DNA from: an uncultured Coriobacteriaceae bacterium
GTDB taxonomy: Bacteria; Actinomycetota; Coriobacteriia; Coriobacteriales; Atopobiaceae
Assembly (NCBI GenBank): GCA_902777325.1
Contig: CACYTH010000009.1
Span: 24,819-88,818 of the forward strand
DNA length: 64,000 bases
Reading direction: 5' to 3'
Part shown: piece after piece, positions 1 through 64,000 of the stretch
Numbering within the stretch: position 1 is the stretch's first letter
Layout: each line of letters opens with the position of its first letter
Notes under the pieces: generated by a model
What the model was told of the DNA's origin: nothing
What the model saw: the letters and a program-made list of their open reading frames with translations, nothing else
The model's database searches: none
Program-made: the position numbers and the translations under genes

Positions 1-669
1 GACAAATGACAGGCCGTAGGTGATCCCGCTCATGAGCTTTCGCCATTCGAAAAGCGAGCGCCACGTATCCCCCGGAGACACGAAAGCAATGTAGTAGTTG
101 ACGGCGTACACGGCCACTGTTGCCACCGCAAGTGCAGAGTCAGGGTGTTTCATGCGCACCAATGCTTTTCCCAGACAGGGAGTCAAAGCGACAAGTATGA
201 GGTACACCCATATAAACTGAAGACCCTGAGTGAGCCACCCGAAGCTATACATCGAGGCCGATGTTATGTCAGGCGCCATAGCCCCCACCGCAAGCGCAAT
301 CGCGACATAAGGCACAATCACAAGAAAGGCCCGCCCCACTCGGTGCGCCACGCCACGCGCTCCGCTTTTTCCTGCCGTCGCATTCCTCACAGCGCTAGGC
401 AGTAGAAAACATCCCGATATCATGATGAAGAAATGGTTGCCCCAGGCACCGAGTTGGTCGATGGTTCCCAGTATCCCCAGCATCGATGGACGCCAGAGCA
501 GCGACTCCGGTATTGCCAACCCAGTACAGGCAAACTCGAACCACGGCTGAAACGTGTGAAAGACAGCGATACCAAGCATCGCAACGATACGCAGCACTTC
601 TATAGAGAGAATGCGGGTCTTGGTACGTTTCTGTCCATCAAAAGCCACTACGTCACGTTCCTCATTCAT
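1..669 (-). CDS. acyltransferase family 3-like membrane protein, C-terminus cut by window edge
   Basis: Not in the ORF track because no stop lies in the window. Manual reverse-complement translation from ATG at 669-667 gives MNEERDVVAFDGQKRTKTRILSIEVLRIVAMLGIAVFHTFQPWF... It continues open and hydrophobic to position 1. The LRIVAMLGIAVFH N-terminal signature is typical of acyltransferase_3 proteins. The gene sits next to rfbC. Confidence 0.5.
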   Translation of the reverse strand, partial: MNEERDVVAFDGQKRTKTRILSIEVLRIVAMLGIAVFHTFQPWFEFACTGLAIPESLLWRPSMLGILGTIDQLGAWGNHFFIMISGCFLLPSAVRNATAGKSGARGVAHRVGRAFLVIVPYVAIALAVGAMAPDITSASMYSFGWLTQGLQFIWVYLILVALTPCLGKALVRMKHPDSALAVATVAVYAVNYYIAFVSPGDTWRSLFEWRKLMSGITYGLSFV

Positions 670-737
670 TGGTGGAGCGATGGGCAAAGGCACGATTGCG
701 TGCGCCGGACAGCGAGCGTCCCTCCGCCGCGCTCTTT

Positions 738-1349
738 CTATTTATCCCGGAGCTCGCTAAATGCCGAGTGATGCTTGTCCTTCTCGCTCAAGATGACCTG
801 CTCGCCAGGGATAAGAGGCCACTTGATCCCGATTTCCGGGTCATCCCAGCGGATGCCGCCTTCGTCATTGGGGTGGTACACGTCGTCGCACTTGTAGGCA
901 AAGACGGCGGTGTCGCTGAGCACATAGAAGCCGTGGGCAAACCCACGCGGAATAAAGAACTGCCGGTTGCTCTCGGCGGACAGGGTCACACCAGTCCAAG
1001 AACCATAGGTGGGACTGCCCTCCCTCAGGTCGACGGCAACGTCGAAGACCTCTCCCTGAATGACACGCACCAGCTTTGCTTGGGGGTGATTGATCTGGAA
1101 GTGCAGCCCACGCAGGACCCCTCGCACCGATGAAGACTGGTTGTCCTGGACAAACTCGACATCAATGCCACCGGCAACGAAATCCGGACACTTGTAGGTC
1201 TCCATGAAGTACCCGCGGGAATCGCCATAAGCGCGGCACTCCACGACTATGACCCCATCTATCTCGGTGGGGATAAACGTGAAATTGCCTGACGTTATGG
1301 GTTCCATTTGTCTCTCCGGGCTAATCGTGGGTGATGCGACAACATCCAT
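738..1349 (-). CDS. rfbC: dTDP-4-dehydrorhamnose 3,5-epimerase
   Basis: 203-aa ORF with RmlC cupin motifs: DSRGYFMETY, RGLHFQ, KLVRVIQGEVFDVAVDLR, FIPRGFAHGF. Confidence 0.9.
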   Translation of the reverse strand: MDVVASPTISPERQMEPITSGNFTFIPTEIDGVIVVECRAYGDSRGYFMETYKCPDFVAGGIDVEFVQDNQSSSVRGVLRGLHFQINHPQAKLVRVIQGEVFDVAVDLREGSPTYGSWTGVTLSAESNRQFFIPRGFAHGFYVLSDTAVFAYKCDDVYHPNDEGGIRWDDPEIGIKWPLIPGEQVILSEKDKHHSAFSELRDK

Positions 1350-1376
1350 AGTAGCAAGAATGCGACAGCGACACCT

Positions 1377-1479
1377 GCGGGCCTGTCGCGACCTCCCGGT
1401 TCGAGCCCATGGGAGCCCGCCGAAAAAAAAGCGCCCCTTGCCAGGGACGCCGGAGTTTATGGTGGAGATGAAGGGGCTC
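1377..1479 (-). repeat. distal copy of a ~103-bp direct repeat: tRNA-Ala 3' fragment (1460-1479), trailer/terminator copy (1418-1459), first 41 nt of the hairpin element (1377-1417)
   Basis: 1377-1479 matches 1536-1640 almost exactly. The only difference is the A-run: [16 protein letters not shown] gaaaaagaaaag. The copy ends exactly at the T-loop position of tRNA-Ala (...gaaggggctc). Confidence 0.85.
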
Positions 1480-1576
1480 CCGCGCCGCCTACGGCGGCGC
1501 TCGTGGGGTTCGCTGCGCTCACCCCGCGACAGGCCGCGGGCCTGTCGCGACCTCCCGGTTCGAGCCCATGGGAGCC
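1480..1576 (-). repeat. tRNA-linked hairpin-rich element, Ala-locus copy (97 nt)
   Basis: Read in tRNA orientation: ggctcccatgggctcgaaccgggagg-tc-GCGACAGGCCcgcGGCCTGTCGC-GGGGtgagcgcagcgaaCCCC-acga-GCGCCGCCgtaGGCGGCGC-gg. It is homologous to 33094-33191 and shares a 38-nt identical block (gtcgcggggtgagcgcagcgaaccccacgagcgccgcc). It is more distantly related to 46802-46889. Confidence 0.8.
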
Positions 1577-1620
1577 CGCCGAAAAAGAAAAGCGCCCCTT
1601 GCCAGGGACGCCGGAGTTTA

Positions 1621-1696
1621 TGGTGGAGATGAAGGGGCTCGAACCCTCGGCCTCAGGCTTGCAAAGCCCGCGCTCTCCCAGCTGAGCTACATCCCC
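1621..1696 (-). tRNA. tRNA-Ala (anticodon TGC)
   Basis: The reverse complement folds as a cloverleaf. It has the GGGGATG/CATCTCC acceptor with the G3:U70 Ala identity pair, anticodon loop TTTGCAA, T-loop GGTTCGAGCCCC and an encoded CCA. Confidence 0.95.
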
Positions 1697-1776
1697 GTAT
1701 GATGCGATCCACCTTTCGTAATAACCGCCCCAGCGGCGACTCGGCTAGCGCTGGGGCGGTTATTCACAAAGAAAAG

Positions 1777-1853
1777 TGGTGGGCCTGACAAGGTTCGAAC
1801 TTGTGACCTCCCGGTTATCAGCCGGACGCTCTGACCAACTGAGCTACAGGCCC
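1777..1853 (-). tRNA. tRNA-Ile (anticodon GAT)
   Basis: Reverse complement is gggcctgtagctcagttggtcagagc...ccggCTGATAAccgg...ggttcgaacc...caggcccacca. Cloverleaf with anticodon loop CTGATAA and encoded CCA. Confidence 0.95.
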
Positions 1854-2037
1854 AACGCGAGAACTAATAATACACAGACGACCCCATTAGGTCAAGAAGA
1901 ATTTTGAGAACTTCTTTCACCTCTTTTGGAGGGCTTTCTACAGACCAATGCCCTCCAAATCGGCTCCTCCCGTTGCGCTCCGATGGCGTTTTTCCTATCA
2001 TGCGCTCTTGTCTTACGAGGAGGTCGCATTGGTACGC

Positions 2038-2526
2038 ATGGACATACAGACCGTTGTCATGGGAAGCCTGCAGATGTCTTCTCTCGTGGTTCTCAAGAAG
2101 CACGACGAGAACGGCCCTCAGATTCACCTTCCCATACGGATTGGACCCATCGAGGCCGCAGCCATCACGGCGAGCATCGAGGACCGCAAGTCTCTGCGCC
2201 CACTCACTCACGACCTGCTCTCCAGCGTGATCGATTCTCTGGGCGCCCGCCTCGCCTCCATCTGCATCGTCGACGTGCGCGGAACGACCTTCTACGCCAC
2301 GTTGCAGCTTGTCAGAAGCGACGGATCGCGGACGGATGTGGACTGCCGCCCGTCGGATGCCATTGCGCTCGCCCTACGCTGTGGCGCGCCCATATTTGCC
2401 CGCGAGCACGTCCTCAGCACAGCCACCATGCCCGACTTCCAGACGGTCGAGCAGGATAACGAGGAGCGCGAGTTCCAGGCCTTCCATGACTTTGTGGAGA
2501 ACCTGAGCCCCGAGGACTTCGCCTAA
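2038..2526 (+). CDS. bifunctional nuclease family protein (DUF151-like)
   Basis: Motifs LPIRIGPIEAAAI, RPLTHDLL, TFYATL and RPSDAIALALR are typical of DUF151 nucleases. The track ORF starts at 1948. ATG 2038 (or TTG 2029, just after GAGGAGG at 2017-2023) fits homologs better, so the start is uncertain. Confidence 0.75.
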   Translation: MDIQTVVMGSLQMSSLVVLKKHDENGPQIHLPIRIGPIEAAAITASIEDRKSLRPLTHDLLSSVIDSLGARLASICIVDVRGTTFYATLQLVRSDGSRTDVDCRPSDAIALALRCGAPIFAREHVLSTATMPDFQTVEQDNEEREFQAFHDFVENLSPEDFA

Positions 2527-2616
2527 GAATCCGCCCGACAGCTGATGATGGACAGATAAAGCAACGTGCCCTCGCAGCTACCTGCGAGGGCACGTCTCAT
2601 GCTCTGTGGTATGGGG

Positions 2617-5412
2617 CTACTCGTCGATCAGGGTCTCGTCGAGTACCTCCTCACCTCCGATGTCGATGGGGTCGTCCTCGGAGGGAACGCCCAGCTCGAG
2701 GGCACCCTGCATCGGGTTGACGCGGGCGGCCTTCTTCTTGTGGACCACCATGCGCGCAACGGCACCGACGTGATCGGTCTCGCCGAGGTTCATGACCTTG
2801 ACACCCTGGGTCGAGCGTCCCAGCTTGGAGATGTCAGAGGACTTGACGCGAATGACCACGCCCTCCTCGGAAACGATCATCAGCTCGTGCTGTGGGCCAA
2901 CCACGCGGCACGCGACAAGGTTGCCCTTGCGCTGCGTCATCGCGATGGTGTACACGCCCTGGCCGCCGCGCTTGTGCTCGGGGTACTCGGAGACGGGCGT
3001 ACGCTTGCCGTAGCCCTTCTCGGTAATAACAAACAGGTCACCATTGCCGTTGGAGATCTCCATGCCAAGCATGGTCGCGCCATCCTTGAGGGTGATGCCG
3101 CGCACGCCGGAGGTTGCCCTGCCGGTGGGCCTGATCTCGGACTCGTCGAAGAGGATGGCCTTGCCGTGGCTGGAGCAGAGAATGACCTTCTCGTTCTTCT
3201 TGACGCGGCGCACGTTGACCAGCTCGTCACCCTTCTTGAGGTTGATGGCGATGAGGCCGTCGCGACGGGTCTTGTCGTAGTCGCTCATGGCCGTCTTCTT
3301 GACCATGCCGCTCTTGGTGGCAAACAGCAGGTACTCGTCCTCGGGGAAGCTGCGGCAGGTGATGACGGCCGTGGGATGCTCGCCCTCGTCGAACTGCAGG
3401 ACGTTGACGAGCGCCGAGCCACGCGAGTAGCGCGTGCCGGTGGGCAGCTCATGCACCTTGACGCGATAGACCTTGCCCTTGTTGGTGAAGAAGAGCACGA
3501 AATCATGTGTGGAGGCAACAAAGAGGTCCTCGACGAAGTCGTTGTCCTTGAGCGAGAGGCCCTGGATACCCTTGCCGCCGCGCTTCTGGGAGCGATAGGT
3601 GACCACAGGCAGGCGCTTGACGTAGCCGGCATGCGTACAGGTGATGACCATGTCCTCCTCGGCAATGAGGTCCTCGACGTCGAGGTCCTCTGCTGCGACG
3701 CCCGTGATCTGCGTGCGACGCTTGTTGCCAAAGCGCTGGCCGATTGCACCAAGCTCGTCCTTGATGACGCCGAGGATCTTCTCGGGATGCTCGAGCAGGT
3801 CGCGATAGTAGGCAATCTGCTCGTGCAGGGCTGTGATCTGGCCCACGAGCTCGTCGCGCGCCAGGCCAGTCAGGCGCCTCAGGCGCATCTGCAGGATTGC
3901 CTCGCCCTGGATGTCGTCGATGCCAAAGCGCTCGTGCATGCGTGCCTTTGCCTCGGCGTCGTCACGACTCGAGCGGATGATGTGCACGACCTCATCGATG
4001 TTGTCGACAGCAATGAGAAGGCCTTCGAGGATGTGGACGCGCTTGAGTGCCTTGTCCAGGTCAAACTGCGTACGACGGGTGACTACGTCGACCTGGTGGT
4101 CGATGTAGTGGCGCAGCATCTCGGGCAGGCTGAGCGTGCGGGGTACGCCGTCGACAAGCGCAAGGTCGATGACGCCAAAGTTGGCCTGGAGCTGCGTGCG
4201 CTTGTACAGGTTGTTGAGCACCACCTGCGGCACGGCGCCACTCTTGAGGTCGATGACGATGCGCATGCCCTTGCGGTTGGACTCGTCGCGCATGTCGGAG
4301 ATGCCCTCGATGTGCTTCTCGTTGACCTGCTGGGCGATACGCTCCTGCAGCGTGCCCTTGTTGACCTGATAGGGAATCTCGGTCACCACGAGGCGCTGGC
4401 GGCTGCCCTTGCCGATGTTCTCGACATGGACCTTTGCGCGCACGGTGATGGTGCCACGACCGGTCTCGTAAGCCTCGCGGATGCCGTCGGTGCCCATGAT
4501 GATGCCACCAGTGGGGAAGTCCGGGCCAGGCAGGACCTTCATGAGGTCGTCCACCGTGGCGTCGGGGTTGTCGATCATCATGTTGACGGCCGCGATAACC
4601 TCGTTCAGGTTGTGGGGCGGGATGTTGGTGGCCATGCCAACCGCGATACCCGACGAGCCGTTGACCAGGAGGTTGGGGAAGCGTGCAGGCAGCACGGCGG
4701 GTTCGGAGAGAGACTCGTCGTAGTTGGGCTGCAGGTCGACCGTCTCCTTGTCGAGGTCACGGAGCATCTCCATGGCGGCATAGGTCAGGCGGCTCTCCGT
4801 GTAACGCATGGCCGCCGGGGGATCGCCATCGATGGAGCCGAAGTTACCGTGGCCGTCGACGAGCGGCAGGCGCATGGAGAAGTCCTGGGCCATACGGACC
4901 ATGGAGTCGTAGATTGCGGCATCTCCGTGCGGATGGTACTTGCCCATGACTTCGCCGACCGTCCACGCACTCTTCTTGTGCGGGCGGCTCGGAACGATGT
5001 GGGCCTCGTTCATGGCATAGAGGATGCGCCTGTGCACGGGCTTGAGGCCGTCGCGCACGTCAGGCAGGGCTCGGGCGACGATGACCGACATCGAGTACTC
5101 GAGGAAGGAGGTCTTCATCTCCTGGCTCATCTCGATGGGCTTGAGCGCGCCGCCGTGGATGTCGGTAAGGTCGAGACGGGTGCCCGCCTCGTCCGAGATG
5201 GTGTGGGAGAGGGAGGCGCCGGCGAGGTTGCGCTCGGGGACTACCGGGTCTCCGTACTCGTCGTACTCGACCTCCTCGTCCTCGTCTGAGTCCTCGGCGT
5301 CATCGCCGTCGAAGATCTCGTCGATCTCGTCGGAGGCGTCGTCCTCTATCTCCTGGTCGAGGTCGTCGCGCTCGGCGTCGTCGTCAAACAGGTCGTTATC
5401 GTTATCAGCCAT
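2617..5412 (-). CDS. gyrA: DNA gyrase subunit A, with ~95-aa acidic N-terminal extension
   Basis: 931 aa. Motifs: [23 protein letters not shown], the GyrA box region and C-terminal beta-pinwheel repeats. A GAAGGA RBS precedes ATG 5412, 41 nt after the gyrB stop. Confidence 0.95.
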
Positions 5413-5453
5413 ATCAATCCTTCTGATGTGGTCGGGTTACTCCATGCGAAGGG

Positions 5454-7406
5454 CTAGATGTCCAGGAAGCGCACGTCCTTGGCGTGCGTCTGAATGAAGC
5501 TGCGGCGCTTCTCAACCTGGTTGCCCATCAGGTTTGCGACGGCGCGGTCGGCCGCCAGGGCGTCCTCGATGGTCACGCGCAGCATGATGCGGTTCTTGGG
5601 CTCCATGGTGGTTGCCCACAGCTGCTCGGGGTCCATCTCGCCAAGGCCCTTGTAGCGCTGCACGGTGTACTTGGTGGAGTCCTCGAACTTTGCCGCCTCG
5701 AGAGCAAGCTCCTCGTCGGTGTAGAGGTACTTGCCGTTCTTCTTGCCCTTGGGCTTGAGCTGGTACAGCGGCGGCTGGGCGACGTAGATGTAGCCCGCGT
5801 CGATCATCGGCTTCATGTAGCGATAGAAGAAGGTGAGCAGCAGGATGCGGATGTGCGCACCGTCGACGTCTGCATCGGTCATGATCACGATCTTGTGATA
5901 GCGAGCCTTCGAGATGTCGAACTCGGGGCCGATGCCCGTGCCGATGGCAGTGATGAGCGAGGTGATGGTGTCCGACGAGAGGGCACGATGCTCCTGCACG
6001 CGCTCGACGTTCAGGATCTTGCCGCGCAGGGGCAGTACGGCCTGGATGGAGCGGTCACGCGCCATCTTGGCGGATCCACCTGCGGAGTCACCCTCTACGA
6101 TGAAGAGCTCGGTCATCTCGGCATCGCGCACCGAGCAGTCTGCTAGCTTGCCAGGGAGGCTCGCGCTCTCGAGCAGGCCCTTGCGGCGGGTTGCCTGACG
6201 CGCCTTCTGGGCGGCCATGCGGCCCTTGGCGGCCTGGTTGGCCTTCTTGAAGATCTCCTTGGCCTGGTTGGGATGCTCCTCGAGGTACTCTGCCATGCCC
6301 TGCGCGACCACCTTGTTGGTGAGGGTGCGCATGTAGGAGTTGCCGAGCTTTGCCTTGGTCTGGCCCTCGAACTGCGGGTCGGGGAGCTTGACCGATATGA
6401 CGGCCGTCATGCCCTCGCGGATGTCATCGCCCGTGAGGTTGGCCTCCTTCTCCTTGAGAAGCTTGTGCGAGCGGGCGTAGTCGTTGATGGTCTTGGTGAC
6501 AGCCGCGCGGAAGCCTTCGAGGTGCATGCCGCCCTCGTCGGTGTAGATGTCATTCGCAAAGCTCATGACCGTTCCCGAGAAGGTGGTGTTCCACTGCATG
6601 GCAACCTCGACCTCGCCCTTCTGGTCGGCGGGGGCATCGGGAGCGGAGGCTCCACTGATGTAGACGGGATTGCGGTCCATGCCGGGCAGGACGGTCTTCT
6701 CCTCGTTGAGGAACTTCACGAAGTCGACGATGCCGCCGGAGTAGCAGAACTCCGCCACGCGCGGCTGGAGCTCGCGCTCGTCGGTCAGCGTGATCTTGAG
6801 GTTCTTGTTGAGGAACGCCGTCTCCTGCAGGTGATCATGCAGGGTGTCGAAGTCATAGACGGTGGTCTCGAAGATCATGTCGTCGGGCCAGAAGGTGATG
6901 GTGGTGCCGGTGGCCTTGCTCTTGCCCACCTGCTCCATCTTGCGCACCGTCTTGCCTCGCGAGAATTCCATCTCGTACACGCCGCCGTCGCGCTTGACAC
7001 GGGCGATGAGCTTCTTAGAGAGGGCGTTGACGACGCTCACGCCGACGCCGTGCAGGCCGCCGGACACCTTGTAGGCGTCGTTGTCGAACTTGCCACCAGC
7101 ATGCAGCACCGTGAGAACCACCTCGAGGGTGGGGATGCGCTTTTGCGGATGGCGCGCCACGGGAATGCCACGGCCGTTGTCCTCGACGGTGATCGAGTTG
7201 TCGGCGTGAACCGTGACCTTGATGCGCGTGCAGAACCCCGCCATGGCCTCGTCGACAGAGTTGTCCACGACCTCCCACACCAGATGGTGCAGACCCGAGG
7301 AGCTCGTGGAACCGATGTACATGCCCGGGCGCTTGCGCACCGGGTCAAGTCCCTCAAGAACCTTGATGCTCGAAGCCTCGTAGGAGTTGTTGCTCTTCTT
7401 TGCCAC
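5454..7406 (-). CDS. gyrB: DNA gyrase subunit B
   Basis: Motifs: LEGLDPVRKRPGMYIGS, GGLHGVG, EGDSAGG, PLRGKILNVE, IMTDADVDGAHI. Preferred start is GTG 7406, preceded by AAGGAG. The track ATG at 7511 adds 35 non-homologous residues. Confidence 0.95.
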   Translation of the reverse strand: MAKKSNNSYEASSIKVLEGLDPVRKRPGMYIGSTSSSGLHHLVWEVVDNSVDEAMAGFCTRIKVTVHADNSITVEDNGRGIPVARHPQKRIPTLEVVLTVLHAGGKFDNDAYKVSGGLHGVGVSVVNALSKKLIARVKRDGGVYEMEFSRGKTVRKMEQVGKSKATGTTITFWPDDMIFETTVYDFDTLHDHLQETAFLNKNLKITLTDERELQPRVAEFCYSGGIVDFVKFLNEEKTVLPGMDRNPVYISGASAPDAPADQKGEVEVAMQWNTTFSGTVMSFANDIYTDEGGMHLEGFRAAVTKTINDYARSHKLLKEKEANLTGDDIREGMTAVISVKLPDPQFEGQTKAKLGNSYMRTLTNKVVAQGMAEYLEEHPNQAKEIFKKANQAAKGRMAAQKARQATRRKGLLESASLPGKLADCSVRDAEMTELFIVEGDSAGGSAKMARDRSIQAVLPLRGKILNVERVQEHRALSSDTITSLITAIGTGIGPEFDISKARYHKIVIMTDADVDGAHIRILLLTFFYRYMKPMIDAGYIYVAQPPLYQLKPKGKKNGKYLYTDEELALEAAKFEDSTKYTVQRYKGLGEMDPEQLWATTMEPKNRIMLRVTIEDALAADRAVANLMGNQVEKRRSFIQTHAKDVRFLDI

Positions 7407-7572
7407 GTTTCTCCTTACGTTATGCTGCCTCAGACTAATGTAAGTGCAGCTATCATATATGTGCAGCCGTACGATTGTACTACAGCGCCTGTTTTGCTTC
7501 AGCCCAAACAAAACACGCCGTCTAAACTGTGTTCAAACTTCATATGAGACGCTCAGAGGCCTAAATTCAGCG

Positions 7573-8106
7573 TTATCTGTCGTTTTGCGTCTTTTCTAAC
7601 TTTTCCCGCTTCTTTGACAATACAACGGCCTTATATGCTGTCGTCTTCAGTGGTTCGGGGAGGTTGGAGACTAGATTCTCGGCCTCTTCGAGCTCCTTTG
7701 CGTCAAGCTCGGGAAGCTCGAACGGAGCCTGCTCGGCCTCCTTGCGACGAGTGCGCGCCGCATGGTACCCGGCGCGCGACGGGATGAACTCTATCCCCGA
7801 CACGTTGAAGCCCACGTTTGCCAGACGTGCGAGATAGATGTCCTTGTTGACGCCAAAGTCGGTGACCATCGCATGGGAGTCGACATACACGCCGAGCACC
7901 GGCGCTGCACCTGCCACACGGGCCTTCTTGAGAAAGACTCCCGTGGTGTGGTTGCGCTCGCGGTCTCCGTTTGCGCGATACCACGCCGCCGCAGCGCGCT
8001 GGTTTGCCGACATATGCGCAGACATCTGCCCGTCAACGACCTCGTGCATCAGCGACGAGAGATCCTCTGGCGGCTTGGCCTCAAACTCGAGCTCCCATTC
8101 ATTCAC
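7573..8106 (-). CDS. DUF721/DciA-like protein
   Basis: 177-aa ORF in the conserved recF-gyrB slot occupied by DUF721 in actinobacteria. GTG start overlaps the recF stop (GTGAATGA). Assignment rests on position and size only. Confidence 0.6.
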   Translation of the reverse strand: MNEWELEFEAKPPEDLSSLMHEVVDGQMSAHMSANQRAAAAWYRANGDRERNHTTGVFLKKARVAGAAPVLGVYVDSHAMVTDFGVNKDIYLARLANVGFNVSGIEFIPSRAGYHAARTRRKEAEQAPFELPELDAKELEEAENLVSNLPEPLKTTAYKAVVLSKKREKLEKTQNDR

Positions 8107-9187
8107 CGATGCTCACCACCTCGGAGGCGGCCAGAAGGTCCTCGGGGAAGTAGCCGAGGTTGGTGGTGGTCACCACGGTCTGGATGCCCTTCTGCACGAA
8201 GCTCACCACCGCCGCGCGACGCTGCTCGTCGAGCTCGCTCATGACGTCGTCAAGCAGGAGTAGCGGTTGCTCGCCCAGTATCTCGGCCGAAAGCTCGACC
8301 TCCGCCATCTTCCAGGCCAAGACCACCGAACGCTGCTGCCCCTGGCTCCCGAAGGTGCGTGCAGCGCGACCGTCGATCGTGAAGGTGAAGTCGTCGCGGT
8401 GGGGGCCGACAAGCGTCTGCTGGCGGCGGAGATCGTCCGCGCGCCCCTGTGCCAGGCGTTCGAGATAGCGCGCAGTCAGCTCGTCGCGTGCCATGCCCAT
8501 CACGTCGTCTCCCAAGGAGCACTCGTAGCTGCAGCGGAGCTCCTCCCCATCGCAGATCTGCGCATAGACCTCGCTGACCTTGGGCACAAGCCGCTCGAAG
8601 AGGCGCAGCCGGGCCAAAAGCAGGGTTGCCCCTCCAAGGGCCACCGAGGCATCCCACGCATCGAGCAGGGCGAGGTTTGGCACGTCCTCCTTGAGGAGAC
8701 GGTTGCGCTGGTCGACCGCCCGCTGGTAGGCCGCGAGCACCTTGGCAAACCCACGGTTTGCCTGGCGCCCGAAGGCGTCGAGCTCACCCCGACGCTGAGA
8801 GGCGCCCCTTTTGACGAAGGCGAGGTCGTCCGGGTTGAAGAGCACCGACATCAGGGTCTCTGGCACGTCAGCCGACTGACAGGGCTTACCGTTGCGCCTG
8901 AACTTGCGCCGTGACCCCTCGACCAGACAGGCGACATCGATCACACGTCCATCTCCCCGCAGATGCATGGTCGCCTTGGCCGAGCTGGCACCCTCGCGCA
9001 CCAGCTCCACCGGACGGGGCTTTCTGAACGACGCGCCGGCCGTCAGGAGCTGCAGTGCCTCGACCGTGTTGGTCTTGCCCACCGCATTGTGGCCGTGCAA
9101 AACCGTCATGCCCGGCGCAAAGGATATGTCGCGCTGCTCGAAGTTGCGCCAGTCGCGCAACTCGAGCGTGGATACCAGAAGCCCCAC
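8099..9187 (-). CDS. recF: DNA replication/repair protein RecF
   Basis: Walker A GHNAVGKTN, signature region GSQGQQRS and Walker B LLLLDDVMSELD. Position is downstream of dnaN. Confidence 0.93.
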   Translation of the reverse strand: MGLLVSTLELRDWRNFEQRDISFAPGMTVLHGHNAVGKTNTVEALQLLTAGASFRKPRPVELVREGASSAKATMHLRGDGRVIDVACLVEGSRRKFRRNGKPCQSADVPETLMSVLFNPDDLAFVKRGASQRRGELDAFGRQANRGFAKVLAAYQRAVDQRNRLLKEDVPNLALLDAWDASVALGGATLLLARLRLFERLVPKVSEVYAQICDGEELRCSYECSLGDDVMGMARDELTARYLERLAQGRADDLRRQQTLVGPHRDDFTFTIDGRAARTFGSQGQQRSVVLAWKMAEVELSAEILGEQPLLLLDDVMSELDEQRRAAVVSFVQKGIQTVVTTTNLGYFPEDLLAASEVVSIGE

Positions 9188-9191
9188 GTGC

Positions 9192-10301
9192 CTACATCCG
9201 CACTGGCATCAGGAGGTAGAGGTAGTTGATGGTGCCATACGCCTTGAAGATGGCAGGCTGCATCGGGCCCTGCAGCTCGAGGTCGAGCTCCTTGGTGGCA
9301 CCCACCGCGTTGACGCAGTCGAAGACATAGTGGTAGTTGAGGGCGATGGACATGCTCGAGCCCTCCACCTCCGCGTCGATGAGCTCGGAGGACTCGCCCT
9401 GGTCCGGCGAGGAGGCCGAAAGGCGCATGAGGTGGCCATCGGCGTCGGCATCGAAACGGACGGACGGGTTTGCCGAGGCAATGACCGAGACGCGCTTGAG
9501 TGCGGAGCCAAACTGATCGGTGTCGAGCTTGATGGCCGACGCGCAGTTGGCAGGCAGGAGCTGACGATAGTTGGGGAAGTTGCCCTCGATCTTACGAGAG
9601 ATGTAGGTGGTGTTGCCAAACACGAAGACCACCTGGCTGTCGGTGGTTCCGACCATGATCTGCTCGGTCATCGAGGGAGACGAGAGCACATCGTGGAAGG
9701 TCGCGCCCGGCACGATGGTGACAAACGCCTCGTCACTCGAGGAGGTCTCCACATGAGAGTCGCAGACGGCAAGGCGGTAGGAGTCGGTTGCCACCAGACG
9801 GATCGTGTTCTTCTCCACGGAGAGCAGCACGCCCTGGAGGATGGGGCGCGACGTGTCACGCGAGGTGACCTTGTACACCTTGTCGACCATCTCGTCGAGA
9901 AGGGCGCTCGGAAGCTCGATGGAGCGCTCGAGGGCGAAGGCCGGAAACTCCGGGAAGTCGGCGGCATCGAGCGTGTTGAGGCGGAAGTGCGACTTGCCAC
10001 AGGAAATCTCGACCACGCGGGTGCCGGGAGTCATGTCAAAGCTCACTGCCGCATCCGGGAGGGTCTTGACGATGCTTGTCATCACCTTGCCGGAGACGAC
10101 CGTCTCGCCGGGCTCCTCAACATTGGCGGCAATCTTATGACGAATCGAAATCGTCAGGTTGGCCGTCTGGAACTCGAGGGTGCCGTCCTCGGCCTTGATA
10201 TAGATACCCGAGAGATACGGCAGCGTGGAATTGGTGGCCATGCCCTTGGCAACCACGAGGAGCGCCTTGGCAAGCGACGACTGGCTGACGGTAAACTTCA
10301 T
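9192..10301 (-). CDS. dnaN: DNA polymerase III subunit beta (sliding clamp)
   Basis: 369 aa with the three-domain clamp pattern: LPYLSGIYI, ATDSYRLA, NYRQLLP, MPVRM C-terminus. [10 protein letters not shown]. Located immediately downstream of dnaA. Confidence 0.95.
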   Translation of the reverse strand: MKFTVSQSSLAKALLVVAKGMATNSTLPYLSGIYIKAEDGTLEFQTANLTISIRHKIAANVEEPGETVVSGKVMTSIVKTLPDAAVSFDMTPGTRVVEISCGKSHFRLNTLDAADFPEFPAFALERSIELPSALLDEMVDKVYKVTSRDTSRPILQGVLLSVEKNTIRLVATDSYRLAVCDSHVETSSSDEAFVTIVPGATFHDVLSSPSMTEQIMVGTTDSQVVFVFGNTTYISRKIEGNFPNYRQLLPANCASAIKLDTDQFGSALKRVSVIASANPSVRFDADADGHLMRLSASSPDQGESSELIDAEVEGSSMSIALNYHYVFDCVNAVGATKELDLELQGPMQPAIFKAYGTINYLYLLMPVRM

Positions 10302-10530
10302 GGGCCTCTCTTTTCTCTCTTATATAGATATAAAGACTAATAACGATATAGAGCTCTGTTGATATGTTCAAAGACGCTTGATTCTGCTGGTAGATACCGT
10401 CCTCCACGCACTGCCGAACCATGCTTTGTCTCACCATGGCTCAACATCGCAAATCCTGTCGAAAACCTTCTCAACATTACCTTGCCACTTTTCGCAACGT
10501 TTCGAAGAAGCTTCGACATGGTTGTAGACA
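10302..10530. promoter_or_regulatory. dnaA-dnaN intergenic region, candidate oriC module with AT-rich stretch
   Basis: The AT-rich run 10311-10352 (ttttctctcttatatagatataaagactaataacgatatag) stands out against the GC-rich surroundings. A DnaA-box-like TGTTGATAT lies at 10357-10365 and TGTCGAAAA near 10454. Confidence 0.45.
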
Positions 10531-12051
10531 TTAGGTCGCGTCCACGATCGAATCCCTCAGCGTCTCGACGCGGTCGTGGAAGTTGCGGTCCTTCTTCTTG
10601 AAGCTGTCCACCCAGGCGATGCTGTGCTTGACCGTTGCGTGCGTGCGTCCGCCAAACTTCTTGCCGATCTCGGCGAGGGTGTTGTCGGTCAGCGCACGCG
10701 TGAGCCAGATGCCCACATGCCGCGCCTCCATCAGCTCCTTGTTGCGCTTCGAGCCGATGAGGTCGGCATGCGCCACGTCGTAGTACTTCTCGACGGAACG
10801 CTGGATGTGATCGACCGTGACGATGCGCTGCCCGGTCGGCCACTTCTGATTGGCGACATCGATGATGTCGGTGCGGGTGATGCTCTGTCCCGCGCGCTCG
10901 CGCCGGTTGGCCTGCATCAGGCAGGACTGGACGAATCCCTCGATGACGCGGATGTTGGTTCCCGCGCGCTCGGCCATTAGGCGTCGCATCTCCTCGGGTA
11001 TCGTCCCCACCACGCCGTCGATGTGCTCGTCGAGGGCGTCTTGGCGCATGCGCTCGTAGAAGGTGTTGATAAGGTTGAGTTTGAGCTCGTAGTCAGGCAC
11101 CTGGATGGAGACCGAGAGGCCCGAGTCCATGCGCGAGGTGTCACGCTCGTCAAACTTGCTGTCACCCATGCCGAGCTGCGAAGGCGAGCGGTCTGCTGCA
11201 AGCACGATCTGCTTGTTGTGGTCGACAAGCGTGTTGAACGTCTTGAAGAAGAAGCGGATGGTGCCGCCTGCCGTCATCATGTTTTGGATGTCGTCGATGA
11301 TGAGCACGTCGACGTTCTGGTAGCGGGCAGAAAGTGCGCTCGACGCGGAGGTTGACGTGCGGTCGGTGGCGGCGATCACGTACTCGTCGACAAAGTCCGC
11401 TGCGGCCTTATATATGCAGCGCCTGGAGGGATCGTTCTTGGCGATATAGTTCTGGATGGCACGCAGCAGGTGGGTCTTGCCGAGACCACTTTTGCCATAG
11501 ATGAAAAGAGGGTTGTAGCTCTTGTAGTCACCGTTGGCTACCTGCTTGGCCGCCTCGAGCGCGTAGCGGTTCTCCTCGCCCGGAACGAAGCGCTCGAAGG
11601 TCAGCTTGGAGTCCGTCTGGGTAATCTCGCCGGCGAGCTGCTCGGCGTAGGCGAGGCCGTCGCTCGCAGCCGGCTCGGGGGTGGGTGCCGCCACCGGCGC
11701 CTGCACCGGGGCGGCGGGTGTGGTTGCGGCGCTCAGGGCCCGCAGTTCCTCGGGGGAGACCTCGTTGGAAACGCGGATGGTACGCGTGTCCTTGACAAGG
11801 TCTACGACAAAGGAAAGTTGCTGGAAGGACGCCTGCTCCAGGCACTCCTCGATGATTCTCGCCTGCTGACTAATCTTGCGCTGGGCGAAGCCAAGCGTTG
11901 TTGATACGTGAAAGGACTCGTCATCCATGGAGACGGGAGTACAGCTTTCGATCATGGCCAAGGTCGAGCGGTTGATGTCGTCACGCGCGGAGAGCAGCGC
12001 CATGACGTCGTCCCACAGGACCGCCGCATCTGAGTCTTGATTCTGAACCAT
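10531..12051 (-). CDS. dnaA: chromosomal replication initiator protein DnaA
   Basis: Motifs: YNPLFIYGKSGLGKTHLL, LIIDDIQ, and the C-terminal DNA-binding helix KRNKELMEARHVGIWLTR...FGGRTHATVKHS. ATG 12051 (MVQNQDS) is preferred over the track start 12189. Confidence 0.95.
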   Translation of the reverse strand: MVQNQDSDAAVLWDDVMALLSARDDINRSTLAMIESCTPVSMDDESFHVSTTLGFAQRKISQQARIIEECLEQASFQQLSFVVDLVKDTRTIRVSNEVSPEELRALSAATTPAAPVQAPVAAPTPEPAASDGLAYAEQLAGEITQTDSKLTFERFVPGEENRYALEAAKQVANGDYKSYNPLFIYGKSGLGKTHLLRAIQNYIAKNDPSRRCIYKAAADFVDEYVIAATDRTSTSASSALSARYQNVDVLIIDDIQNMMTAGGTIRFFFKTFNTLVDHNKQIVLAADRSPSQLGMGDSKFDERDTSRMDSGLSVSIQVPDYELKLNLINTFYERMRQDALDEHIDGVVGTIPEEMRRLMAERAGTNIRVIEGFVQSCLMQANRRERAGQSITRTDIIDVANQKWPTGQRIVTVDHIQRSVEKYYDVAHADLIGSKRNKELMEARHVGIWLTRALTDNTLAEIGKKFGGRTHATVKHSIAWVDSFKKKDRNFHDRVETLRDSIVDAT

Positions 12052-12073
12052 AATGCACCCATGTCGACTCGAA

Positions 12074-12138
12074 TGTTGAAAAATAGGGTATCCCATTATA
12101 TGTTGAAAACTCGACGTGCCAAGGGAGAATGTTGGCAA
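12074..12138 (+). promoter_or_regulatory. three direct DnaA-box-like 9-mers upstream of dnaA
   Basis: TGTTGAAAA at 12074-12082, TGTTGAAAA at 12101-12109, TGTTGGCAA at 12130-12138. Each matches 6-7 of 9 positions of TGTGGATAA. The same variant recurs at 10357, 13364, 13548(-), 38427 and 38475/38489. Confidence 0.4.
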
Positions 12139-12204
12139 TCTCGTCGAATGATGTCTTGCGTGGGCGATGCGGGTACAGGTATCGCCCACGCGTGGCGATT
12201 GTTG

Positions 12205-13293
12205 CTAGAGCCCCAGCAAGGCCTGGCCTTGCGGCGTGAGACGACGCTTCTGCCCACCCTGCTTGCTGAGAAGTCCCCTAGCCTCAAGTTGAGATAGCAC
12301 GCGTGACCAGGTGGACTCCGAAAGCTGATAAGAGACGACAAGATCTCGCGGTCCTACGGACTCATGTGTCCTCAGGTACTCGATAACGAGAAGCTCGCGG
12401 TCGTTGAGATCGAGCTTGGGCTGTATGGTGGACGCCGGCTCTTGCGTGGGCGCGCCGTTTTGCACCTGCGGCTGCTGCCACCCAACTTGAGTGGGACTCT
12501 GCATTTGCGCGCCCTGCTGCCATGGCTGCTGCGGCATCGGTTGGCCCCACGTCTGCGCAGGCATCTGTTGCCCCCAGGGGTTTGGGACGCCATACGGCTG
12601 TGGCTGCTGCCACCCCTGTTGCTGTTGCGGCTGCGGCTGCCAGTACTGCTGCTGCGGCTGGTATTGTCCCTGATACTGGGGCTGATACTGGGGTTGTTGG
12701 TATTGCTGCTGGTAGATGCCTGTATTTGGCATCTCCGGCGTGCTCTGGCCGTGCACCAGCGACACGGTGACCACCGTACCGTTGTGGATGTTGTCCTCGA
12801 CGGTAAGGGAACCACCCTTGTCCTGCAACCACTGCTGGGCATAGGGAAGCCCCGATCCGACGCCCCTGATGTAGCGCTTCATCTCGGCCGTAGCCGAGGT
12901 GGTTCCATACTTGAGGGCGAGGCCTTTGTCCTGAATGCCCGGGCCCTGGTCCGAGAAGCGAATGGTGTTGCCACCATCGAGGATGGAGATGGTTGGCTCT
13001 ATAAAGTACGCGTGAATGAGGTTTTCGACCACCTCGCGGATGACGGTAAAGGGGATCCTGCCACCCTGCTCAGATGCTAGTCTGGTTACGGTGGCTGTTA
13101 TCTCCTCAAGATAGGTGCGAATGTCGGAAGGCTCGACCACGACGACGCGAGGCGCTGCCGCCGCGTCGTCAAACACGGCAATACGCGCAGGATAGTGGAC
13201 TTCAAGAGAAGCCCCCGCATCTGAGTTGTCCCTTTGCCCGTTCTCGACAAACGGGTAGAACGAATCCGGCACTGCCAAACCTTTCAACATCAT
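12205..13293 (-). CDS. GHKL-type ATPase domain protein with Q/P-rich linker and C-terminal winged-helix domain
   Basis: N-box EVVENLIHAY, G1 box DQGPGI, G2 box GVGSGLPYA. Residues ~191-285 are Q/P/W/Y low complexity (YQQQYQQPQYQPQYQGQYQPQQQYWQPQPQQQQGWQQPQP...). The C-terminus LLVIEYLRTHESVGPRDLVVSYQLSESTWSRVLSQLEARGLL looks like a MarR/ArsR wHTH. Confidence 0.75.
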   Translation of the reverse strand: MMLKGLAVPDSFYPFVENGQRDNSDAGASLEVHYPARIAVFDDAAAAPRVVVVEPSDIRTYLEEITATVTRLASEQGGRIPFTVIREVVENLIHAYFIEPTISILDGGNTIRFSDQGPGIQDKGLALKYGTTSATAEMKRYIRGVGSGLPYAQQWLQDKGGSLTVEDNIHNGTVVTVSLVHGQSTPEMPNTGIYQQQYQQPQYQPQYQGQYQPQQQYWQPQPQQQQGWQQPQPYGVPNPWGQQMPAQTWGQPMPQQPWQQGAQMQSPTQVGWQQPQVQNGAPTQEPASTIQPKLDLNDRELLVIEYLRTHESVGPRDLVVSYQLSESTWSRVLSQLEARGLLSKQGGQKRRLTPQGQALLGL

Positions 13294-13305
13294 TTCACCC
13301 GGTGA

Positions 13306-13347
13306 TGAAAACTTTCAAAACTTGCATGCAAGAAATGAAAGTTTTCA
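13306..13347. promoter_or_regulatory. 42-bp composite palindrome directly upstream of the GHKL-wHTH gene
   Basis: TGAAAACTTTCA (13306-13317) and TGAAAGTTTTCA (13336-13347) are perfect inverted repeats. They flank the palindrome CTTGCATGCAAG (13321-13332), and all share one symmetry centre at 13326/13327. Confidence 0.5.
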
Positions 13348-13615
13348 ACGGTGGAAGAATACCTGTTGATAAGTGCAATCAGCAAGCATCTAGCCTTACA
13401 AACATACCACCGTTTGCAGGCATTGCACCACTACTTGCAAACAAACTTGCAGACATGGCAGCGCGTGGCGGCTAAGGAGTGACTGCCTTGGAAATCTGCG
13501 CATTTTTTGTGACTCAGGTTGGTTTCGAAAGTGAGTTTGACAGGCGCTTGTCAACAAACATACAATCGATAGGCTTGACTAGATTGACGTTACTATCTCT
13601 CAGGAGGTTGACATT

Positions 13616-13750
13616 ATGAAGCGTACGTACCAGCCCAACAAGCGCAAGCGCGCCAAGACTCATGGCTTCCGTGCCCGCATGGCCACCAAGGGCGGCCGTG
13701 ACGTCATCTCTCGTCGTCGCGCCAAGGGCCGCAAGAGGCTGACCGTCTAG
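13616..13750 (+). CDS. rpmH: 50S ribosomal protein L34
   Basis: 44 aa, too short for the ORF track: [53 protein letters not shown] at 13602-13607. Followed by rnpA. Confidence 0.95.
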
Positions 13751-13757
13751 GCTTCGT

Positions 13758-14090
13758 ATGGAGACCATCAAGTCCAAACAGGATTTTGGTCGGGTCTTCT
13801 CTGGTGGCAAACGAGCCAACCATAGGCTCGTCCGCATGACAGTTTTGAGACTTAGCGAAGGCGGCCCGGGAAGAGTCGCCTTCGCTGCGCCTAAGAGGCT
13901 GGGAAATGCGGTTTTCAGAAACCGTTGCAAGCGCGTACTGAGGGAGGCCGCCCGCGTGGCGGGCTTTCCCAAACAGGGATATGACGTCATCTTCTTTGCG
14001 ACAAAAGAGACCCATGACGAGCATCCCCAGCAGGTTGCACAGGCAATGAGTTCTCTGATTGGCAGGTTCGAAAAGCGGGACAGACGGTGA
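13758..14090 (+). CDS. rnpA: ribonuclease P protein component
   Basis: 110 aa, basic, with the [18 protein letters not shown] (RNR) motif. Canonical position after rpmH. Confidence 0.9.
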
Positions 14091-14308
14091 GGCAACCCAT
14101 GAAGCGCCTGCTCACAGCTTTGATCAGGTGGTATCAGAGATACCTTTCGCCTCTCATGGGTCCCCATTGCATCTATACGCCAACTTGCTCTGCCTATGCA
14201 CTCGAGGCCATCGAACGCTACGGAGCAATCAAGGGCACTTGGCTTGCGGTCCGACGCATTGCCCGGTGCCATCCCTTCCATGAGGGCGGGTACGATCCCG
14301 TTCCCTGA
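14087..14308 (+). CDS. yidD: membrane protein insertion efficiency factor YidD
   Basis: Motifs YQRYLSP...[16 protein letters not shown] and RCHPF. The ATGA overlaps the rnpA stop. Confidence 0.9.
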
Positions 14309-14337
14309 GCCTTGACAGGAATGTCCACGGAGGAAGC

Positions 14338-15096
14338 ATGTGGGATTGGTTTATATCGTTTCTGACTTGGGTGCTTGCCACACTGCAGAGCTTTGTCGGT
14401 GACTGGGGCCTTGCGGTCATCATTCTTACCTTTATCATTCGACTGCTCATCATGCCCCTGATGACCAAGTCCACCGCTTCGACTGCGCGCATGCAGGTGC
14501 TGCAGCCAAAGCTGCAGGAGATCCAGGAGCGCTACGCCGACGACCCCGAGCGTCAGATGGCTGAGATGCGCAAGTTCCAGGCGGAGAACAACTTCAACCC
14601 GCTTGGCGGCTGCCTGCCCATGTTCATCCAGATGCCGGTCTTCTTCGCGCTCTTTACCGTCGCACGCAACGTGCCCGAAGGCGCGAGCTTCTTTAACATC
14701 ATGCCGTCGATCTCCATGTCGGTTAGCGAGGCAGTCTCCGGGCTTGGTTTTCCCGGTGCACTGCCGTACGTCATCTTTGACGTGGGCTTTGGTGTGATGA
14801 CGCTCGCCCAGATGCTTGTCAACGTCAAGAGCGTCCCCGAGGACCAGCGCCAGCAGAACATCATGATGGGTGTCATGATGGGCGTCATGATGGTCTGGTT
14901 TGGTTGGTCTGTGCCGGCCGCCGTGCTGCTCTATTACGTCACGTCCGCAATCTGGCAGGTCGTGCAGCAGCAGCTGGTCACCAAGCGCGTGACCGAGCAG
15001 GTCAAGGCCGAGACCGAGGCCAGGCTGAAGGACCAGCCCAAGGAGATCAACGTGACGCGCCGCGAGCGTAAGCCGCGTCCGAAGAAGAAGAGTTAA
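14338..15096 (+). CDS. yidC: membrane protein insertase YidC (short Gram-positive type)
   Basis: Motifs GLAVIILTFIIRLLIMPL, LQPKLQEIQERY, NPLGGCLPMFIQMPVFFAL, and a basic C-terminal tail. Confidence 0.9.
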   Translation: MWDWFISFLTWVLATLQSFVGDWGLAVIILTFIIRLLIMPLMTKSTASTARMQVLQPKLQEIQERYADDPERQMAEMRKFQAENNFNPLGGCLPMFIQMPVFFALFTVARNVPEGASFFNIMPSISMSVSEAVSGLGFPGALPYVIFDVGFGVMTLAQMLVNVKSVPEDQRQQNIMMGVMMGVMMVWFGWSVPAAVLLYYVTSAIWQVVQQQLVTKRVTEQVKAETEARLKDQPKEINVTRRERKPRPKKKS

Positions 15097-15127
15097 CCTA
15101 GGCAAACACGCCTTAAGGAGGTACACC

Positions 15128-15709
15128 ATGGAGGACGAGCTGACGCTCACTCCTGATATCGATGAGAAGGCCGCCGATACTCCCGCGGATGAGTTTGCTT
15201 CGATTCGCGAGCACTACGAGAACGGTGTCGACCTGACGGACGACGAGATTGACCTCGTCGCTGATACGGCGATCACCTATGTTCGTGAGCTCCTGGGTTT
15301 CTTCGGGGAGAAGAAGGTTTCCATCGATGAGTATGAGGGCGACGAAGGCGAGCTCCTGCTCGATGTCTCCGGTGGAGACCTTGCCGTGCTGATTGGACGT
15401 CACGGGCGCACCCTTGATTCGCTTCAGATGATAGTTTCTTCTTTTATGAGCAATCGTCTCAAGTTCCACTATCCGATTGTCATCGACATCGAGGGATACA
15501 AGAGCCGTCGCAAGGACAAGCTGATCAACCTCGCTCATAGTGCAGCTGCTCGTGCGAAGCGCCAGCATGGCCGCGTTTCTCTTGCACCCATGAACGCCTA
15601 CGAGCGTCGTATCGTTCACCTCGCACTGCTTGATGATGTCGATGTGACTACGCATTCTGAGGGCGTTGATCCGGAGCGCCGTGTGGTCATCACATATGTG
15701 AGGTCATAA
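15128..15709 (+). CDS. jag: Jag/KhpB RNA-binding protein (KH + R3H domains)
   Basis: Motifs LIGRHGRTLDSLQ (KH) and MNAYERRIVH (R3H). AAGGAGG RBS. Position after yidC. Confidence 0.88.
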   Translation: MEDELTLTPDIDEKAADTPADEFASIREHYENGVDLTDDEIDLVADTAITYVRELLGFFGEKKVSIDEYEGDEGELLLDVSGGDLAVLIGRHGRTLDSLQMIVSSFMSNRLKFHYPIVIDIEGYKSRRKDKLINLAHSAAARAKRQHGRVSLAPMNAYERRIVHLALLDDVDVTTHSEGVDPERRVVITYVRS

Positions 15710-15738
15710 CAGAGCCGCACTGAATACAGCGACTGACG

Positions 15739-15767
15739 AAGGGGAGAGCCAATGAGGTTCTCCCCTT
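15739..15767 (+). terminator. hairpin after jag
   Basis: AAGGGGAGA-gccaatgaggt-TCTCCCCTT followed by cttgtatg. The U-tract is weak. Confidence 0.45.
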
Positions 15768-15874
15768 CTTGTATGTGAATGGGTTTGCAAGCAAGTGTCG
15801 ACCGCCTTGGGTATATGCTATCTGTTACCAGTTTTGACAGAACGCCTCGATGTGGAAAGGTTTGGCAGCAACTG

Positions 15875-16609
15875 ATGATTGATACTCCAAGCAACAGAGC
15901 ATATCTCGATGAATGCCTTGCAAGCTATGGAATCAGGGCCAACGAGAATCAGTTGACAAGACTCCTTACGCATCTCGACCTTGTAGTTGAGAAGAACAAG
16001 ATTATCAACCTTACCCGCATCATCGATCCTGCAGAGGCGATCATCCGTCATACCGTGGACTCACTTTTATTACTGCCAACCATCGAAAGGCTTGGCATCT
16101 CGACAGAGCTCCGCTTTGTAGACATAGGTACTGGTGCGGGCTTTCCTGGGATACCTTTGACAATCATGACCGAGAGCAAAGGTCTGCTCATAGATTCGGT
16201 AGGCAAGAAGGTTGCTGCCGTTAATGAGTTTTGCAAGGCATTGGGGCTCGATCATCTCGTACAAGGCAAGGCGATTAGGGCTGAGGAGCTCGCGCGGTCT
16301 TCTGCCCGTAGCTTTGATATTGTAACTGCTCGAGCAGTTGCTGAGCTCGGTGTACTGCTCGAGTACGCTTCGCCTCTTCTTAAGAAGAATGGCCATATGG
16401 TTGTCTCTAAGGCTCGTATAACAGAGGAAGAGATAGCTCATGGTGAAAAGGTCGGAGACATCGTAGGTCTGCACCTTGTTTCACGTGAAACATTTGAGCT
16501 TCCCAACGACCAAGGACACAGAGAGATACTTGCCTACGTCCATGACACCAAGAGTAGAGTCAAGCTCCCAAGGAACACGGGAATGGCTAAGCATCACCCA
16601 CTAGCGTAG
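15875..16609 (+). CDS. rsmG: 16S rRNA (guanine527-N7)-methyltransferase RsmG
   Basis: Motifs NLTRIIDPAEAIIRH..DSL, the SAM motif VDIGTGAGFPGIPL, and ARAVA. The track start is 15779. ATG 15875 fits homolog length better, so the start is uncertain. Confidence 0.88.
   Translation: MIDTPSNRAYLDECLASYGIRANENQLTRLLTHLDLVVEKNKIINLTRIIDPAEAIIRHTVDSLLLLPTIERLGISTELRFVDIGTGAGFPGIPLTIMTESKGLLIDSVGKKVAAVNEFCKALGLDHLVQGKAIRAEELARSSARSFDIVTARAVAELGVLLEYASPLLKKNGHMVVSKARITEEEIAHGEKVGDIVGLHLVSRETFELPNDQGHREILAYVHDTKSRVKLPRNTGMAKHHPLA
16477..16492. promoter_or_regulatory. parS site (inside the rsmG coding sequence)
   Basis: TGTTTCACGTGAAACA is a perfect 16-bp palindrome matching the ParB-binding consensus tGTTtCACGTGAAACa. 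Confidence 0.85.
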
Positions 16610-16610
16610 G

Positions 16611-16626
16611 TGTTTCACGTGAAACG
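16611..16626. promoter_or_regulatory. parS site
   Basis: TGTTTCACGTGAAACG, directly after the rsmG stop. Confidence 0.85.
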
Positions 16627-16719
16627 CCTATAAAGTTATGAGAAAACGATGCGTTAAATGCTGGGCAGCATTGACCGCATAGTCTCTATAAGATTGAGAA
16701 GTAGAAATAAGAGCGAGAA

Positions 16720-16735
16720 AGTTTCACGTGAAACA
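16720..16735. promoter_or_regulatory. parS site
   Basis: AGTTTCACGTGAAACA in the rsmG-parA spacer. Confidence 0.85.
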
Positions 16736-16776
16736 ACTGGGATGTGACATCCGTAAAAGTCGCATGGGATTCCCAA

Positions 16777-16792
16777 CGTTTCACGTGAAACG
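16777..16792. promoter_or_regulatory. parS site
   Basis: CGTTTCACGTGAAACG in the rsmG-parA spacer, 60 bp before the parA start. Confidence 0.85.
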
Positions 16793-16851
16793 TTGCACTA
16801 TCATCTAATACACCAAACACATGAAGCTATAACGGAGCAGTTGGAGGCAAC

Positions 16852-17652
16852 GTGGGATACCTTGACGTAAAACGGGGAAATCCTCTCAAGAAGACGAAGA
16901 TTATCGCAGTAATAAACCAAAAGGGTGGCGTTGGAAAGTCCACAACGGTTGTAAACCTGTCTGCGGCTCTTGGTGAGTCAAAAAAGAAGGTACTTGTTGT
17001 AGACCTTGATCCTCAGGGAAACACTTCGAGCGGATACGGTATCGAGAAAGAAGAGCTTGAATACGATATCTACGATGCGCTTCTCGATGATCACCCGGTA
17101 GAGGATCTGATTATCGATACATGCGAGAAGAACGTCTTTGCAATACCGGCAACAATTCAGCTTGCTGGTGCAGAGGTGGATATGGTCTCTGTCGAAGGAC
17201 GTGAGCACCTTCTTAAGAACCTGCTCTCGCCTATTAGCGAGCATTTTGACTACATATTCATCGATTGCCCGCCTTCGTTAGGTCTTCTGACTGTAAATGC
17301 GCTTGTTGCTGCTGATGAACTGCTCATCCCTATCCAGTGTGAATTCTATGCATTGGAGGGAGTGACAAAGCTCCTTGAGTCGATGCGTATGGTAAAGGGT
17401 CGCCTGAATCCGAATCTCGAGATATTTGGCGTACTTCTCACCATGTATGACGCAAGAACGACGTTGTCCAAGCAGGTTGCGGAAGAAGTTAGCTCGTATT
17501 TCGGCAAAAAGGTCTTTAAGACAATCATTCCGCGTAATGTAAAGCTATCTGAGGCGCCGAGTCATGGTCTACCAGTAACAAAGTATGCACGAATGAGTAA
17601 GGGTGCGCAGGCGTATATTAAGTTGTCAAAGGAAGTGATCCGTCGTGGCTAA
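16852..17652 (+). CDS. parA: chromosome partitioning ATPase ParA/Soj
   Basis: Deviant Walker A NQKGGVGKSTT, plus DLDPQGN and IIDCPPSLG. GTG start follows a GGAGG RBS. Confidence 0.93.
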   Translation: MGYLDVKRGNPLKKTKIIAVINQKGGVGKSTTVVNLSAALGESKKKVLVVDLDPQGNTSSGYGIEKEELEYDIYDALLDDHPVEDLIIDTCEKNVFAIPATIQLAGAEVDMVSVEGREHLLKNLLSPISEHFDYIFIDCPPSLGLLTVNALVAADELLIPIQCEFYALEGVTKLLESMRMVKGRLNPNLEIFGVLLTMYDARTTLSKQVAEEVSSYFGKKVFKTIIPRNVKLSEAPSHGLPVTKYARMSKGAQAYIKLSKEVIRRG

Positions 17653-18517
17653 ACGTTCTGGCTTGGGAAAAGGCCTCAACTCCCTCATGGGTGGCGCAGA
17701 TGCGGAAGTTGCAGCAGCGGTCACTCCAGACTCTGTACTCCCCCTGAGCGACATACGTCCAAACAAGGGGCAACCTCGCAAGAATTTTGACGAGGATGCG
17801 CTCGAGGAGCTGACGGATTCCATCAGGCAGAATGGCGTACTTCAACCGATTCTTGTCAGGAAGAAGGGACAGAAGTACGAGATCGTTGCTGGAGAGCGCA
17901 GGTATCAGGCCTCGAAGCGCGCTGGTCTTACTGAGATTCCGGTTGTCATCCGTGATATCTCGGATGAGGACGTGTTCAAGCTGGCCCTCATCGAGAACCT
18001 CCAACGTGCTGACCTTGATCCCATTGAGGAGGCAAGGGGATTCAAAACACTCCTGACAAAGTCTGGTATGACTCAGGCGGAGCTCGGTCAGGCACTCTCC
18101 AAGTCTCGTTCTGCAATTGCAAACTCGCTGCGACTGCTCGATCTGCCGGATGCCGTCCAGGAGATGATGGCAGACCGTAAGATCACTGCAGGCCATGCTC
18201 GTGCAATTCTTGCAGTTGCTGATGACGAGGCACGAATCAAGCTTGCAGAGAAGGTTGTAGAAGATGGACTGAGCGTACGTCAGACAGAAAACCTCGCTCC
18301 ATTGTTTTCTGTCACAGATAGGGAGCCTCCTGTACGAGTTGCTACTCCACAATCCTACAAACGTGCTGCTCGTCAACTTCGCCTAGTTCTTGATACCAAC
18401 GTAAAGGTCAAGCGGATGCGCAACAAGAACAAGATCGAGATTGAGTTTGCTGATGAGGAGCAACTCGCAAAGCTCGTCGAACAGCTGAGCAGGGTCGCGA
18501 TGGAGGGGAATGAGTAG
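17645..18517 (+). CDS. parB: chromosome partitioning protein ParB/Spo0J
   Basis: Motifs GLGKGLNSL, NKGQPRKNFDEDALEELTDSIRQNGVLQPILVR, GERRYQA, and the HTH QAELGQALSKSRSAIANSLRLL. Overlaps parA by 8 nt. Confidence 0.93.
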   Translation: MAKRSGLGKGLNSLMGGADAEVAAAVTPDSVLPLSDIRPNKGQPRKNFDEDALEELTDSIRQNGVLQPILVRKKGQKYEIVAGERRYQASKRAGLTEIPVVIRDISDEDVFKLALIENLQRADLDPIEEARGFKTLLTKSGMTQAELGQALSKSRSAIANSLRLLDLPDAVQEMMADRKITAGHARAILAVADDEARIKLAEKVVEDGLSVRQTENLAPLFSVTDREPPVRVATPQSYKRAARQLRLVLDTNVKVKRMRNKNKIEIEFADEEQLAKLVEQLSRVAMEGNE

Positions 18518-18773
18518 CATGCGGATACTCAAGCGGATTCGAAACGGAGCCATAGCCATTACCGCACTGTCGGTGCTCGGGGTCATCGCTTATCAAGTGC
18601 TGCTTGATGACGTGGCAAAGCAAGGTATCTCGTCGATGAATCGCACGATCATCGACTCGTACGTGCAGCTACATACCCTCGTGAACGATCACATCGGAAC
18701 GATCATGGACGAGGAGACGGTGCGTCAGAACCGAGAGCAGGTTCGCAAGGCATGGGAGAACCTCGGGTTTTAA
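18510..18773 (+). CDS. small hypothetical protein with one N-terminal TM helix, coupled to parB
   Basis: 87-aa ORF whose ATG overlaps the parB stop by 8 nt. Has a hydrophobic segment AIAITALSVLGVIAYQVLL. No family recognised. Confidence 0.45.
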   Translation: MSSMRILKRIRNGAIAITALSVLGVIAYQVLLDDVAKQGISSMNRTIIDSYVQLHTLVNDHIGTIMDEETVRQNREQVRKAWENLGF

Positions 18774-18810
18774 GTAAATAAGAACATGTGTTCGTATTTT
18801 GTGATAGAAG

Positions 18811-18842
18811 AGAGGGGCTTGAGTGCTTGCTCAAGCCCCTCT
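18811..18842. terminator. bidirectional hairpin between convergent genes
   Basis: AGAGGGGCTTGAG-tgcttg-CTCAAGCCCCTCT, between the 18510-18773 ORF and rlmN. Confidence 0.6.
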
Positions 18843-18850
18843 TGATGTGC

Positions 18851-19912
18851 CTATTTACCCAGGCGCTGCTTGAGCTGTCCGCATGCAGCGTCGATGTCCT
18901 GGCCACGGGACTGCCGGATGGTTGCCTCGACGCCGACATTGGCCAGGCGTCTGACAAACTCGCCTGCGCGGGCATCGGAGCTGGGCTGGAAGCGTGAGCC
19001 CTTGACCTCGTTGAGCTTGATGATGTTGACGTGGGCCAGATTGTCGCGGCAGAAGTCGCACAATGCCCCGAGTTCGTCCTCGGTGTCATTGACGCCACGG
19101 ATAAGTGCATACTCGTACGTCGGACGGCGTCCCGTCTTGTCAACGTACTCGCCCATCACCTCATAGAGGTGCAGGAGCGAGAACTTGCGGACGCCAGGCA
19201 TGAGAGCGTTGCGCGTGCGCTGGACGGCGGAATGCAGGGACACAGCAAGTGTGAACTGCTCTGGCTCGTTGGCAAAGCGCTTGATAGCAGGGATAATTCC
19301 GCAGGTAGACACTGTAATATGACGCGCGCCGATACCCAGGCCGTCAGGAGAGTTGATCTTTCTCATGGCAGCGAGCGTGGCATCGTAGTTGACGAAGGGC
19401 TCGCCCTGCCCCATGAGGACGACGCTGGACACACGCGAGTCAAAGTCATCACGAACGTGAATGACCTGGTCGTAGATCTCGCCAGCGGTAAGGGAGCGAG
19501 TCAGGCCAGCGGCACCAGTTGCGCAGAAGGCGCAGCCCATGCCGCACCCAGCCTGCGATGAGACGCATACGGCAAGCTTGTTGCCCGAGGGCATGCCCAC
19601 ACACTCAACAGTGGTGTTGTCGGCATAGCGAAGCAGGTACTTTCTGCTCCCGTCCTCTGAGATTTGGCGCGCGACCTGTGAGACGCCACCGAGCGTGAAC
19701 TGCTCGGAAAGCACAGCGCGCAGGGCCTTGGGGAGGTTGGTCATGTCATCAAAGGACGAAGCACCCTTCTCCCAGATCCACTCCTCGATCTGTTTCACGC
19801 GAAACGTTGGCTGCCCGAGCTCTTTGAGCGTCTCGAGCAGCTGGCCGTGCGTCAGGGTGCGCAGATCGGTGAGTCCGGAGTTCTGAGATGCTGTGTTTCT
19901 GGCTTCTTGCAT
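18851..19912 (-). CDS. rlmN: 23S rRNA/tRNA (adenine-C2)-methyltransferase RlmN (radical SAM)
   Basis: Motifs CVSSQAGCGMGCAFCATG, MGQGEPF, and IPAIKRFA...LAVSLH. Confidence 0.92.
   Translation of the reverse strand: MQEARNTASQNSGLTDLRTLTHGQLLETLKELGQPTFRVKQIEEWIWEKGASSFDDMTNLPKALRAVLSEQFTLGGVSQVARQISEDGSRKYLLRYADNTTVECVGMPSGNKLAVCVSSQAGCGMGCAFCATGAAGLTRSLTAGEIYDQVIHVRDDFDSRVSSVVLMGQGEPFVNYDATLAAMRKINSPDGLGIGARHITVSTCGIIPAIKRFANEPEQFTLAVSLHSAVQRTRNALMPGVRKFSLLHLYEVMGEYVDKTGRRPTYEYALIRGVNDTEDELGALCDFCRDNLAHVNIIKLNEVKGSRFQPSSDARAGEFVRRLANVGVEATIRQSRGQDIDAACGQLKQRLGK
19791..19806. promoter_or_regulatory. degenerate parS-like site inside rlmN
   Basis: TGTTTCACGCGAAACG has one central mismatch (GCG for GTG) relative to the four sites at 16.5-16.8 kb. 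Confidence 0.4.
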
Positions 19913-20022
19913 GATTTCGAACCTCTTCTACGTCTGTAAAACCACGTGGGGTACCATCGATGGTTGGATGCTTGCTCAACAGGTGAGTCTAGCGCAAGGA
20001 AGGTTGTAAAGGAGTTTGCCTC

Positions 20023-20973
20023 ATGGAGGTTAACGAGCTGACAAGTTGCAAGGTTGCGGTTCTTGCAGGAGGTTGGTCAGATGAGCGGGAGATATCGCTC
20101 AGCTCGGGCCGTGCGTGCAGAAAAGCCCTGCTAGAGGCTGGTTTTGCACAGGTAGATCTCTTTGACGTCGCATCTCCCGACTTTATCGCGGAGCTTACCA
20201 GCGGTTCCTATGACGTGGCGTTTCCCGCCATGCATGGCCACTATGGCGAGGATGGCTGCATTCAGGGCCTGCTGGAGATTCTCCATGTGCCCTACACGTT
20301 CTCTGGTGTCCTTGCCTCGGCAATGGGTACGGAGAAGGATGTTGCCAAGGTCATGTATCAGACGGTGGGCATTCCTACCGCCGAGGGCGTGACCCTCGCG
20401 CCGGGACATGTGCCCGACGAGGACGGCCTTGCCGGTATTGTTGAGCAGCTCGGCCTCCCCCTGTTTGTCAAGCCGGCGGGCAACGGGTCGAGCTACGGCA
20501 TCACGCGCGTAACCGACGCTGCCCAGCTCGAGGAGGCAATTCGCACCGCTGGCGCCAAGGGAGACACGGTTCTGGTGGAGCAGTGCATTACAGGCACCGA
20601 GATTACCGTCCCCGTCCTTGGAAACGAGGATCCCGAGGCCCTGCCGATTGTCGAGATCGTGACGGGCGCCGAGTTCTATGACCTCAAGGTCAAGTACGAG
20701 CCGGGCGAGCTGCATCATGTGATTCCGGCGCGTCTCGACGCCGACGTCTACGCGCGAGCTCAGGAACTCGCCGTCAAGGCACACAAGGTGCTGGGCTGCC
20801 GCGGTGTGTCCCGAAGCGACTTCATCGTTACGGAAGAGGGCGTCCCCTACATCCTGGAGACCAACACCATTCCCGGCATGACCGAGACGAGCCTGCTGCC
20901 CGATAGCGCCCGCCACGCGGGTATAGAGTTTCCGGAGCTCTGCCGCCGCATCGTGGAGCTGGCACTTGGGTAA
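20023..20973 (+). CDS. ddl: D-alanine--D-alanine ligase
   Basis: Motifs GGWSDEREISLSSG, HGHYGEDGCIQGLLE, VKPAGNGSSYG, RSDFIV and ETNTIPGMT. Confidence 0.93.
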   Translation: MEVNELTSCKVAVLAGGWSDEREISLSSGRACRKALLEAGFAQVDLFDVASPDFIAELTSGSYDVAFPAMHGHYGEDGCIQGLLEILHVPYTFSGVLASAMGTEKDVAKVMYQTVGIPTAEGVTLAPGHVPDEDGLAGIVEQLGLPLFVKPAGNGSSYGITRVTDAAQLEEAIRTAGAKGDTVLVEQCITGTEITVPVLGNEDPEALPIVEIVTGAEFYDLKVKYEPGELHHVIPARLDADVYARAQELAVKAHKVLGCRGVSRSDFIVTEEGVPYILETNTIPGMTETSLLPDSARHAGIEFPELCRRIVELALG

Positions 20974-21028
20974 GCCGGTGTCCGTCGGTCTGAACAGACC
21001 GGTACAACGAAAAGGAAACTGCAGGTAG

Positions 21029-23965
21029 ATGGCACAAAACAATGCGCAGGAGCTGCTTGGGCGGCTCCTGCTTCCCCAAACGCCAAAAGACGTGCGTGCG
21101 CAATACCTCACGCTCGCAGAACGAGCCCAAACCACCGACTTTGGTCCGCTCGAAGAGGACATGGTCGTACTCGACACCGAGACGACGGGTCTCTCGTTCA
21201 GGGAATGCGAGCTCATCGAGATTGCCGCGGCGCGCATCAGCGGAAAGCAAGTGGTTGACCGCTATCGCACTTTTGTGCAGCCGACCAAGCCAATACCTGC
21301 GGAGATACAGCAGCTGACGGGTATTCGCGCAATCGACGTAGCCGGAGCGCCCCTTGCCGAGGAGGCCGTGGCTGGTCTTGCGGACTTTGTCGGTGGTTCT
21401 CCCGTGTTGGCACATAATGCGACCTTCGATCGCACGTTTGTGGAAAAGGTGCCAGGCGGTCATGAGGTGAGTGACGTGTGGATCGACACGCTCTCACTGT
21501 CGCGCATGGCCCTGCCTTTGCTCTCGTCGCATCGCCTATCGGACATGGCAGCAGCGTTTGGCTGCGATAGCGTTACCCATCGCGCCATGGACGACGTGGA
21601 TGCCCTTTGTGGCATGTGGCCCATCATGCTTCAGGGTCTCCTTGACCTCCCTGACGGCCTTCTTGGACTGCTTGCGGGTATGCACCAGGATGTCGAGTGG
21701 CCGTTTAGGGTCATTCTCTCGTATCTCTCGACGATGGATGGTGGTGGGAGCTTCTCGCTCAAGTCCGTCCGTCACGATCTGATCGCCGGTGTTGGCTGGC
21801 ATACGCGCTCAGACGCCGCCGAGGTAACGCCTCTCAGTGCGCCATCAGAGGAGCAGATCAAGGCGGCCTTTGCCGACGGCGGCCTGGTATCGCAGATGTA
21901 CGACGTGTACGAGCGCCGTCCCGAGCAGGAGACCATGGCGCTCGAGGTACGTGAGGCCCTTTCAAGCTCGACCCATCGTGCCATCGAGGCGGGGACGGGT
22001 GTCGGCAAGTCTATGGCCTACCTCGTGCCCGCGATCGAGTTTGCCCAGAGTAACGGTATTACGGTGGGCGTTGCCACCAAGACCAACGCCCTTACCGACC
22101 AGCTGGTGGCGCATGAGCTACCTGCCCTCAAGCAGGCGCTTCCTGGTGGACTGACCTTTACAAGCCTCAAGGGCTATGAGCACTATCCGTGTCTCAATCG
22201 TCTGCAACGCGCCGCGACGGGTGAGCTGCCCTCACCTCAGTCCAATGCCTATCGCTCTGCCGAGGCCATGGAGGCGGACATGCTCACCGCCATTGCGGTG
22301 ACATATGCGTCTGTGTGCCAGGCGGCGGAGGGCGATCTCGACACGCTGGGCATACGCTGGCGTTTTGTTCCTCGTGGCATGCTTACGACCACACCCTCGG
22401 AGTGCCAGCGCACGCGCTGCCCGTTCTTCCCCAACGAGTGCATGGTGCATGGCGCGCGTAGACGCGCCAGTTGCTCCGACGTGGTGGTCACCAACCATTC
22501 GCTTCTCCTCCGCAACGTCGCAGCGGACGGCAGAATTCTGCCTCCCATCAGGCATTGGATCGTGGACGAGGCCCATGGGTTCGAGTCGGAAGCCCGTCGT
22601 CAGTGGGCTGTTGAGGTCACGGGTGACGAGGTCCGTCAGGCGTTTGAGAAGCTTGGCGGCACGAAGACCGGCACGATCCACACGCTCTTTGGGCAGATAA
22701 CGCAGAAGGAAGGATCGACCCTGCCTGCTCGCCTGCTCACAAAGCTCGCCGCGTCGGCCTCTCGCGCGACGGTCTCGACCGCGGACGTCTTTGAGGCGTT
22801 GCACGAGCTCACGCACGTGTCAGGGCCGAGCGGCGGTTACGAGACCCAGACGCTCTGGATTGACGAAGGTGTGCGCCAGACGCGTGAGTGGGCTGGGCTC
22901 TCCGAGGCCATGCTGCACGCAATCGAGCGACTCGACGAGGCGGCGAAGGACTCAAACGAGACCGTCGAGGCCCTTGCAGACATATCTGCCCAGCTTGGGG
23001 GCGACCTCAAGGAGGCTACGGGCTTCTTGGCCGAGCTGCGGGACGCCCTCTCGCTGATTGACGCGGGCGAGGACCACACCTATGTGTACTCGGCGCGCCT
23101 GTCCCGACGCAGGCGCGACATGGCAACGGAGGCTTTGCTCGCCGAAAAGGTGGACGTGGGCACTGACCTCGCCAAACGCTGGCTGCCCGAGATGATGAGC
23201 GTAACCTTCACCTCGGCAACCATTGCCGTGGGTGAGTCGTTTGACCACTTTGATCATGCCGTGGGACTCGACCAGATTGAGAAAAGCAACCGAGGTAGCC
23301 TAAAACTGGCCTCGAGCTTCGACTTCGACCGCAATATGAGCGTCTTGGTGTGCCGTGACATGCCCGCGCCAGGCACCCACGGCTATCTGCCCGCACTCGT
23401 CGACCTGCTCTACGACGTGCATCGTGCCATGGGTGGCTCGGTGCTCACGCTCTTCACCAATCGCCGCGAGATGGAGCAGGTACATGGCGAGCTCGCTCCG
23501 CGACTCTCAGCGATTGGGCTTGAGGTTGACTGTCAGGAGCGGGGATTCTCTCCGCGCCGGCTGCGCGAGAAGTTCATGGCAGATGAGAGCCGCTCGCTCA
23601 TGGCTCTCAAGTCCTTCTGGGAGGGGTTCGACGCGGCGGGTGACACGTTGCGCTGCGTGGTCATTCCCAAGCTGCCCTTCGCCAACCCCAATGACCCGCT
23701 GGTGCGTGAGCGCGACCTTCGCGAGGACCGCTCGTGGTGGCGCTACTCGCTGCCCGAGGCCGTGCTGTCGGTCAAACAGGCGGCCGGCCGACTCATACGC
23801 ACGGGGTCGGACGCGGGCATCGTGGTGTTTGCCGACTCCCGCGTGGCAACCAAGCGCTACGGCCAGCAGTTCGTGCGGTCCATGCCGAGCAACTCGTGTA
23901 CGCAGCTCGACTGCAAGAACGTGGGACGCTATATCGACATGTGGCGGTCTTCTCGCAAGCGATAG
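21029..23965 (+). CDS. dinG: DinG-family ATP-dependent helicase fused to an N-terminal DnaQ-like 3'-5' exonuclease domain
   Basis: Exonuclease motifs VVLDTETTGL, AHNATFDRTF, HRAMDDVDAL. Helicase motifs EAGTGVGKSMAYL, the Fe-S Cys cluster region, VDEAHGF, and C-terminal FWEGFD...RLIR. Confidence 0.88.
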   Translation: MAQNNAQELLGRLLLPQTPKDVRAQYLTLAERAQTTDFGPLEEDMVVLDTETTGLSFRECELIEIAAARISGKQVVDRYRTFVQPTKPIPAEIQQLTGIRAIDVAGAPLAEEAVAGLADFVGGSPVLAHNATFDRTFVEKVPGGHEVSDVWIDTLSLSRMALPLLSSHRLSDMAAAFGCDSVTHRAMDDVDALCGMWPIMLQGLLDLPDGLLGLLAGMHQDVEWPFRVILSYLSTMDGGGSFSLKSVRHDLIAGVGWHTRSDAAEVTPLSAPSEEQIKAAFADGGLVSQMYDVYERRPEQETMALEVREALSSSTHRAIEAGTGVGKSMAYLVPAIEFAQSNGITVGVATKTNALTDQLVAHELPALKQALPGGLTFTSLKGYEHYPCLNRLQRAATGELPSPQSNAYRSAEAMEADMLTAIAVTYASVCQAAEGDLDTLGIRWRFVPRGMLTTTPSECQRTRCPFFPNECMVHGARRRASCSDVVVTNHSLLLRNVAADGRILPPIRHWIVDEAHGFESEARRQWAVEVTGDEVRQAFEKLGGTKTGTIHTLFGQITQKEGSTLPARLLTKLAASASRATVSTADVFEALHELTHVSGPSGGYETQTLWIDEGVRQTREWAGLSEAMLHAIERLDEAAKDSNETVEALADISAQLGGDLKEATGFLAELRDALSLIDAGEDHTYVYSARLSRRRRDMATEALLAEKVDVGTDLAKRWLPEMMSVTFTSATIAVGESFDHFDHAVGLDQIEKSNRGSLKLASSFDFDRNMSVLVCRDMPAPGTHGYLPALVDLLYDVHRAMGGSVLTLFTNRREMEQVHGELAPRLSAIGLEVDCQERGFSPRRLREKFMADESRSLMALKSFWEGFDAAGDTLRCVVIPKLPFANPNDPLVRERDLREDRSWWRYSLPEAVLSVKQAAGRLIRTGSDAGIVVFADSRVATKRYGQQFVRSMPSNSCTQLDCKNVGRYIDMWRSSRKR

Positions 23966-23993
23966 TTTGCCAGAGGGTGTGTCTCGATAGAAA

Positions 23994-24034
23994 AAGCCCT
24001 GATACGCACAGTAATTTGGTGCGCATCAGGGCTT
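23994..24034. terminator. bidirectional hairpin between dinG and the WYL gene
   Basis: AAGCCCTGATACGCAC-agtaatttg-GTGCGCATCAGGGCTT with one mismatch, flanked by an A-run and a T-rich run. Confidence 0.6.
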
Positions 24035-24037
24035 CCT

Positions 24038-25990
24038 TTATGCGAGTTCCGTAGTCACCTCGTGCACCTGATCGGCGAGCTGCTTGTCACCGATGCGCAC
24101 GGTGCCGGCACATGCGACAAGGTGTCGCGCCAGCCACGTGCCGGCAAATTGCGGCAGACGTACGGTGACGGTCGTGTCGTCGACGCCGATGACCTCAAGG
24201 CCCTCCCAATGGAAGAGGTCGAGGTAGGTGCGGTCGTCAAAGCGCACCGTGACGAGCCTGCGGCTCTCCTCCTGTGTCTTTGGAGCTTCGGGCATCGACG
24301 CATCGAAGAGCGAGACATCGTGCATGCGATCGATGCGAAAGACCCTGTTGTCAGCACGTACGAGGTCAAAGGCATCAAGGTACCAGCTGTCGTCGCTGCG
24401 GCGCACCAGCCGGGGCACCACCCTACGGTTGCTGGCTGTGCCTCCACTCACCGGGCGATAGGAGAAGGCAAGCCCCTTGCCCTCGACGATGGCCTTTGAG
24501 CAGGTAATAAGGGTCGAGTTGTCCTCTGTAGAGCTGGGCTCCTCAAGCGTGCGCGCAATGTCGCTTGCCGAAAAGGAAGGCGAGGCATAGGAGCGCGCAA
24601 GCGTCTGCGCGAGGGGGTCGCTGTCGGGAACGCCAAGCTCGCTAAGGGCTGCGGAGAGCGCGATGGTCTCCGACCTGGTAAGACGCACGCGCCGCGCGCT
24701 CACCCCGGCACCCTCCATGAGGGCGACCTCGTCGTCATCGTCGCTGAGAATAACGGGAAGGTAGTCGATGGACTCTCCGCTTCCCATGGATACCAGCATG
24801 ATCAGATGCCGCGCGTAGTCGAAGTCGACCCCGAGCGTTTGTGCGATGTTCTCGGCAGTGATCACGTCACCCTCGCGCGTAAGGCTGCTTGCTAGTGCCA
24901 CGAGCTGGCGAGCGACGGCTACGCTACCCGTGCGACCGGCTCTTGACCTGCGCAAACGCGGTGCCTGAGCCTCGTCGGGCGATGGAAGGGTGGCATCGTA
25001 GGCATCAACCGCCGCGCTCGCCTGCACAATCTGGCTGCAAGCTAAAGCGAGGTCGTCTTTGTGGGCCGGGCTGAGACCTGCGCCGATGGACCAGGCGGCT
25101 ACGGCCTGCAGGCTGCTGTAGGGGACCTCCCAAATGGTCTGCGAGTCAACATCGAGAAGCTCGCCCTGGGTGGCCATGGCCCGCGTTGCCTCACGACCCT
25201 CGTCTCCCGTCACCCTAAAGTGCGCGAGCCCAATTGGGTCTCCCATCTGGAAGGGCAGGCGCTCGAAGTCGGTCACCGAGAAGTCCAGGGGTATCTTGTA
25301 GGAGATGGAGGCAATCTCGCGTGCCTTCGAGAAGCGGTCAAGCCGGTAGGTGCGCAGGGAGTCGGGTACGAGCGTGCCGTCCTTCTTGATGCGGCTGGCA
25401 ACAAAATAGGTCCGGTCGCGCAGGCCGAACGTACCCATGACGGCCAGGGTGCGCTGGCTGTCGGTACCGTGCGCGTCGGTGTACGAGACTGCGACCGCAT
25501 GGCGCGCGCTCATGCAACTCACAAGCGTGGAGAGAATCTTGTGCTCGGTTGGCGTAGTGGCATCTACGTGCGGTAGCGTTGACCCGCGATACATCTGCGC
25601 GATCTTTGCGAGGGCCATGCGCAGCTCGTCTCGGTAGGCAAATGACTGGTCAAAGGCCATGTCGTGGCAGAGAACGTACAGCATGCGGGCATCCTCTTGC
25701 TTGAGTCCATCGCCCTGGACGTAGGAGGTGAGCTCGTCTACCTGCCAAAGCGTGTCGCCATCAATCTGGCCCGCCTCGCGCACCTGAATGCCAAAGGTCG
25801 CCAAAAGCTCGCGATCGCGCAGGTACTGACGGTTGAAGGACTCGATGTCGAGCTCGGAGTAGAGGTCGGTCCTGATGGTCGACGAGGCAATAGGCCTGCT
25901 TGCGCCAAAGAACTTGACGGCAAGAGTAAGAACGCGGGTGGCTCTGAGATCGTCTGCCGTCACCTTGAGATGTTGGTCGGTCTTGGCCAT
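24038..25990 (-). CDS. fused tandem HTH-WYL regulator (PafB/PafC-like, single polypeptide)
   Basis: 650 aa from ATG 25990 (GGAGGG RBS). Two repeats of the WYL-type module: TYFVASRI...RTYRLDRF and SWYLDAFD...RVFRIDRM. Confidence 0.7.
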   Translation of the reverse strand: MAKTDQHLKVTADDLRATRVLTLAVKFFGASRPIASSTIRTDLYSELDIESFNRQYLRDRELLATFGIQVREAGQIDGDTLWQVDELTSYVQGDGLKQEDARMLYVLCHDMAFDQSFAYRDELRMALAKIAQMYRGSTLPHVDATTPTEHKILSTLVSCMSARHAVAVSYTDAHGTDSQRTLAVMGTFGLRDRTYFVASRIKKDGTLVPDSLRTYRLDRFSKAREIASISYKIPLDFSVTDFERLPFQMGDPIGLAHFRVTGDEGREATRAMATQGELLDVDSQTIWEVPYSSLQAVAAWSIGAGLSPAHKDDLALACSQIVQASAAVDAYDATLPSPDEAQAPRLRRSRAGRTGSVAVARQLVALASSLTREGDVITAENIAQTLGVDFDYARHLIMLVSMGSGESIDYLPVILSDDDDEVALMEGAGVSARRVRLTRSETIALSAALSELGVPDSDPLAQTLARSYASPSFSASDIARTLEEPSSTEDNSTLITCSKAIVEGKGLAFSYRPVSGGTASNRRVVPRLVRRSDDSWYLDAFDLVRADNRVFRIDRMHDVSLFDASMPEAPKTQEESRRLVTVRFDDRTYLDLFHWEGLEVIGVDDTTVTVRLPQFAGTWLARHLVACAGTVRIGDKQLADQVHEVTTELA

Positions 25991-26216
25991 GGGCCCTCCA
26001 TGGTACGCATGTTCCGTTTCTGTAAAGAATAGTACGGAATGACGGGCAAGCCAAACTCGGACAGCTCGGATGCCGCTTGCCCGCATCACGAGTCGGAGGA
26101 TGAAAACACACCTGAAAAGGATTGTCGTGTGGTGCTTGGTCTAATAGGGCCGTTGTCGGCGTATACTTAGAGCACTAATGTGCAATCACACGCAACCGCT
26201 AGGCGAGGGACGCAAC

Positions 26217-29200
26217 ATGGCGACTACGCGCGACTATACGGACTATCTCAACGACCAGGTAGACATTGCCCCGGTCAACAGCCAAGAGGAGCTGCAGGCT
26301 GCCGAGCTTATCGAGAGCCTGTTCGTCCAACATGGCCTCGAGACGCAGGTGCAGGAGTTCGACTCGCCGTCACTGGCGGGCCTGAGCTCGCGCATCTACT
26401 TGATTCTGCTGTTCATCGGTGTCCTGCTTGCAGGCTTTACCGGCACGCCTGTGTCCATCGTGGGCACCGTGATGGTCGTGGTTGCATTTGTGCTTCTTGC
26501 GCTTGCGCATAACGGCAACGACGTGCTGGCCGCCATCGGTCCGCAGGCGCGCAGCCAGAACGTCATTGGCGTTCACCGCGCCGAGGGCCCCAACGTGATC
26601 AAGGGCGCTCGCCCCATCGTGATCGTGGCGCACTACGACACGCCGCGTGAGAACTTCCTCAACGGGCGCGAGCTGGCCAAGTGGCAGCCGCTCATCAAGC
26701 GCCTGAGCTGGCCGTTCTCCATTGCGGTTCTCGTCCTCACGCTGCTGCAGCTGATTCCGTTCATCCCGGTGGTCGTCCGCCATGCGTTCTGGGTGCTGGG
26801 CGTACTGATTGCCCTTCCGCTCCTGCTTCTGGGAGCCTCCTCTATATACGAGCGCTTTGCGGCGTGCACGACGGGCGCTAACGACAACAAGGCGTCTGTT
26901 GCCGCCATGCTTGGCGTGCTTGACATGGTTCGCCCCGGTCCGGACGATGCGAAGGCGTGGGCCGCAAGCCATCCCAAGGGCGTGCGCCGCGAGCTCAAGG
27001 TCGACGAGGACGAACAAGATATATATGAGGAGTACGCCGACGAGGACTTCGAGGACGATGACTCTGACTACGAGGACGACTTCGTACGGTCGGCGGGTGC
27101 CGTTGTGGCGACCGAAGGCGACGACGAGGATCTTGCTCCCGAGGATGAGTTTGAGCCTGCGGATGAGGACCTCGCGCCTACGGACGGGTACGAGGACGAC
27201 TCCGTTTCCGAGTATGACGACTCGGACGATGAGTACGCGTTTGCCGACGAGGCCACAGATGAGCTGACGGACGAGTATGGCCTGCGCTCCCCGTCCACCG
27301 TGCGCCGTGGCGCCGACCTTCTCGCAAGCATGCAGGTGCTGCCCGAGGACTGCGAGATCGTGTACGAGGATCTCATTCCGCGCGAGGAGGCCATCGCGCG
27401 CATCGAGGAGGCCAATGCCGCCGCGGCAGGACCCTCAGGTCTCGAGCGCCTGCGTGAGACTGCCGGTGGGATTGGCGAGAATGTAAGTGGCGGCCTGGTC
27501 GTGGCTCGCGAGTTCTTTGTAAAGGTGTTCGAGGCGATCCGCGACTTCTTTGCCTCTTTGGGCGCCCGCTTTGCGCGCGAGAGGGAGGTCCCCGAGATCG
27601 AGCGCGGCGAGTCTGAGATTCCTACCGTCAGGCGCGCGACGACGGCGGACGAGGGCGAGGATGTCGCTGAGTACGCGGATGACGAGTACTACGACGACGA
27701 AGACTATGCCGACGACGAGTACCTCGACGAGGGACAGTACGACGAAGTCGACAATCAGTCGGTGGTGTCCGACGACGCTGAGGAGACGACGGATTTTTTA
27801 GCCGATCAGCCGGTGACTCAGGTGGAAGCGTTCTCACCGGCGACGAGCTTCAAGACCGTTGATTCTTACGATGAGGTCGGAGCGGCTTACGAGAGCGCTC
27901 CGGTTGCCAGCTTTGACGTGGAAGTGGGTGACGGCTTTGTCGCTCCTGAGCTAGTCGTGCCCGCTGTTGAGACGGTTGAGGATGTGGCAGCTCCCGTCGC
28001 GGAGACTCCTGTTGCGTCTGAGGAGTCTGTTATTGATGAGGCTATCGAGCAAGAGCCTCCAGTGGTGCAGCCTCTCCAGGATGCGGTTGCTGATGACCAG
28101 GAGCCCGTCTCGCTCTGGACGCCTCCTGCAGAGGACGAGTTCAGTGACGAGGACCTCATCGAGGCGGAGCAGCCTACGAGTGAGATTCCACTCGACGCGG
28201 TGCTTGCCGGTGTGGCCGATGCGGCTGCTGAGGAAGCTGTCGAGGAAGAGGTGGAGCCTGAGGCAGTATTCGAGCCCGAACCGGAACCCGTTACAGAGAT
28301 TGAGCCTGAGCTTGCCGAGGAGTTCGAGGCAATAACTGAGCCGGAGCCGGAGCCGGAGGTCGAGCCCGAACCGGAGCCGGAGCCCGAAATCGAATCCGAG
28401 CAAGAACCGATTGTGGAATCGGTAGTCGAGCCTGAGTATGAGGCTGAGCTCGTGGCCGAGTCTGAGTCGGCAGTGGAGCCCGAACCGATTGAAGCCTTCG
28501 AGGAGAACTTTGTCGATGAGCTCTCGGCAGAGTCGGTGGAAGACGAGTCACTTGATGAGTCAGTATTCGAGGCAGAGGCTGACGAGGAAGCGTTTGTCGA
28601 AGAGACTGCGGTAGACGAAGAAGAGTACGACGGGGAAGAAGGTTTCTTCAAGAGCCTGAGGAATCCCTTTGCTGACATACTTGATGCCGAGTACGAGGTC
28701 ATCGAGGAGCAGACAGAGGATGCGACGTTTGCGGCCGGCGTGCCCGTTGAGGTGGTCGACGTCCCTTCCCTTGGGGTCAATGACGATGCGCTCAAGGCGT
28801 TTGCGCCCGATTCCGCGAGCGAGCCGATGTGGAACACGTTCGCAGAGCCTGACATTGCCGAGACAGTCGAAGAGCCAGAGGTTGTCGAGCTTGCAGAAGA
28901 GCCGGCTGCTGACAGCAGCATTGACGAGGTTGATGAAACCGAGACCGATTCTCTTGCAGAGCCCGTGCCAGCTTTGGTCGAGGATGAGCCAGTCATGATG
29001 GAAGAGCCTGACGACGAAGAGGATACCGTCGTGGCGGAAGAGCCTTCCTACGACGAGATCATCGAGCCGGTCGAGCAGCCCGAAGAGGACTACGACGCAG
29101 AGTTTGCAGCAGAGGAGACGGCATCCTTCAAGGCGCTGAGCGAGGAAGATGTCGAGACCGCGCGGTTGGAGGCCGAGCAGAGAGCTGCCGAAGCGGCATC

Positions 29201-31340
29201 GGTGCTTCATCAGATGTTTGCCACTGCTCCGGAGCAGGAGCGTGTCGTGGTGAAGCCCGCAACCGACGTGCTGCATCAGATGTTTGCCACGCTTCCCGAG
29301 ATAGAGCCGCTGCCGATTCCTGAGCCCGAGCCGGAGCCGGAACCGGAGCCGGTGGTTGAGGCCGAGCCCGAGCCGGAACCCGAGGTTGTATCGGAACCCG
29401 AGCCTGAGGTCGAGCCGGAACCCGAGCAAGAGCCGGAGCCGGTTGTGGAGCCTGAACCCGAAGTGGAGCCCGAACCGGAGCAGGAACCCGAGCCTGAGTC
29501 CGAGGTTGTACCCGAGCCAGAGCTCGAACCAGTAGTGGAGCCTGAGCCGGAGCCCGAACCCGAGCCCGAGCCGGAACCCGAGCCGAAGCCGGAGCCGATT
29601 GCGGAGCCGGAGCCGGTGGCCAAGCCCGAGTCGGTGATTGCGGCCGAACCCGAGCCTGAGATCGAACCCGAATCGGAGCCCGAACCCGAGATTGAGCCCG
29701 AAGTGGAACTCGAGCCGGAACCCGAACCCGAGATTGAAACCGAACTGGAGCCGGAACCCGAGCCTGAGTCCGAGGTTGTACCCGAGCTAGAGCCCGAACC
29801 AGTAGTGGAGCCTGAGCCGGAGCCAGTGACCGAGCCGGAACCCGAGCCCGAGCCGGAGCCGGAACCCGAGCCGGAGCCGGAACCCGAGCCCGAGCCCGAG
29901 CCGGAGCCGGAGCCGGAACCCGAGCTAGAGCCGGAGCCGGAACCCGAGCCGGAGCCGGAACCCGAGCCCGAGCCGGAGCCGGAGCCGGAACCCGAGCCGG
30001 AACCCGAGCCGGAGCAGACCAAGCTCATGGAGGGAATCGTATTCTCCACCGAAACTGATGTCAGCGAAGACGAGCTTGCGGACAAGGATGTCACCGGTCT
30101 GACCGCCATCCCTGTCGAGGCCCAGGCGGACGCCGAGGATGCGCTGCCTCCTGTGCAGGAGCGCATTCCCAAGCCGCGTGCCGTCGATGACCCTGATTGG
30201 GGAAAGAGCAACTTCAAGCCGTCGGTCATGTCGGCCGGTCGCCGTGCCATGTTGCTCGACCTTCCCGACCCTGCCGTCATAGCTGTCGACCCGCTGGCGC
30301 CGACGCGCGAGGATGGGACGATGCCAGCGACGGTGGATCAGAGCACTGCAAGTCGATTTGAGATCTTGCGCAGGGTCCCCTCGCCGCTTGACGATCCGTC
30401 AGAGGAGGTAAAGGCGGCGGGTACCGGTGGATCGACTCCGCGCAGGCCTGCTCCTCAGGAGAAGGAGCCCGAGGAACAGCTCCCCAGGTACAACAAGACT
30501 AATATCGGCAGCCGCGCTCCCAAGAAGAACTCCAAGCGCAAGATGCATTTTGGTCGCAAGAAGAAGGCTGAGAGCGATCAGGTGGAGTCGATGGGCGAGT
30601 GGCTTGGCCTGAGCGATGACTACGATGCCAAGAAGGACGGACGTCAGATTGGCAGCTGGGATAACTTTGACGACAGCGACGGCAAGTGGAAGGGCGGTGC
30701 AACCTTGCGAGCTGGTCTGCGCGACTACGACGAGTACGACTCCGATCAGGTGACGACTGCTTTGCCTAACTTTGACTCCCTCGACCTTATGCCGGGTGAG
30801 GAGCAGACAATGCAAGAGCAGCAGGTCGACGAGCAGGATGTCGAGACTTACGAGAACGAGATAGGCGACGACGTGCTGCATCTCGGCGACGACGACATCA
30901 TTGCGCACGACATCTGGTTTGTCGGCGTAGGCGCCTCTGCGCGCGACCATGCTGGCGTCAAGGCGTTCCTCGACGAGCATCGCAGGGACATCCGCGGTGC
31001 CTTCCTGATCAACCTTGATAGCGTTGGCGCGGGCAACCTGACCCTGCTCACCGGCGAGGGCACTGGCGCAAAGCGCCGCTCCGACCGCCGCTTGGGCCGC
31101 ATGCTCACCAACATTGCCGACGCCCTGCATATCGATCTTGGTCGCGCCGACTATAGCTGGGACGAGACGGACGCAACGCCGGCGATGCAGCGCTCGGTGC
31201 GCGTAAGCACGCTCATGGGCATGTCCAACGACGGGGTTGCCGCGCATTCCCACACGGCGGACGATGAGCCGGAGTACCTCAACGACAAGCAGATCGCCAA
31301 CGTTGCGGACATCATTGCGGAGCTGATCAGGCGCTCGTAG
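26217..31340 (+). CDS. giant membrane protein with split M28-peptidase-like motifs and ~1300-aa acidic low-complexity insert
   Basis: 1707 aa from ATG 26217. N-terminal motifs NVIGVH...[10 protein letters not shown] and [13 protein letters not shown] are separated by hydrophobic helices. C-terminal motifs [24 protein letters not shown] and [12 protein letters not shown]. The D/E/P/A/V-rich middle includes long (EP)n runs. Confidence 0.8.
29318..30015 (+). repeat. coding hexanucleotide tandem repeat (GAGCCN)n encoding (EP)n
   Basis: ~700 bp of gagcccgagccggagccggaacccgag... in frame with the giant ORF. A higher-order ~270-bp duplication is present: 29489-29553 nearly equals 29759-29823. A shorter run lies at ~28255-28400. 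Confidence 0.9.
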
Positions 31341-31369
31341 CCGGGCTGTCCACAGAACCGATCCGCATT

Positions 31370-31401
31370 GGCCCTGGGACTGCAAACACGGTCCCAGGGC
31401 C
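31370..31401 (+). terminator. hairpin after the giant ORF
   Basis: GGCCCTGGGAC-tgcaaacac-GGTCCCAGGGCC. Only TT follows. Confidence 0.45.
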
Positions 31402-31518
31402 TTACCATGCCCAACAACGCTGCCGTTCGTGACGTGGCTGCCATCCAGCGCGTCTTCACGTGTGGGTATGGTGGCGTGACCCCGTTCACTCACCGCCTGT
31501 GCTAGAATCCAATCCTAC

Positions 31519-31593
31519 GCGGGCATCGCCAAGTGGTAAGGCCCCAGCTTCCCAAGCTGGTATCCGCGGGTTCGAATCCCGTTGCCCGCTCCA
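31519..31593 (+). tRNA. tRNA-Gly (anticodon CCC)
   Basis: Acceptor gcgggca.../tgcccgc, anticodon stem-loop ccagcTTCCCAAgctgg, T-loop GGTTCGAATCC, encoded CCA. Confidence 0.93.
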
Positions 31594-31602
31594 AGAACCT
31601 TC

Positions 31603-31627
31603 GGGCCCTCCGGGGCCCTTTCTTTTC
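31603..31627 (+). terminator. rho-independent terminator after tRNA-Gly
   Basis: GGGCCC-tccg-GGGCCC followed by TTTCTTTTC. Confidence 0.7.
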
Positions 31628-31657
31628 TACACGCACATCCTAAGAAAGGAACGATTC

Positions 31658-32959
31658 ATGAGCCTGCGCATGAGCCCGGCTGAGGCCGATGCATCCATCA
31701 GCGCCCTCTCGCCCCAGATCGATCTGTATGCAGAGCTGCTGGTCAAAAAGGGCGTCGCGCTTCGTCCTGGTCAGGAGCTTGTGGTTCAGGCACCGGTTGA
31801 GTGTGCAGACTTCGCACGCAGGGTGGTGCGAAAGGCCTACGAGGCGCGTGCCGGGCACGTGACCGTCATCTGGAGTGACGACGTGGTGACCCGCCTCGAG
31901 TACGAGAACGTTGCTCTTCCGTACTTCGAGCACACTCCCACGTGGAAGATCGAGCAGCTCAACAGCCTTGCGGAGAAGGGCGCGAGCTTCCTGTTCTTGG
32001 ACGGCTCCGATCCGGCGGCCCTGCAGGGAATCGATCCCGCAAAGCCGGCCGCTGCGTCGCGTGCGCGCAACTCTGAGTGCCGCTCGTTCCGCGACGGCAT
32101 GGACTTTGGTCGCAACGTGTGGTGCATCGCGGGCGTTCCCGTGGAGTCGTGGGCCGTCAAGGTCTTCCCGGACACGCCGCGTCGCGAGGCGCTCTACCGC
32201 CTCTGGATGGCAATTCTGCAGGTGGCACGTGCCGACGGATCTGATCCGCAGCTTGCCTGGGAGACTCACAACGCCACCTTCGAGAAGAACAAGCGCATTC
32301 TCAACGAGGGCTCCTTCGACGCGCTGCACTACCGTTCGTCCAACGGAACGGATCTCACGATTGGCCTTAACCCTGATCACATCTGGGACGGAGGAGCTGC
32401 AAAGACGGTGGGCGGAACGGTATTCTTCCCCAACATCCCGACGGAGGAGGTCTTTACGACCCCCGACCGCATGCGCGCCGACGGCATCGTGTACTCCGTG
32501 CTTCCGCTTGTGCACCTGGGGCAGGTCGTGCGCGACTTCTGGATGCGCTTTGAGGACGGTTGCGTTGTGGATTACGACGCAAGGCAGGGCCGCGAGGTGT
32601 TGCGTCACATCATCGAGACTGACGACAACGCCTGTCGCTTGGGCGAGTGTGCGCTCATCTCAAAGAACACGCCGATCCGCGAGACGGGTCTGCTCTTCTA
32701 CAACACGCTTTACGACGAGAACGCTAGCTGCCACCTTGCGCTGGGCATGGGCTTCCCGGAGTGCGTCAAGGGTGGCTATGACATGAGCTTTGACGAGCTC
32801 ATCGAGCATGGCGTCAACCGCAGCCACACCCACGTCGATTTCATGATCGGCGCGGATGACCTCGATGTGACGGGCATTTGCGAGGATGGCACAGAGGTCC
32901 CCATCTTTGTGGATGGGCAATGGGCCTGGGAGGACGAGTACAGCGGCCACACGTGGTAG
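31658..32959 (+). CDS. aminopeptidase, M29 (AmpS/PepS) family
   Basis: 433 aa from ATG 31658. The track ORF start at 31460 would run through tRNA-Gly. Motifs NIPTEEVFTTP, YNTLYDENASCHLALG and SHTHVDFMIG. Confidence 0.85.
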   Translation: MSLRMSPAEADASISALSPQIDLYAELLVKKGVALRPGQELVVQAPVECADFARRVVRKAYEARAGHVTVIWSDDVVTRLEYENVALPYFEHTPTWKIEQLNSLAEKGASFLFLDGSDPAALQGIDPAKPAAASRARNSECRSFRDGMDFGRNVWCIAGVPVESWAVKVFPDTPRREALYRLWMAILQVARADGSDPQLAWETHNATFEKNKRILNEGSFDALHYRSSNGTDLTIGLNPDHIWDGGAAKTVGGTVFFPNIPTEEVFTTPDRMRADGIVYSVLPLVHLGQVVRDFWMRFEDGCVVDYDARQGREVLRHIIETDDNACRLGECALISKNTPIRETGLLFYNTLYDENASCHLALGMGFPECVKGGYDMSFDELIEHGVNRSHTHVDFMIGADDLDVTGICEDGTEVPIFVDGQWAWEDEYSGHTW

Positions 32960-32972
32960 AATAGGCCCTCGA

Positions 32973-33048
32973 GGGCCGTTAGCTCAGCTGGCAGAGCAGG
33001 GGACTTTTAATCCCAAGGTCTAGGGTTCGAAACCCTAACGGCCCACCA
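32973..33048 (+). tRNA. tRNA-Lys (anticodon TTT)
   Basis: Acceptor gggccgt/acggccc, anticodon loop CTTTTAA, T-arm tagggTTCGAAAcccta, encoded CCA. Confidence 0.95.
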
Positions 33049-33257
33049 AGAGAGATCGGCGCCCCGGCGACGGGGCGCTTTCCGTTGCCGTGGGACTCCC
33101 GCGGTTTCGAACCCGCGAGGGCGCGACATGCCGGTGGCATGTCGCGGGGTGAGCGCAGCGAACCCCACGAGCGCCGCCCCGGGCGGCGCGGCGAAACCCT
33201 AACGGCCCACCAAGAGAGATCGGCGCCCCGGCGACGGGGCGCTTTCCGTTGCCGTGG
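33028..33257 (+). repeat. perfect 66-bp direct repeat (33028-33093 and 33192-33257) bracketing the hairpin element
   Basis: cgaaaccctaacggcccaccaagagagatcggcgccccggcgacggggcgctttccgttgccgtgg occurs twice with no mismatch. Copy 1 is the genuine tRNA-Lys 3' part plus its terminator hairpin. Confidence 0.95.
33094..33191 (+). repeat. tRNA-linked hairpin-rich element, Lys-locus copy (98 nt)
   Basis: gactcc-CGCGGtttcgaacCCGCG-aggGCGCGACATGCCggtGGCATGTCGC-GGGGtgagcgcagcgaaCCCC-acga-GCGCCGCCccgGGCGGCGC-gg. That is four consecutive hairpins. Homologous to 1480-1576 and 46802-46889. Confidence 0.8.
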
Positions 33258-33407
33258 AATCGGAGCGCTCGGCTAGGGGATGCGCGACCCGCCTCCGTAC
33301 TGCCGCCGAATTGTCAAGGTGCGCCCCCGCTGCCGATGCGCGCACAAACGGGTATCCTTCTGCTATGCGAACGATGTCCTTCCGGACTTGTATAGAAGGG
33401 ATAGATC

Positions 33408-34934
33408 ATGGCATCCAGCAATGATGGCTACTGGTCTCGGTCATATGGCCTGCTCACGCGAGACCAAGGCTGGATCAAGCCTCTTCTTGTCATGGCAGCG
33501 GCCCGCATGGTGCCTATCATTGGCCCCTTTGGCGCCGATGGCTATGCTCTCGAATGGGCGCGTCTCACCTCATGGGGCGTGGATTCCTCGCCAAAACAGA
33601 AGAACGTGGATATCGGCGCGTGCATCGGAAGCGGTGCACGTGCGTTCGTGGTCGCTTTGGGTTACGGCCTGGTCATCGCGCTCGTAAGTCTTGCCTTTCG
33701 TGCCATTTTTGGCGAGGCGCTGGGCGGCGTCTTCAATATCCTGGCAGGGGCCCTCTGTGGCGTGCTTGTCATCATCGCCAAGCTGCGTGCCACCATCTAT
33801 CAGTCTATTGGCGCGGGCTATCAGCTCAATCGTCTGAGCGACATGGTCAAGCGCGACTCCAATGGCGTGCTGCACATCATCGGACTGAACATAGTACTTG
33901 GCCTGATTGTCGGCCTGGCATCCGCCATTCTTATCGGTACGGTGCTCACTGCCAACTTTGCGGGATTCGTCCGCGAGGTCGTGGAATACGAGATGTACGG
34001 CTATGTCGACGAGTACTACCTGGCCAGCCTCTTTCTGTCAGCACTTGCCGGGTCTCTTCCGGCTCTGATGGTCTTGACTTACCTGATAATGATCGCGGCC
34101 TCGTTCACGAGCCTCATTATCACGACAGCTGTGGGTCTGTGGATGCGTCAGTTTGACGTGCGCAATTGGGGACAGTCCTCCGACCCGCTGCCTGGCAGCG
34201 AGCCAGAATACCCCGCGAACGCGACGGGCTACCAGCAAGGCGGTTATGCACCTACGAGTGGGTACGATGCTCCGGCTTCCGATGTGACTTCGTATCAGAG
34301 TGTCGCACCCCAGCCGAGCGAGCCGCAGGACACCTTTGACTACCAGCCCATATCGGCACCTGTATCTATGCCGACGGCGGGTGACGTGGCACCTGATGCG
34401 GGTGATTCGCCCGTGCAGGAGTCCGGCGAGAGCGTTGTCGCCCCAGCCCGCACCTTCTCTCTCGAGGATGCCGCAGACGATGCGCCCGTCTTCTTGCAGC
34501 CGGTCGTGGAGGCCGAGCCTGATGCACACGAGGCCCCGGCTGAGTTTGATGTGCCCGATTCCGAGCCCACAATCCCAGTTCCCGAGCCGGTGCCAATGGA
34601 AGAGACGTCCGAGGCCATGACCGAGCAAGAGCCCGAGCCAGTGGCGGTGGCACCCGAGCTCACGACCGACGAGATTCTCGAGCAGGTAGAGGCAGCCATT
34701 CACGAGGCAGACATGACCCTTCCCGAGAACGACGAGCCCGATGTGTCCGTGGCGCCGGAGGAGCCTGAGGCTCCGCGTACCTTCTCGCTTGATGACTTCG
34801 TGTCGGATGAATCGGACAACGAGACTGCGGCAAAGCCCGAGAGCAGCGACGAGGACGAAGGGAAACCCGTGTCAGACGAGGTGATCACAAGGGTCATCCC
34901 GCTCGGAGGTGCCCAGACAGAGCAAGAGGAGTAA
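33408..34934 (+). CDS. hypothetical polytopic membrane protein with acidic disordered C-terminal half
   Basis: 508 aa. The N-terminal ~270 aa contain several hydrophobic helices. The C-terminal ~230 aa are P/E/D/A-rich. No family recognised. Confidence 0.6.
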   Translation: MASSNDGYWSRSYGLLTRDQGWIKPLLVMAAARMVPIIGPFGADGYALEWARLTSWGVDSSPKQKNVDIGACIGSGARAFVVALGYGLVIALVSLAFRAIFGEALGGVFNILAGALCGVLVIIAKLRATIYQSIGAGYQLNRLSDMVKRDSNGVLHIIGLNIVLGLIVGLASAILIGTVLTANFAGFVREVVEYEMYGYVDEYYLASLFLSALAGSLPALMVLTYLIMIAASFTSLIITTAVGLWMRQFDVRNWGQSSDPLPGSEPEYPANATGYQQGGYAPTSGYDAPASDVTSYQSVAPQPSEPQDTFDYQPISAPVSMPTAGDVAPDAGDSPVQESGESVVAPARTFSLEDAADDAPVFLQPVVEAEPDAHEAPAEFDVPDSEPTIPVPEPVPMEETSEAMTEQEPEPVAVAPELTTDEILEQVEAAIHEADMTLPENDEPDVSVAPEEPEAPRTFSLDDFVSDESDNETAAKPESSDEDEGKPVSDEVITRVIPLGGAQTEQEE

Positions 34935-34960
34935 GCCCCCTCTCAAATATGACCTGAGGT

Positions 34961-34995
34961 GACGTGGGCGCTGCGGATGGAGCAGCGCCCACGTC
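34961..34995 (+). terminator. hairpin after the membrane protein gene
   Basis: GACGTGGGCGCTGC-ggatgga-GCAGCGCCCACGTC followed by gctttgc. Confidence 0.5.
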
Positions 34996-35332
34996 GCTTT
35001 GCATGCTGGCAAAACTCACTGCAATGTGTGGATTTGTGGGGCCACGGCCGCTGTAGGGCGTGCGTTTTTGCATGTTGGAGCGCGAGACTACGGCCCAGTC
35101 CTGCGCATACCTACCTTGCGGCAAGGTGGGTCGGAGCGTAGGGCAACTAGCGACCTACCGTGCGCCAACCCCTGTGGTCTACCGTTGTGTGTGGGTACTG
35201 TATGGGAGAGCGCGGCAAACCATAAACGAAGCCACGAAACCGCAGGCAGATGTGTTACGATACTAGGCCGTTCTTTCCTGCTCCGGCACATACTCACCGA
35301 CCGGAGCCGTCTAGCCCAGAGGAGGTGACTAC

Positions 35333-35626
35333 ATGAAGGCCTATGAACTGCTGTATTTTGTCGATCCCGCAGCAACCGAGGAGATGCGCGCCGGCGCTAT
35401 GAAGCGCATTGAGGTCGCTATCACCACTAACGGTGGCACGATTGATTCCGTCGAGGATTGGGGCAAGCGCAAGCTTGCATTTGAGGTCGACAAGCTCAAC
35501 GAGGGCGACTACACCCTCATCAACTTCCAGGCAGACCCCAACGACATCGCCGAGCTCGATCGAGTTCTGCGCATCAACGACGCCGTGAAGCGCCACATGA
35601 TCGTTCGTCGTTCCGTCGAGGAGTAA
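35333..35626 (+). CDS. rpsF: 30S ribosomal protein S6
   Basis: MKAYELLYFVDP...WGKRKLAFEV...GDYTLINF. GAGGAGG RBS. Confidence 0.93.
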   Translation: MKAYELLYFVDPAATEEMRAGAMKRIEVAITTNGGTIDSVEDWGKRKLAFEVDKLNEGDYTLINFQADPNDIAELDRVLRINDAVKRHMIVRRSVEE

Positions 35627-35672
35627 GCTTGGAGCCGCAGAAAAGTACTGCGGATGAGAGGTAGTGTGCACT

Positions 35673-36170
35673 ATGAGCATCAACAGGGTAAACATCTCCG
35701 GAAACCTTACGCGTGATCCTGAAATGCGCGCCACGCAGAGCGGGACCCAGATCCTGACCTTTGGCGTTGCCGTCAACGATCGCCGTCGTAATCCCCAGAC
35801 GGGTGAGTGGGAGGACTATCCCAACTACATCGACTGTGTGGTCTTCGGAAACCGTGCCGAACCGCTCAGCCGCTTCCTCACCAAGGGCACCAAGGTCGCC
35901 GTCGAGGGCAAGCTCCGCTGGAGCCAGTGGGAGCGCGACGGCCAGAAGCGCAGCAAGATCGAGGTCATCGTGGACGAGGTCGAGTTCCTCTCGTCCAGGC
36001 AGCAGGGCGGCGGCTATCAGCCCCAGGGCGGAAGCCAGATGCAGCCCCAGCGTCAGCCGCAGATGTCCGCGCCTACCTACGCTGCACCTCAGCCCCAATA
36101 TGCCCCACAGCCCTCGGTCCAGCAGACTCCGCCTCCCGCGGACGTCTACGACGAGGACATCCCGTTCTAA
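35673..36170 (+). CDS. ssb: single-stranded DNA-binding protein
   Basis: MSINRVNISGNLTRDPEMR...OB fold...Q/G/P-rich linker...acidic tip DEDIPF. ATG 35673 is preferred over the track start at 35664. Confidence 0.93.
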   Translation: MSINRVNISGNLTRDPEMRATQSGTQILTFGVAVNDRRRNPQTGEWEDYPNYIDCVVFGNRAEPLSRFLTKGTKVAVEGKLRWSQWERDGQKRSKIEVIVDEVEFLSSRQQGGGYQPQGGSQMQPQRQPQMSAPTYAAPQPQYAPQPSVQQTPPPADVYDEDIPF

Positions 36171-36214
36171 GACCGGCGGTCGTGAAGACCGTCAGATGAA
36201 AGGTACAAACAGAC

Positions 36215-36490
36215 ATGGCTAGACAGCAGAGGCAAGTTGAACAGCGCCAGCCGCGTCGCAAGTACTGCCAGTTCTGCAAGGAGAACGTCGAGTTCATCGA
36301 CTACAAGGACACGCAGCTCCTTCGCAAGTACATGACCGACCGTGGCAAGATCAAGCCCCGCCGCGTCACTGGCGCTTGCACGCAGCATCAGCATGACATC
36401 GCGCTCGCAATCAAGCGGGCTCGTGAGATGGCACTCGTCCCCTACACCGTCACCGTGGTTTCCAGCCGCGGCGGCCGCAGCCGCGGCTAA
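36215..36490 (+). CDS. rpsR: 30S ribosomal protein S18
   Basis: Motifs [36 protein letters not shown] and [20 protein letters not shown]. Confidence 0.93.
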
Positions 36491-36528
36491 GACGGACACG
36501 GGAAAGTGTCCTACCGTTGGGCGATGAC

Positions 36529-37563
36529 ATGAGCGACAGACGCCCAGTGGTACCCGAGGGCCTCGATCCAAACACGCGCCAGCTGGCGGTGCGCGAGGAG
36601 ATGCCTCAATCGGGTGAGAACGCCACACGCGGTCTTATCTTTGGGCTCGTTTGGTGTTCGGTTGGCAGCGCCCTTGTGCCTTTGGTACCCGTGATTACCT
36701 GCGTCATTGTGGCGTTTGGTGCAGCGGTGGCCATGAGCATGGGGGATCGCCGCGGGCAGGTGCTCGCGCTCATGGCCAGTCTTGTGGCTGGCTTGGGGGG
36801 CTCGCTCCTGCTCTTTGGGGTGCACGAGGTGCCCAACACAGAGCTCTCGATCATCTGCTCGTTTGCAGTGGCGTGGGCTGTGGTGTCGGGGCGCATGCAC
36901 ACCGGAGGCCTCGTAGCAGGGGCTGCGGCGACCGCCCTGGTGATGATCGGCATGGACTTCGTGTCGACGTCGCTTCAGGGCACCTCCATCAACGAGGTCA
37001 TCACGAGTGTGGTTGACCAGGCGGTGGAGGAGAGCATCGGCACGCTAGACCTCGATGGGGTCACAGCGGTGCTGGAGGCAAAGGAGTCGGTGGTCTCTAT
37101 GTGGCCCACCATTTACTTTGTCGTGGCTGCGGCCATGGTGGTCTGCTCATACCTTGGTGCCAGAAGCGGTGCCAGGAGAGCGGGCGGGCAGGTTGAGTCG
37201 GACGTTCTCGTCCGCTTTGACGTGCCACTGTGGGTAGCCGAGCTCTTTGCTCTGGGTGTTGCCGCACAACTGCTCGGACCTTATTTGCCTTCCTGGCAGA
37301 GGGAGGTCGCCACCATAGGGGCAAACGTGGTCATGTGCTGCCGTCTTGTCCTTGTGCAACAGGGTCTTTCCGTGTTGCAGTGGTGGATGCGCGAGCGTCG
37401 AGTACCAGTGTTCACGAGGGCTTTTTTGCTGCTCGCGGCATTGTGGCTCGAGATGTCATTCGCTCTGACGAGTATCGCGGGCATCCTGGACGTGATCTTC
37501 AACTTCCGCCACATCCCAAGGCGGAGGGCGCAGATCTCGTTTGGGTCCGCAAGAGAACGTTAG
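36529..37563 (+). CDS. polytopic membrane protein (YybS/DUF2232-like by position)
   Basis: Multi-TM ORF in the rpsR-rplI slot where Firmicutes encode yybS. The start is ambiguous (TTG 36517 or ATG 36529). The family call is positional inference. Confidence 0.5.
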   Translation: MSDRRPVVPEGLDPNTRQLAVREEMPQSGENATRGLIFGLVWCSVGSALVPLVPVITCVIVAFGAAVAMSMGDRRGQVLALMASLVAGLGGSLLLFGVHEVPNTELSIICSFAVAWAVVSGRMHTGGLVAGAAATALVMIGMDFVSTSLQGTSINEVITSVVDQAVEESIGTLDLDGVTAVLEAKESVVSMWPTIYFVVAAAMVVCSYLGARSGARRAGGQVESDVLVRFDVPLWVAELFALGVAAQLLGPYLPSWQREVATIGANVVMCCRLVLVQQGLSVLQWWMRERRVPVFTRAFLLLAALWLEMSFALTSIAGILDVIFNFRHIPRRRAQISFGSARER

Positions 37564-37600
37564 CAGTCGGCTGAGGCCGACCGAAGTGAGGAGTGTCCCA

Positions 37601-38131
37601 ATGAAAGTCATCCTTCTGGGTGAGCTCAGGGGCAAGGGCGGCGAGGGCGACATCGTTGAGGTCGCCCAGGGCTTTGCGGAGAACTTCCTGTTCCCCAATG
37701 GCATCGCCCAGCCCGCTACCCCGGGCAACATCAAGCAGCTGGAGGAGCGTCGTCATAACATCGCCAAGCGCGAGGAGAAGCGCATTGCCGATGCCGAGGC
37801 TCTGAAGGCACAGATTGACGGCAAGCAGGTTGTGGTCGACGCCAAGATCGGCGAGGAGGGCCAGCTCTTTGGTTCCGTGACCACCACCATGATCGCCGAC
37901 GCCATCGAGCAGCAGCTCGGCGTCGAGGTCGACCGCAAGCGCGTCGGCAAGGGCCAGACCATCAAGACCGCTGGTCTGCATCAGGTCGAGGTCAACATCT
38001 ACCGCGAGATCGGCGCCACGGTTGCCGTTCTGGTTGGCAAGCCCGTCGAGGCTGAGGTTGAGCCCGAGCCCGAGGTCGAGGAGGTTGCCGAGGTCGAGGA
38101 GACCGAGGAGGCCGCCGAGGCCGAGGAGTAA
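37601..38131 (+). CDS. rplI: 50S ribosomal protein L9 with acidic C-terminal extension
   Basis: MKVILLGELRGKGGEGDIVEVAQGFAENFLFPNG after a GTGAGGAG RBS. The tail is [27 protein letters not shown]. Confidence 0.9.
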   Translation: MKVILLGELRGKGGEGDIVEVAQGFAENFLFPNGIAQPATPGNIKQLEERRHNIAKREEKRIADAEALKAQIDGKQVVVDAKIGEEGQLFGSVTTTMIADAIEQQLGVEVDRKRVGKGQTIKTAGLHQVEVNIYREIGATVAVLVGKPVEAEVEPEPEVEEVAEVEETEEAAEAEE

Positions 38132-38237
38132 CGCCCCTGCGTAAGCAGGCGTTGCGCCCCCCCCTAATTAACAGGGGTTTTAAACAAAAGGTGCAGGTCA
38201 GCGTTGGTAAAAATCCGTCGCTGCCTCTGCGACCATA

Positions 38238-38292
38238 AGGGGAGATCTCTTACGGACAGGCGTTCGCCTGAGTGGAGATCTCCCCTCTTTTT
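38238..38292 (+). terminator. strong orphan rho-independent terminator in the rplI-dnaB spacer
   Basis: AGGGGAGATCTC-(25-nt insert with inner hairpin CAGGCgttcGCCTG)-GAGATCTCCCCT followed by CTTTTT. It lies ~100 nt after the rplI-proximal hairpin (CCCCTaattaacAGGGGTTTT near 38157-38181). Confidence 0.55.
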
Positions 38293-38474
38293 GTGCCAAT
38301 TGGGCAATCTACCTGCAGATATTGTGTAACGTCGCAGGTCAGATGGCTGTTTGGAGCTATGCTACCGTTCCGAGATTTGTTCATAGCGTGATGTCGATAA
38401 CCGTTCACAGAAAAAGTTGGCAAATTTGTTGAAAACGTCGAAAAGCTACGTTTCCCCCGCTCAGATGCAATCAG

Positions 38475-38496
38475 TATCAACAATTGCCTGTTGATA
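38475..38496. promoter_or_regulatory. inverted pair of DnaA-box-like sites upstream of dnaB
   Basis: TATCAACA-attgcc-TGTTGATA. A further TGTTGAAAA lies at 38427-38435. Confidence 0.35.
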
Positions 38497-38581
38497 GGGC
38501 CTGTCGCTCACCGCAGGTACTCCCTTTTTCCTTCCCGTTGGGGTAGTATTCGCACACCGACATTCAAAGGATAGAGGACCA

Positions 38582-40009
38582 ATGCCCCAGGACTATCAGC
38601 GTCGTGACGACCGCAGCTTCCCGCGCAACGAGGGAGGCCCCCTTGCCGCCATTCCTGGCGACGCCGTCATGCCGCATGACCTCGAGGCCGAGCGCTCGGT
38701 GCTCGCCGCCATGCTCCTCTCGCAGGACGTACTCAACGAGTGCATCTCCGCGGTCAAGGGCGACGACTTCTACCTCTACTCCCATCGCACCATCTATCAG
38801 GCGATGTGCACGATGTTCGACCGTGGCGTGCCGGTGGATCCCATCTCGCTTGCAGACCACCTCAAAAGCGACGGCACGCTGGATCGCGTCGGCGGCATGG
38901 AGTACCTGCTCGAGCTCAATGGCAACTCCTTTGCGCTGGCCAGCTGGCGGCACCATCTTGACATCATGCGCCGCCACGCCACGCTGCGCCAGATCATCGC
39001 GGCCTCCGCACGCATTACCTCCCTGGCGTTTGATGCTCCGGAGGACACCAAGGAGGTCGTGGACCGCGCCGAGTCGATGCTGCTCGAGGTCACTACGCGC
39101 GACATCGACAACAGCTTCCAGTCGCTCGAGCAGATCATGGGAGACCTGTACACCGAGCTGGGCGAGATGAGCGCAAACCCCGACGGCGTCGTGGGCGTGC
39201 GTACGGGTTACCCGGGCATCGACAACTACCTGCAAGGCCTCAGAGCTGGCCAGATGGTGGTCATCGGCGCCCGCCCCGGTGTCGGCAAGACCTCCTTTGC
39301 CCTCAACCTTGCCACCAACGCGGCGGCACACGGGGCATCGGTCGCGATGTTCTCCCTCGAGATGAGCAAGGTGGAGATCGCACAGCGTCTTCTCTCGGCT
39401 CAGGCCAAGATTCCCCTGACCTCCATCCGCAGTGCGCGCATCCAAGACAACCAGTGGCCCACCATCATGGAGGCCACGCGTGACCTGTCGCAGCTCGACA
39501 TCATGGTGGACGACACGCCGGGCACCACGGTGACGGAGATTCGCGCCAAGGCACGCCGCATGCTGCGTGACAAGCCAAATGGCTTGGTTGTCATCGACTA
39601 CCTGCAGCTCCTCTCGCCGCCTCCTGGGCAGCGTCGCTCGGACAGCCGTGCCACCGAGGTCTCCGAGATGAGCCGTGGTATCAAGATCATGGCCAAGGAC
39701 CTCGGCGTGCCCGTCATTGCCCTGTCGCAGCTCAACCGAGGCCTGGAGACGCGTACCGGCAAGTACGGCAAGCGCCCGCAGCTGTCGGACCTGCGCGAGT
39801 CGGGCTCCATCGAGCAGGACGCCGACATCGTCATCCTGCTCGACCGCTCGATGAACGAGGAGGAGGCCGAGCGCGAGGAGCGTCCGGACCTCGGCGTGAC
39901 GGAGTTCATCATCGCCAAGAACCGTTCCGGCCCGCTGGGCGTGGTCAAGCTCATGTTCCTGCCGGGCTCCACCAAGTTCGTCGAGGTGGACGTGCGCCAC
40001 GAGGAGTAG
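38582..40009 (+). CDS. dnaB: replicative DNA helicase DnaB
   Basis: Motifs PHDLEAERSVLAAML, Walker A GARPGVGKTSF, VIDYLQL, SRGIKIMAKDLGVPVIALSQLNR and IAKNRSGP. Confidence 0.95.
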   Translation: MPQDYQRRDDRSFPRNEGGPLAAIPGDAVMPHDLEAERSVLAAMLLSQDVLNECISAVKGDDFYLYSHRTIYQAMCTMFDRGVPVDPISLADHLKSDGTLDRVGGMEYLLELNGNSFALASWRHHLDIMRRHATLRQIIAASARITSLAFDAPEDTKEVVDRAESMLLEVTTRDIDNSFQSLEQIMGDLYTELGEMSANPDGVVGVRTGYPGIDNYLQGLRAGQMVVIGARPGVGKTSFALNLATNAAAHGASVAMFSLEMSKVEIAQRLLSAQAKIPLTSIRSARIQDNQWPTIMEATRDLSQLDIMVDDTPGTTVTEIRAKARRMLRDKPNGLVVIDYLQLLSPPPGQRRSDSRATEVSEMSRGIKIMAKDLGVPVIALSQLNRGLETRTGKYGKRPQLSDLRESGSIEQDADIVILLDRSMNEEEAEREERPDLGVTEFIIAKNRSGPLGVVKLMFLPGSTKFVEVDVRHEE

Positions 40010-40135
40010 CGCAGCTGCAAAACCATAATGAGTCTATGCACTTGATTTGCCGTGACACGATGCGCATGTGTCGTAGGTATACTTTTGTAGGCTACAGCGC
40101 GTGGCCCAATAGACTCACCAAGACAAGGAGACACA

Positions 40136-41416
40136 ATGCCTGCTTCAGTGCTTGTTGGAACCCAGTGGGGTGACGAAGGTAAGGGTAAGGTCACCGACCT
40201 CATCTCTGGCGACTTCGACGTGGTCTGCCGCTACGCCGGCGGCGCAAATGCCGGCCACACGGTCATCGCGGGCGACAAGAAGCTTGCCCTGCACCAGGTT
40301 CCGTCCGGCGTCATGTACGAGGGCACCTACCCCGTCATTGGCAACGGCTGCATCGTTGACCCCGAGATTCTCCTTTCCGAGATCGACATGCTCGAGGCCC
40401 AGGGCATCAGCTGCGACCGTCTGCGCATCTCCGGCAACGCTCACATCGTCATGCCGTATCACAAGGACCTCGACGGTGCGCACGAGAAGAAGCTCGGCAA
40501 GAACCTCATCGGCACCACCAAGCGCGGCGTTGGCCCCACCTACATGGACAAGATGAACCGCACTGGCCTGCGCATCCAGGACATGCTGGAGGAGAAGATC
40601 TTCCGCACCAAGCTCGAGGCCGCGCTTGCCTACACCAACCCCATCCTGGAGAAGGTCTACGAGATGCCCACCTACACCGTGGAGCAGATCTGCGAGACCT
40701 ACCTGCCGATGGCGGCGCGCATCCGTCCCTATATCGTGGAGAGCTCGCTGTTCCTCAACGAGCAGATCGAGCAGGGCAAGAACATCCTGTTCGAGGGTGC
40801 CCAGGCCACGATGCTCGACATCGACCACGGCACCTACCCGTTTGTGACCAGCTCCAACTGCACCGCCGGCGGCGCCGTCACCGGCTCTGGCGTGGGCCCC
40901 GTGCACATCAAGCGCGTCCTGGGCATCGCCAAGGCCTACCTCACGCGCGTCGGCTCCGGTCCCTTCCCCACGGAGCTCTTTGACGAGACGGGCGACCTTC
41001 TCGGCGAGGTGGGCCACGAGTATGGTGTGACCACCGGTCGCAAGCGTCGCTGCGGCTGGTACGACGCCGTGGTCGTCAACTATGCTGCCCGCGTCAACGG
41101 CCTGACCGACCTCGCGATCACCAAGCTCGACGTGCTTGGTTGCCTCGACGAGATCAAGGTCTGCGTCGCCTACGAGTGCGACGGCAAGGTGTACAAGACC
41201 GTCCCCGAGCACCAGAGCGTCTTCTACCATGCCAAGCCCGTCTACGAGACCCTGCCTGGCTGGAAGTGCGACATCTCCGGTGTGCGCAACTTCTACCAGC
41301 TGCCGCGCGAGGCCAAGGACTACATCGACTTCCTCGAGCAGCTCGCCGGCGTGCGCGTGAGCATCATCACCGTCGGTCCCGACCGCGAGCAGACCATCGA
41401 TCGCTACTGGCACTAA
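40136..41416 (+). CDS. purA: adenylosuccinate synthase
   Basis: Motifs GTQWGDEGKGK, GGANAGHT, GTTKRGVGPTY and TTGRKRRCGW. Confidence 0.95.
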   Translation: MPASVLVGTQWGDEGKGKVTDLISGDFDVVCRYAGGANAGHTVIAGDKKLALHQVPSGVMYEGTYPVIGNGCIVDPEILLSEIDMLEAQGISCDRLRISGNAHIVMPYHKDLDGAHEKKLGKNLIGTTKRGVGPTYMDKMNRTGLRIQDMLEEKIFRTKLEAALAYTNPILEKVYEMPTYTVEQICETYLPMAARIRPYIVESSLFLNEQIEQGKNILFEGAQATMLDIDHGTYPFVTSSNCTAGGAVTGSGVGPVHIKRVLGIAKAYLTRVGSGPFPTELFDETGDLLGEVGHEYGVTTGRKRRCGWYDAVVVNYAARVNGLTDLAITKLDVLGCLDEIKVCVAYECDGKVYKTVPEHQSVFYHAKPVYETLPGWKCDISGVRNFYQLPREAKDYIDFLEQLAGVRVSIITVGPDREQTIDRYWH

Positions 41417-41437
41417 GCGCATATCACAGCAACTTGG

Positions 41438-41477
41438 GCAGCCCCTCCACGAGCAAACGCGGAGGGGCTGCTTTCTT
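41438..41477 (+). terminator. rho-independent terminator after purA
   Basis: GCAGCCCCTCC-acgagcaaacgc-GGAGGGGCTGC followed by TTTCTT. Confidence 0.7.
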
Positions 41478-41646
41478 GGGTCGGTCGGGTGGGATACCGC
41501 AGTTTCCTGCGTGGGTCAGCGCAAACGGCGGCAAGGCTATATACCAACCTGATGAAACAACAGCCCCTGAGCGCGAAGGCCTCGAGCTGCAGACTTATAC
41601 TTGCCCTGCTGGCACGTAATCCAACTGCATGTTGAGGAGACCCATC

Positions 41647-42936
41647 ATGACAAATACGATTGACATCCTGCTGCTTGGCGCAGGCGGTCGCGAGCATGCC
41701 CTGCTCATGAAGCTGGCCGAGTCCGAGCGCGCGGGCAAGCTGTATGTGGCGCCGGGCAATGGCGGCATGCTGCAGATTGCCGACGCTGCACCCGTCAACC
41801 AGGACAATCCCGCCGAGGTTGCCGCATGGGCCAAGGACAACGGCATCGGCCTTGTGGTCATCGGGCCCGAGGCCCCGCTGGTGGAGGGTGTGGCGGACGC
41901 CGTGCGCGCGGCTGGCATCGCCTGCTTTGGTCCCAACGCCCAGGCAGCCCAGATGGAGGGCTCCAAGGAGTTTGCCAAGCAGGTCATGGACCGTGCGGGC
42001 GTTCCGACGGCCGCCTATCGCAGCTTTACCGAGGAGGACACCTGCGCGGACTACGTGCGTGAGCTTGGTGGCCCCATCGTCATCAAGGCTGATGGCCTGG
42101 CGGCGGGCAAGGGCGTCATCGTCGCCCAGACCACCGAGGAGGCCCTGGCAGGCGTGCACGAGTGCTTTACGGCCTTTGGCGATGCGGGCAACACCGTCAT
42201 CGTCGAGGAGATGCTCGAGGGCCCCGAGTGCAGCCTGCTCGCGCTGACCGATGGCACGACCGTGGTGCCCCTGGCCACCTCGCAGGACCACAAGCGCGCC
42301 TACGATGGCGACAAGGGCCCCAACACTGGCGGCATGGGCGTCTACAGCCCCGTGCCCATCCTGCTTGACGGCGAGCTCGAGCGCATGATCGAGATCGAGC
42401 AGAAGGTCGTCGACCAGCTGCGTGCCGACGGCATCACCTACAGCGGCTGCCTCTATGGCGGTTTCATGCTCACCAAGGACGGCCCCAAGGTGCTCGAGTT
42501 CAACGCGCGCTTTGGCGACCCGGAGACCCAGGTGGTCCTACCGCGCATGAAGGGCGACCTCGTGGAGGCCTTCCTGGCCTGCGACAACGGCACCCTGAGC
42601 GCGGACATGGTCAACTGGGGCGACGACTGGGCGGTCTCGGTCGTGCTCGCCAGTGCCGGCTATCCGGGCAGCTACGAGAAGGGCAAGGTCATCCACGGTA
42701 TCGACGAGGCCGAGGCACGCGAGGGCGTGACCGTCTACCATGCGGGCACGGCGCTCGACGAGTACGGCAAGATCGTGACCTCCGGCGGCCGCGTGCTCGA
42801 CGTGACGGCAGTCGCTCCCACCTTTGAGCAGGCCCGCGCCAACGCGTATGCGGCCTGCGACCTGATCGACTTTGATGGCAAGCAGTTCCGCACCGACATC
42901 GGCCTGAAGGCGATTCTCGGGCGCGAGAACCTCTAG
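41647..42936 (+). CDS. purD: phosphoribosylamine--glycine ligase
   Basis: Motifs ILLLGAGGREHAL, GPEAPLV, IKADGLAAGKGV, DHKRAYDGDKGPNTGGMG and RFGDPETQ. ATG 41647 follows a GAGGAG RBS. Confidence 0.93.
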   Translation: MTNTIDILLLGAGGREHALLMKLAESERAGKLYVAPGNGGMLQIADAAPVNQDNPAEVAAWAKDNGIGLVVIGPEAPLVEGVADAVRAAGIACFGPNAQAAQMEGSKEFAKQVMDRAGVPTAAYRSFTEEDTCADYVRELGGPIVIKADGLAAGKGVIVAQTTEEALAGVHECFTAFGDAGNTVIVEEMLEGPECSLLALTDGTTVVPLATSQDHKRAYDGDKGPNTGGMGVYSPVPILLDGELERMIEIEQKVVDQLRADGITYSGCLYGGFMLTKDGPKVLEFNARFGDPETQVVLPRMKGDLVEAFLACDNGTLSADMVNWGDDWAVSVVLASAGYPGSYEKGKVIHGIDEAEAREGVTVYHAGTALDEYGKIVTSGGRVLDVTAVAPTFEQARANAYAACDLIDFDGKQFRTDIGLKAILGRENL

Positions 42937-42948
42937 GGAGCGCGTTAC

Positions 42949-43698
42949 ATGAGCGAGATTGATGATGTGAACATCGACGCCGAGCCCATTGACGTGGGCG
43001 AGGAGCTCGATGGGGCCATCGGGGACATGAGCGAGGCCGTGCAGGCCTATACCTTTGACGGCGACCGAAGCGATGCTGCGGGGCACCATGCCTCCGGCGA
43101 GCCGGTCCGTCGCGGCTTGGTGCTGGGCGAGGAGGATCCTCGCGACATCGACCTGCACGAGAATCCCCACACCGAGGACACCATGTGGCGAGGGCAGATC
43201 TTTGACGTCAACCGTCTGAGCGTCGAGCTGCCCGATGGCCGCATGGCGCTGCGCGACGTGGTGCGCCATCCTGGTGCGGTGGCAATCGTGGCTCTTACCG
43301 ACGACGGTCGCATCTGCCTTGTTCGCCAGTACCGCACGGCCCTTGGGCGCGTGACGGTTGAGATTCCCGCCGGCAAGCTCGACCCGGGCGAGGATCCGCT
43401 CGAGTGCGCAAGCCGCGAGCTTCTCGAGGAGACCGGCATGCGCGCCGAGCACATGGCGTTTCTCACCACGATCGCCACGGGCGTGGGCTTCTGCGACGAG
43501 CTCATCCACATGTACATGGCAACGGGCCTGAGCTTTGCGGCGTCCGACCCCGACGCGGACGAGTTCATCAACGTCGACCTGGTGCCGCTGGGCGAGCTGA
43601 TCGATGCGGTGCTGGACGGGCGCATCGAGGACTGCAAGACCGTGACCGGTGCCCTTATCTGCGACGCCGTCTCGCACCGCCTGCAGATGGAGGAGTAG
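42949..43698 (+). CDS. NUDIX hydrolase (ADP-ribose pyrophosphatase-like) with acidic N-terminal extension
   Basis: Nudix box GKLDPGEDPLECASRELLEETG, preceded by VRQYR. Confidence 0.8.
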   Translation: MSEIDDVNIDAEPIDVGEELDGAIGDMSEAVQAYTFDGDRSDAAGHHASGEPVRRGLVLGEEDPRDIDLHENPHTEDTMWRGQIFDVNRLSVELPDGRMALRDVVRHPGAVAIVALTDDGRICLVRQYRTALGRVTVEIPAGKLDPGEDPLECASRELLEETGMRAEHMAFLTTIATGVGFCDELIHMYMATGLSFAASDPDADEFINVDLVPLGELIDAVLDGRIEDCKTVTGALICDAVSHRLQMEE

Positions 43699-43732
43699 CC
43701 TCCAACCGCGAGCCTACGCAAACGCAAGCTGT

Positions 43733-43771
43733 GGCCTCCCAGCCCCTCTGGGGATCTGGGAGGCCGTTTTT
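43733..43771 (+). terminator. rho-independent terminator after the NUDIX gene
   Basis: GGCCTCCCAG-cccctctggggat-CTGGGAGGCC followed by GTTTTT. Confidence 0.7.
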
Positions 43772-43926
43772 GTGGCGGCAGGGCCTGCACGGGCGCCCAA
43801 TTGCGGCCAACTCGCGCGAAACTGGTTAGGAATGCTGCTCTTACGGTGCAGCCGATGCATATGCGCCTATACTTACACCTACGCGTTATGCGACGTGCAC
43901 TATCGGTTTGACGGAAAAGAGAGCGC

Positions 43927-44973
43927 ATGGCCAGAACTACAGAGGTCACTCGCACCACACGTGGCGCGCTTTCGGGCGACGAGGCCGAGGAGCTCTTTAC
44001 CGTTGTCGACGAAACCGGTCACACCAACGAGGAGCGGGCAAGAAAGCAGCATCTGCGCCGCCGCGAGGTGGGCACGAGCGTTGACGTCGACCCTCTGGCA
44101 GGCGAGGACCCGTCTGGCGCCGACACCGACCGCCTCATCACGCGATCAGCGGTCATCTTTGTCACGGTATTTCTGGCAGCGGTCGTGCTTCTGCAGGTTG
44201 GCTGGGGCTACGTGCGCCGCGTCACCACGTCCACGCTCGCCGAGGACGCCAGCATGCGCTCGGTGGTGTCCGCCCTTACCATGGGTGTCGAGTGGGGCGG
44301 CGGCTTTACGCAGTTCCCCTCTGAGTTCACGGTGCAGGAGGCCGACGAGAACACCCATCGCATCGAGGTGACGGTTACCGACACGTCGTCGACGAGCGAG
44401 CTCGAGACCTTTGCCACCGCGCAGGTGCAGGCGTCGGCACTCTCGGTAAACGCGCTGCTCAACCCCAACATCGATACCGTCATCTATCACGTGCGAGTGC
44501 GTTGCGACGAGGACGGCCATTATCAGAAGACGCGCTTCTTTGGGTTCTTGAGGCCCACGGGCACGCCGACGCCCTTCATCACGTACGTGTGGACCAAGAG
44601 CGACACCGAGGAAGGCGTGCGCTTCGACTGCGCCATCACGGGAATGGACACCAAGACGCAGACGCGCCTGCATGACGCGATTACCTCAAAGTCCACGCCT
44701 GCCACCATCATCAACTACGTTATCGGCGATAACGGCGAGCAGGTGGCAAAGAACGTGCTGTCGGCTGCGCAGGATGCCGACGCCGCTGCCGATGCCGCCC
44801 AGCAGCTGATCGACGAAGCCGAACGCAAGAAGGCCGAGCAGGAGGCTGCCGAGGCAGCGGCTGCAGCAGAGGCCGCGGAGGCCGAGAAGGCGGCAGAGGA
44901 TGCCGCAGCGGAGAATGACGCCCAGGCCACGGACGCCCTGTCTGAGATCGAAGCCACAGAGTCTGGCAACTAG
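43927..44973 (+). CDS. hypothetical membrane-anchored protein with Ala/Glu-rich C-terminal tail
   Basis: 348 aa with one TM helix (AVIFVTVFLAAVVLLQV). The C-terminus AERKKAEQEAAEAAAAAEAAEAEKAAEDAAAE looks like a coiled coil. No family recognised. Confidence 0.55.
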   Translation: MARTTEVTRTTRGALSGDEAEELFTVVDETGHTNEERARKQHLRRREVGTSVDVDPLAGEDPSGADTDRLITRSAVIFVTVFLAAVVLLQVGWGYVRRVTTSTLAEDASMRSVVSALTMGVEWGGGFTQFPSEFTVQEADENTHRIEVTVTDTSSTSELETFATAQVQASALSVNALLNPNIDTVIYHVRVRCDEDGHYQKTRFFGFLRPTGTPTPFITYVWTKSDTEEGVRFDCAITGMDTKTQTRLHDAITSKSTPATIINYVIGDNGEQVAKNVLSAAQDADAAADAAQQLIDEAERKKAEQEAAEAAAAAEAAEAEKAAEDAAAENDAQATDALSEIEATESGN

Positions 44974-44994
44974 GGCAAAGAGCCACAGAGACAG

Positions 44995-45036
44995 GTCCGC
45001 CCCAGGCATCGGAAGACGCCTGGGGCGGACTTTCTT
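44995..45036. terminator. bidirectional terminator between convergent genes
   Basis: GTCCGCCCCAGGC-atcggaagac-GCCTGGGGCGGAC followed by TTTCTT. Confidence 0.7.
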
Positions 45037-45050
45037 ATTGGGGTATGTCT

Positions 45051-45929
45051 TTATGCGAGCAGCGCGGCAACCTTGCCCAGCTCGGACTCGAAGCTCACGC
45101 CACGCACCTCAAAGTCGGGCTGGAGGCGCGTGATGCGCATGGCGTCGCGCACGAAGGAGCCGGCGAACTCCACGGCGTCGTGCATCGAGCGGCCTGCCAT
45201 GATGGCAGCCAGAAGCGAGCTGGCATACAGGTCGCCAGTGCCATGGAGCATGTAGGGCAGAAGCTCGCTGGTCTGCTCCTCAAATGCCAGGTCGGCCCCC
45301 ACGACGTAGTTGCGGATGATCTTCTCGCCCTCATGCACCACGCCCTTGAGCACGACGGTCTTCGCGCCCTGCTCGAGCAGCGCATCGGTGACGCGGCGCA
45401 CGTAGGCCTCGTCCACGTCCTGCCCCTCGTAGGCGATGCCCGTGAGGATGGAGGCCTCGGTGAGGTTGGGGGTGAGGACGTCGGCACCGTTGACCAGCTC
45501 GCCCATGGCCTCGCAGAGCTCGTCGGTGTAGGTCTGGTACTTCTGGCCGCCGTCGCCCATCACGGGATCGACGATGCGAAGCGCCTTGGGATGCTCCCGA
45601 TACAGGCGCTTGATGGCACCTACCTGCTCGGCTGCGCCGAGAAAGCCGGAGTAGATGGCATCGAGCTCGATGCCCTCGGCGACCCAGGCATCTAGGTACG
45701 GTGCGAGCATGTCGGTGGTGTCGTGCATGTGAAAGACAGGGAAGCGCGTGTGTGCCGAGAACAGCGAGGTGGGAACGGGGCAGACGTCGCAGCCTGCGGC
45801 GGAGAGAACGGGGATTGCCACGCCGAGCGAGCACTTGCCGTAGCCGCAGAGGTCGTGAACGGCAGCGATGCGCGGGATGTAGGCGTCCTTGCGCTGATAG
45901 AGATACAGGTCCTTGGCATAGGTGGTCAT
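45051..45929 (-). CDS. pdxK: pyridoxal/pyridoxamine kinase family protein
   Basis: 292 aa from ATG 45929 (AAGGGAG RBS). Ribokinase-like motifs IAAVHDLCGYGKCSL, DAIYSGFLG, VDPVMGDGG, LTPNLTEA and GTGDLYAS. Confidence 0.7.
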   Translation of the reverse strand: MTTYAKDLYLYQRKDAYIPRIAAVHDLCGYGKCSLGVAIPVLSAAGCDVCPVPTSLFSAHTRFPVFHMHDTTDMLAPYLDAWVAEGIELDAIYSGFLGAAEQVGAIKRLYREHPKALRIVDPVMGDGGQKYQTYTDELCEAMGELVNGADVLTPNLTEASILTGIAYEGQDVDEAYVRRVTDALLEQGAKTVVLKGVVHEGEKIIRNYVVGADLAFEEQTSELLPYMLHGTGDLYASSLLAAIMAGRSMHDAVEFAGSFVRDAMRITRLQPDFEVRGVSFESELGKVAALLA

Positions 45930-46105
45930 GTCTGACTCCCTTCTTGTCGTGCAGGGATGGCGGACCCCTGCTGCGCATGATTCTAGACTGCCCGTAGTGC
46001 AATATGCGATATGAAACAAAACGGAAATACAGAATATATAGCTAGGTTCCTGCGAGTTAATCAAATGGTAATAAAGTGCGTTAGCAGCCAAGAGCATCGT
46101 TCAAC

Positions 46106-46137
46106 AAAAAGCAGGGGCGTCGCGAAAGCGCCCCTGC
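46106..46137 (-). terminator. rho-independent terminator after lemA
   Basis: On the minus strand: GCAGGGGCGC-tttcgcg-ACGCCCCTGC followed by TTTTT. Confidence 0.7.
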
Positions 46138-46160
46138 CTGCAAGTGCGTGTTGTGGAGCT

Positions 46161-46715
46161 CTAGAACTGGACCGTGGGAGCCTGGCGGGCAGAGGCGTCC
46201 TCGACGGTGAAGCCCTGACGCTTCTGGAACTTGGAGCCGGCGACGATGTTGCCCGGGAAGGTAGTGATGGCGTTGTTGTACTCGAGCACGCAGTCGTTGT
46301 AGCTCATGCGAGCGTAGCTGATCTTGTTCTCGGTATCGGTGAGGTCAGCCTGGAGCTGGGAGAAGTTGCTGTTGGCCTTGAGGTCGGGGTATGCCTCGGC
46401 GACGGCAAAGAGATGACCGAGGGCCTGCGAGAGCTGGCCGGAGGCTGCCATGGCGGCCTCGGGGGTGCTGGCACCTGCGACGGCGGCGCGGGCGTTGGTG
46501 ACGGCCTCGAGCGTCTCGCGCTCGTGGGTCATGTAGCCCTGGACCGTGGCAACCAGGTTGGGGATAAGGTCGTTGCGGCGCTGAAGCTGGGCGTCAATGG
46601 TCTCCCAGGCGTTGTCGCAGCGGTTGAACTTGATGACGATGCCGTTGTTAATGCTGATCCATGCGCCGATGACTGCGGCAAGGATGGCCAGGACGACGAT
46701 GATGACAGGGACCAT
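46161..46715 (-). CDS. lemA: LemA family protein
   Basis: 184 aa from ATG 46715 (GGAAAGGAG RBS). N-terminal TM helix, then WETIDAQLQRRNDLIPNLV and AEAYPDLKAN. The track extension to 46820 would run through the tRNA-linked element. Confidence 0.85.
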   Translation of the reverse strand: MVPVIIVVLAILAAVIGAWISINNGIVIKFNRCDNAWETIDAQLQRRNDLIPNLVATVQGYMTHERETLEAVTNARAAVAGASTPEAAMAASGQLSQALGHLFAVAEAYPDLKANSNFSQLQADLTDTENKISYARMSYNDCVLEYNNAITTFPGNIVAGSKFQKRQGFTVEDASARQAPTVQF

Positions 46716-46746
46716 GATGCGCTCCTTTCCGAGCGTGAATACCAAA

Positions 46747-46769
46747 CGGTCGGCAGATGGTGCCGACCG
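46747..46769 (-). terminator. hairpin closing the tRNA-Ser / element unit
   Basis: On the minus strand: CGGTCGGCA-ccatc-TGCCGACCG followed by TTT. It lies directly after the tRNA-Ser 3' fragment copy. Confidence 0.45.
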
Positions 46770-46782
46770 GTAAAGCTCTATA

Positions 46783-46801
46783 GGCGGAGGAGGAGGGATT
46801 C
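46783..46801 (-). pseudogene. 19-nt duplicate of the tRNA-Ser 3' end (T-loop GAATC through discriminator)
   Basis: ggcggaggaggagggattc at 46783-46801 is identical to 46938-46956 inside tRNA-Ser. Identity stops exactly in the T-loop. Confidence 0.85.
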
Positions 46802-46889
46802 CCGCGTTGCCTTGCGGCAACGCTCTCAGGCCTCGCTGCGCTCGGCCCGTAGCGCTTTCGCGCTACGACCTTGCGGTTCGATGACCACC
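46802..46889 (-). repeat. tRNA-linked hairpin-rich element, Ser-locus copy (88 nt, divergent)
   Basis: In tRNA orientation: ggtggtcatcgaaccgcaaggtc-GTAGCGCgaaaGCGCTAC-gGGCCgagcgcagcgagGCCt-gaGAGCGTTGCCgcaaGGCAACGC-gg. It has the same hairpin order and the same GAGCGCAGCGA loop as the Ala and Lys copies, with different stem sequences and GNRA loops. Confidence 0.7.
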
Positions 46890-46936
46890 AGGAACTCTTC
46901 TTGGTCAGTGACCTGCACTGACCCGTTATTCAATTA

Positions 46937-47024
46937 TGGCGGAGGAGGAGGGATTCGAACCCTCGAGACCTTTCGGCCCGGCGGTTTTCAAGACCGCTGC
47001 ATTCAACCACTCTGCCACCCCTCC
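46937..47024 (-). tRNA. tRNA-Ser (anticodon TGA)
   Basis: Reverse complement is ggaggggtggcagagtggttgaatgcagcggtCTTGAAAaccgc-cgggccgaaaggtctc (long variable arm)-gagggTTCGAATccctc-ctcctccgcca. Confidence 0.93.
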
Positions 47025-47136
47025 ACAGATATGCAGCTATGATACCCCACCCGAGTGCCTTTGATTCAGCTCAGTTGCAACGGAACGCGCCAAAGGCCGT
47101 GTGCCGCGGCAGGGCGTCACTGCTACCATGTAGGGC

Positions 47137-47610
47137 ATGAGCATCGATGAGACATACATGGAGCTGGCGATTGAGGAAGCCCGATTTGCCGCCGAGGAGG
47201 GTGAGGTGCCCATCGGGGCGGTGGTGGTGTGCGACGGCCAAGTGGTCGCCCGTGCCCACAACCGCCGCGAGCTGGACCACGACCCCTCTGCGCATGCCGA
47301 GTTTGCCGCAATGGTCGAGGCCTCGCGCGCGCTTGACCGCTGGCGTCTCACGGGCTGCACGGTGTACGTCACGCTGGAGCCGTGCCTCATGTGCGCAGGC
47401 CTGATGGTCAACGGGCGGATAGATCGCTGCGTGTACGGGGCGCCCGATCCCAAGGGAGGTGCGCTGGGCACGCTCTACGACGTGAGCCACGACCCGCGCC
47501 TCAACCACGAGTTTGAGGTCACGGCGGGCGTTTGCGCAGATGAATGTGCCAATCTTCTCAGGAGCTTCTTCCGCGAGCGTAGGCGTGCGCGCAAGGCTCA
47601 GACAAGCTAG
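47137..47610 (+). CDS. tadA: tRNA adenosine(34) deaminase
   Basis: Motifs VPIGAVVV, HAEFAAM and TLEPCLMCAG. Adjacent to tRNA-Ser, as in many genomes. Confidence 0.9.
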   Translation: MSIDETYMELAIEEARFAAEEGEVPIGAVVVCDGQVVARAHNRRELDHDPSAHAEFAAMVEASRALDRWRLTGCTVYVTLEPCLMCAGLMVNGRIDRCVYGAPDPKGGALGTLYDVSHDPRLNHEFEVTAGVCADECANLLRSFFRERRRARKAQTS

Positions 47611-47712
47611 CGAGAGTTGCTACAGCTGTCACGTTTCAAGATTGCCAACGATGTCATAACCCAACAAAATGCGGTATTGTAAGGTAACTGACAGCAGCTG
47701 AGGGGGAGATCG

Positions 47713-48702
47713 ATGGCACGTCACTTTACTGGCGAGGATGTGCGCGCTGCCTACGAGCGGATCAGCACGCGCGTGCGGCGCACGCCCCTCGAGGACTCCA
47801 TCTATCTGGGCGATGACGACCACAAGTATCGCTTTAAGTTCGAGAGCCAGCAGCTAGGCAAGAGCTTCAAGATCCGTGGTGCGCTCAACACCATGTCGCA
47901 GCTCACGCCGGCCCAGGTGTCACGCGGCGTTGGCACGGTCTCCACGGGCAACCATGCGGTGGCGGTGGCCTACGCCGCAAAGGAGCTCGACATCGAGAAC
48001 TGCGTGGTCATCGTGCCCTACGGCATCGCGCGCAGCAAGCTCGACCGCATCCGCTACTACGGTGCGCGCGTCATGACCATGGGCAGCAACTACGACGAGG
48101 CGCTGACCCTCGGCCTCAACTACATTGACCGCAACGAGCTGTTCTATGTGGACCCGGGCCAGTACGACCCGCGCGTCTACGCAGGTCAGGGCACCATTGG
48201 CTACGAGATTGCCCTGCAGCATCCCAGGGTTGACACCATTGTGGTACCGGTGGGCAGCGGTGGCCTCATCACGGGCATTGCGGTTGGCGCGCGTGCGATC
48301 AAGCCGGAGATGCGCATCGTCGGCGTGCAGACTGCGGCTTGCCCCTCCATGTACCAGTCGCTCAAGGACCGCGTATGCTACAGCACCTACCCGGTCTTGG
48401 GCGAGACCATCTGTGACGCTGTGGTAGGGGGCGCCGGCCGCATAGCCTACGAGATGCTGCCGAGCCTCGTCGACCAGTGGGTGATCGTAGAGGAGAGCCA
48501 GATCCGCAGCGCCCTGCGCTTTATGGTGGAGCGCGAGCAGAGCGTGATCGAGGGCGGTAGCGCCATGGTGGTGGCGGCCGTTCGCGAGTATCCCGAGCTC
48601 GTGGGTGGCAGTAACGTGGCGCTTGTCATCAGTGGTGGCAACGTGGACGGACGCATGCTCGCCGAGGTGCTCAACGAGCCCGGCGAGCACGAGATCGACT
48701 AG
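47713..48702 (+). CDS. PLP-dependent threonine/serine dehydratase family protein
   Basis: PLP lysine motif FKFESQQLGKSFKIRGALN and the glycine loop VPVGSGGLITG. Confidence 0.75.
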   Translation: MARHFTGEDVRAAYERISTRVRRTPLEDSIYLGDDDHKYRFKFESQQLGKSFKIRGALNTMSQLTPAQVSRGVGTVSTGNHAVAVAYAAKELDIENCVVIVPYGIARSKLDRIRYYGARVMTMGSNYDEALTLGLNYIDRNELFYVDPGQYDPRVYAGQGTIGYEIALQHPRVDTIVVPVGSGGLITGIAVGARAIKPEMRIVGVQTAACPSMYQSLKDRVCYSTYPVLGETICDAVVGGAGRIAYEMLPSLVDQWVIVEESQIRSALRFMVEREQSVIEGGSAMVVAAVREYPELVGGSNVALVISGGNVDGRMLAEVLNEPGEHEID

Positions 48703-48710
48703 CGCGGTCC

Positions 48711-49991
48711 CTACACAATCTGGAAGACAAAGAAGTCGAGGTAGTGGCTGGGCGGAAAGCCCCACAGGATGGGGTGGTCCGGTGCCTGCTGGCGCTCCTC
48801 AACCTGCTTGAGCTGCACGTTTGCGTCATGCGCGGCCTCGGCCACGGCGCGTGCGAGAAGGTCGCGCGTCATGTGCTGGGAGCAGCTGCACGTGGCGAGG
48901 TAACCCCCGCGCGGCAGCAGCCGAAGCGCCTCGAAGTTGATCTCCTTGTAGCCACGCGCGGCGTTGCGCACTGTCGAGCTGCTCTTGGTAAAGGCGGGTG
49001 GGTCGAGCACGATGAGGTCGAACGGCCCGCCCTCCTCGCGAAGGTAGTTGCGGTCCGAGCGCAGCGCGGGGAGATACTCGAGCACGTTTGAGCAGGTAAA
49101 CGACATGCGATTGTCGAGACCATTGAGGGCTGCGTTCTGTGAGGCAAGGTCGATGGCGGTCTTGCTCACATCCACGCAGCGCACGAGCTCTGCGCCTCCA
49201 GCCGCAGCGTTGAGCCCGAAGGGACCAACGTGGCAGAAGCAGTCAAGCACGCGCCTGCCTGCGGCAATCTCGCGCACGGCACGGCGGTTGTACTTCTGGT
49301 CCAAGAAGAACCCCGTTTTCTGGGAGTTCTCGAGGTCAAGCCCAAAGGAGAGGCCGTTCTCCTGCACCACGATGCGCGTGTCGAGCGCGGTCGCACCGTC
49401 CCACCAGCCCTTTCGCAGTGGCAGGCCCTCGCGCTCGCGCACGGGGGAGTCGCAGCGCTCGTAGATGGCGCGCGCGTCCTGGCCGTCCTGCCGAAGCACC
49501 TCGAGCAGCAGGGGGTAGAGCCTCTCGCGCAAGAGCTCCATGCCCACGGTGCCGACCTGTGCCACCAGCACCTGGCCGTAGCGGTCGACGGTGAGCCCGG
49601 GCAGGCCGTCAGCCTCCGAGAAGACCACGCGGCAGGCCTCGATGTCGGGTGCTGTGCCGGGGAGGGCACGGCTGCCCATCGTGGACACGCGGTGCTGCCA
49701 AGCCCACGAGATGCGACGCTTCCAAAACGCGTCGTCAAAGCGGTCGTTTGCATTGCGCGACAGTATGCGCACGCGGATCTTGCTCTGTTGCGAGATGAGA
49801 CCCGTGCCCTGCCAGGTGCCGTTCTCCTCCACCACGTCCACGAGGCAGCCGTTGGTGACAGGCGCACCGTCGGACGGAGCCGGGTCCACGCGCACGACCT
49901 CGCCCTCAAAGACCCACGGATGGCCGCCCGCAAGTGAGCGCGCGGCCTTGCGCGTGACAACTACCTGCGGATATGGGCGTATCTGCTTCAA
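48711..49991 (-). CDS. class I SAM-dependent rRNA methyltransferase (RlmI-like, PUA + MTase)
   Basis: Motifs GHPWVF, LPGLTVDRYG, FFLDQKYNR, VLDCFCHVGPFGL and LDPPAFTKS. Confidence 0.75.
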   Translation of the reverse strand: MKQIRPYPQVVVTRKAARSLAGGHPWVFEGEVVRVDPAPSDGAPVTNGCLVDVVEENGTWQGTGLISQQSKIRVRILSRNANDRFDDAFWKRRISWAWQHRVSTMGSRALPGTAPDIEACRVVFSEADGLPGLTVDRYGQVLVAQVGTVGMELLRERLYPLLLEVLRQDGQDARAIYERCDSPVREREGLPLRKGWWDGATALDTRIVVQENGLSFGLDLENSQKTGFFLDQKYNRRAVREIAAGRRVLDCFCHVGPFGLNAAAGGAELVRCVDVSKTAIDLASQNAALNGLDNRMSFTCSNVLEYLPALRSDRNYLREEGGPFDLIVLDPPAFTKSSSTVRNAARGYKEINFEALRLLPRGGYLATCSCSQHMTRDLLARAVAEAAHDANVQLKQVEERQQAPDHPILWGFPPSHYLDFFVFQIV

Positions 49992-50018
49992 GGCGTCACC
50001 AAGCTCTCTGCGGATGGT

Positions 50019-51446
50019 CTAGTAGTGACGGCCAAAGCGGCCGCTGCTGGGACCGCCAAAGCCGCGACGGCTCTTGCTTCCGCTGAACATCGTGCGCGTG
50101 GTGCGCGTGGTGGCGCGGCTGGCGTTGGGCACGATGCGCCCGCTGTCGTACTCGAAGTCCGGGAGGTCCCAGATGGGCACGAGCTTCTTGGTGAAGTACT
50201 CGATCTCGCGCAGCGGGGTGATCTCGTCGGGCGCGACAAAGGTGTACGCATGTCCGGTCGCCCCCGCCCTGCCCGTACGACCGATGCGGTGCACGTAGTC
50301 CTCGGGGTCCATGGGCACGTCAAAGTTGACGACCGCGTCGATGCCGCTCACGTCGATGCCGCGGCTCATGACGTCGGTGGCGACGAGCAGCTGTACCTGT
50401 CCCTCGCGGAAGCGCTCGAGCGCCTTGTCGCGCGCCTTCTGCGGGCGGTCTGCGTGCATGACCTCCACCTTGAGGTCGGCGCTCTTGAGCGTCTTGGAGA
50501 CGTCGTCCACGCGATGCTTGGTGCGGCAGAAGACCAGCACGCGGTCGAGCTGCGCACCAGGCTCGGCACCGCCAGAGCTGACGATGGCCTGCAGCAGCTG
50601 CGTCTTCTGGCCCTGCGTCACAGGGCAGAGGTGCTCCTCCACCGTGTCGGCCGTCTCGCCCACGCGGGCAATCTCGACGGTTGCGGGGTCGGTGAGCATG
50701 GCGTCGATGGTGCCCTTGATGCTGGGCGGGATGGTCGCGGAGAACAGAAGGTTCTGGCGCTTGCCCGGCAGCGCTGCCATGATGCGGCGCACGCTGGGCC
50801 AAAAGCCCATGTCAAGCATGCGGTCCGCCTCGTCGAGCACCAGCACGCGCACCTGCGAGAGGTCGACGTGCCTGTGCTCCATGAGGTCGATCAGGCGTCC
50901 CGGGGTGGCCACGAGAAGATCGCAGCCACGTGCGAGGGCCTTGAGCTGGCGGTCGAACCTGGTGCCGCCCATGACGATGACGGAGCGCTGGCCCGTGTGC
51001 TCGCAGACGGTGGTCACCACACGCTCTATCTGCTGAGCAAGCTCGCGCGTGGGCGTGACGACCAAAGCAAGCGGCCGCGCGGGCTCGCCGGTGGCCACGG
51101 GAGCGCCCGCATCGGGGCTGCCCTTTCCGCGACGACGCCTGCGCCGGCGACGCTTGGGCCTTTGAGCCTCCTCGTCGGCTGGCGCGGACTCGTCCACGGG
51201 AGCGGGCGTCTCCATGGCTGCCACCTCGGGAGCGTCAGCGGAAAGCCCCATGATGAGCTGCAGCGTGGGCAGGGCGAACGCGGCGGTCTTGCCGGTGCCG
51301 GTCTGTGCCGACGCGACGAGGTCGCGCCCCTCAAGCACCAGGGGGATCGCCTGCCCCTGAACGGGGGTCGGTTGGGTGAAGCCGAGGGATTCGACCCCGG
51401 CAAGTATCTGCTCGTTTAGCCCGAGCTCGGCAAATGAAGTAGTCAT
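50019..51446 (-). CDS. DEAD-box ATP-dependent RNA helicase
   Basis: 475 aa from ATG 51446. Q-motif FTQPTPVQ, then AQTGTGKT, PTRELA, DEAD (LDEADRML), SAT, ARGID and HRIGRTGRAG. An Arg-rich insert is present (RPKRRRRRRRRGKG). Confidence 0.9.
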   Translation of the reverse strand: MTTSFAELGLNEQILAGVESLGFTQPTPVQGQAIPLVLEGRDLVASAQTGTGKTAAFALPTLQLIMGLSADAPEVAAMETPAPVDESAPADEEAQRPKRRRRRRRRGKGSPDAGAPVATGEPARPLALVVTPTRELAQQIERVVTTVCEHTGQRSVIVMGGTRFDRQLKALARGCDLLVATPGRLIDLMEHRHVDLSQVRVLVLDEADRMLDMGFWPSVRRIMAALPGKRQNLLFSATIPPSIKGTIDAMLTDPATVEIARVGETADTVEEHLCPVTQGQKTQLLQAIVSSGGAEPGAQLDRVLVFCRTKHRVDDVSKTLKSADLKVEVMHADRPQKARDKALERFREGQVQLLVATDVMSRGIDVSGIDAVVNFDVPMDPEDYVHRIGRTGRAGATGHAYTFVAPDEITPLREIEYFTKKLVPIWDLPDFEYDSGRIVPNASRATTRTTRTMFSGSKSRRGFGGPSSGRFGRHY

Positions 51447-51751
51447 GGGTGTAAGTATGGGGCAAGGTCGGAGCGTATGGGCACCCCTCACCAAACAATC
51501 AGGACAGCGATAGGCCTGGCGCACATACTCTTGTGTCGCTGCGACGCATGTATGCGCAGGGACCGTGTTTGCAGCACGCACGAGCTGTCACCTTGCGGCA
51601 AGAAGCTGCTATGCTAAACAAGTTATGCTCAAAGGCCGTGGGAGGCATCAAGTGACAAGAACCCCAGAGACGCTATCGGGTCGAATGCACAAGTGCGGAT
51701 AGCCGCACTTGCCCATGCACCTGCACTTTTCGTCTCACAAGGAGTTCTGAC

Positions 51752-52723
51752 ATGCCCATCAACATTCCCGACGGCCTGCCCGCCAAGACCATCCTGCAGC
51801 AGGAGCGCATCTTCGCCCTCGAGGAGGACGTGGCAAGCCACCAGCACATCCGCCCGCTGCGCCTGGCCATCCTCAACCTCATGCCCACCAAGGTGGAGAC
51901 CGAGACGCAGATCCTGCGCCTCATCTCCAAGTCGCCGCTGCAGGTGAGCTGCGACTTCATGCGCGTGAGCAGCCACGAGTCCAAGAACACCTCGGCTGAC
52001 CACCTGGTCAAGTTCTACGACACCTTTGACGCCTATCGCAACGAGAACTACGACGGCCTCATCGTCACGGGCGCGCCTGTGGAGCACCTCCCCTTTGACG
52101 AGGTGGACTACTGGGACGAGCTCTGCGAGATCTTTGACTGGAGCCAGGAGCACGTCTTCTCGACCATGTTCCTGTGCTGGGGTGCCATGGCCGGCCTCTA
52201 CCACTTCTACGGCATCCACAAGAAGCTGCTGCCGGCAAAGCTCTTTGGCGTGTTCCCGCAGCGTCTGTGCGACGAGTACAGCTTCCTCACCAACGGCTTC
52301 GACGAGATGCACAACATGCCGCACTCGCGTCACGCCATGATCGACGCGGCTGAGCTGGCCCAGCATCCCGAGCTCAAGGTGCTCTCGGAGGGATTCAACA
52401 GCGGTCCGGCTCTCATTGCCACCGACGACTTCCACGAGATCTATGTGACCGGTCACTTTGAGTACGGCCGTGACACGCTGGCCGACGAGTACTGGCGCGA
52501 CTTCCACAAGGGCCTGCCCATTCGCCTGCCGGAGAACTACTTCCCCGACAACAACCCCGAGAACCAGCCGATCTTCACGTGGCGCAGCCATGCCAACCTG
52601 TTGTATCGCAATTGGCTCAACTGGGTGTACCAGATGACCCCGTACGAGATCGACGAGATTCCGCAGGCCATCGCGTCGCTGCGTGCCGACACGTGGGACT
52701 TTGCCGGCAAGTTCAACCGGTAG
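51752..52723 (+). CDS. metA: homoserine O-acyltransferase MetA
   Basis: Motifs MPINIPDGLPA, LRLAILNLMP, ITGAPVE, CWGAMAGLY and SRH. Confidence 0.9.
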   Translation: MPINIPDGLPAKTILQQERIFALEEDVASHQHIRPLRLAILNLMPTKVETETQILRLISKSPLQVSCDFMRVSSHESKNTSADHLVKFYDTFDAYRNENYDGLIVTGAPVEHLPFDEVDYWDELCEIFDWSQEHVFSTMFLCWGAMAGLYHFYGIHKKLLPAKLFGVFPQRLCDEYSFLTNGFDEMHNMPHSRHAMIDAAELAQHPELKVLSEGFNSGPALIATDDFHEIYVTGHFEYGRDTLADEYWRDFHKGLPIRLPENYFPDNNPENQPIFTWRSHANLLYRNWLNWVYQMTPYEIDEIPQAIASLRADTWDFAGKFNR

Positions 52724-52893
52724 GAGCGGCTGGGTCTGATTGTTTGCCGCCGCTCGGTCGGGGGCAGATAACGCGCAGGTCTCGGTATATGGCCGTAAGA
52801 TTTCAACTCATGACACGTCTTGCCATTTTCAGGCTCGCGCGCGAGGGGTTGTCGTATCCTTAGGCGGCACCGACGACAATAGAGGAGATTCCC

Positions 52894-54531
52894 GTGATCG
52901 TACCCGATATGCTGCGGCTTAACGCTGCCAAGTACCCCGATGAGATTGCGCTGGTGGAGATCAATCCGGCCATGCCCGAGGACCGCCACATCACCTGGCG
53001 CGACTACGACCTGGTTGAGACGACCGACGACGAGCCTTATCGACGCGAGATCACATGGTCGGTCTTTGACGAGAAGGCAAATCGCTTTGCAAATCTGCTC
53101 ATCTCGCGCGGTGTCGGCAAGGGCGACAGGGTTGCCATCCTGCTGTACAACTGCATCGAGTGGCTGCCCATCTACTTCGGCATCCTGAAGACCGGCGCCG
53201 TGGCCGTGCCGCTGAACTTCCGCTACGCCTCGGACGAGATTCTCTACTGCGTGGAGAAGTCCGATTCTGACGTCATTCTCTTTGGACCCGAGTTCATTGG
53301 CCGCATGGAGTCCATCGTCAACAAGCTCCAGAAGGGCCGCCTGCTCTTTTACGTCGGTGATGACTGCCCCACGTGGGCCGAGAGCTTCCGCGAGCTTGAG
53401 GCACTGAGCTCTAGCCGTGACCCGCAGATTGCGCTTTATGAGATTGACGACGCGGCCATTTACTTCAGCTCGGGCACCACGGGCTTCCCCAAGGCCATCC
53501 TGCACAACCACGAGAGCCTGACGCAGGCGGCCGAGATGGAGGCTGTGCACCACTCAATCCAGCACGACGACAATTTCCTCTGCATCCCGCCGCTCTACCA
53601 CACGGGCGCCAAGTTCCACTGGATGGGCTGCCTGACCTGCGGTGCAAAGGCCGTGCTGCTGCGTGGCGTGAGCCCCCAGTACATCTTTGACGCGGTCAGC
53701 CGCGAGCACTGCACCGTGGTGTGGCTGCTGGTGCCCTGGGTGCAGGACATCCTGGCAGCCATCGAGCGTGGCGACCTCAAGCTGGAGGACTACGAGCTCG
53801 ACCAGTGGCGCCTCATGCACGTGGGTGCCCAGCCGGTGCCGCAGAGCCTCATCAAGCGCTGGAAGCAGGTCTTCCCGCACCACGACTACGACACCAACTA
53901 CGGCCTCTCCGAGTCCACCGGCCCCGGTTGCGTGCACCTGGGCGTGGAGAACATCCACAAGGTCGGCGCCATCGGCGTGCCGGGCTACCGCTGGCGCGCA
54001 AAGATCGTGGGCGAGGATGGCCACCGTGTGGAGCAGGGCGAGGTCGGCGAGCTGTGCGTCAAGGGTCCGGGCCTCATGACCTGCTACTACAACGACCCCG
54101 AGGCCACGCAGGAGACCCTCATCAACGGGTGGCTGCACACCGGCGACATGGCCCGCCAGGACGACGAGGGCTTTATCTGGCTGGTTGACCGCAAGAAGGA
54201 CGTCATCATCACCGGTGGCGAGAACCTCTACCCGGTGCAGATCGAGGACTTCATGAGCGCGTGCCCGGCCATTCAGGACGTGGCCGTGATCGGCCTGCCC
54301 GACGAGCGTCTGGGCGAGATCGCTGCGGCGATCGTGCAGCTCAAGCCCGATCACGCCGACACCACCGAGGACGACATCAACAAGTTCTGCCTCGACCTGC
54401 CGCGCTACAAGCGCCCGCGCAAGATCATCTTTGCCGACGTGCCGCGCAACGCGACGGGCAAGATCGAGAAGCCGCTGCTTCGCGAGCGCTACGGTGCCTC
54501 CAACCTGGTGGACAAGGAGAACCAGGGCTAA
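52894..54531 (+). CDS. AMP-dependent acyl-CoA synthetase/ligase
   Basis: Motifs FSSGTTGFPKAI, YGLSE, TGD, DRKKDVIITGGENLYP and GKIEK. GTG start follows an AGAGGAG RBS. Confidence 0.85.
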   Translation: MIVPDMLRLNAAKYPDEIALVEINPAMPEDRHITWRDYDLVETTDDEPYRREITWSVFDEKANRFANLLISRGVGKGDRVAILLYNCIEWLPIYFGILKTGAVAVPLNFRYASDEILYCVEKSDSDVILFGPEFIGRMESIVNKLQKGRLLFYVGDDCPTWAESFRELEALSSSRDPQIALYEIDDAAIYFSSGTTGFPKAILHNHESLTQAAEMEAVHHSIQHDDNFLCIPPLYHTGAKFHWMGCLTCGAKAVLLRGVSPQYIFDAVSREHCTVVWLLVPWVQDILAAIERGDLKLEDYELDQWRLMHVGAQPVPQSLIKRWKQVFPHHDYDTNYGLSESTGPGCVHLGVENIHKVGAIGVPGYRWRAKIVGEDGHRVEQGEVGELCVKGPGLMTCYYNDPEATQETLINGWLHTGDMARQDDEGFIWLVDRKKDVIITGGENLYPVQIEDFMSACPAIQDVAVIGLPDERLGEIAAAIVQLKPDHADTTEDDINKFCLDLPRYKRPRKIIFADVPRNATGKIEKPLLRERYGASNLVDKENQG

Positions 54532-54555
54532 GGCCAGCAGACATAGGGAACAAGC

Positions 54556-54587
54556 GAGAGGGACGCGGCCCAGACTGCGTCCCTCTC
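54556..54587 (+). terminator. hairpin after the acyl-CoA ligase gene
   Basis: GAGAGGGACGC-ggcccagact-GCGTCCCTCTC followed by TTG. Confidence 0.5.
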
Positions 54588-54799
54588 TTGCCATACCTGT
54601 CTATTCTCCGTGGCGGGGCTGACCCGCTCTAGCGTGGGGCTGGTGGGGTGGGCTGGGGTGGGACACCAGGCACGTCCCCTGTCCCGCCCCGGCCCGGCCT
54701 CGCATCCCATGTTTCCCGAGCTTGGAGGTATCCGAAACATGTCTGTCGCATGAGGCGGCTATACTGGTTCGAGTTCCGTAGTTGGAGAGGAAACATCCT

Positions 54800-56569
54800 A
54801 TGAGCAAACAACTGCTATCGGGCAACGAGGCCATCGCGCAGGGGGCGTGGGAGGCTGGCGTTGCCGTGGGAGCTGCCTACCCGGGCACCCCGTCAACCGA
54901 GACGCTCGAGAACCTCGTGCGCAAGCCCGACGTGTACTGCGAGTGGGCACCCAACGAGAAGGTCGCCTTTGAGGTGGGCCTTGGTGCCGCCATGGGCGGC
55001 GTGCGCACGCTCGTCACCATGAAGCACGTGGGCGTCAACGTGGCTGCAGACCCCTTTATGAGCGCCGCCAACACCGGCGTCAATGCCGGTCTGGTGCTTC
55101 TCGCCGCCGACGACCCCAGCTGCTACAGCTCGCAGAACGAGCAGGACAGCCGTCACTATGCCGCCTTCGGCCGCATCCCGTGCCTCGACCCGTCCGACAG
55201 CCAAGAGGCCTACGAGATGGCCCAGCAGGCCTTTGACATCTCCGAGCAGTTTGACACCGTGGTCATGCTGCACGAGACCATGCGCATCGCTCACACAAAG
55301 ACGCTGGTCAACGTGGTTGGCGAGCGCTCCGCCATGGACCCGCGCCCCTACGAGAGCCGTCCCGAGAAGTTTGTCATGATGCCAGCCAACGCAGTTCGCC
55401 GCACGCTGGTCTGCAACGACCGCGAGGACGAGCTGGAGGCCTGGGCGGAGGAGACCCCGCTCAACCGCGTGGAGATGCGCGACACCAAGGTGGGCATCAT
55501 CTGCGCAGGCGCCCTCTACGTGCACGTGCGCGAGGCCATGCCCGATGCCTCGGTGTTCAAGCTGGGCGTCACCTGGCCGCTGCCGCCCAAGAAGCTCGCG
55601 GCGTTTGCCGCACTGTGCGACAAGGTCTACGTGGTCGAGGAGGCCAATCCCTACCTGGAGACGCGCGTTCGCGCCATGGGCATCGACGTCGCAGAGCCAC
55701 CTGCGGGCCGTCTGCCGCGCTCCGGCGAGATCACCCCGGCCCACATTCGTGCCGCCTTTGGCGTGGCCGACCCTGCGCACCTCGCGCCCGCCGAGGGCCT
55801 GCCCCCGCGTCCGCCCGCGTTCTGCGCCGGCTGCCCGCATCGTCTGGTGTACGTGGAGCTTCGTCGCATCAAGGCCATCGTGACCGGTGACATCGGCTGC
55901 TACACCCTCGGCGCCGTGGCTCCCTTCCGCGCCGTTGACTCCGTCATCGACATGGGTGCGTCCTTCTCGATGGCCCATGGCATGGAGCTGGCCGGCGCCG
56001 CCGAGCGCACCGGTCGTCCTGTGGTCGGCGTCATCGGCGACTCCACCTTTGCGCACTCTGGCATCACGAGCCTGCTGGGCACCGTCTACAATGGCGGCAA
56101 GGGCACGCTCTGCATCCTGGACAACCGCACCACGGCCATGACCGGCACCCAGGGCAACCCCGTCAACGGCGTGACCCTCACCGACCAGGCCAACCGCGTC
56201 AACCCGCTCGACGTGCCCGCCGGCAAGCAGCTTGACCTGGTCAAGCTCTGCGAGGCCATCGGTGTGGACGAGATCGAGGTCGTGGACGCGCAGAACGCCG
56301 CGGAGATCCGTCGCGCGCTCAAGGACGCCACGAGCCATACCGACATGCTCTCGGTCATCATCTTCAAGTCGCCGTGCCGCCTCATCGACCGTAGCCGCAA
56401 GCCCATGCCGGCCATCCGTGACTGCCGTCGCTGCGGCCGCTGCATCCAGATTGGCTGCCCGGCCCTTGGCCGCGACGAGACCGGCCATGCCGTGATCGAT
56501 CCCAACCAGTGCATCGGCTGCGGCCAGTGCGCACAGTCCTGCCCCTTCGGCTGCATTCAGGAGGACTAG
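54800..56569 (+). CDS. iorA: indolepyruvate ferredoxin oxidoreductase subunit alpha
   Basis: MSKQLLSGNEAIAQGAWEAGV...YPGTPSTE, TPP-binding GDIGCY...GDSTFAHSG, and a C-terminal 2x[4Fe-4S] region CRRCGRC...CIGCGQCAQSCP. Confidence 0.85.
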   Translation: MSKQLLSGNEAIAQGAWEAGVAVGAAYPGTPSTETLENLVRKPDVYCEWAPNEKVAFEVGLGAAMGGVRTLVTMKHVGVNVAADPFMSAANTGVNAGLVLLAADDPSCYSSQNEQDSRHYAAFGRIPCLDPSDSQEAYEMAQQAFDISEQFDTVVMLHETMRIAHTKTLVNVVGERSAMDPRPYESRPEKFVMMPANAVRRTLVCNDREDELEAWAEETPLNRVEMRDTKVGIICAGALYVHVREAMPDASVFKLGVTWPLPPKKLAAFAALCDKVYVVEEANPYLETRVRAMGIDVAEPPAGRLPRSGEITPAHIRAAFGVADPAHLAPAEGLPPRPPAFCAGCPHRLVYVELRRIKAIVTGDIGCYTLGAVAPFRAVDSVIDMGASFSMAHGMELAGAAERTGRPVVGVIGDSTFAHSGITSLLGTVYNGGKGTLCILDNRTTAMTGTQGNPVNGVTLTDQANRVNPLDVPAGKQLDLVKLCEAIGVDEIEVVDAQNAAEIRRALKDATSHTDMLSVIIFKSPCRLIDRSRKPMPAIRDCRRCGRCIQIGCPALGRDETGHAVIDPNQCIGCGQCAQSCPFGCIQED

Positions 56570-56571
56570 CC

Positions 56572-57207
56572 ATGCCGCATGACACTTCTACCAACTACGG
56601 CGTCGCCGAGGGCGGCGCGCGCGTGACGCTCGATGGCACCAAGACCATCCTTCTGGTTGGCGTTGGTGGCCAGGGCACCATCCTCGCAGGTCAGCTGCTT
56701 GCCATGGTGGCGGCTGACGCTGGCCTGGACGTCAAGGTCTCCGAGATCCACGGCATGAGCCAGCGCGGAGGCTCCGTCTCCACCATCGTGCGCGTGGGCG
56801 AGCAGGTGCAGTCCATGATCGCAGACCCTGGCTGCGCCGACATCGTGGTGGCCTTCGAGGCCATCGAGGCGCTGCGCGCACAGCAGTTTGTGCGCGAGGG
56901 CGGCAGTCTCTTTGTCAACGACGAGCAGATCACGCCGGTCCCGGTCAACATCGGCACCTTCAAGATGCCCGAGGGCGTCCACGAGCAGCTCGAGAAGATC
57001 GGCGCGCGTGTGATCGACGCCGGCGGCATCGCACGCGAGGTGGGCAGCCCCCGCTCCACCAACGTGGTGTTGGTCGGCGCCCTCTCCACGGCCCTGCCCT
57101 TTGAGGTCGCGGAGTGGGAGGACGCCATCCGTCGTCGCGTGCCGCCCAAGACCGTCGAAGCCAACCTCAAGGCCTTCGCTCGCGGCCGCGAGGCCGTTGG
57201 CGCATAA
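56572..57207 (+). CDS. iorB: indolepyruvate oxidoreductase subunit beta
   Basis: 211 aa from ATG 56572, 2 nt after the iorA stop. Motifs VGVGGQGTILAG and SEIHGMSQRGGSV. Confidence 0.8.
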   Translation: MPHDTSTNYGVAEGGARVTLDGTKTILLVGVGGQGTILAGQLLAMVAADAGLDVKVSEIHGMSQRGGSVSTIVRVGEQVQSMIADPGCADIVVAFEAIEALRAQQFVREGGSLFVNDEQITPVPVNIGTFKMPEGVHEQLEKIGARVIDAGGIAREVGSPRSTNVVLVGALSTALPFEVAEWEDAIRRRVPPKTVEANLKAFARGREAVGA

Positions 57208-57236
57208 CGCCCCGCGCATATAGACCCGAATCACGT

Positions 57237-57274
57237 CGCCGGGCAGCTTGTTGCGAGCAAGCTGCCCGGCGTTT
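57237..57274 (+). terminator. rho-independent terminator after iorB
   Basis: CGCCGGGCAGCTTG-ttgcgag-CAAGCTGCCCGGCG followed by TTT. Confidence 0.65.
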
Positions 57275-57319
57275 ACGATGTTCCTTACCATGTTTATCCG
57301 AGAGATAAAGGAGACAGGC

Positions 57320-57766
57320 ATGACGCAGCAGGCACAGCATGAGGAGCTCACGGAGGAGCTGTTGCAGCGTCTGCTGGCGAGCGCGTCGCCCGAGGCCTAC
57401 CTCGAGCAGGCCACGACCGACGACCGCTCCCTCGCCGACTATCTTCTCGACCTCATCGATGCGCGCAACATGACGCGCGCGGACGTGGTTCGTGCCTCCG
57501 CGGTCAACTCCACCTTTGTCTACCAGGTGTTCAACGGCGAGCGCCACGTGGGACGTGACAACGCCATCAAGCTGGCCCTAGGCATCGGCTGCACCTTGCG
57601 GGAGACCCAGCGGCTCTTGCGCCACGCCGGCGTGTCGGAGCTCTGGTGCAAGAACCGCCGAGACGCCATCATCATCTTCTGCATCGAGCAGGGCTACACA
57701 CTCCCCGAGTGCGACGACGAGCTCTATCGCCTGGGCGAGGACACGCTCGTGCCGCAGGAGGGCTAG
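57320..57766 (+). CDS. small HTH-type protein, paralog 1
   Basis: 148 aa from ATG 57320 (AAAGGAG RBS). Shares the pattern N.TF.YQ...G.RH..RD..I.LA.G...ET..LL...G...L...NRRD.I..FC...G.....CDD.L..LGE.T with 59156-59587. Confidence 0.7.
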   Translation: MTQQAQHEELTEELLQRLLASASPEAYLEQATTDDRSLADYLLDLIDARNMTRADVVRASAVNSTFVYQVFNGERHVGRDNAIKLALGIGCTLRETQRLLRHAGVSELWCKNRRDAIIIFCIEQGYTLPECDDELYRLGEDTLVPQEG

Positions 57767-57768
57767 GC

Positions 57769-58983
57769 ATGGACGACGGCCAGACACTGCGCTCCATGGT
57801 GCGCGACGACGCCTATCGCGTCGTGCGCGTGCTGGGCGACGGTCCGTCTGGCCGCACGGAGCTGGTCACCTTCAACGGCGAGGGGCTGCTCGTGCGCAAG
57901 CACATTCCTGCGACCCTGGCCAACGCGGCCGCGTGGGCTGCGGCCATGGAGATCGACGAGCCGCTGCTGCCGCGCATCGAGGAGCTCTACCGCATGCCAG
58001 ACGAGCTCGTCGTGATATACGACTACGTTGAGGGCGAGGCGCTGAGCGCGGTGGTCGAGCAAGAGGGAAGGCTCGAGGCGTCGCGTGCGGCGGATGTGAT
58101 TACAGACGTGTGCCGCGCCGTGGGCGCCTTGCACGAGAGCGGCGTGGTGCATCGCGACATCACGCCGGGCAATGTGATTCTGGCTGCGGATGGCGCGCAT
58201 CTCGTTGACCTGGGGATAGCCCGGCAGCAGCATCCCGGCCAGCGACGCGACACGACTACGCTGGGCACTTGGGGCTTTGCGGCGCCAGAGCAGTATGGGT
58301 TCAAGCAGACCGACGCGCGCTCCGACGTGTATGCGATCGGGCGCCTGCTGGGCTACGCGCTGACGGGGGAGCGGCCTGACGCGGAGGCATATGAGGAGAA
58401 GCTCTCTGACCGCGCGCTGGTGCCCGAGGCGCTCTGTGAGGTGGTGCAGAAGGCGACCTCCTTCGAGCCAAGCGCACGCTACCAAAGTGCAGAAGAGCTC
58501 TCGCAAGCCGTTGCAAAGGTGTCTGCAGAAGAGCTCTCGCAAGCCGTTGCAAAGGTGCCTGTGGGAAGAAGGCCGGTGCCCGCGTCTGTGCGTGTGTTTG
58601 ACCTGGAGGCGGAGGCGCAGTCGCAGGAAGAGCCGCGACACGCGCCGCGCGCCTTCAGGGAGGCGCCGCTGTACGTGCGGGCCTTTGCCGCGCTGGCCTG
58701 GATCGCGCTGGCGGTGCTCTTTGCGGTGGTGCTGGCCGCTGCGGTGTCGTATTTTGTGACGCGCGATCCCATTTGGGAGGCCGAGCACTACACCATGGCC
58801 GTGGTTCTGGATGCAGGCATCGCGTACATGTGCCTGGAGATATACAACGCGGTGCGACTACGGGGCACCTATGCGACGGAGTCTCACCCCGCTCGGCTCT
58901 TCATTACAAGATTATGTATATATTCGCTAATTATATTTATACTTATGATGGCAGCGAGTTTAGTTGTTGCCTATGCGAAGTAA
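57769..58983 (+). CDS. Hanks-type Ser/Thr protein kinase-like protein with C-terminal TM segments (atypical catalytic loop)
   Basis: 404 aa. ATG 57769 lies 2 nt after the upstream stop. Motifs: LGDGPSGRT (G-loop), LVRKH (VAIK-like Lys), HRDITPGNVIL (Thr where the HRDxK Lys is expected), DLG, GTWGFAAPE. Hydrophobic C-terminus. Confidence 0.8.
   Translation: MDDGQTLRSMVRDDAYRVVRVLGDGPSGRTELVTFNGEGLLVRKHIPATLANAAAWAAAMEIDEPLLPRIEELYRMPDELVVIYDYVEGEALSAVVEQEGRLEASRAADVITDVCRAVGALHESGVVHRDITPGNVILAADGAHLVDLGIARQQHPGQRRDTTTLGTWGFAAPEQYGFKQTDARSDVYAIGRLLGYALTGERPDAEAYEEKLSDRALVPEALCEVVQKATSFEPSARYQSAEELSQAVAKVSAEELSQAVAKVPVGRRPVPASVRVFDLEAEAQSQEEPRHAPRAFREAPLYVRAFAALAWIALAVLFAVVLAAAVSYFVTRDPIWEAEHYTMAVVLDAGIAYMCLEIYNAVRLRGTYATESHPARLFITRLCIYSLIIFILMMAASLVVAYAK
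58488..58559 (+). repeat. 36-bp tandem duplication inside the kinase gene
   Basis: tgcagaagagctctcgcaagccgttgcaaaggtg(tc/cc) occurs twice back to back with 1 mismatch. It encodes SAEELSQAVAKV twice. Confidence 0.9.
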
Positions 58984-59155
58984 CAGAAGCGGCTAAAAAT
59001 ACCAAGGTCGCAACCGTAGTAACGAGGTACTGTGCACATTTGTAACATATAAACTCAAAAACTTATGTATTGGATATGAATATCAGTCATTTAGCACGGA
59101 GCTAATGAATATCCGCTGCTAACCGTCCATCATCACTCCTATCAAGGAGGTTGCA

Positions 59156-59587
59156 TTGAGCGACAGATGGCAGATAGTACAAAAGGCTGGCGATACCCTA
59201 CAGGACGTGCTCGCAGCGGCAGAGCTCGACGACCGCTCTTTTTCCGAGTGGATCGGTGACGAGCTGGCACGTCGTGGCATGAAGAAGAACATCGTCGTGC
59301 GGCGTTCGCGCCTCAACCAGACCTTTGCTTACCAGATCATGGCCGGCATGCGCCATCCCTCGCGCGACAAGCTCATCCAGCTTGCCTTTGGCATGCGTCT
59401 TAACGAGACCGAGGCTTGCGAGCTGCTTGAGCGTGGCGGATCGGCGGCTCTTCTCCCGCACAACCGCCGTGACGTCATCGTCGCTTTCTGCCTTAACCAC
59501 GGCATGGAGATCTCCGCGTGCGACGACCTGCTGTGGAACCTCGGCGAGGAGACCTTTACCGGCAGGGCCGGCGAGCGCCGCCTCTAG
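59156..59587 (+). CDS. small HTH-type protein, paralog 2
   Basis: 143 aa. TTG start after AAGGAGG at 59144-59150. Alignable along most of its length to 57320-57766. Confidence 0.65.
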   Translation: MSDRWQIVQKAGDTLQDVLAAAELDDRSFSEWIGDELARRGMKKNIVVRRSRLNQTFAYQIMAGMRHPSRDKLIQLAFGMRLNETEACELLERGGSAALLPHNRRDVIVAFCLNHGMEISACDDLLWNLGEETFTGRAGERRL

Positions 59588-59701
59588 GCGCAGCCCCACT
59601 CGCAAAAACTCAACTGACAGCTGAGGTAGCCTTCGCGCTCCTCCTTTAGCATCGAGCCACCGTTCACTAGCTGTGGAAACCGGCTCATCAAGGAGGAATG
59701 T

Positions 59702-60298
59702 ATGAAGAAGATCCTCGATCTGATCAAGAAAATTGCCATCGTGCTCGTGGTGCTCGTGGTGATTGGCGCGATCTTTGGCCGCGGCGGCGACAACGACTCG
59801 TCGAGCTCGTCTGGGTCCGAGGGCGAGGCCGCCGTCGAGCAGGAGGCTGAGGAGAGCGCTGCCGAAGCCGAGGCCGAGGCTGAGGCTGATGCTAATGCTG
59901 AGTCCGAGCCCGAGGCGACGGCCGACGAAGGGCCGGCCATGGCTGAGAACTCGGACTACAAGGTGACCATCAACGGCTACAACATCGTCGAAGACTACGA
60001 CGGCGCGCCGTGCATCGCGGTGGACTTCACGTTCACGAACGTGTCGGACGACACGCCGACCTCGATGATGCTGGCAACGGACATCACGGTGTATCAGGAT
60101 GGTGTCGAGTGCGAGGATGCCTACTTCTCCGGCGAGAACAGCGATGGCTTCTCGAACAAGGTCAAGGCGGGCGTATCGGTGGACGTCACCCGTACCTACA
60201 AGCTGCAGAACACCACCTCGGACGTCGAGGTCGAGGTCGGGCAGCTGTCCTTCTGGAGTGACGGCATGCTTGCCTACGAGGTGTTCCAGCTTTCGTAA
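59702..60298 (+). CDS. secreted/membrane-anchored DUF4352/DUF5067-like protein
   Basis: N-terminal TM/signal segment KKIAIVLVVLVVIGAIF, an acidic S/E/A linker, then a beta-rich domain YKVTINGYNIVEDYDGAPCIAVDFTFTNVSDD...VYQDGVE. AAGGAGG RBS. Confidence 0.6.
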   Translation: MKKILDLIKKIAIVLVVLVVIGAIFGRGGDNDSSSSSGSEGEAAVEQEAEESAAEAEAEAEADANAESEPEATADEGPAMAENSDYKVTINGYNIVEDYDGAPCIAVDFTFTNVSDDTPTSMMLATDITVYQDGVECEDAYFSGENSDGFSNKVKAGVSVDVTRTYKLQNTTSDVEVEVGQLSFWSDGMLAYEVFQLS

Positions 60299-60323
60299 AT
60301 GCCGTAGCTGCTCTTTGAGGCCG

Positions 60324-60923
60324 CTACACCAGCTTCACGCCGAGCAGCCCCACCAGATCCGGCGCCTGGTCGATGCCGACACGCGCATCGCGCAGCTCAA
60401 AGAAGGTGTCGGACACACGTAGTGCCTGAATAGTGCATGTGGAGAGGTCTATGCCGCGCAGTCGCGTGCCATAGACCTCTGTGCGTGTGAGGTCGCAGCC
60501 CTCGAGCATCACCCGCTTGAGGCGAAGCTGCGCAAGGGAGGCCTCGTGCAGGTCGCAGTCTGCAAAGCGCACCTGCTCGAGCTTGCTCTCCGTCAGGTTG
60601 AGGTAGGAGGCCACGCAGTCGCGCAGGGTGTCCCGCACAAAGCAGCTTTGGTGCAGGTCGCACCCCACCAGCCGCGACTCGTCGATGCGGCAGCCGCGCC
60701 AGTAGCTGGTGGCCATGCGTGCGTTGGAGAAGTCGCAGCTCGCAAAGGTGCAGCGGTCAAAGACGATGCGCGCGACATGCAGATCGGCAAACGAGCAGCT
60801 CTCAAAGCTGCAGTCCTCAAACTCCACGTGGCCAAGGTTGGCTTCGGAGAAATCCTCCCCAAAGAAGGACTGCTCGCATATCTCGCCGTCGCTTGCGTCA
60901 ACGACGTCCCAGAGCGTAGCCAT
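60324..60923 (-). CDS. pentapeptide repeat protein (Qnr/MfpA-size class)
   Basis: 199 aa almost entirely of A(D/N)LXX-type pentads: ANLGHVEFEDCSFESCSFADLHVARIVFDRCTFASCDFSNARM... Confidence 0.8.
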   Translation of the reverse strand: MATLWDVVDASDGEICEQSFFGEDFSEANLGHVEFEDCSFESCSFADLHVARIVFDRCTFASCDFSNARMATSYWRGCRIDESRLVGCDLHQSCFVRDTLRDCVASYLNLTESKLEQVRFADCDLHEASLAQLRLKRVMLEGCDLTRTEVYGTRLRGIDLSTCTIQALRVSDTFFELRDARVGIDQAPDLVGLLGVKLV

Positions 60924-60934
60924 GGGGCCTCCTT

Positions 60935-61477
60935 CTAGCCTTCGAGCAGGACGTGCGAGAAGCGCCCGTCCTCGTAGAGGCCGTAGCTGTGCGTGCCGTC
61001 CTTGGGGATGCCCACGCTTCCAGGGTTAAAGAGCCAGATGCCCTGCGGCCGCTCCTCGCTTACCTTGATGTGCGTGTGGCCATACACCAGGGCGTCGCCG
61101 GCGCGGAGTGTGGGCAGGTGGTCGATGCTGTTGTGCTTGCCGGCTCCGTACACGTGGCCATGGGTAAAGAAGAGGTCACGCCCCGTTGCAGGGTCGGCCA
61201 TAAGGGCGTAGTCGCCCATGCAGGGGAAGTCGAGCACCATCTGGTCGACCTCGGCCTCGCAGTTGCCGCGCACGGCCAGCACCTTGTCGGCAATGCCGTT
61301 GAGCATGCAAATTACCTGCTTGGGGGCATAGTCCTCCGGCAGGTCGTTGCGCGGGCCATGGTAGAGCAGGTCTCCCAGCAGCACCACGCGGTCGGGCTGG
61401 TGGGTATCGATGGCCTCCATCAGGCGTGCGCACCAGGTGGCGGCGCCGTGGATGTCCGATGCAATGAGCAGCCTCAT
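60935..61477 (-). CDS. YfcE-like metallophosphoesterase (MJ0936 family)
   Basis: 180 aa: MRLLIASDIHG...LLGDLLYHGPRN...RGNCE...THGH...YGHTH. Only this 3' part of the 803-aa track ORF 60935-63346 is credible. Confidence 0.8.
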   Translation of the reverse strand: MRLLIASDIHGAATWCARLMEAIDTHQPDRVVLLGDLLYHGPRNDLPEDYAPKQVICMLNGIADKVLAVRGNCEAEVDQMVLDFPCMGDYALMADPATGRDLFFTHGHVYGAGKHNSIDHLPTLRAGDALVYGHTHIKVSEERPQGIWLFNPGSVGIPKDGTHSYGLYEDGRFSHVLLEG

Positions 61478-61711
61478 GGAGGTCTCCCTTCGTCGCGCGC
61501 GTCTCATATATGAGTATGACGCTTCCCGCAAAGAGGGTGTGCTGCGAGCCCGAAGGCATCTCACGCGCCTTATATGTGAAGAAGCAAAAAATCTCATGCA
61601 AACACACTTAGATAATGTATACGATTCAAACGCACGGGGAACAAATACCTCTGACAAACAAGGAACCAACTCCGGGGGCAACGCCCAGAGTCTCAAACGA
61701 AAGGAACGACA

Positions 61712-63485
61712 ATGGCTAAGATCCTTGGTATCGACCTTGGCACGACCAACTCCGCTATGGCGGTTCTCGAGGGTGGCGAGCCCACGATCATCGTGAACGC
61801 CGAGGGCGACCGCACCACCCCGTCCGTCGTCGGCTTCCGCGCTGACGGCGACCGCATCGTCGGCAAGGCTGCAAAGAACCAGGCAGTCACCAACCCCACC
61901 AACACCGTCTTCTCCATCAAGCGCTTTATGGGCCGTCGCTATGACGAGGTCAGCTCCGAGCTCAAGACCGTCCCGTACAAGGTCAAGAGCGGCACCGGCA
62001 ACCGCGCCGTCGTCGAGATCGACGGCGAGGACTTCACCCCCGAGCAGATCAGCGCCATGGTCCTCTCCAAGATGAAGGCCGACGCCGAGAAGTACCTGGG
62101 CGAGACCGTCACCGACGCCGTCATGGCCACCAAGGACGCCGGCAAGATCGCTGGCCTCAACGTGCAGCGCATCGTCAACGAGCCGACCGCAGCCGCTCTG
62201 GCCTACGGCCTGGACAAGAAGGGCATCGACCAGAAGGTCCTCGTCTTCGACCTGGGTGGCGGCACCTTTGACGTCTCCCTGCTCGACCTCGCCGACGGCG
62301 TCGTCGAGGTTCTGGCCACCAACGGCGACAACCACCTCGGTGGCGACGACTGGGACCAGAAGGTCATCGACTGGCTGGCCGACAAGTTCAAGGCTGACAA
62401 CGGCATCGACCTGCGCAACGACCCGATGGCCTTGCAGCGCCTCAAGGAGGCTGCCGAGAACGCCAAGAAGGAGCTGTCCAGCGCCAAGCAGGCCAGCATC
62501 AACCTGCCGTTCATCACCATGGACGCCTCTGGCCCCAAGCACCTCGACTACACGCTGACCCGCTCCGAGTTCGAGCGCATCACCCGCGACCTGCTCGACC
62601 GTTGCAAGGCACCTGTCACCAACGCCCTGCGCGACGCTGGTATGCAGATCAGCGAGGTCGATGAGGTCATCCTCGTCGGCGGCTCCAGCCGTATGCCCGC
62701 CGTCCAGGAGCTCGTCAAGACCATCACCGGCAAGCAGCCCAACATGTCCGTGAACCCCGACGAGGTCGTGGCTGACGGTGCGGCCGTCCAGGGCGGCGTC
62801 CTCACCGGCGACGTCGAGGGCATCCTGCTGCTCGACGTGACCCCGCTGTCCCTCGGCGTGGAGACCATGGGCGGCATCATGACCAAGATGATCGACCGCA
62901 ACACCACCATCCCCACGTCCAAGACCGAGATCTACTCCACGGCGGCCGACAACCAGACCTCCGTCGAGATCAACGTCCTGCAGGGCGAGCGCGAGATGGC
63001 TCGCGACAACAAGTCGCTCGGTAAGTTCAACCTGACCGGCATCCCTGCCGCCCGCCGCGGCGTGCCGCAGATTGAGGTTACCTTCGACATCGACGCCAAC
63101 GGCATTGTCAAGGTCACGGCCAAGGACAAGGGCACCGGCAAGCAGCAGCAGATCACCATCTCCGGCTCCACCGCCCTGTCTGACGACGAAGTCGATCGCA
63201 TGGTCAAGGACGCCGAGGCTCACGCCGAGGAGGACAAGGCCAAGAAGGACGAGATCGAGGTCCGCAACCAGACCGACGGCTGACGTCGAGGCCGCCATCG
63301 AGGAGGCCAAGAAGGCCCTGGACGGCACCGATGTCGAGGCCATCAAGGCCGCTGGCGAGAAGCTCCAGCAGGCTGGCTACAAGCTCGCCGAGATCGTCTA
63401 CTCCGACCAGCAGGGCCAGGCTCCCCAGGGCGGTCAGCCCGGCGGCGATGACGTGGTCGATGCCGACTACGAGGTTGTCGACTAG
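61712..63485 (+). pseudogene. dnaK: dnaK (Hsp70) with an in-frame internal loss and a frameshifting loss (or assembly errors)
   Basis: [14 protein letters not shown]...DLGGGTFD...VGGSSRMP...[11 protein letters not shown] are all DnaK. Two defects are visible. [10 protein letters not shown] replaces [22 protein letters not shown] near 62123. The frame stops at TGA 63281-63283, and the C-terminal lid/tail ([14 protein letters not shown]...DADYEVVD) continues in another frame to 63485. Confidence 0.8.
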
Positions 63486-63602
63486 CGTCCTCGCGCAGCA
63501 GTGACGTGTTAACCGTGGCGGGAGCGGGCATGGATTCCGCTCCCGCCATACTGGCAAAAGCACCCGGGGCCGAGTGGCCCGAGCGATAGTTGGGAGAGTG
63601 AC

Positions 63603-64000
63603 GTGAAGGTGCCCATCGATGTTGAGAACGACGAGGTCCGCGAGGATGTCGACGAGGTCGTGGAGCCCGACGAGCAGGAGGGCGAGCTGACGCCGGAGGA
63701 GGAGGCCGCCATGGTGGAGGCCGCCAAGCGTGCCGGCGCCGAGGCTGCCGAGGCCGACATGGCCGCAGAGGCCGAGCGCGAGCAGAATGACCTGCGGGAC
63801 CAGCTCAATGCCGCGATCGAGGAGAGCGAGGCCGCCAAGAAGGAGGCTGCCGACGCCACCGACCGCCTGCTGCGCCTCCAGGCCGACTGGGACAACTACC
63901 GTCGTCGCACGGCTCAGGAGCGCATCGCCGAGCGCGAGCGTGCGGCCGAAAAGCTGGTCACCAACCTGCTGCCCGTGCTCGACGACATGGAGCGCGCCTC
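63603..64000 (+). CDS. grpE: nucleotide exchange factor GrpE, C-terminus cut by window edge
   Basis: Manual translation from GTG 63603 (GGGAGAG RBS): VKVPIDVENDEV...LRLQADWDNYRRRTAQERIAERERAAEKLVTNLLPVLDDMERA. This is the typical GrpE coiled-coil region. Located downstream of dnaK. Confidence 0.85.
   Translation, partial: MKVPIDVENDEVREDVDEVVEPDEQEGELTPEEEAAMVEAAKRAGAEAAEADMAAEAEREQNDLRDQLNAAIEESEAAKKEAADATDRLLRLQADWDNYRRRTAQERIAERERAAEKLVTNLLPVLDDMERA

Follow-up and report, generated by a model that had tools for sequence, protein, structure and literature searches.

The tRNA-Ala locus of the 64,000-nt stretch of Atopobiaceae DNA that we analyzed as a whole (the window) probably carries an array of tRNA-linked repeats (TLRs), the counterpart in this family of the "178 bp x 3.14" / RtT elements at E. 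coli tyrT. Judged from the sequence, we view the array as a likely actinobacterial variant of this known class, with its suggested homology resting on short strings and layout and with convergence as a possible explanation of both. Each repeat unit comprises the 3'-terminal 18-21 nt of a tRNA (from T-loop position 56/57 through CCA), the terminator that belongs to this tRNA, and a non-coding module of ~100 nt with four hairpins that we call M, C, B, and A. At tRNA-Ala, these parts and their surroundings are the following:

1867-1895, minus strand: promoter-like site TTGACC-17-TATTAT, upstream of tRNA-Ile
1777-1853, minus strand: tRNA-Ile(GAT), first gene of the Ile-Ala pair (ARAGORN and Rfam)
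1621-1696, minus strand: tRNA-Ala(TGC) (ARAGORN and Rfam)
1581-1620, minus strand: trailer 1, an intrinsic terminator with its hairpin at 1591-1612 (1612-1591 in tRNA sense) and the tail ttttcttttt
1480-1580, minus strand: full module of the Ala locus with four hairpins (M, C, B, A) and the 3' end CGCGG, 100.2 bits with the covariance model
1552-1574, minus strand: hairpin M of the full module; the T-arm core of tRNA-Ala is found in it as a reverse complement, GGGCTCGAACC (1557-1567)
1526-1548, minus strand: hairpin C of the full module
1505-1525, minus strand: hairpin B of the full module, apex GCGCAGC
1482-1500, minus strand: hairpin A of the full module
1460-1479, minus strand: displaced copy of the tRNA-Ala 3' end, gagccccttcatctccacca, 20 nt
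1420-1459, minus strand: trailer 2, the second terminator copy, with its hairpin at 1430-1451 (1451-1430 in tRNA sense) and the tail tttttttt
1368-1419, minus strand: truncated second module, 22.5 bits with the covariance model
738-1307, minus strand: rfbC, neighbor of the array

An initial annotation had described this order of tRNA, trailer, element, tRNA 3' copy, trailer, and partial element, and coordinates and alignment bear it out. The 20-nt tRNA 3' copy that it had pointed out is found both at 1460-1479 and inside the tRNA gene itself, of which the last 20 nt (1621-1640; T-loop G57 to CCA) form the first copy of the repeated 3' fragment, and the two trailers said to consist of a hairpin and a T-run each score as an intrinsic terminator. 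A repeat search returned direct repeats at 1377-1437/1536-1596 (spacing 159) and 1423-1479/1584-1640 (spacing 161). The period of about 159 bp is indeed nearly perfect: when 1536-1640 was aligned globally with 1377-1479, the sole difference was a 2-nt indel within the T-run, which reads ttttcttttt in the former copy and tttttttt in the latter. The array has no entry in the output of TRF because it holds fewer than 2 copies. An open reading frame on the plus strand (1249-1632) crosses the repeats and was dismissed as a protein-coding reading, being a by-product of the repeat.

The truncated second module retains hairpin M (1393-1415) and, of hairpin C, the left arm with its loop (1377-1389). 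The partial unit does not end there, since aggtgtcgc (1368-1376) continues it as the right arm of the long hairpin in degenerate form, which identifies the second module as a truncated older copy. This copy is kept in all 9 strains examined.

The Ile-Ala tRNA pair stands alone as previously stated, with no rRNA gene beside it or anywhere in the window, but this is not unusual since it adjoins gyrA and gyrB as in other Actinomycetota; a stand-alone pair near the origin is presumably kept across this phylum, in the position of ileT-alaT of M. tuberculosis. Besides rfbC, gyrA, and gyrB, the surroundings include a gene for a BFN-domain protein (1948-2526) whose best named relatives belong to Olsenella and other Atopobiaceae (57% identity); together with the rumen metagenomes that yielded the contigs, this points to an uncultured Atopobiaceae bacterium of the rumen. 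In relatives with 69-77% BFN identity, tRNA-Ala is followed by plain terminators and no module, and one of them has no tRNA-Ala at this position. The TTGACC-17-TATTAT site upstream of tRNA-Ile is the only promoter-like match in 1250-1950, which places the array in the same operon as the tRNA pair; no promoter was found inside the Ala module, and terminators flank this module on both sides. As a separate observation, the spacer between tRNA-Ile and tRNA-Ala contains, at 1720-1764, a 45-nt near-perfect palindrome, aataaccgccccagcg...cgctggggcggttatt, that recurs almost base for base in the relatives with 69-77% BFN identity, even where tRNA-Ala is missing (L286), and may be a processing or termination signal. 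In a single strain (L123), a gene for a 760-aa sulfatase lies between the BFN gene and tRNA-Ile, so the upstream side of the Ile-Ala pair is variable as well.

The module at tRNA-Ala belongs to a family of 11 units that we found behind tRNA-Ala, Lys, Ser(TGA), Ser(GCT), Glu, and Thr, all of them directly downstream of the tRNA and on its strand. With a covariance model built from 7 units, the 64-kb window contains 3 full copies and 1 partial copy, every one behind a tRNA. Apart from the Ala array, these are located as follows:

32973-33048, plus strand: tRNA-Lys(TTT), host of the sister unit
33094-33191, plus strand: Lys module with M at 33096-33121, C at 33123-33145, B at 33146-33166, and A at 33171-33189, 98.1 bits
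46783-46936, minus strand: Ser unit, older and divergent, behind tRNA-Ser(TGA) (46937-47024), 82.2 bits
46903-46923, 46869-46886, 46849-46866, 46829-46847, and 46804-46823, minus strand: trailer hairpin, M, C, B, and A of the Ser unit
46783-46800, minus strand: 18-nt copy of the tRNA-Ser 3' end, followed by a different terminator at 46747-46770

The Lys module sits between perfect direct repeats of 66 nt (33028-33093 and 33192-33257), each composed of the tRNA 3' end and the trailer. Displaced tRNA 3' copies are 18-21 nt long (Ala, 20 nt at 1460-1479; Lys, 21 nt at 33192-33212; Ser, 18 nt at 46783-46800), they match the tRNA from T-loop position 56/57 onward in every case, and the tRNA itself is always intact. 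The 38-nt block said to be shared by the Ala and Lys copies occurs exactly twice in the window, at 1493-1530 on the minus and 33141-33178 on the plus strand, where shuffled sequences predict 0 occurrences, and the compensatory change between the long hairpins of these two copies is real in the form of a G-C versus a T-A pair.

Beyond the window, units were found behind tRNA-Ser(GCT) in a Coriobacteriaceae metagenome-assembled genome (L001), behind tRNA-Thr (L231), and behind the tRNA-Ala of a related, syntenic organism (L246). The most elaborate locus is a tRNA-Glu gene (L217) that is followed by 3 dissimilar modules in tandem, each with a different terminator, and by a fourth remnant further on, while the 19-nt copies of the tRNA-Glu end are almost identical to one another. 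Duplication alone cannot give such an array of dissimilar units with a terminator each. The pattern scans used in the search lacked specificity: What the genome scan picked up was for the most part MIRU-type tandem repeats of Mycobacterium (52-53 bp) and other GC-rich noise, with only L001 as a real unit, and 3 of the 120 loci from the metagenome scan were real. MIRU units have GAGCGCAGCGA in common with the family but none of its architecture, and we treated this match as chance. An uncultured Cryptobacterium (L083, 1699-1779) has an isolated hairpin GGGA-GAGCGCAGCGA-CTCCC followed by GAGCGCAGCC with no tRNA nearby (19 bits), which could represent a fragment of the family standing on its own, or chance. 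Between the displaced tRNA-Ala copy and rfbC of L246 (~4300-4560, minus strand), directly past the unit, several tandem repeats of ~50 nt (gaccagcagatgggcccggcayacctg...) constitute a repeat family different from the module. Past the tRNA-Glu array, L217 has a long and perfect hairpin at 999-1075 that is made of four copies of agtgcaaagtcgtg-type words and gives spurious Rfam microRNA matches.

The predicted hairpins of the module show strong covariation across the family. In the alignment of 11 units, 96.7% of cells are paired as compared to 33-42% with slid partners, and 14 of 27 pairs show double changes at values that none of 500 shuffles reach, though both counts lean towards structure because the alignment had been fitted to the model. 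Hairpin B has a conserved TGAG...CGAA frame enclosing a covarying inner stem, and its apex is a GCGNAGC-type triloop in the Ala, Lys, and both Ser units as well as in L143, the tRNA-Glu units E1 and E2, and L246; in Glu E3, L138, and the Thr unit, the apex is CCGCAGG, an AGC triloop, and a GTCA tetraloop, respectively. GCGNAGC is a motif of unusually stable DNA mini-hairpins (PMC13037366, PMC3201870). Since every copy of hairpin C is perfectly palindromic, with no wobble intermediates, and the GCGNAGC / cGNAg rule holds for the apices of both B and A, single-stranded DNA fits these structures at least as well as RNA does. DNA folds of the two strands are alike (z -2.5 to -4.3), and G-T wobbles number 9 on the tRNA-sense strand versus 3 on the other; it is only this count and the E. 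coli precedent that favor the tRNA-sense strand. A tRNA-like gene on the opposite strand was sought with ARAGORN and the Rfam tRNA model, which returned nothing, and acceptor-like pairings seen by eye were not conserved.

Hairpin M connects the module to its host gene by carrying the reverse complement of the core of the host tRNA's T-arm (GGTTCGAnnCC, 11-14 nt). The variable dinucleotide of M corresponds to T-loop positions 59-60 in 10 of the 11 units, with 6 kinds represented (GC, AA, AT, GA, CT, and TT). In L143, M fits a variant T-loop (GA) borne by the unit and not the canonical T-loop of tRNA-Lys, which makes the complementarity a property of the unit itself. When the module was folded together with the tRNA copy, the RNA minimum-free-energy structure had a closing helix between M and the start of this copy in 7 of 10 units, a closing helix was also present in the fold of the E. 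coli unit, and circular folds yielded equivalent pairing. A unit folded in this way consists of the closing helix, 3 or 4 hairpins, and a free acceptor/CCA tail.

These properties resemble those of a repeat class known from E. coli, where 22 TLRs are distributed over ten loci with 1-5 per locus, and the tRNA or 5S rRNA that precedes a repeat has the same 18-19 bp at its 3' end as the repeat itself (PMC8144298). The first case was a 178-bp unit repeated 3.14 times at tyrT (tyrT-tyrV; Egan and Landy 1978; Rudd 1999; reviewed in PMC8144298). At tyrT-tyrV of E. coli K-12, four units score 133-138 bits with the Rfam RtT model (RF00391), the consensus of which has a closing helix formed by the 5' segment GGGGAAGG with the copied CCTTCCCC around internal hairpins. 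The units described here share with TLR/RtT elements their place directly behind the tRNA on its strand (11 of 11 units), a 3' end identical to the last 18-21 nt of this tRNA, a 5' segment that pairs with the copied tRNA end as a closing helix around internal hairpins, and tandem arrangement (1.4 units for Ala; alleles with 0, 1, and at least 2 units for Lys; 3 units plus a remnant for L217) within the range of 1-5 units per locus. They also have strings in common with the K-12 units: 20 nt of GAGCGTTGCCGCAGGCAACG in L246, 19 nt of TGAGGAGCGAAGCGACGAA in unit E1 of L217, and 15 nt in the window's Ser unit, whereas the longest string expected by chance is 12-13 nt (300 dinucleotide shuffles); GAGCGC(C)AGCGA is a further shared motif. 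With our covariance model, the four E. coli units come out on top and in collinear order, if weakly (E 0.008-0.04). In the other direction, RF00391 gives no match to the units here at its gathering threshold (45 bits) nor at E<=10, and the proposed homology with E. coli TLRs therefore rests on short strings and layout. The differences concern the order and number of hairpins, the terminator that is duplicated along with the unit here, the pairing segment (the T-loop core GGTTCGAnnCC here, T-stem plus acceptor in RtT), and the host, which is from Actinomycetota here and from Enterobacterales in the E. coli family.

A parallel to a module between terminators are the three E. coli TLRs between the dual terminators of rrnA, rrnB, and rrnD, the exceptions with a known role, where the small RNAs rrA/rrB/rrF are made by read-through of terminator 1 (PMC8144298). 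Like these, the module described here has a terminator on either side and finishes with a copied 3' end of the stable RNA that precedes it, but rrA/rrB/rrF follow 5S rRNA, bind Hfq and CsrA via GGA motifs (PMC8144298), and have terminators T1 and T2 that are not copies of each other. MITEs and REP/BIME-type repeats are likewise small, non-coding, rich in hairpins, and present in multiple copies; in contrast to them, the units here have no short target-site duplication, the duplicated flank being 58-104 nt of tRNA end and terminator, and no free-standing copies independent of a tRNA exist in the 64-kb window.

Unit numbers differ between strains at both loci where they were compared. For tRNA-Ala, we collected 9 contigs of the same species by their exact RfbC protein from rumen metagenomes in ENA, JGI, and Logan assemblies. 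The long allele of the window is found in 4 of these contigs (L121, L125, L127, and L129), while the other 5 (L122, L123, L124, L126, and L128) have a short allele with exactly 159 bp less and the order tRNA, terminator, truncated module, and flank; the truncated module is thus found in long and short alleles alike. An assembly artefact, which would have undermined the repeat, was rejected because both alleles occur in contigs assembled at k=141, longer than the 103-nt repeat, and in all three assembly sources. The T-run of all five short alleles is of the proximal type, and the long allele is also found in a lineage with a diverged Ile-Ala spacer (L127), which makes a single deletion the likeliest history. 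On this sequence evidence, the difference between 1.4 and 0.4 units would be most readily explained by recombination between the 103-nt direct repeats. The earlier proposal that reiteration arose by repeated insertion, by unequal recombination, or by both is supported in general, but at Ala recombination between these repeats suffices. One contig (L128) has GGGGTCGAGC in place of GGGTTCGAGC in the tRNA-Ala T-loop (T54 to G), probably a sequencing error or a minority variant.

At tRNA-Lys, the variation is wider and includes the following alleles:

Precise empty site: L139, L280, L281, L283
One unit: the window, L137, L140, L141, L142, L145
At least two tandem units: L279
Longer module of a different kind, its own terminator duplicated: L138
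Variant 3' half of the tRNA, then another module type: L143
AT-rich insert: L144

Ala and Lys alleles assort independently between samples. The known TLR family shows the same polymorphism of unit number, since 5,426 complete E. coli genomes have 1, 2, 3, or 4 annotated RtT units behind tyrV (arrays spanning 345, 523, and 701 bp for 1, 2, and 3 units). We also observed that units coincide with breakpoints of short-read assemblies of this species (L133-L136, L145, L146, L279, and L282 start or stop inside Lys or Ser units). A 1720-aa open reading frame at 26178-31340 contains ~57 copies of a Glu-Pro repeat, GAGCCCGAGCCG (repeat region 29322-30015), and the protein measures 1681, 1684, 1694, 1696, or 1720 aa depending on the strain and 1820 aa with SpaA-type domains in L148. 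The gene for ribosomal protein S18, rpsR, is intact in the window (36215-36490) but has an internal 79-bp deletion relative to the window and L149 in L147/L276 (ERZ1040316 scaffold_480, 14656-14657), which reflects a strain in which the gene is broken or else a fault of assembly.

The strongest alternative to a TLR array, if a rather unlikely one, is a cargo-less miniature integrative element (attP-only and CIME-like) of which the ~160-bp unit is moved at the T-loop by a tyrosine integrase acting in trans, with arrays growing by accretion into the regenerated tRNA; this would be compatible with the TLR reading as its mechanism of spread. CIMEs and accretion at the 3' ends of tRNA and tmRNA genes (PMC5704250; Dehalococcoides ssrA islands, PMC3146451) have in common with our units the direct repeats of the RNA gene's 3' end on both flanks, the tandem and heterogeneous arrays, the regenerated RNA gene, and the presence/absence polymorphism. 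In line with integration, identity to the tRNA always begins at T-loop position 56/57 and a functional tRNA is restored, displaced tRNA copies decay, and the tRNA-Glu array has 3 dissimilar units with terminators but almost identical 19-nt copies. The tRNA-Lys gene is moreover a hotspot with multiple occupants, including one AT-rich insert and one variant 3' half with T-loop crossovers upstream of resident units, and a single T-arm-like site is present in opposite orientations at the module end adjoining the tRNA copy (GCGG-GAnnCC) and in hairpin M (GGnnTC-GAA-CCGC). But the units here measure only ~160 bp, have no genes, and display conserved, covarying hairpins, and neither a cognate integrase nor an autonomous relative was found: There is no integrase or other recombinase near any unit, no integrase among the annotated genes of the window at 24-50 kb, and a limited search of IMG/VR, phages, and plasmids gave 0 matches. 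As a candidate parent element, we considered the DNA past the partial module in L143/L151 and rejected it, given that it has no open reading frame and no match in phages or IMG/VR. Module subtypes also cross-cut tRNA identity, a preformed attP does not explain why the Ala and Lys modules, which share the identical 38-nt block, each have the native terminator of their own locus, and E. coli TLRs are found behind 5S rRNA, too, which has no T-loop (PMC8144298).

Quite improbable, in our view, is a self-retargeting mobile element with a single-stranded DNA or RNA intermediate in which M serves as a guide that anneals to the target's T-arm, while the segment from T-loop to terminator is copied from the target's primary transcript or at a staggered break. 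The direct repeats of recent copies begin in the T-loop and extend 8-15 nt beyond the terminator hairpin, approximately the 3' part of a primary transcript, and are identical to the resident trailer; M of L143 matches the variant T-loop that the element itself brings along, mini-hairpin motifs known from single-strand priming sites are present, and only 2 changed bases in M would be needed for a new target. Against this, the units have no linked enzyme of the reverse transcriptase, HUH, or IS110 type, the lengths of the direct repeats vary (58-66 nt), and the dissimilar terminators beside conserved tRNA copies at tRNA-Glu argue against a target-site duplication that diverged in place. Highly improbable are inert scars, i.e., att-site leftovers of larger islands plus ordinary tandem duplication without function or mobility. 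Strain-specific DNA does join tRNA 3' ends in relatives and at the Lys locus, and deletion between direct repeats alone accounts for the Ala alleles, but the uniform module size and four-hairpin order over six tRNA identities and several genera, the compensatory changes in 14 pairs, the fit of M to the tRNA in 10 of 11 units, and the motifs shared with E. coli TLRs are not expected of random deletion remnants.

With a TLR array as our preferred reading, the parts of the unit may act together as follows. M would pair with the copy of the tRNA end that closes the unit, and the strand would fold so that this closing helix is accompanied by three hairpins and the acceptor/CCA tail stays free, a design shared with the Rfam RtT family. 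By analogy with the E. coli rrn TLRs, some transcription may read through terminator 1 and give low-level expression of the module, though at Ala this read-through may be very low because the terminator is strong (9-bp stem and T-run). Since the module ends like a tRNA, the read-through RNA could, again by analogy, be trimmed by the tRNA 3'-end machinery. New tRNA genes would be reached by insertion at the T-loop/3' end in a manner that leaves an intact tRNA. That insertions also occur at the level of the family is suggested by different subtypes on the same tRNA, the same subtypes on different tRNAs, and the array of dissimilar units at tRNA-Glu.

More broadly, we offer as a speculation, and as an unlikely one, that TLRs are one ancient class reaching across phyla from Enterobacterales to Coriobacteriia that parasitises or serves the 3' ends of stable RNAs by copying the 3' end together with the terminator. 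Their built-in complement of the T-arm would then both close the fold and specify the tRNA, two base changes would suffice for retargeting, and the intermediate would be single-stranded. The dual terminators of some rRNA and tRNA operons may be a by-product of unit insertion. For genome annotation, the arrays matter because they break short-read assemblies and because a prophage att scar is the wrong default label for them. TLRs have been known in E. coli since 1978 without an accepted origin or function, and this family from a distant phylum provides new handles in the form of natural alleles that range from 0 and 1 to 2 or more units, module subtypes that differ behind one and the same tRNA, and a T-loop complement that tracks the host tRNA, which together make the origin of TLRs testable by comparative genomics and simple genetics.

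Follow-up and report, generated by a model that had tools for sequence, protein, structure and literature searches.

The units that stand behind three tRNA genes in the 64-kb window (the whole stretch of DNA analysed here, from a rumen Coriobacteriia genome) represent a real, polymorphic element. Each unit measures ~160 nt, and we read it, with roughly even confidence, as a gene-less, non-autonomous and site-specific cassette that enters the T-loop of tRNA genes and is mobilised in trans. None of the described repeats, RNA families and mobile elements searched matches the unit. In the layout of the copies, the unit sits between TTC and GA in the T-loop of whichever tRNA gene ends a cluster. 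The tRNA end of the cassette completes the gene, and the former 3′ end is displaced downstream as a dead fragment. The unit runs from G57 to CCA of the tRNA, through a ~45-nt trailer with a terminator-like hairpin and then an arm, to a module that ends in CGCGG. The arm repeats the T-loop and the 3′ strand of the T-stem of its own tRNA in reverse complement, and the conserved module is composed of a GNRA mini-hairpin and three hairpins. The 164-nt unit is devoid of any open reading frame.

At the tRNA-Lys locus, a repeat search identifies a single direct repeat, in which positions 33028–33093 recur at 33192–33257 (66 nt, 100% identity), in agreement with the perfect re-duplication around a 98-nt insert that a first-pass annotation of this DNA had described. 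With tRNA-Lys placed at 32973–33048, the repeat spans the T-loop (C56/G57), CCA, a GC-rich hairpin (33059–33078) and TTT. The locus contains the following features.

32973–33048, plus strand: tRNA-Lys(TTT), called by ARAGORN and matched by the Rfam tRNA model at 65.7 bits; the part from the T-loop on (33028–33048) lies within the first repeat copy
33028–33093, plus strand: first copy of the 66-nt block, from T-loop C56/G57 to CCA (33028–33048), then the trailer with the GC-rich hairpin and TTT
33094–33191, plus strand: 98-nt module, delineated by its inverted repeat, folds, covariance-model score (114 bits) and covariation
33103–33114, plus strand: arm GGTTTCGAACCC, reverse complement of the tRNA-Lys T-loop, forming an inverted repeat with 33023–33034
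33112–33121, plus strand: mini-hairpin P2, CCC-GCGA-GGG
33122–33146, plus strand: hairpin h2
33146–33166, plus strand: hairpin h3, with an inner GC-GCA-GC
33171–33189, plus strand: hairpin h4
33103–33198, plus strand: five-way junction, closed by P1 (33103–33109, GGTTTCG, with 33192–33198, CGAAACC) and enclosing P2, h2, h3 and h4
33192–33257, plus strand: repeat of the 66-nt block, in which a tRNA 3′ fragment that lacks the 5′ half is joined to the same hairpin trailer

The last bases of the Lys module are CGCGG. Folded alone, the insert (33094–33191) forms the four consecutive hairpins proposed in the first-pass annotation (−59.3 kcal/mol, z = −3.1, 0 of 200 shuffles as good), but in the comparative fold the first hairpin gives way to a long-range closing helix and a 3-bp GNRA mini-hairpin. 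The GC-rich hairpin and TTT of the annotated terminator are present, but a simple terminator scan makes no call there because the T-tract is weak. The annotation had not noticed that the left arm repeats the T-loop of its tRNA in inverted form, that this arm pairs with the duplicated tRNA fragment and so closes the five-way junction, and that the trailer hairpin is part of the repeating unit.

Homologous inserts had also been noted behind tRNA-Ala and tRNA-Ser. Sequence comparison and the covariance model (93–125 bits) support both and their common junction, at which CGCGG joins GA. The covariance-model scan yields these three copies and no fourth full copy in the window, and the defining pattern of the unit occurs three times in the window versus 0.00 expected from shuffles. 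The two further loci are arranged on the minus strand.

1621–1696, minus strand: tRNA-Ala(TGC), last gene of an Ile-Ala pair; the first unit starts at its G57 (1640)
1480–1576, minus strand: module behind tRNA-Ala (covariance model, 125 bits), whose arm GGGCTCGAACC complements GGTTCGAGCCC, the T-loop of tRNA-Ala
1417–1479, minus strand: second tRNA-Ala 3′ fragment and trailer, followed by a truncated second module
about 1377–1416, minus strand: truncated second module, from the arm through the h2 loop (weak covariance-model match at 1283–1426)
46937–47024, minus strand: tRNA-Ser(TGA), called by ARAGORN
46802–46894, minus strand: module behind tRNA-Ser (covariance model, 93 bits), of a divergent subfamily
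46783–46801, minus strand: displaced 19-nt tRNA-Ser 3′ fragment GAATCCCTCCTCCTCCGCC; the terminator-like hairpin behind it is a different one

The second tRNA-Ala fragment and the truncated repeat of the first 40 nt of the insert that follows it are additions to the first-pass annotation. The Ser module of the window has a strain-specific 9-nt deletion in the left arm, and other strains contain the full arm cacggagggatTCGAACC. The 19-nt Ser fragment recurs unchanged at the orthologous loci L132 and L206, where the trailers have diverged.

Counting the copies and the tRNAs that they occupy, as had been suggested, gives 28 distinct copies behind 13 tRNA isoacceptors, all from rumen or gut Coriobacteriia assemblies. 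Every copy has the orientation of its tRNA, follows the last tRNA of the cluster and exhibits the same exact right junction, in which CGCGG is joined to T-loop base 56/57 (28/28 copies). Single genomes contain one homogeneous module family at different tRNAs, 13 in all. The spacing between the T-loop and the inverted T-loop is constant at 87–96 nt. The 5′ boundary of the module varies by 0–17 nt, and a terminator-like hairpin and T-run are located immediately 5′ of it in most copies. The duplicated blocks extend over 19–105 nt across the copies. In clean duplications the repeated block is 60–67 nt long and, as read from the sequences, ends 9–15 nt past the hairpin in 5 of 7 cases.

The trailers differ in origin between loci. 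Proximal and distal trailers are unrelated in at least nine loci. At L194, the tRNA-Lys locus of another species, the proximal trailer is foreign and the displaced distal trailer is orthologous to the trailer of the first repeat copy in the window. The three units arrayed at L167 are heterogeneous and each has a trailer of its own, and in both informative copies (L210 and L184) the arm fits the upstream and not the downstream tRNA end. The window Lys copy and L145 have duplicated a trailer of the type native to the lineage, at 100% identity (66 and 62 nt, respectively). For these two, insertion with duplication of the target, or capture of the trailer that lay downstream, is a better fit than simple import of a foreign unit, and the cassette account needs tandem integration followed by distal truncation.

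Alleles were compared among conspecific strains with identical flanking proteins. The tRNA-Lys allele of L146 is exactly 164 nt shorter than those of the window, L144 and others, and contains one copy of the block followed by AATCGGAGCG. The tRNA-Ala allele of L246 is 159 nt shorter and retains only the tRNA, the trailer and the truncated module. At tRNA-Ser, conspecific strains have one, two or at least three tandem units, which are identical and 164 nt each. Candidate empty sites of the kind that the first-pass annotation had proposed to look for in relatives thus exist at L146 and L246, with repeat-mediated homologous deletion a possible cause; since all of the shorter alleles could come from homologous recombination between direct repeats, they demonstrate instability rather than site-specific excision. 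The T-loop of tRNA-Lys is a hot spot with five alleles. In one of these (L151), an unrelated island replaces the tRNA 3′ end from TTCGA onward, and the module of L150 gives way after h3 to unrelated DNA that extends for at least 500 nt. The flanks of L150, L145 and L151 have no BLAST match in the collected sequences.

The consensus fold obtained with RNAalifold is a five-way junction closed by pairing of the arm with the tRNA fragment, and the single-sequence MFE structures agree with it in nearly every copy. In this fold, 97.3% of the cells pair, compared with 37–41% in slid controls, and 108 cells contain a double change, compared with 3–16 in the controls. Covariation among the copies, on which the first-pass annotation had made its proposal depend, is strong, with compensatory change in 14 of 30 pairs; the apparent conservation of sequence was in part imposed by the search patterns (TCGAACC, GAGCG, GCC/GGC and CGCGG). 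Covariation links P1 to T-loop bases 59/60 and, in 26/26 copies, includes an indel; three linked changes preserve P1, P2 and the 2-nt spacer in both subfamilies (26/26 copies), and a compensatory T-A to C-G change is observed in h2 at the orthologous Ser site. The P2 loops are GNRA in 25 of 26 copies, h3 contains a tandem G·A-type internal loop, and the linkers of the five-way junction are short and fixed. G·U cells are ∼12-fold rarer in the module helices (4/771) than in the tRNAs of the same loci (29/476; p = 3e-9). The tRNA-sense strand folds better than its complement in 27 of 28 copies with DNA parameters and in 25 of 28 with RNA parameters. The scarcity of G·U pairs, the bias toward sense-strand folding and the fixed spacing hint at a fold that acts at the DNA level or in a single strand. 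Structure is conserved, sequence is variable and folding is strand-specific, as in a folded single-strand att site.

The arrays, alleles and remnants suggest how such a cassette may behave. Repeated entry at the T-loop would generate tandem arrays, recombination between direct repeats would remove units, and the distal, older units would become truncated. On the tRNA-sense strand, the arm is predicted to pair across the junction between the module and the tRNA fragment, rebuilding a T-arm-like duplex with two to three unpaired bases opposite the crossover and closing the five-way junction. By analogy with the integron attC site or the attP(+) hairpin of CTX phage, this folded single strand may serve as the recombination site, with the gene for the recombining enzyme presumably located elsewhere in the genome. 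Because a double-stranded circle of 160 nt would be too small to be plausible, a single-stranded or RNA intermediate must be assumed. GNRA loops and tight multi-helix junctions are also typical of functional RNAs. A broader proposal, possible but doubtful, is an integron-like gene-less system: 160-nt cassettes, each with nothing but a spare 3′ end for the tRNA, a terminator and a recombination site that folds by itself, would use the universal T-loop via a folded single-stranded DNA or RNA-derived intermediate and a host or trans-acting enzyme, gradually overwriting most terminal-tRNA 3′ ends and terminators in the lineage.

No recombinase Pfam family is found among the genes of the 64-kb window, as the first-pass annotation had stated, and clustering of open reading frames over 25 loci recovers only syntenic housekeeping genes and no recurrent recombinase or integrase. 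A literature search yielded no description of such an element. Among known systems, a T-loop sublocation class of islands and prophages that target tRNAs with tyrosine integrases was reportedly described by Williams in NAR in 2002. The units share with tRNA-targeting islands and prophages the T-loop crossover, the replacement tRNA 3′ end, the displaced fragment as a direct repeat and tandem accretion at one tRNA; the direct repeat here begins in the T-loop and reaches or passes the tRNA 3′ end, and its proximal copy completes the gene. In contrast to those elements, which are kilobases long and encode an integrase, the units measure ~160 nt without an integrase or any other gene, and one family with a structured module kept by covariation occupies 13 tRNA types.

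CIMEs are att-flanked elements without recombination genes, reportedly described in work on Streptococcus ICESt1/3. The units resemble them in their attL- and attR-like direct-repeat flanks, in the lack of their own recombinase and in presumed mobilisation in trans. However, they are two orders of magnitude smaller, their cargo is limited to a hairpin trailer and a folded module, and the search of IMG/VR, GenBank phages and PLSDB gave no cognate ICE or prophage that shares their arms. Among the three readings of the first-pass annotation, a miniature non-autonomous integrative element is accordingly the best supported, by the polymorphism, the arrays, the 13 tRNA types, the T-loop junction and the window without a recombinase.

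The likeness to integron attC and CTX phage attP(+) is one of analogy and would lie in a conserved structure with variable sequence and in an intrastrand duplex with unpaired crossover bases. Arrays that grow at a single entry site, with the enzyme proposed to be located elsewhere, would likewise parallel integron cassettes. Unlike attC, which is one imperfect hairpin, the site is a five-way junction without R″/R′ and L″/L′ boxes (RYYYAAC ... GTTRRRY), entry occurs at the tRNA T-loop, and no IntI is present in the window. MITEs, REPINs and PATEs (non-autonomous IS200/IS605 derivatives) likewise lack genes, are small, rich in hairpins and intergenic, and occur in multiple copies that form subfamilies within a genome, but the units differ from them in strict specificity for the tRNA T-loop and in duplicating 19–105 nt of target. 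They also differ from MITEs in having no classical terminal inverted repeats or short target-site duplication, the sole inverted repeat being that of arm and T-loop. In the comparison with PATEs, which insert 3′ of a fixed tetra- or pentanucleotide, have subterminal hairpins and cause no duplication, the unit inserts after GGTTC, contains hairpins and always carries the duplicated tRNA end, and no TnpA is seen. Orientation relative to replication is mixed among the three window copies, which lie near the replication origin.

The fold is also compatible with a structured RNA, as the first-pass annotation had suggested. The module and tRNA 3′ fragment would be transcribed, by tRNA read-through or alone, and the duplications would be by-products of the spread of an RNA gene; one conceivable product is a tRNA-trailer RNA, tRNA-like at its 3′ end, to which a factor for processing or modification binds. 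Better folding of the sense strand with RNA parameters, the GNRA/GNA loops, the tandem G·A-type loop of h3 and the short, fixed linkers agree with an RNA, as do the constant co-direction with the tRNA, the hairpin after the unit and the old Ser site, which keeps the module and the 19-nt fragment across three species while the trailers drift. Nevertheless, we consider a structured RNA unlikely. G·U pairs are rare, a terminator-like hairpin and T-run directly precede the module in most copies, no promoter-like site is found at the Lys locus, and strains differ in whether and how often they have the unit, an unusual variability for a housekeeping RNA. Beyond tRNA, none of the 4227 models of Rfam 15 passes, even at E ≤ 10 (best other model 20.5 bits, threshold 52.5), in line with the first-pass annotation, which had not recognised the module as a described RNA family. 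ROOL, GOLLD and Drum, Rfam RNAs often found beside tRNAs, are likewise structured, non-coding and tRNA-adjacent, but the units are much smaller, polymorphic and without a match to Rfam 15.

Somewhat less probable again is RNA-mediated spread of a SINE-like or target-primed type, in which a transcript from the module to the next terminator would be reverse-transcribed and joined at the T-loop via GAxxCC homology, thereby duplicating the stretch from T-loop to terminator. Such a process fits an exact 3′ junction beside a loose 5′ boundary, the native-type duplicated trailers of the window Lys copy and L145, and the ends of five of the seven clean duplications, which approximate the RNA release point of an intrinsic terminator; template switching at the conserved T-loop would easily explain retargeting to other tRNAs. 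However, no reverse transcriptase is found in the window or the compared loci, and the unrelated proximal and distal trailers are left unexplained, as is the pair of tRNA-Ala alleles, whose repeat extends over 40 nt of the module. The strict Watson-Crick helices also argue against an RNA-selected fold.

A passive scar or true CIME, consisting of attL and attR arms fused after deletion of a full-size T-loop-integrating prophage or ICE and mobilised, if at all, by its integrase, is very improbable: the crossover position and regenerated tRNA 3′ end form the classic footprint of a tRNA integrase, an unrelated island occupies the same T-loop in L151 and the L150 module runs into unrelated DNA, but the module, which the first-pass annotation had allowed might be such an arm, is absent from 2.9 million IMG/VR viral contigs, GenBank phages and PLSDB plasmids, no integrase recurs beside the copies, one homogeneous family occupies 13 tRNAs within single genomes, and compensatory change maintains the helices, which is unexpected for protein-binding arm sites.

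Several narrower candidates were also rejected. Neither ARAGORN nor Rfam detects a gene for a tRNA, or for anything tRNA-like, hidden on the other strand, and the T-stem 5′ strand is absent. Known ribozymes and tRNA-adjacent RNAs have no Rfam match. Nor is the unit taken for an omega- or reRNA-like RNA in which the 20-nt tRNA fragment would guide a TnpB-type nuclease, since such a nuclease would find a perfect target in the regenerated tRNA. A primer-binding role of the arm would require complementarity to the tRNA 3′ end that reaches CCA, which is seen only in L194; the other copies stop at the T-stem. Simple target-site duplication suits the Lys copy but fails at loci with unrelated trailers and for the tRNA-Ala allele pair. 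Among candidate members, L069 is coding-like and lacks a tRNA, L126 (Cryptobacterium) was rejected, and the genome-scan loci, seven from Deinococcus and others from assorted soil bacteria, are not matched by the covariance model. Approximately two-thirds of the 74 stretches from the metagenome scan are chance matches in GC-rich soil DNA without a tRNA or the fold. The loose pattern GAGCGCAGCGAN7GAGCG gives at least 120 matches in viral contigs, all of which are due to chance according to BLAST against the three window copies.

If the cassette is mobile as proposed, it would be the smallest site-specific integrating element known to us, carrying only what target repair and recognition need, and a minimal system for how T-loop-targeting recombination recognises its site. 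Since the arm co-varies with its target, the system is also suited to asking how elements change tRNA specificity. A compact, programmable site that targets the T-loop could serve genome engineering. For annotation, many tRNA 3′ ends and terminators in these Coriobacteriia would be element-borne and often replaced. Several contigs (L150–L152 and L232) stop within the element, so that the units appear to break metagenome assemblies at tRNA loci.

The tRNA-Lys(TTT) gene of the window is followed by a folded module that lies between two copies of the tRNA 3′ end.

32973-33048, plus strand: tRNA-Lys(TTT), identified by tRNA search and Rfam
33028-33093 and 33192-33257, plus strand: direct repeat of 66 nt without mismatch, identified by repeat search

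The repeated block runs from C56/G57 of the T-loop via CCA to a GC-rich hairpin (33059-33078) and then TTT, and the 66-bp re-duplication described in the first-pass annotation is exact. The 98-nt insert between the blocks, when folded alone, forms the four consecutive hairpins that had been drawn from the bare sequence (−59.3 kcal/mol, z = −3.1), and none of 200 shuffled sequences is equally stable. Homologous inserts behind tRNA-Ala(TGC) and tRNA-Ser(TGA), both on the minus strand, display the tRNA-Lys junction of ...CGCGG joined to GA. The full copies that a covariance model recovers in the window are precisely these three, all of them noted at first pass; it also detects one truncated copy after the second tRNA-Ala fragment. 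The arm of the tRNA-Ser copy, the left part of the module, contains a 9-nt deletion. An isolated tRNA-Ile(GAT)-tRNA-Ala(TGC) pair occupies 1621-1853 (minus strand) without flanking 16S or 23S rRNA; the pair, with the module behind tRNA-Ala, is found again in L207 and L213 (L-numbers denote comparison loci, from other Coriobacteriia assemblies or metagenome contigs unless stated otherwise).

In every module, the left arm includes a reverse-complemented copy of the preceding tRNA's T-loop: GGTTTCGAACC at tRNA-Lys, GGGCTCGAACC at tRNA-Ala(TGC), GGATTCGAACC at most others, and GGAGTC, GGAATC, GGGGTTC or GGTCTC elsewhere. The T-loop and its inverted counterpart are separated by 87-96 nt, with the hairpin of the trailer at the center. 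At L194 (8090-8185), the whole stretch from T-loop to arm is a nearly perfect 90-nt palindrome in which the tRNA-Lys 3′ end and trailer are mirrored around the terminator loop; the arm is thus a complete inverted tRNA 3′ end (TGGTGGGCCGTTAGGGTCTC). The RNAalifold consensus, and nearly all copies when folded one at a time, give the same five-way junction, with the following helices.

P1: closing helix between the arm, GGxxTC(G), and the first bases of the following tRNA fragment, (C)GAxxCC; then two unpaired bases
P2: hairpin of 3 bp, its loop GNRA in 25 of 26 copies
h2: 9-11 bp
h3: inner GC-GNA-GC
h4: 8 bp, loop GNA or GNRA, then GG

Pairing is observed in 97.3% of the cells, compared with 37-41% for slid partners, and both sides have changed in 108 cells, compared with 3-16 in slid controls. 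Two subfamilies are distinguished by three linked differences (GAACC is followed by an additional C, P2 has G in place of T, and GA is preceded by an additional C), which leave P1, the 2-nt spacer and P2 intact in all 26 copies. Of the 28 copies, 25 fold more stably as the tRNA-sense strand than as the opposite strand when RNA parameters are applied; under DNA parameters the number is 27. A functional RNA would accommodate such a fold. G·U-type cells, however, account for 4 of 771 cells in module helices versus 29 of 476 in the tRNA stems of the same loci (p = 3e-9), indicating that the module helices are kept strictly Watson-Crick, which is more like DNA hairpins or copy-regenerated helices than typical RNA genes. 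A functional RNA is a doubtful explanation.

The family was collected by scanning genomes and metagenomes once each with degenerate patterns and filtering the matches by tRNA adjacency and the covariance model. The 28 distinct copies that passed occupy 13 isoacceptors (Lys TTT/CTT; Ala TGC/CGC; Ser TGA/GCT/CGA; Arg TCT/ACG; Glu; Thr; Gly TCC; Phe), and all true copies originate from Coriobacteriia MAGs or metagenome contigs. Each adopts the orientation of its tRNA and is positioned behind the last tRNA of the cluster. Copies of one genome share an h3/h4 subfamily, as exemplified by six on Ga0256405 contigs, which points to spread or homogenization inside genomes. Between h2 and h3, a longer module subfamily (~125-140 nt; L145 4450-4575 and L167 1240-1370, minus strand) has an additional conserved stretch (GGACCCGAGCGCCC.CGCGAGGGTCTCGTA). 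The first 28-nt pattern also marks a conserved site ~1.5 kb from tRNA-Ala(GGC)-tRNA-Met in seven Deinococcaceae genomes (L123, L127, L128, L131, L134, L137 and L142). These sites were rejected as unrelated to the module because the covariance model does not match them, and they probably represent conserved coding sequence.

In at least nine loci, the trailer before the module (proximal) and the one after it (distal) are unrelated. At L194, the proximal trailer is foreign and the distal one is orthologous to the window tRNA-Lys trailer; at L167, three different units form an array in which every unit has a trailer of its own, and remnants lie behind it. The flanking tRNA ends themselves differ in two copies (L210, Thr then Glu; L184), in which the arm agrees with the upstream end. 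The co-inherited unit is therefore composed of the tRNA 3′ end, trailer, arm and module, and its entry point is located between TTC and GA. The L210 unit (34-300) is chimeric, with an intact tRNA-Thr and a Thr-type arm but a tRNA-Glu 3′ end after the module; the sequence suggests that module copies may have recombined between tRNA loci or that insertion was non-cognate.

Strain alleles were obtained from contigs that encode exactly identical flanking proteins. The tRNA-Lys T-loop is a hyper-variable hot spot: five different alleles exist among strains with 100% identical PepS. Allele L146 lacks exactly 164 nt, and its single 66-nt block adjoins the same flank. L145 carries the longer module variant and a different trailer, likewise duplicated. 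In L150, a module of another subfamily is interrupted behind h3, where unknown, AT-richer DNA of at least 500 nt follows, and in L151 the tRNA from TTCGA on has given way to an unrelated island that brings its own tRNA 3′ end. At tRNA-Ser, one, two or at least three identical 164-nt units are arranged in tandem, depending on the strain. Within this species, the element is thus polymorphic.

A partial arm or module often lies behind the distal block (window tRNA-Ala, L133, L183, L184, L172 and L213). The tRNA-Ala allele L246 is 159 nt shorter and keeps the tRNA, the trailer and a module that breaks off in the h2 loop; this allele pair identifies such structures as a full unit upstream of an older truncated unit. 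Clean duplications, with two identical or near-identical blocks (window tRNA-Lys, 66 nt; L145, 62 nt; L157 at Lys(CTT); L185; L121; L140; L219), are tentatively read in the same way. Their module 5′ boundary varies by 0-17 nt and the repeated block stops 9-15 nt beyond the hairpin in five of the seven, which also fits RNA-templated or target-duplicating insertion. No window gene contains a reverse-transcriptase or recombinase Pfam domain, the latter as already remarked at first pass, and RNA-mediated spread is considered unlikely.

The unit resembles tRNA-integrating islands in its junction position and in the regenerated tRNA part, but the recombinase that defines those islands is absent from it. 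It also resembles a cis-mobilizable element (CIME), but the collections searched (IMG/VR, GenBank phages and PLSDB plasmids) contain neither a cognate element nor a match to the module; a CIME or the scar of a larger island is thus highly improbable. The likeness to integron attC cassettes is in logic only, and by terminal inverted repeats and target-site duplication the unit is not a MITE. Rfam 15 recognizes only tRNAs in the window, even at E ≤ 10, and no published description of such an element was found in the literature, in line with the earlier remark that the insert was not recognized as a described repeat or RNA family. On the basis of its island-, CIME- and attC-like traits, the features that it lacks and the lack of a description, the unit is placed among site-specific, non-autonomous integrating elements. 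The first-pass interpretation is supported in part: among its readings, a miniature integrative element is the best, an island scar is unlikely and a structured RNA module has a low but appreciable probability.

In the proposed integrative mechanism, this self-contained, tRNA-regenerating unit, which joins at the T-loop, forms arrays, differs among strains and conserves a fold with arm pairing across the junction, would be mobilized in trans. By analogy with integron attC and CTX attP(+), the folded sense strand would be the recognition and recombination site, presenting a T-arm-like duplex and unpaired bases opposite the crossover. The unit may, quite tentatively, represent a new mechanism, a gene-less cassette system whose entry site is the tRNA T-loop and which enters via a folded single strand.

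The window covers the replication-origin region (dnaA, dnaN, recF, gyrBA, rpmH-rnpA-yidC and parAB) of a ~62% GC genome.

10531-13500 and surroundings (2566-18500), minus strand: gyrA, gyrB, recF, dnaN and dnaA

Beyond this gyrA-dnaA group lie rpmH, rnpA, yidD, yidC, jag, gidB, parA and parB, and the cumulative GC skew increases across the window. Proteins identical to those of the window are also encoded on rumen metagenome contigs, and rumen "Coriobacteriaceae" MAGs make up the related genomes. An extremely acidic, low-complexity protein of 1720 aa (26178-31340, plus strand) contains long (E/P)n repeats, lacks a Pfam match and ranges from 1681 to 1820 aa across strains with identical adjacent PepS. 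It adjoins a 683-aa WYL-domain protein (24038-26089, minus strand), possibly a nucleic-acid-sensing regulator. A 348-aa gene without a Pfam match (45051-46097, minus strand), with the LemA and pyridoxal-kinase genes upstream of it, is swapped for three small ORFs (107, 62 and 91 aa) in some strains (compared with L233 and L237), which marks its site as a second variable one close to tRNA-Ser.
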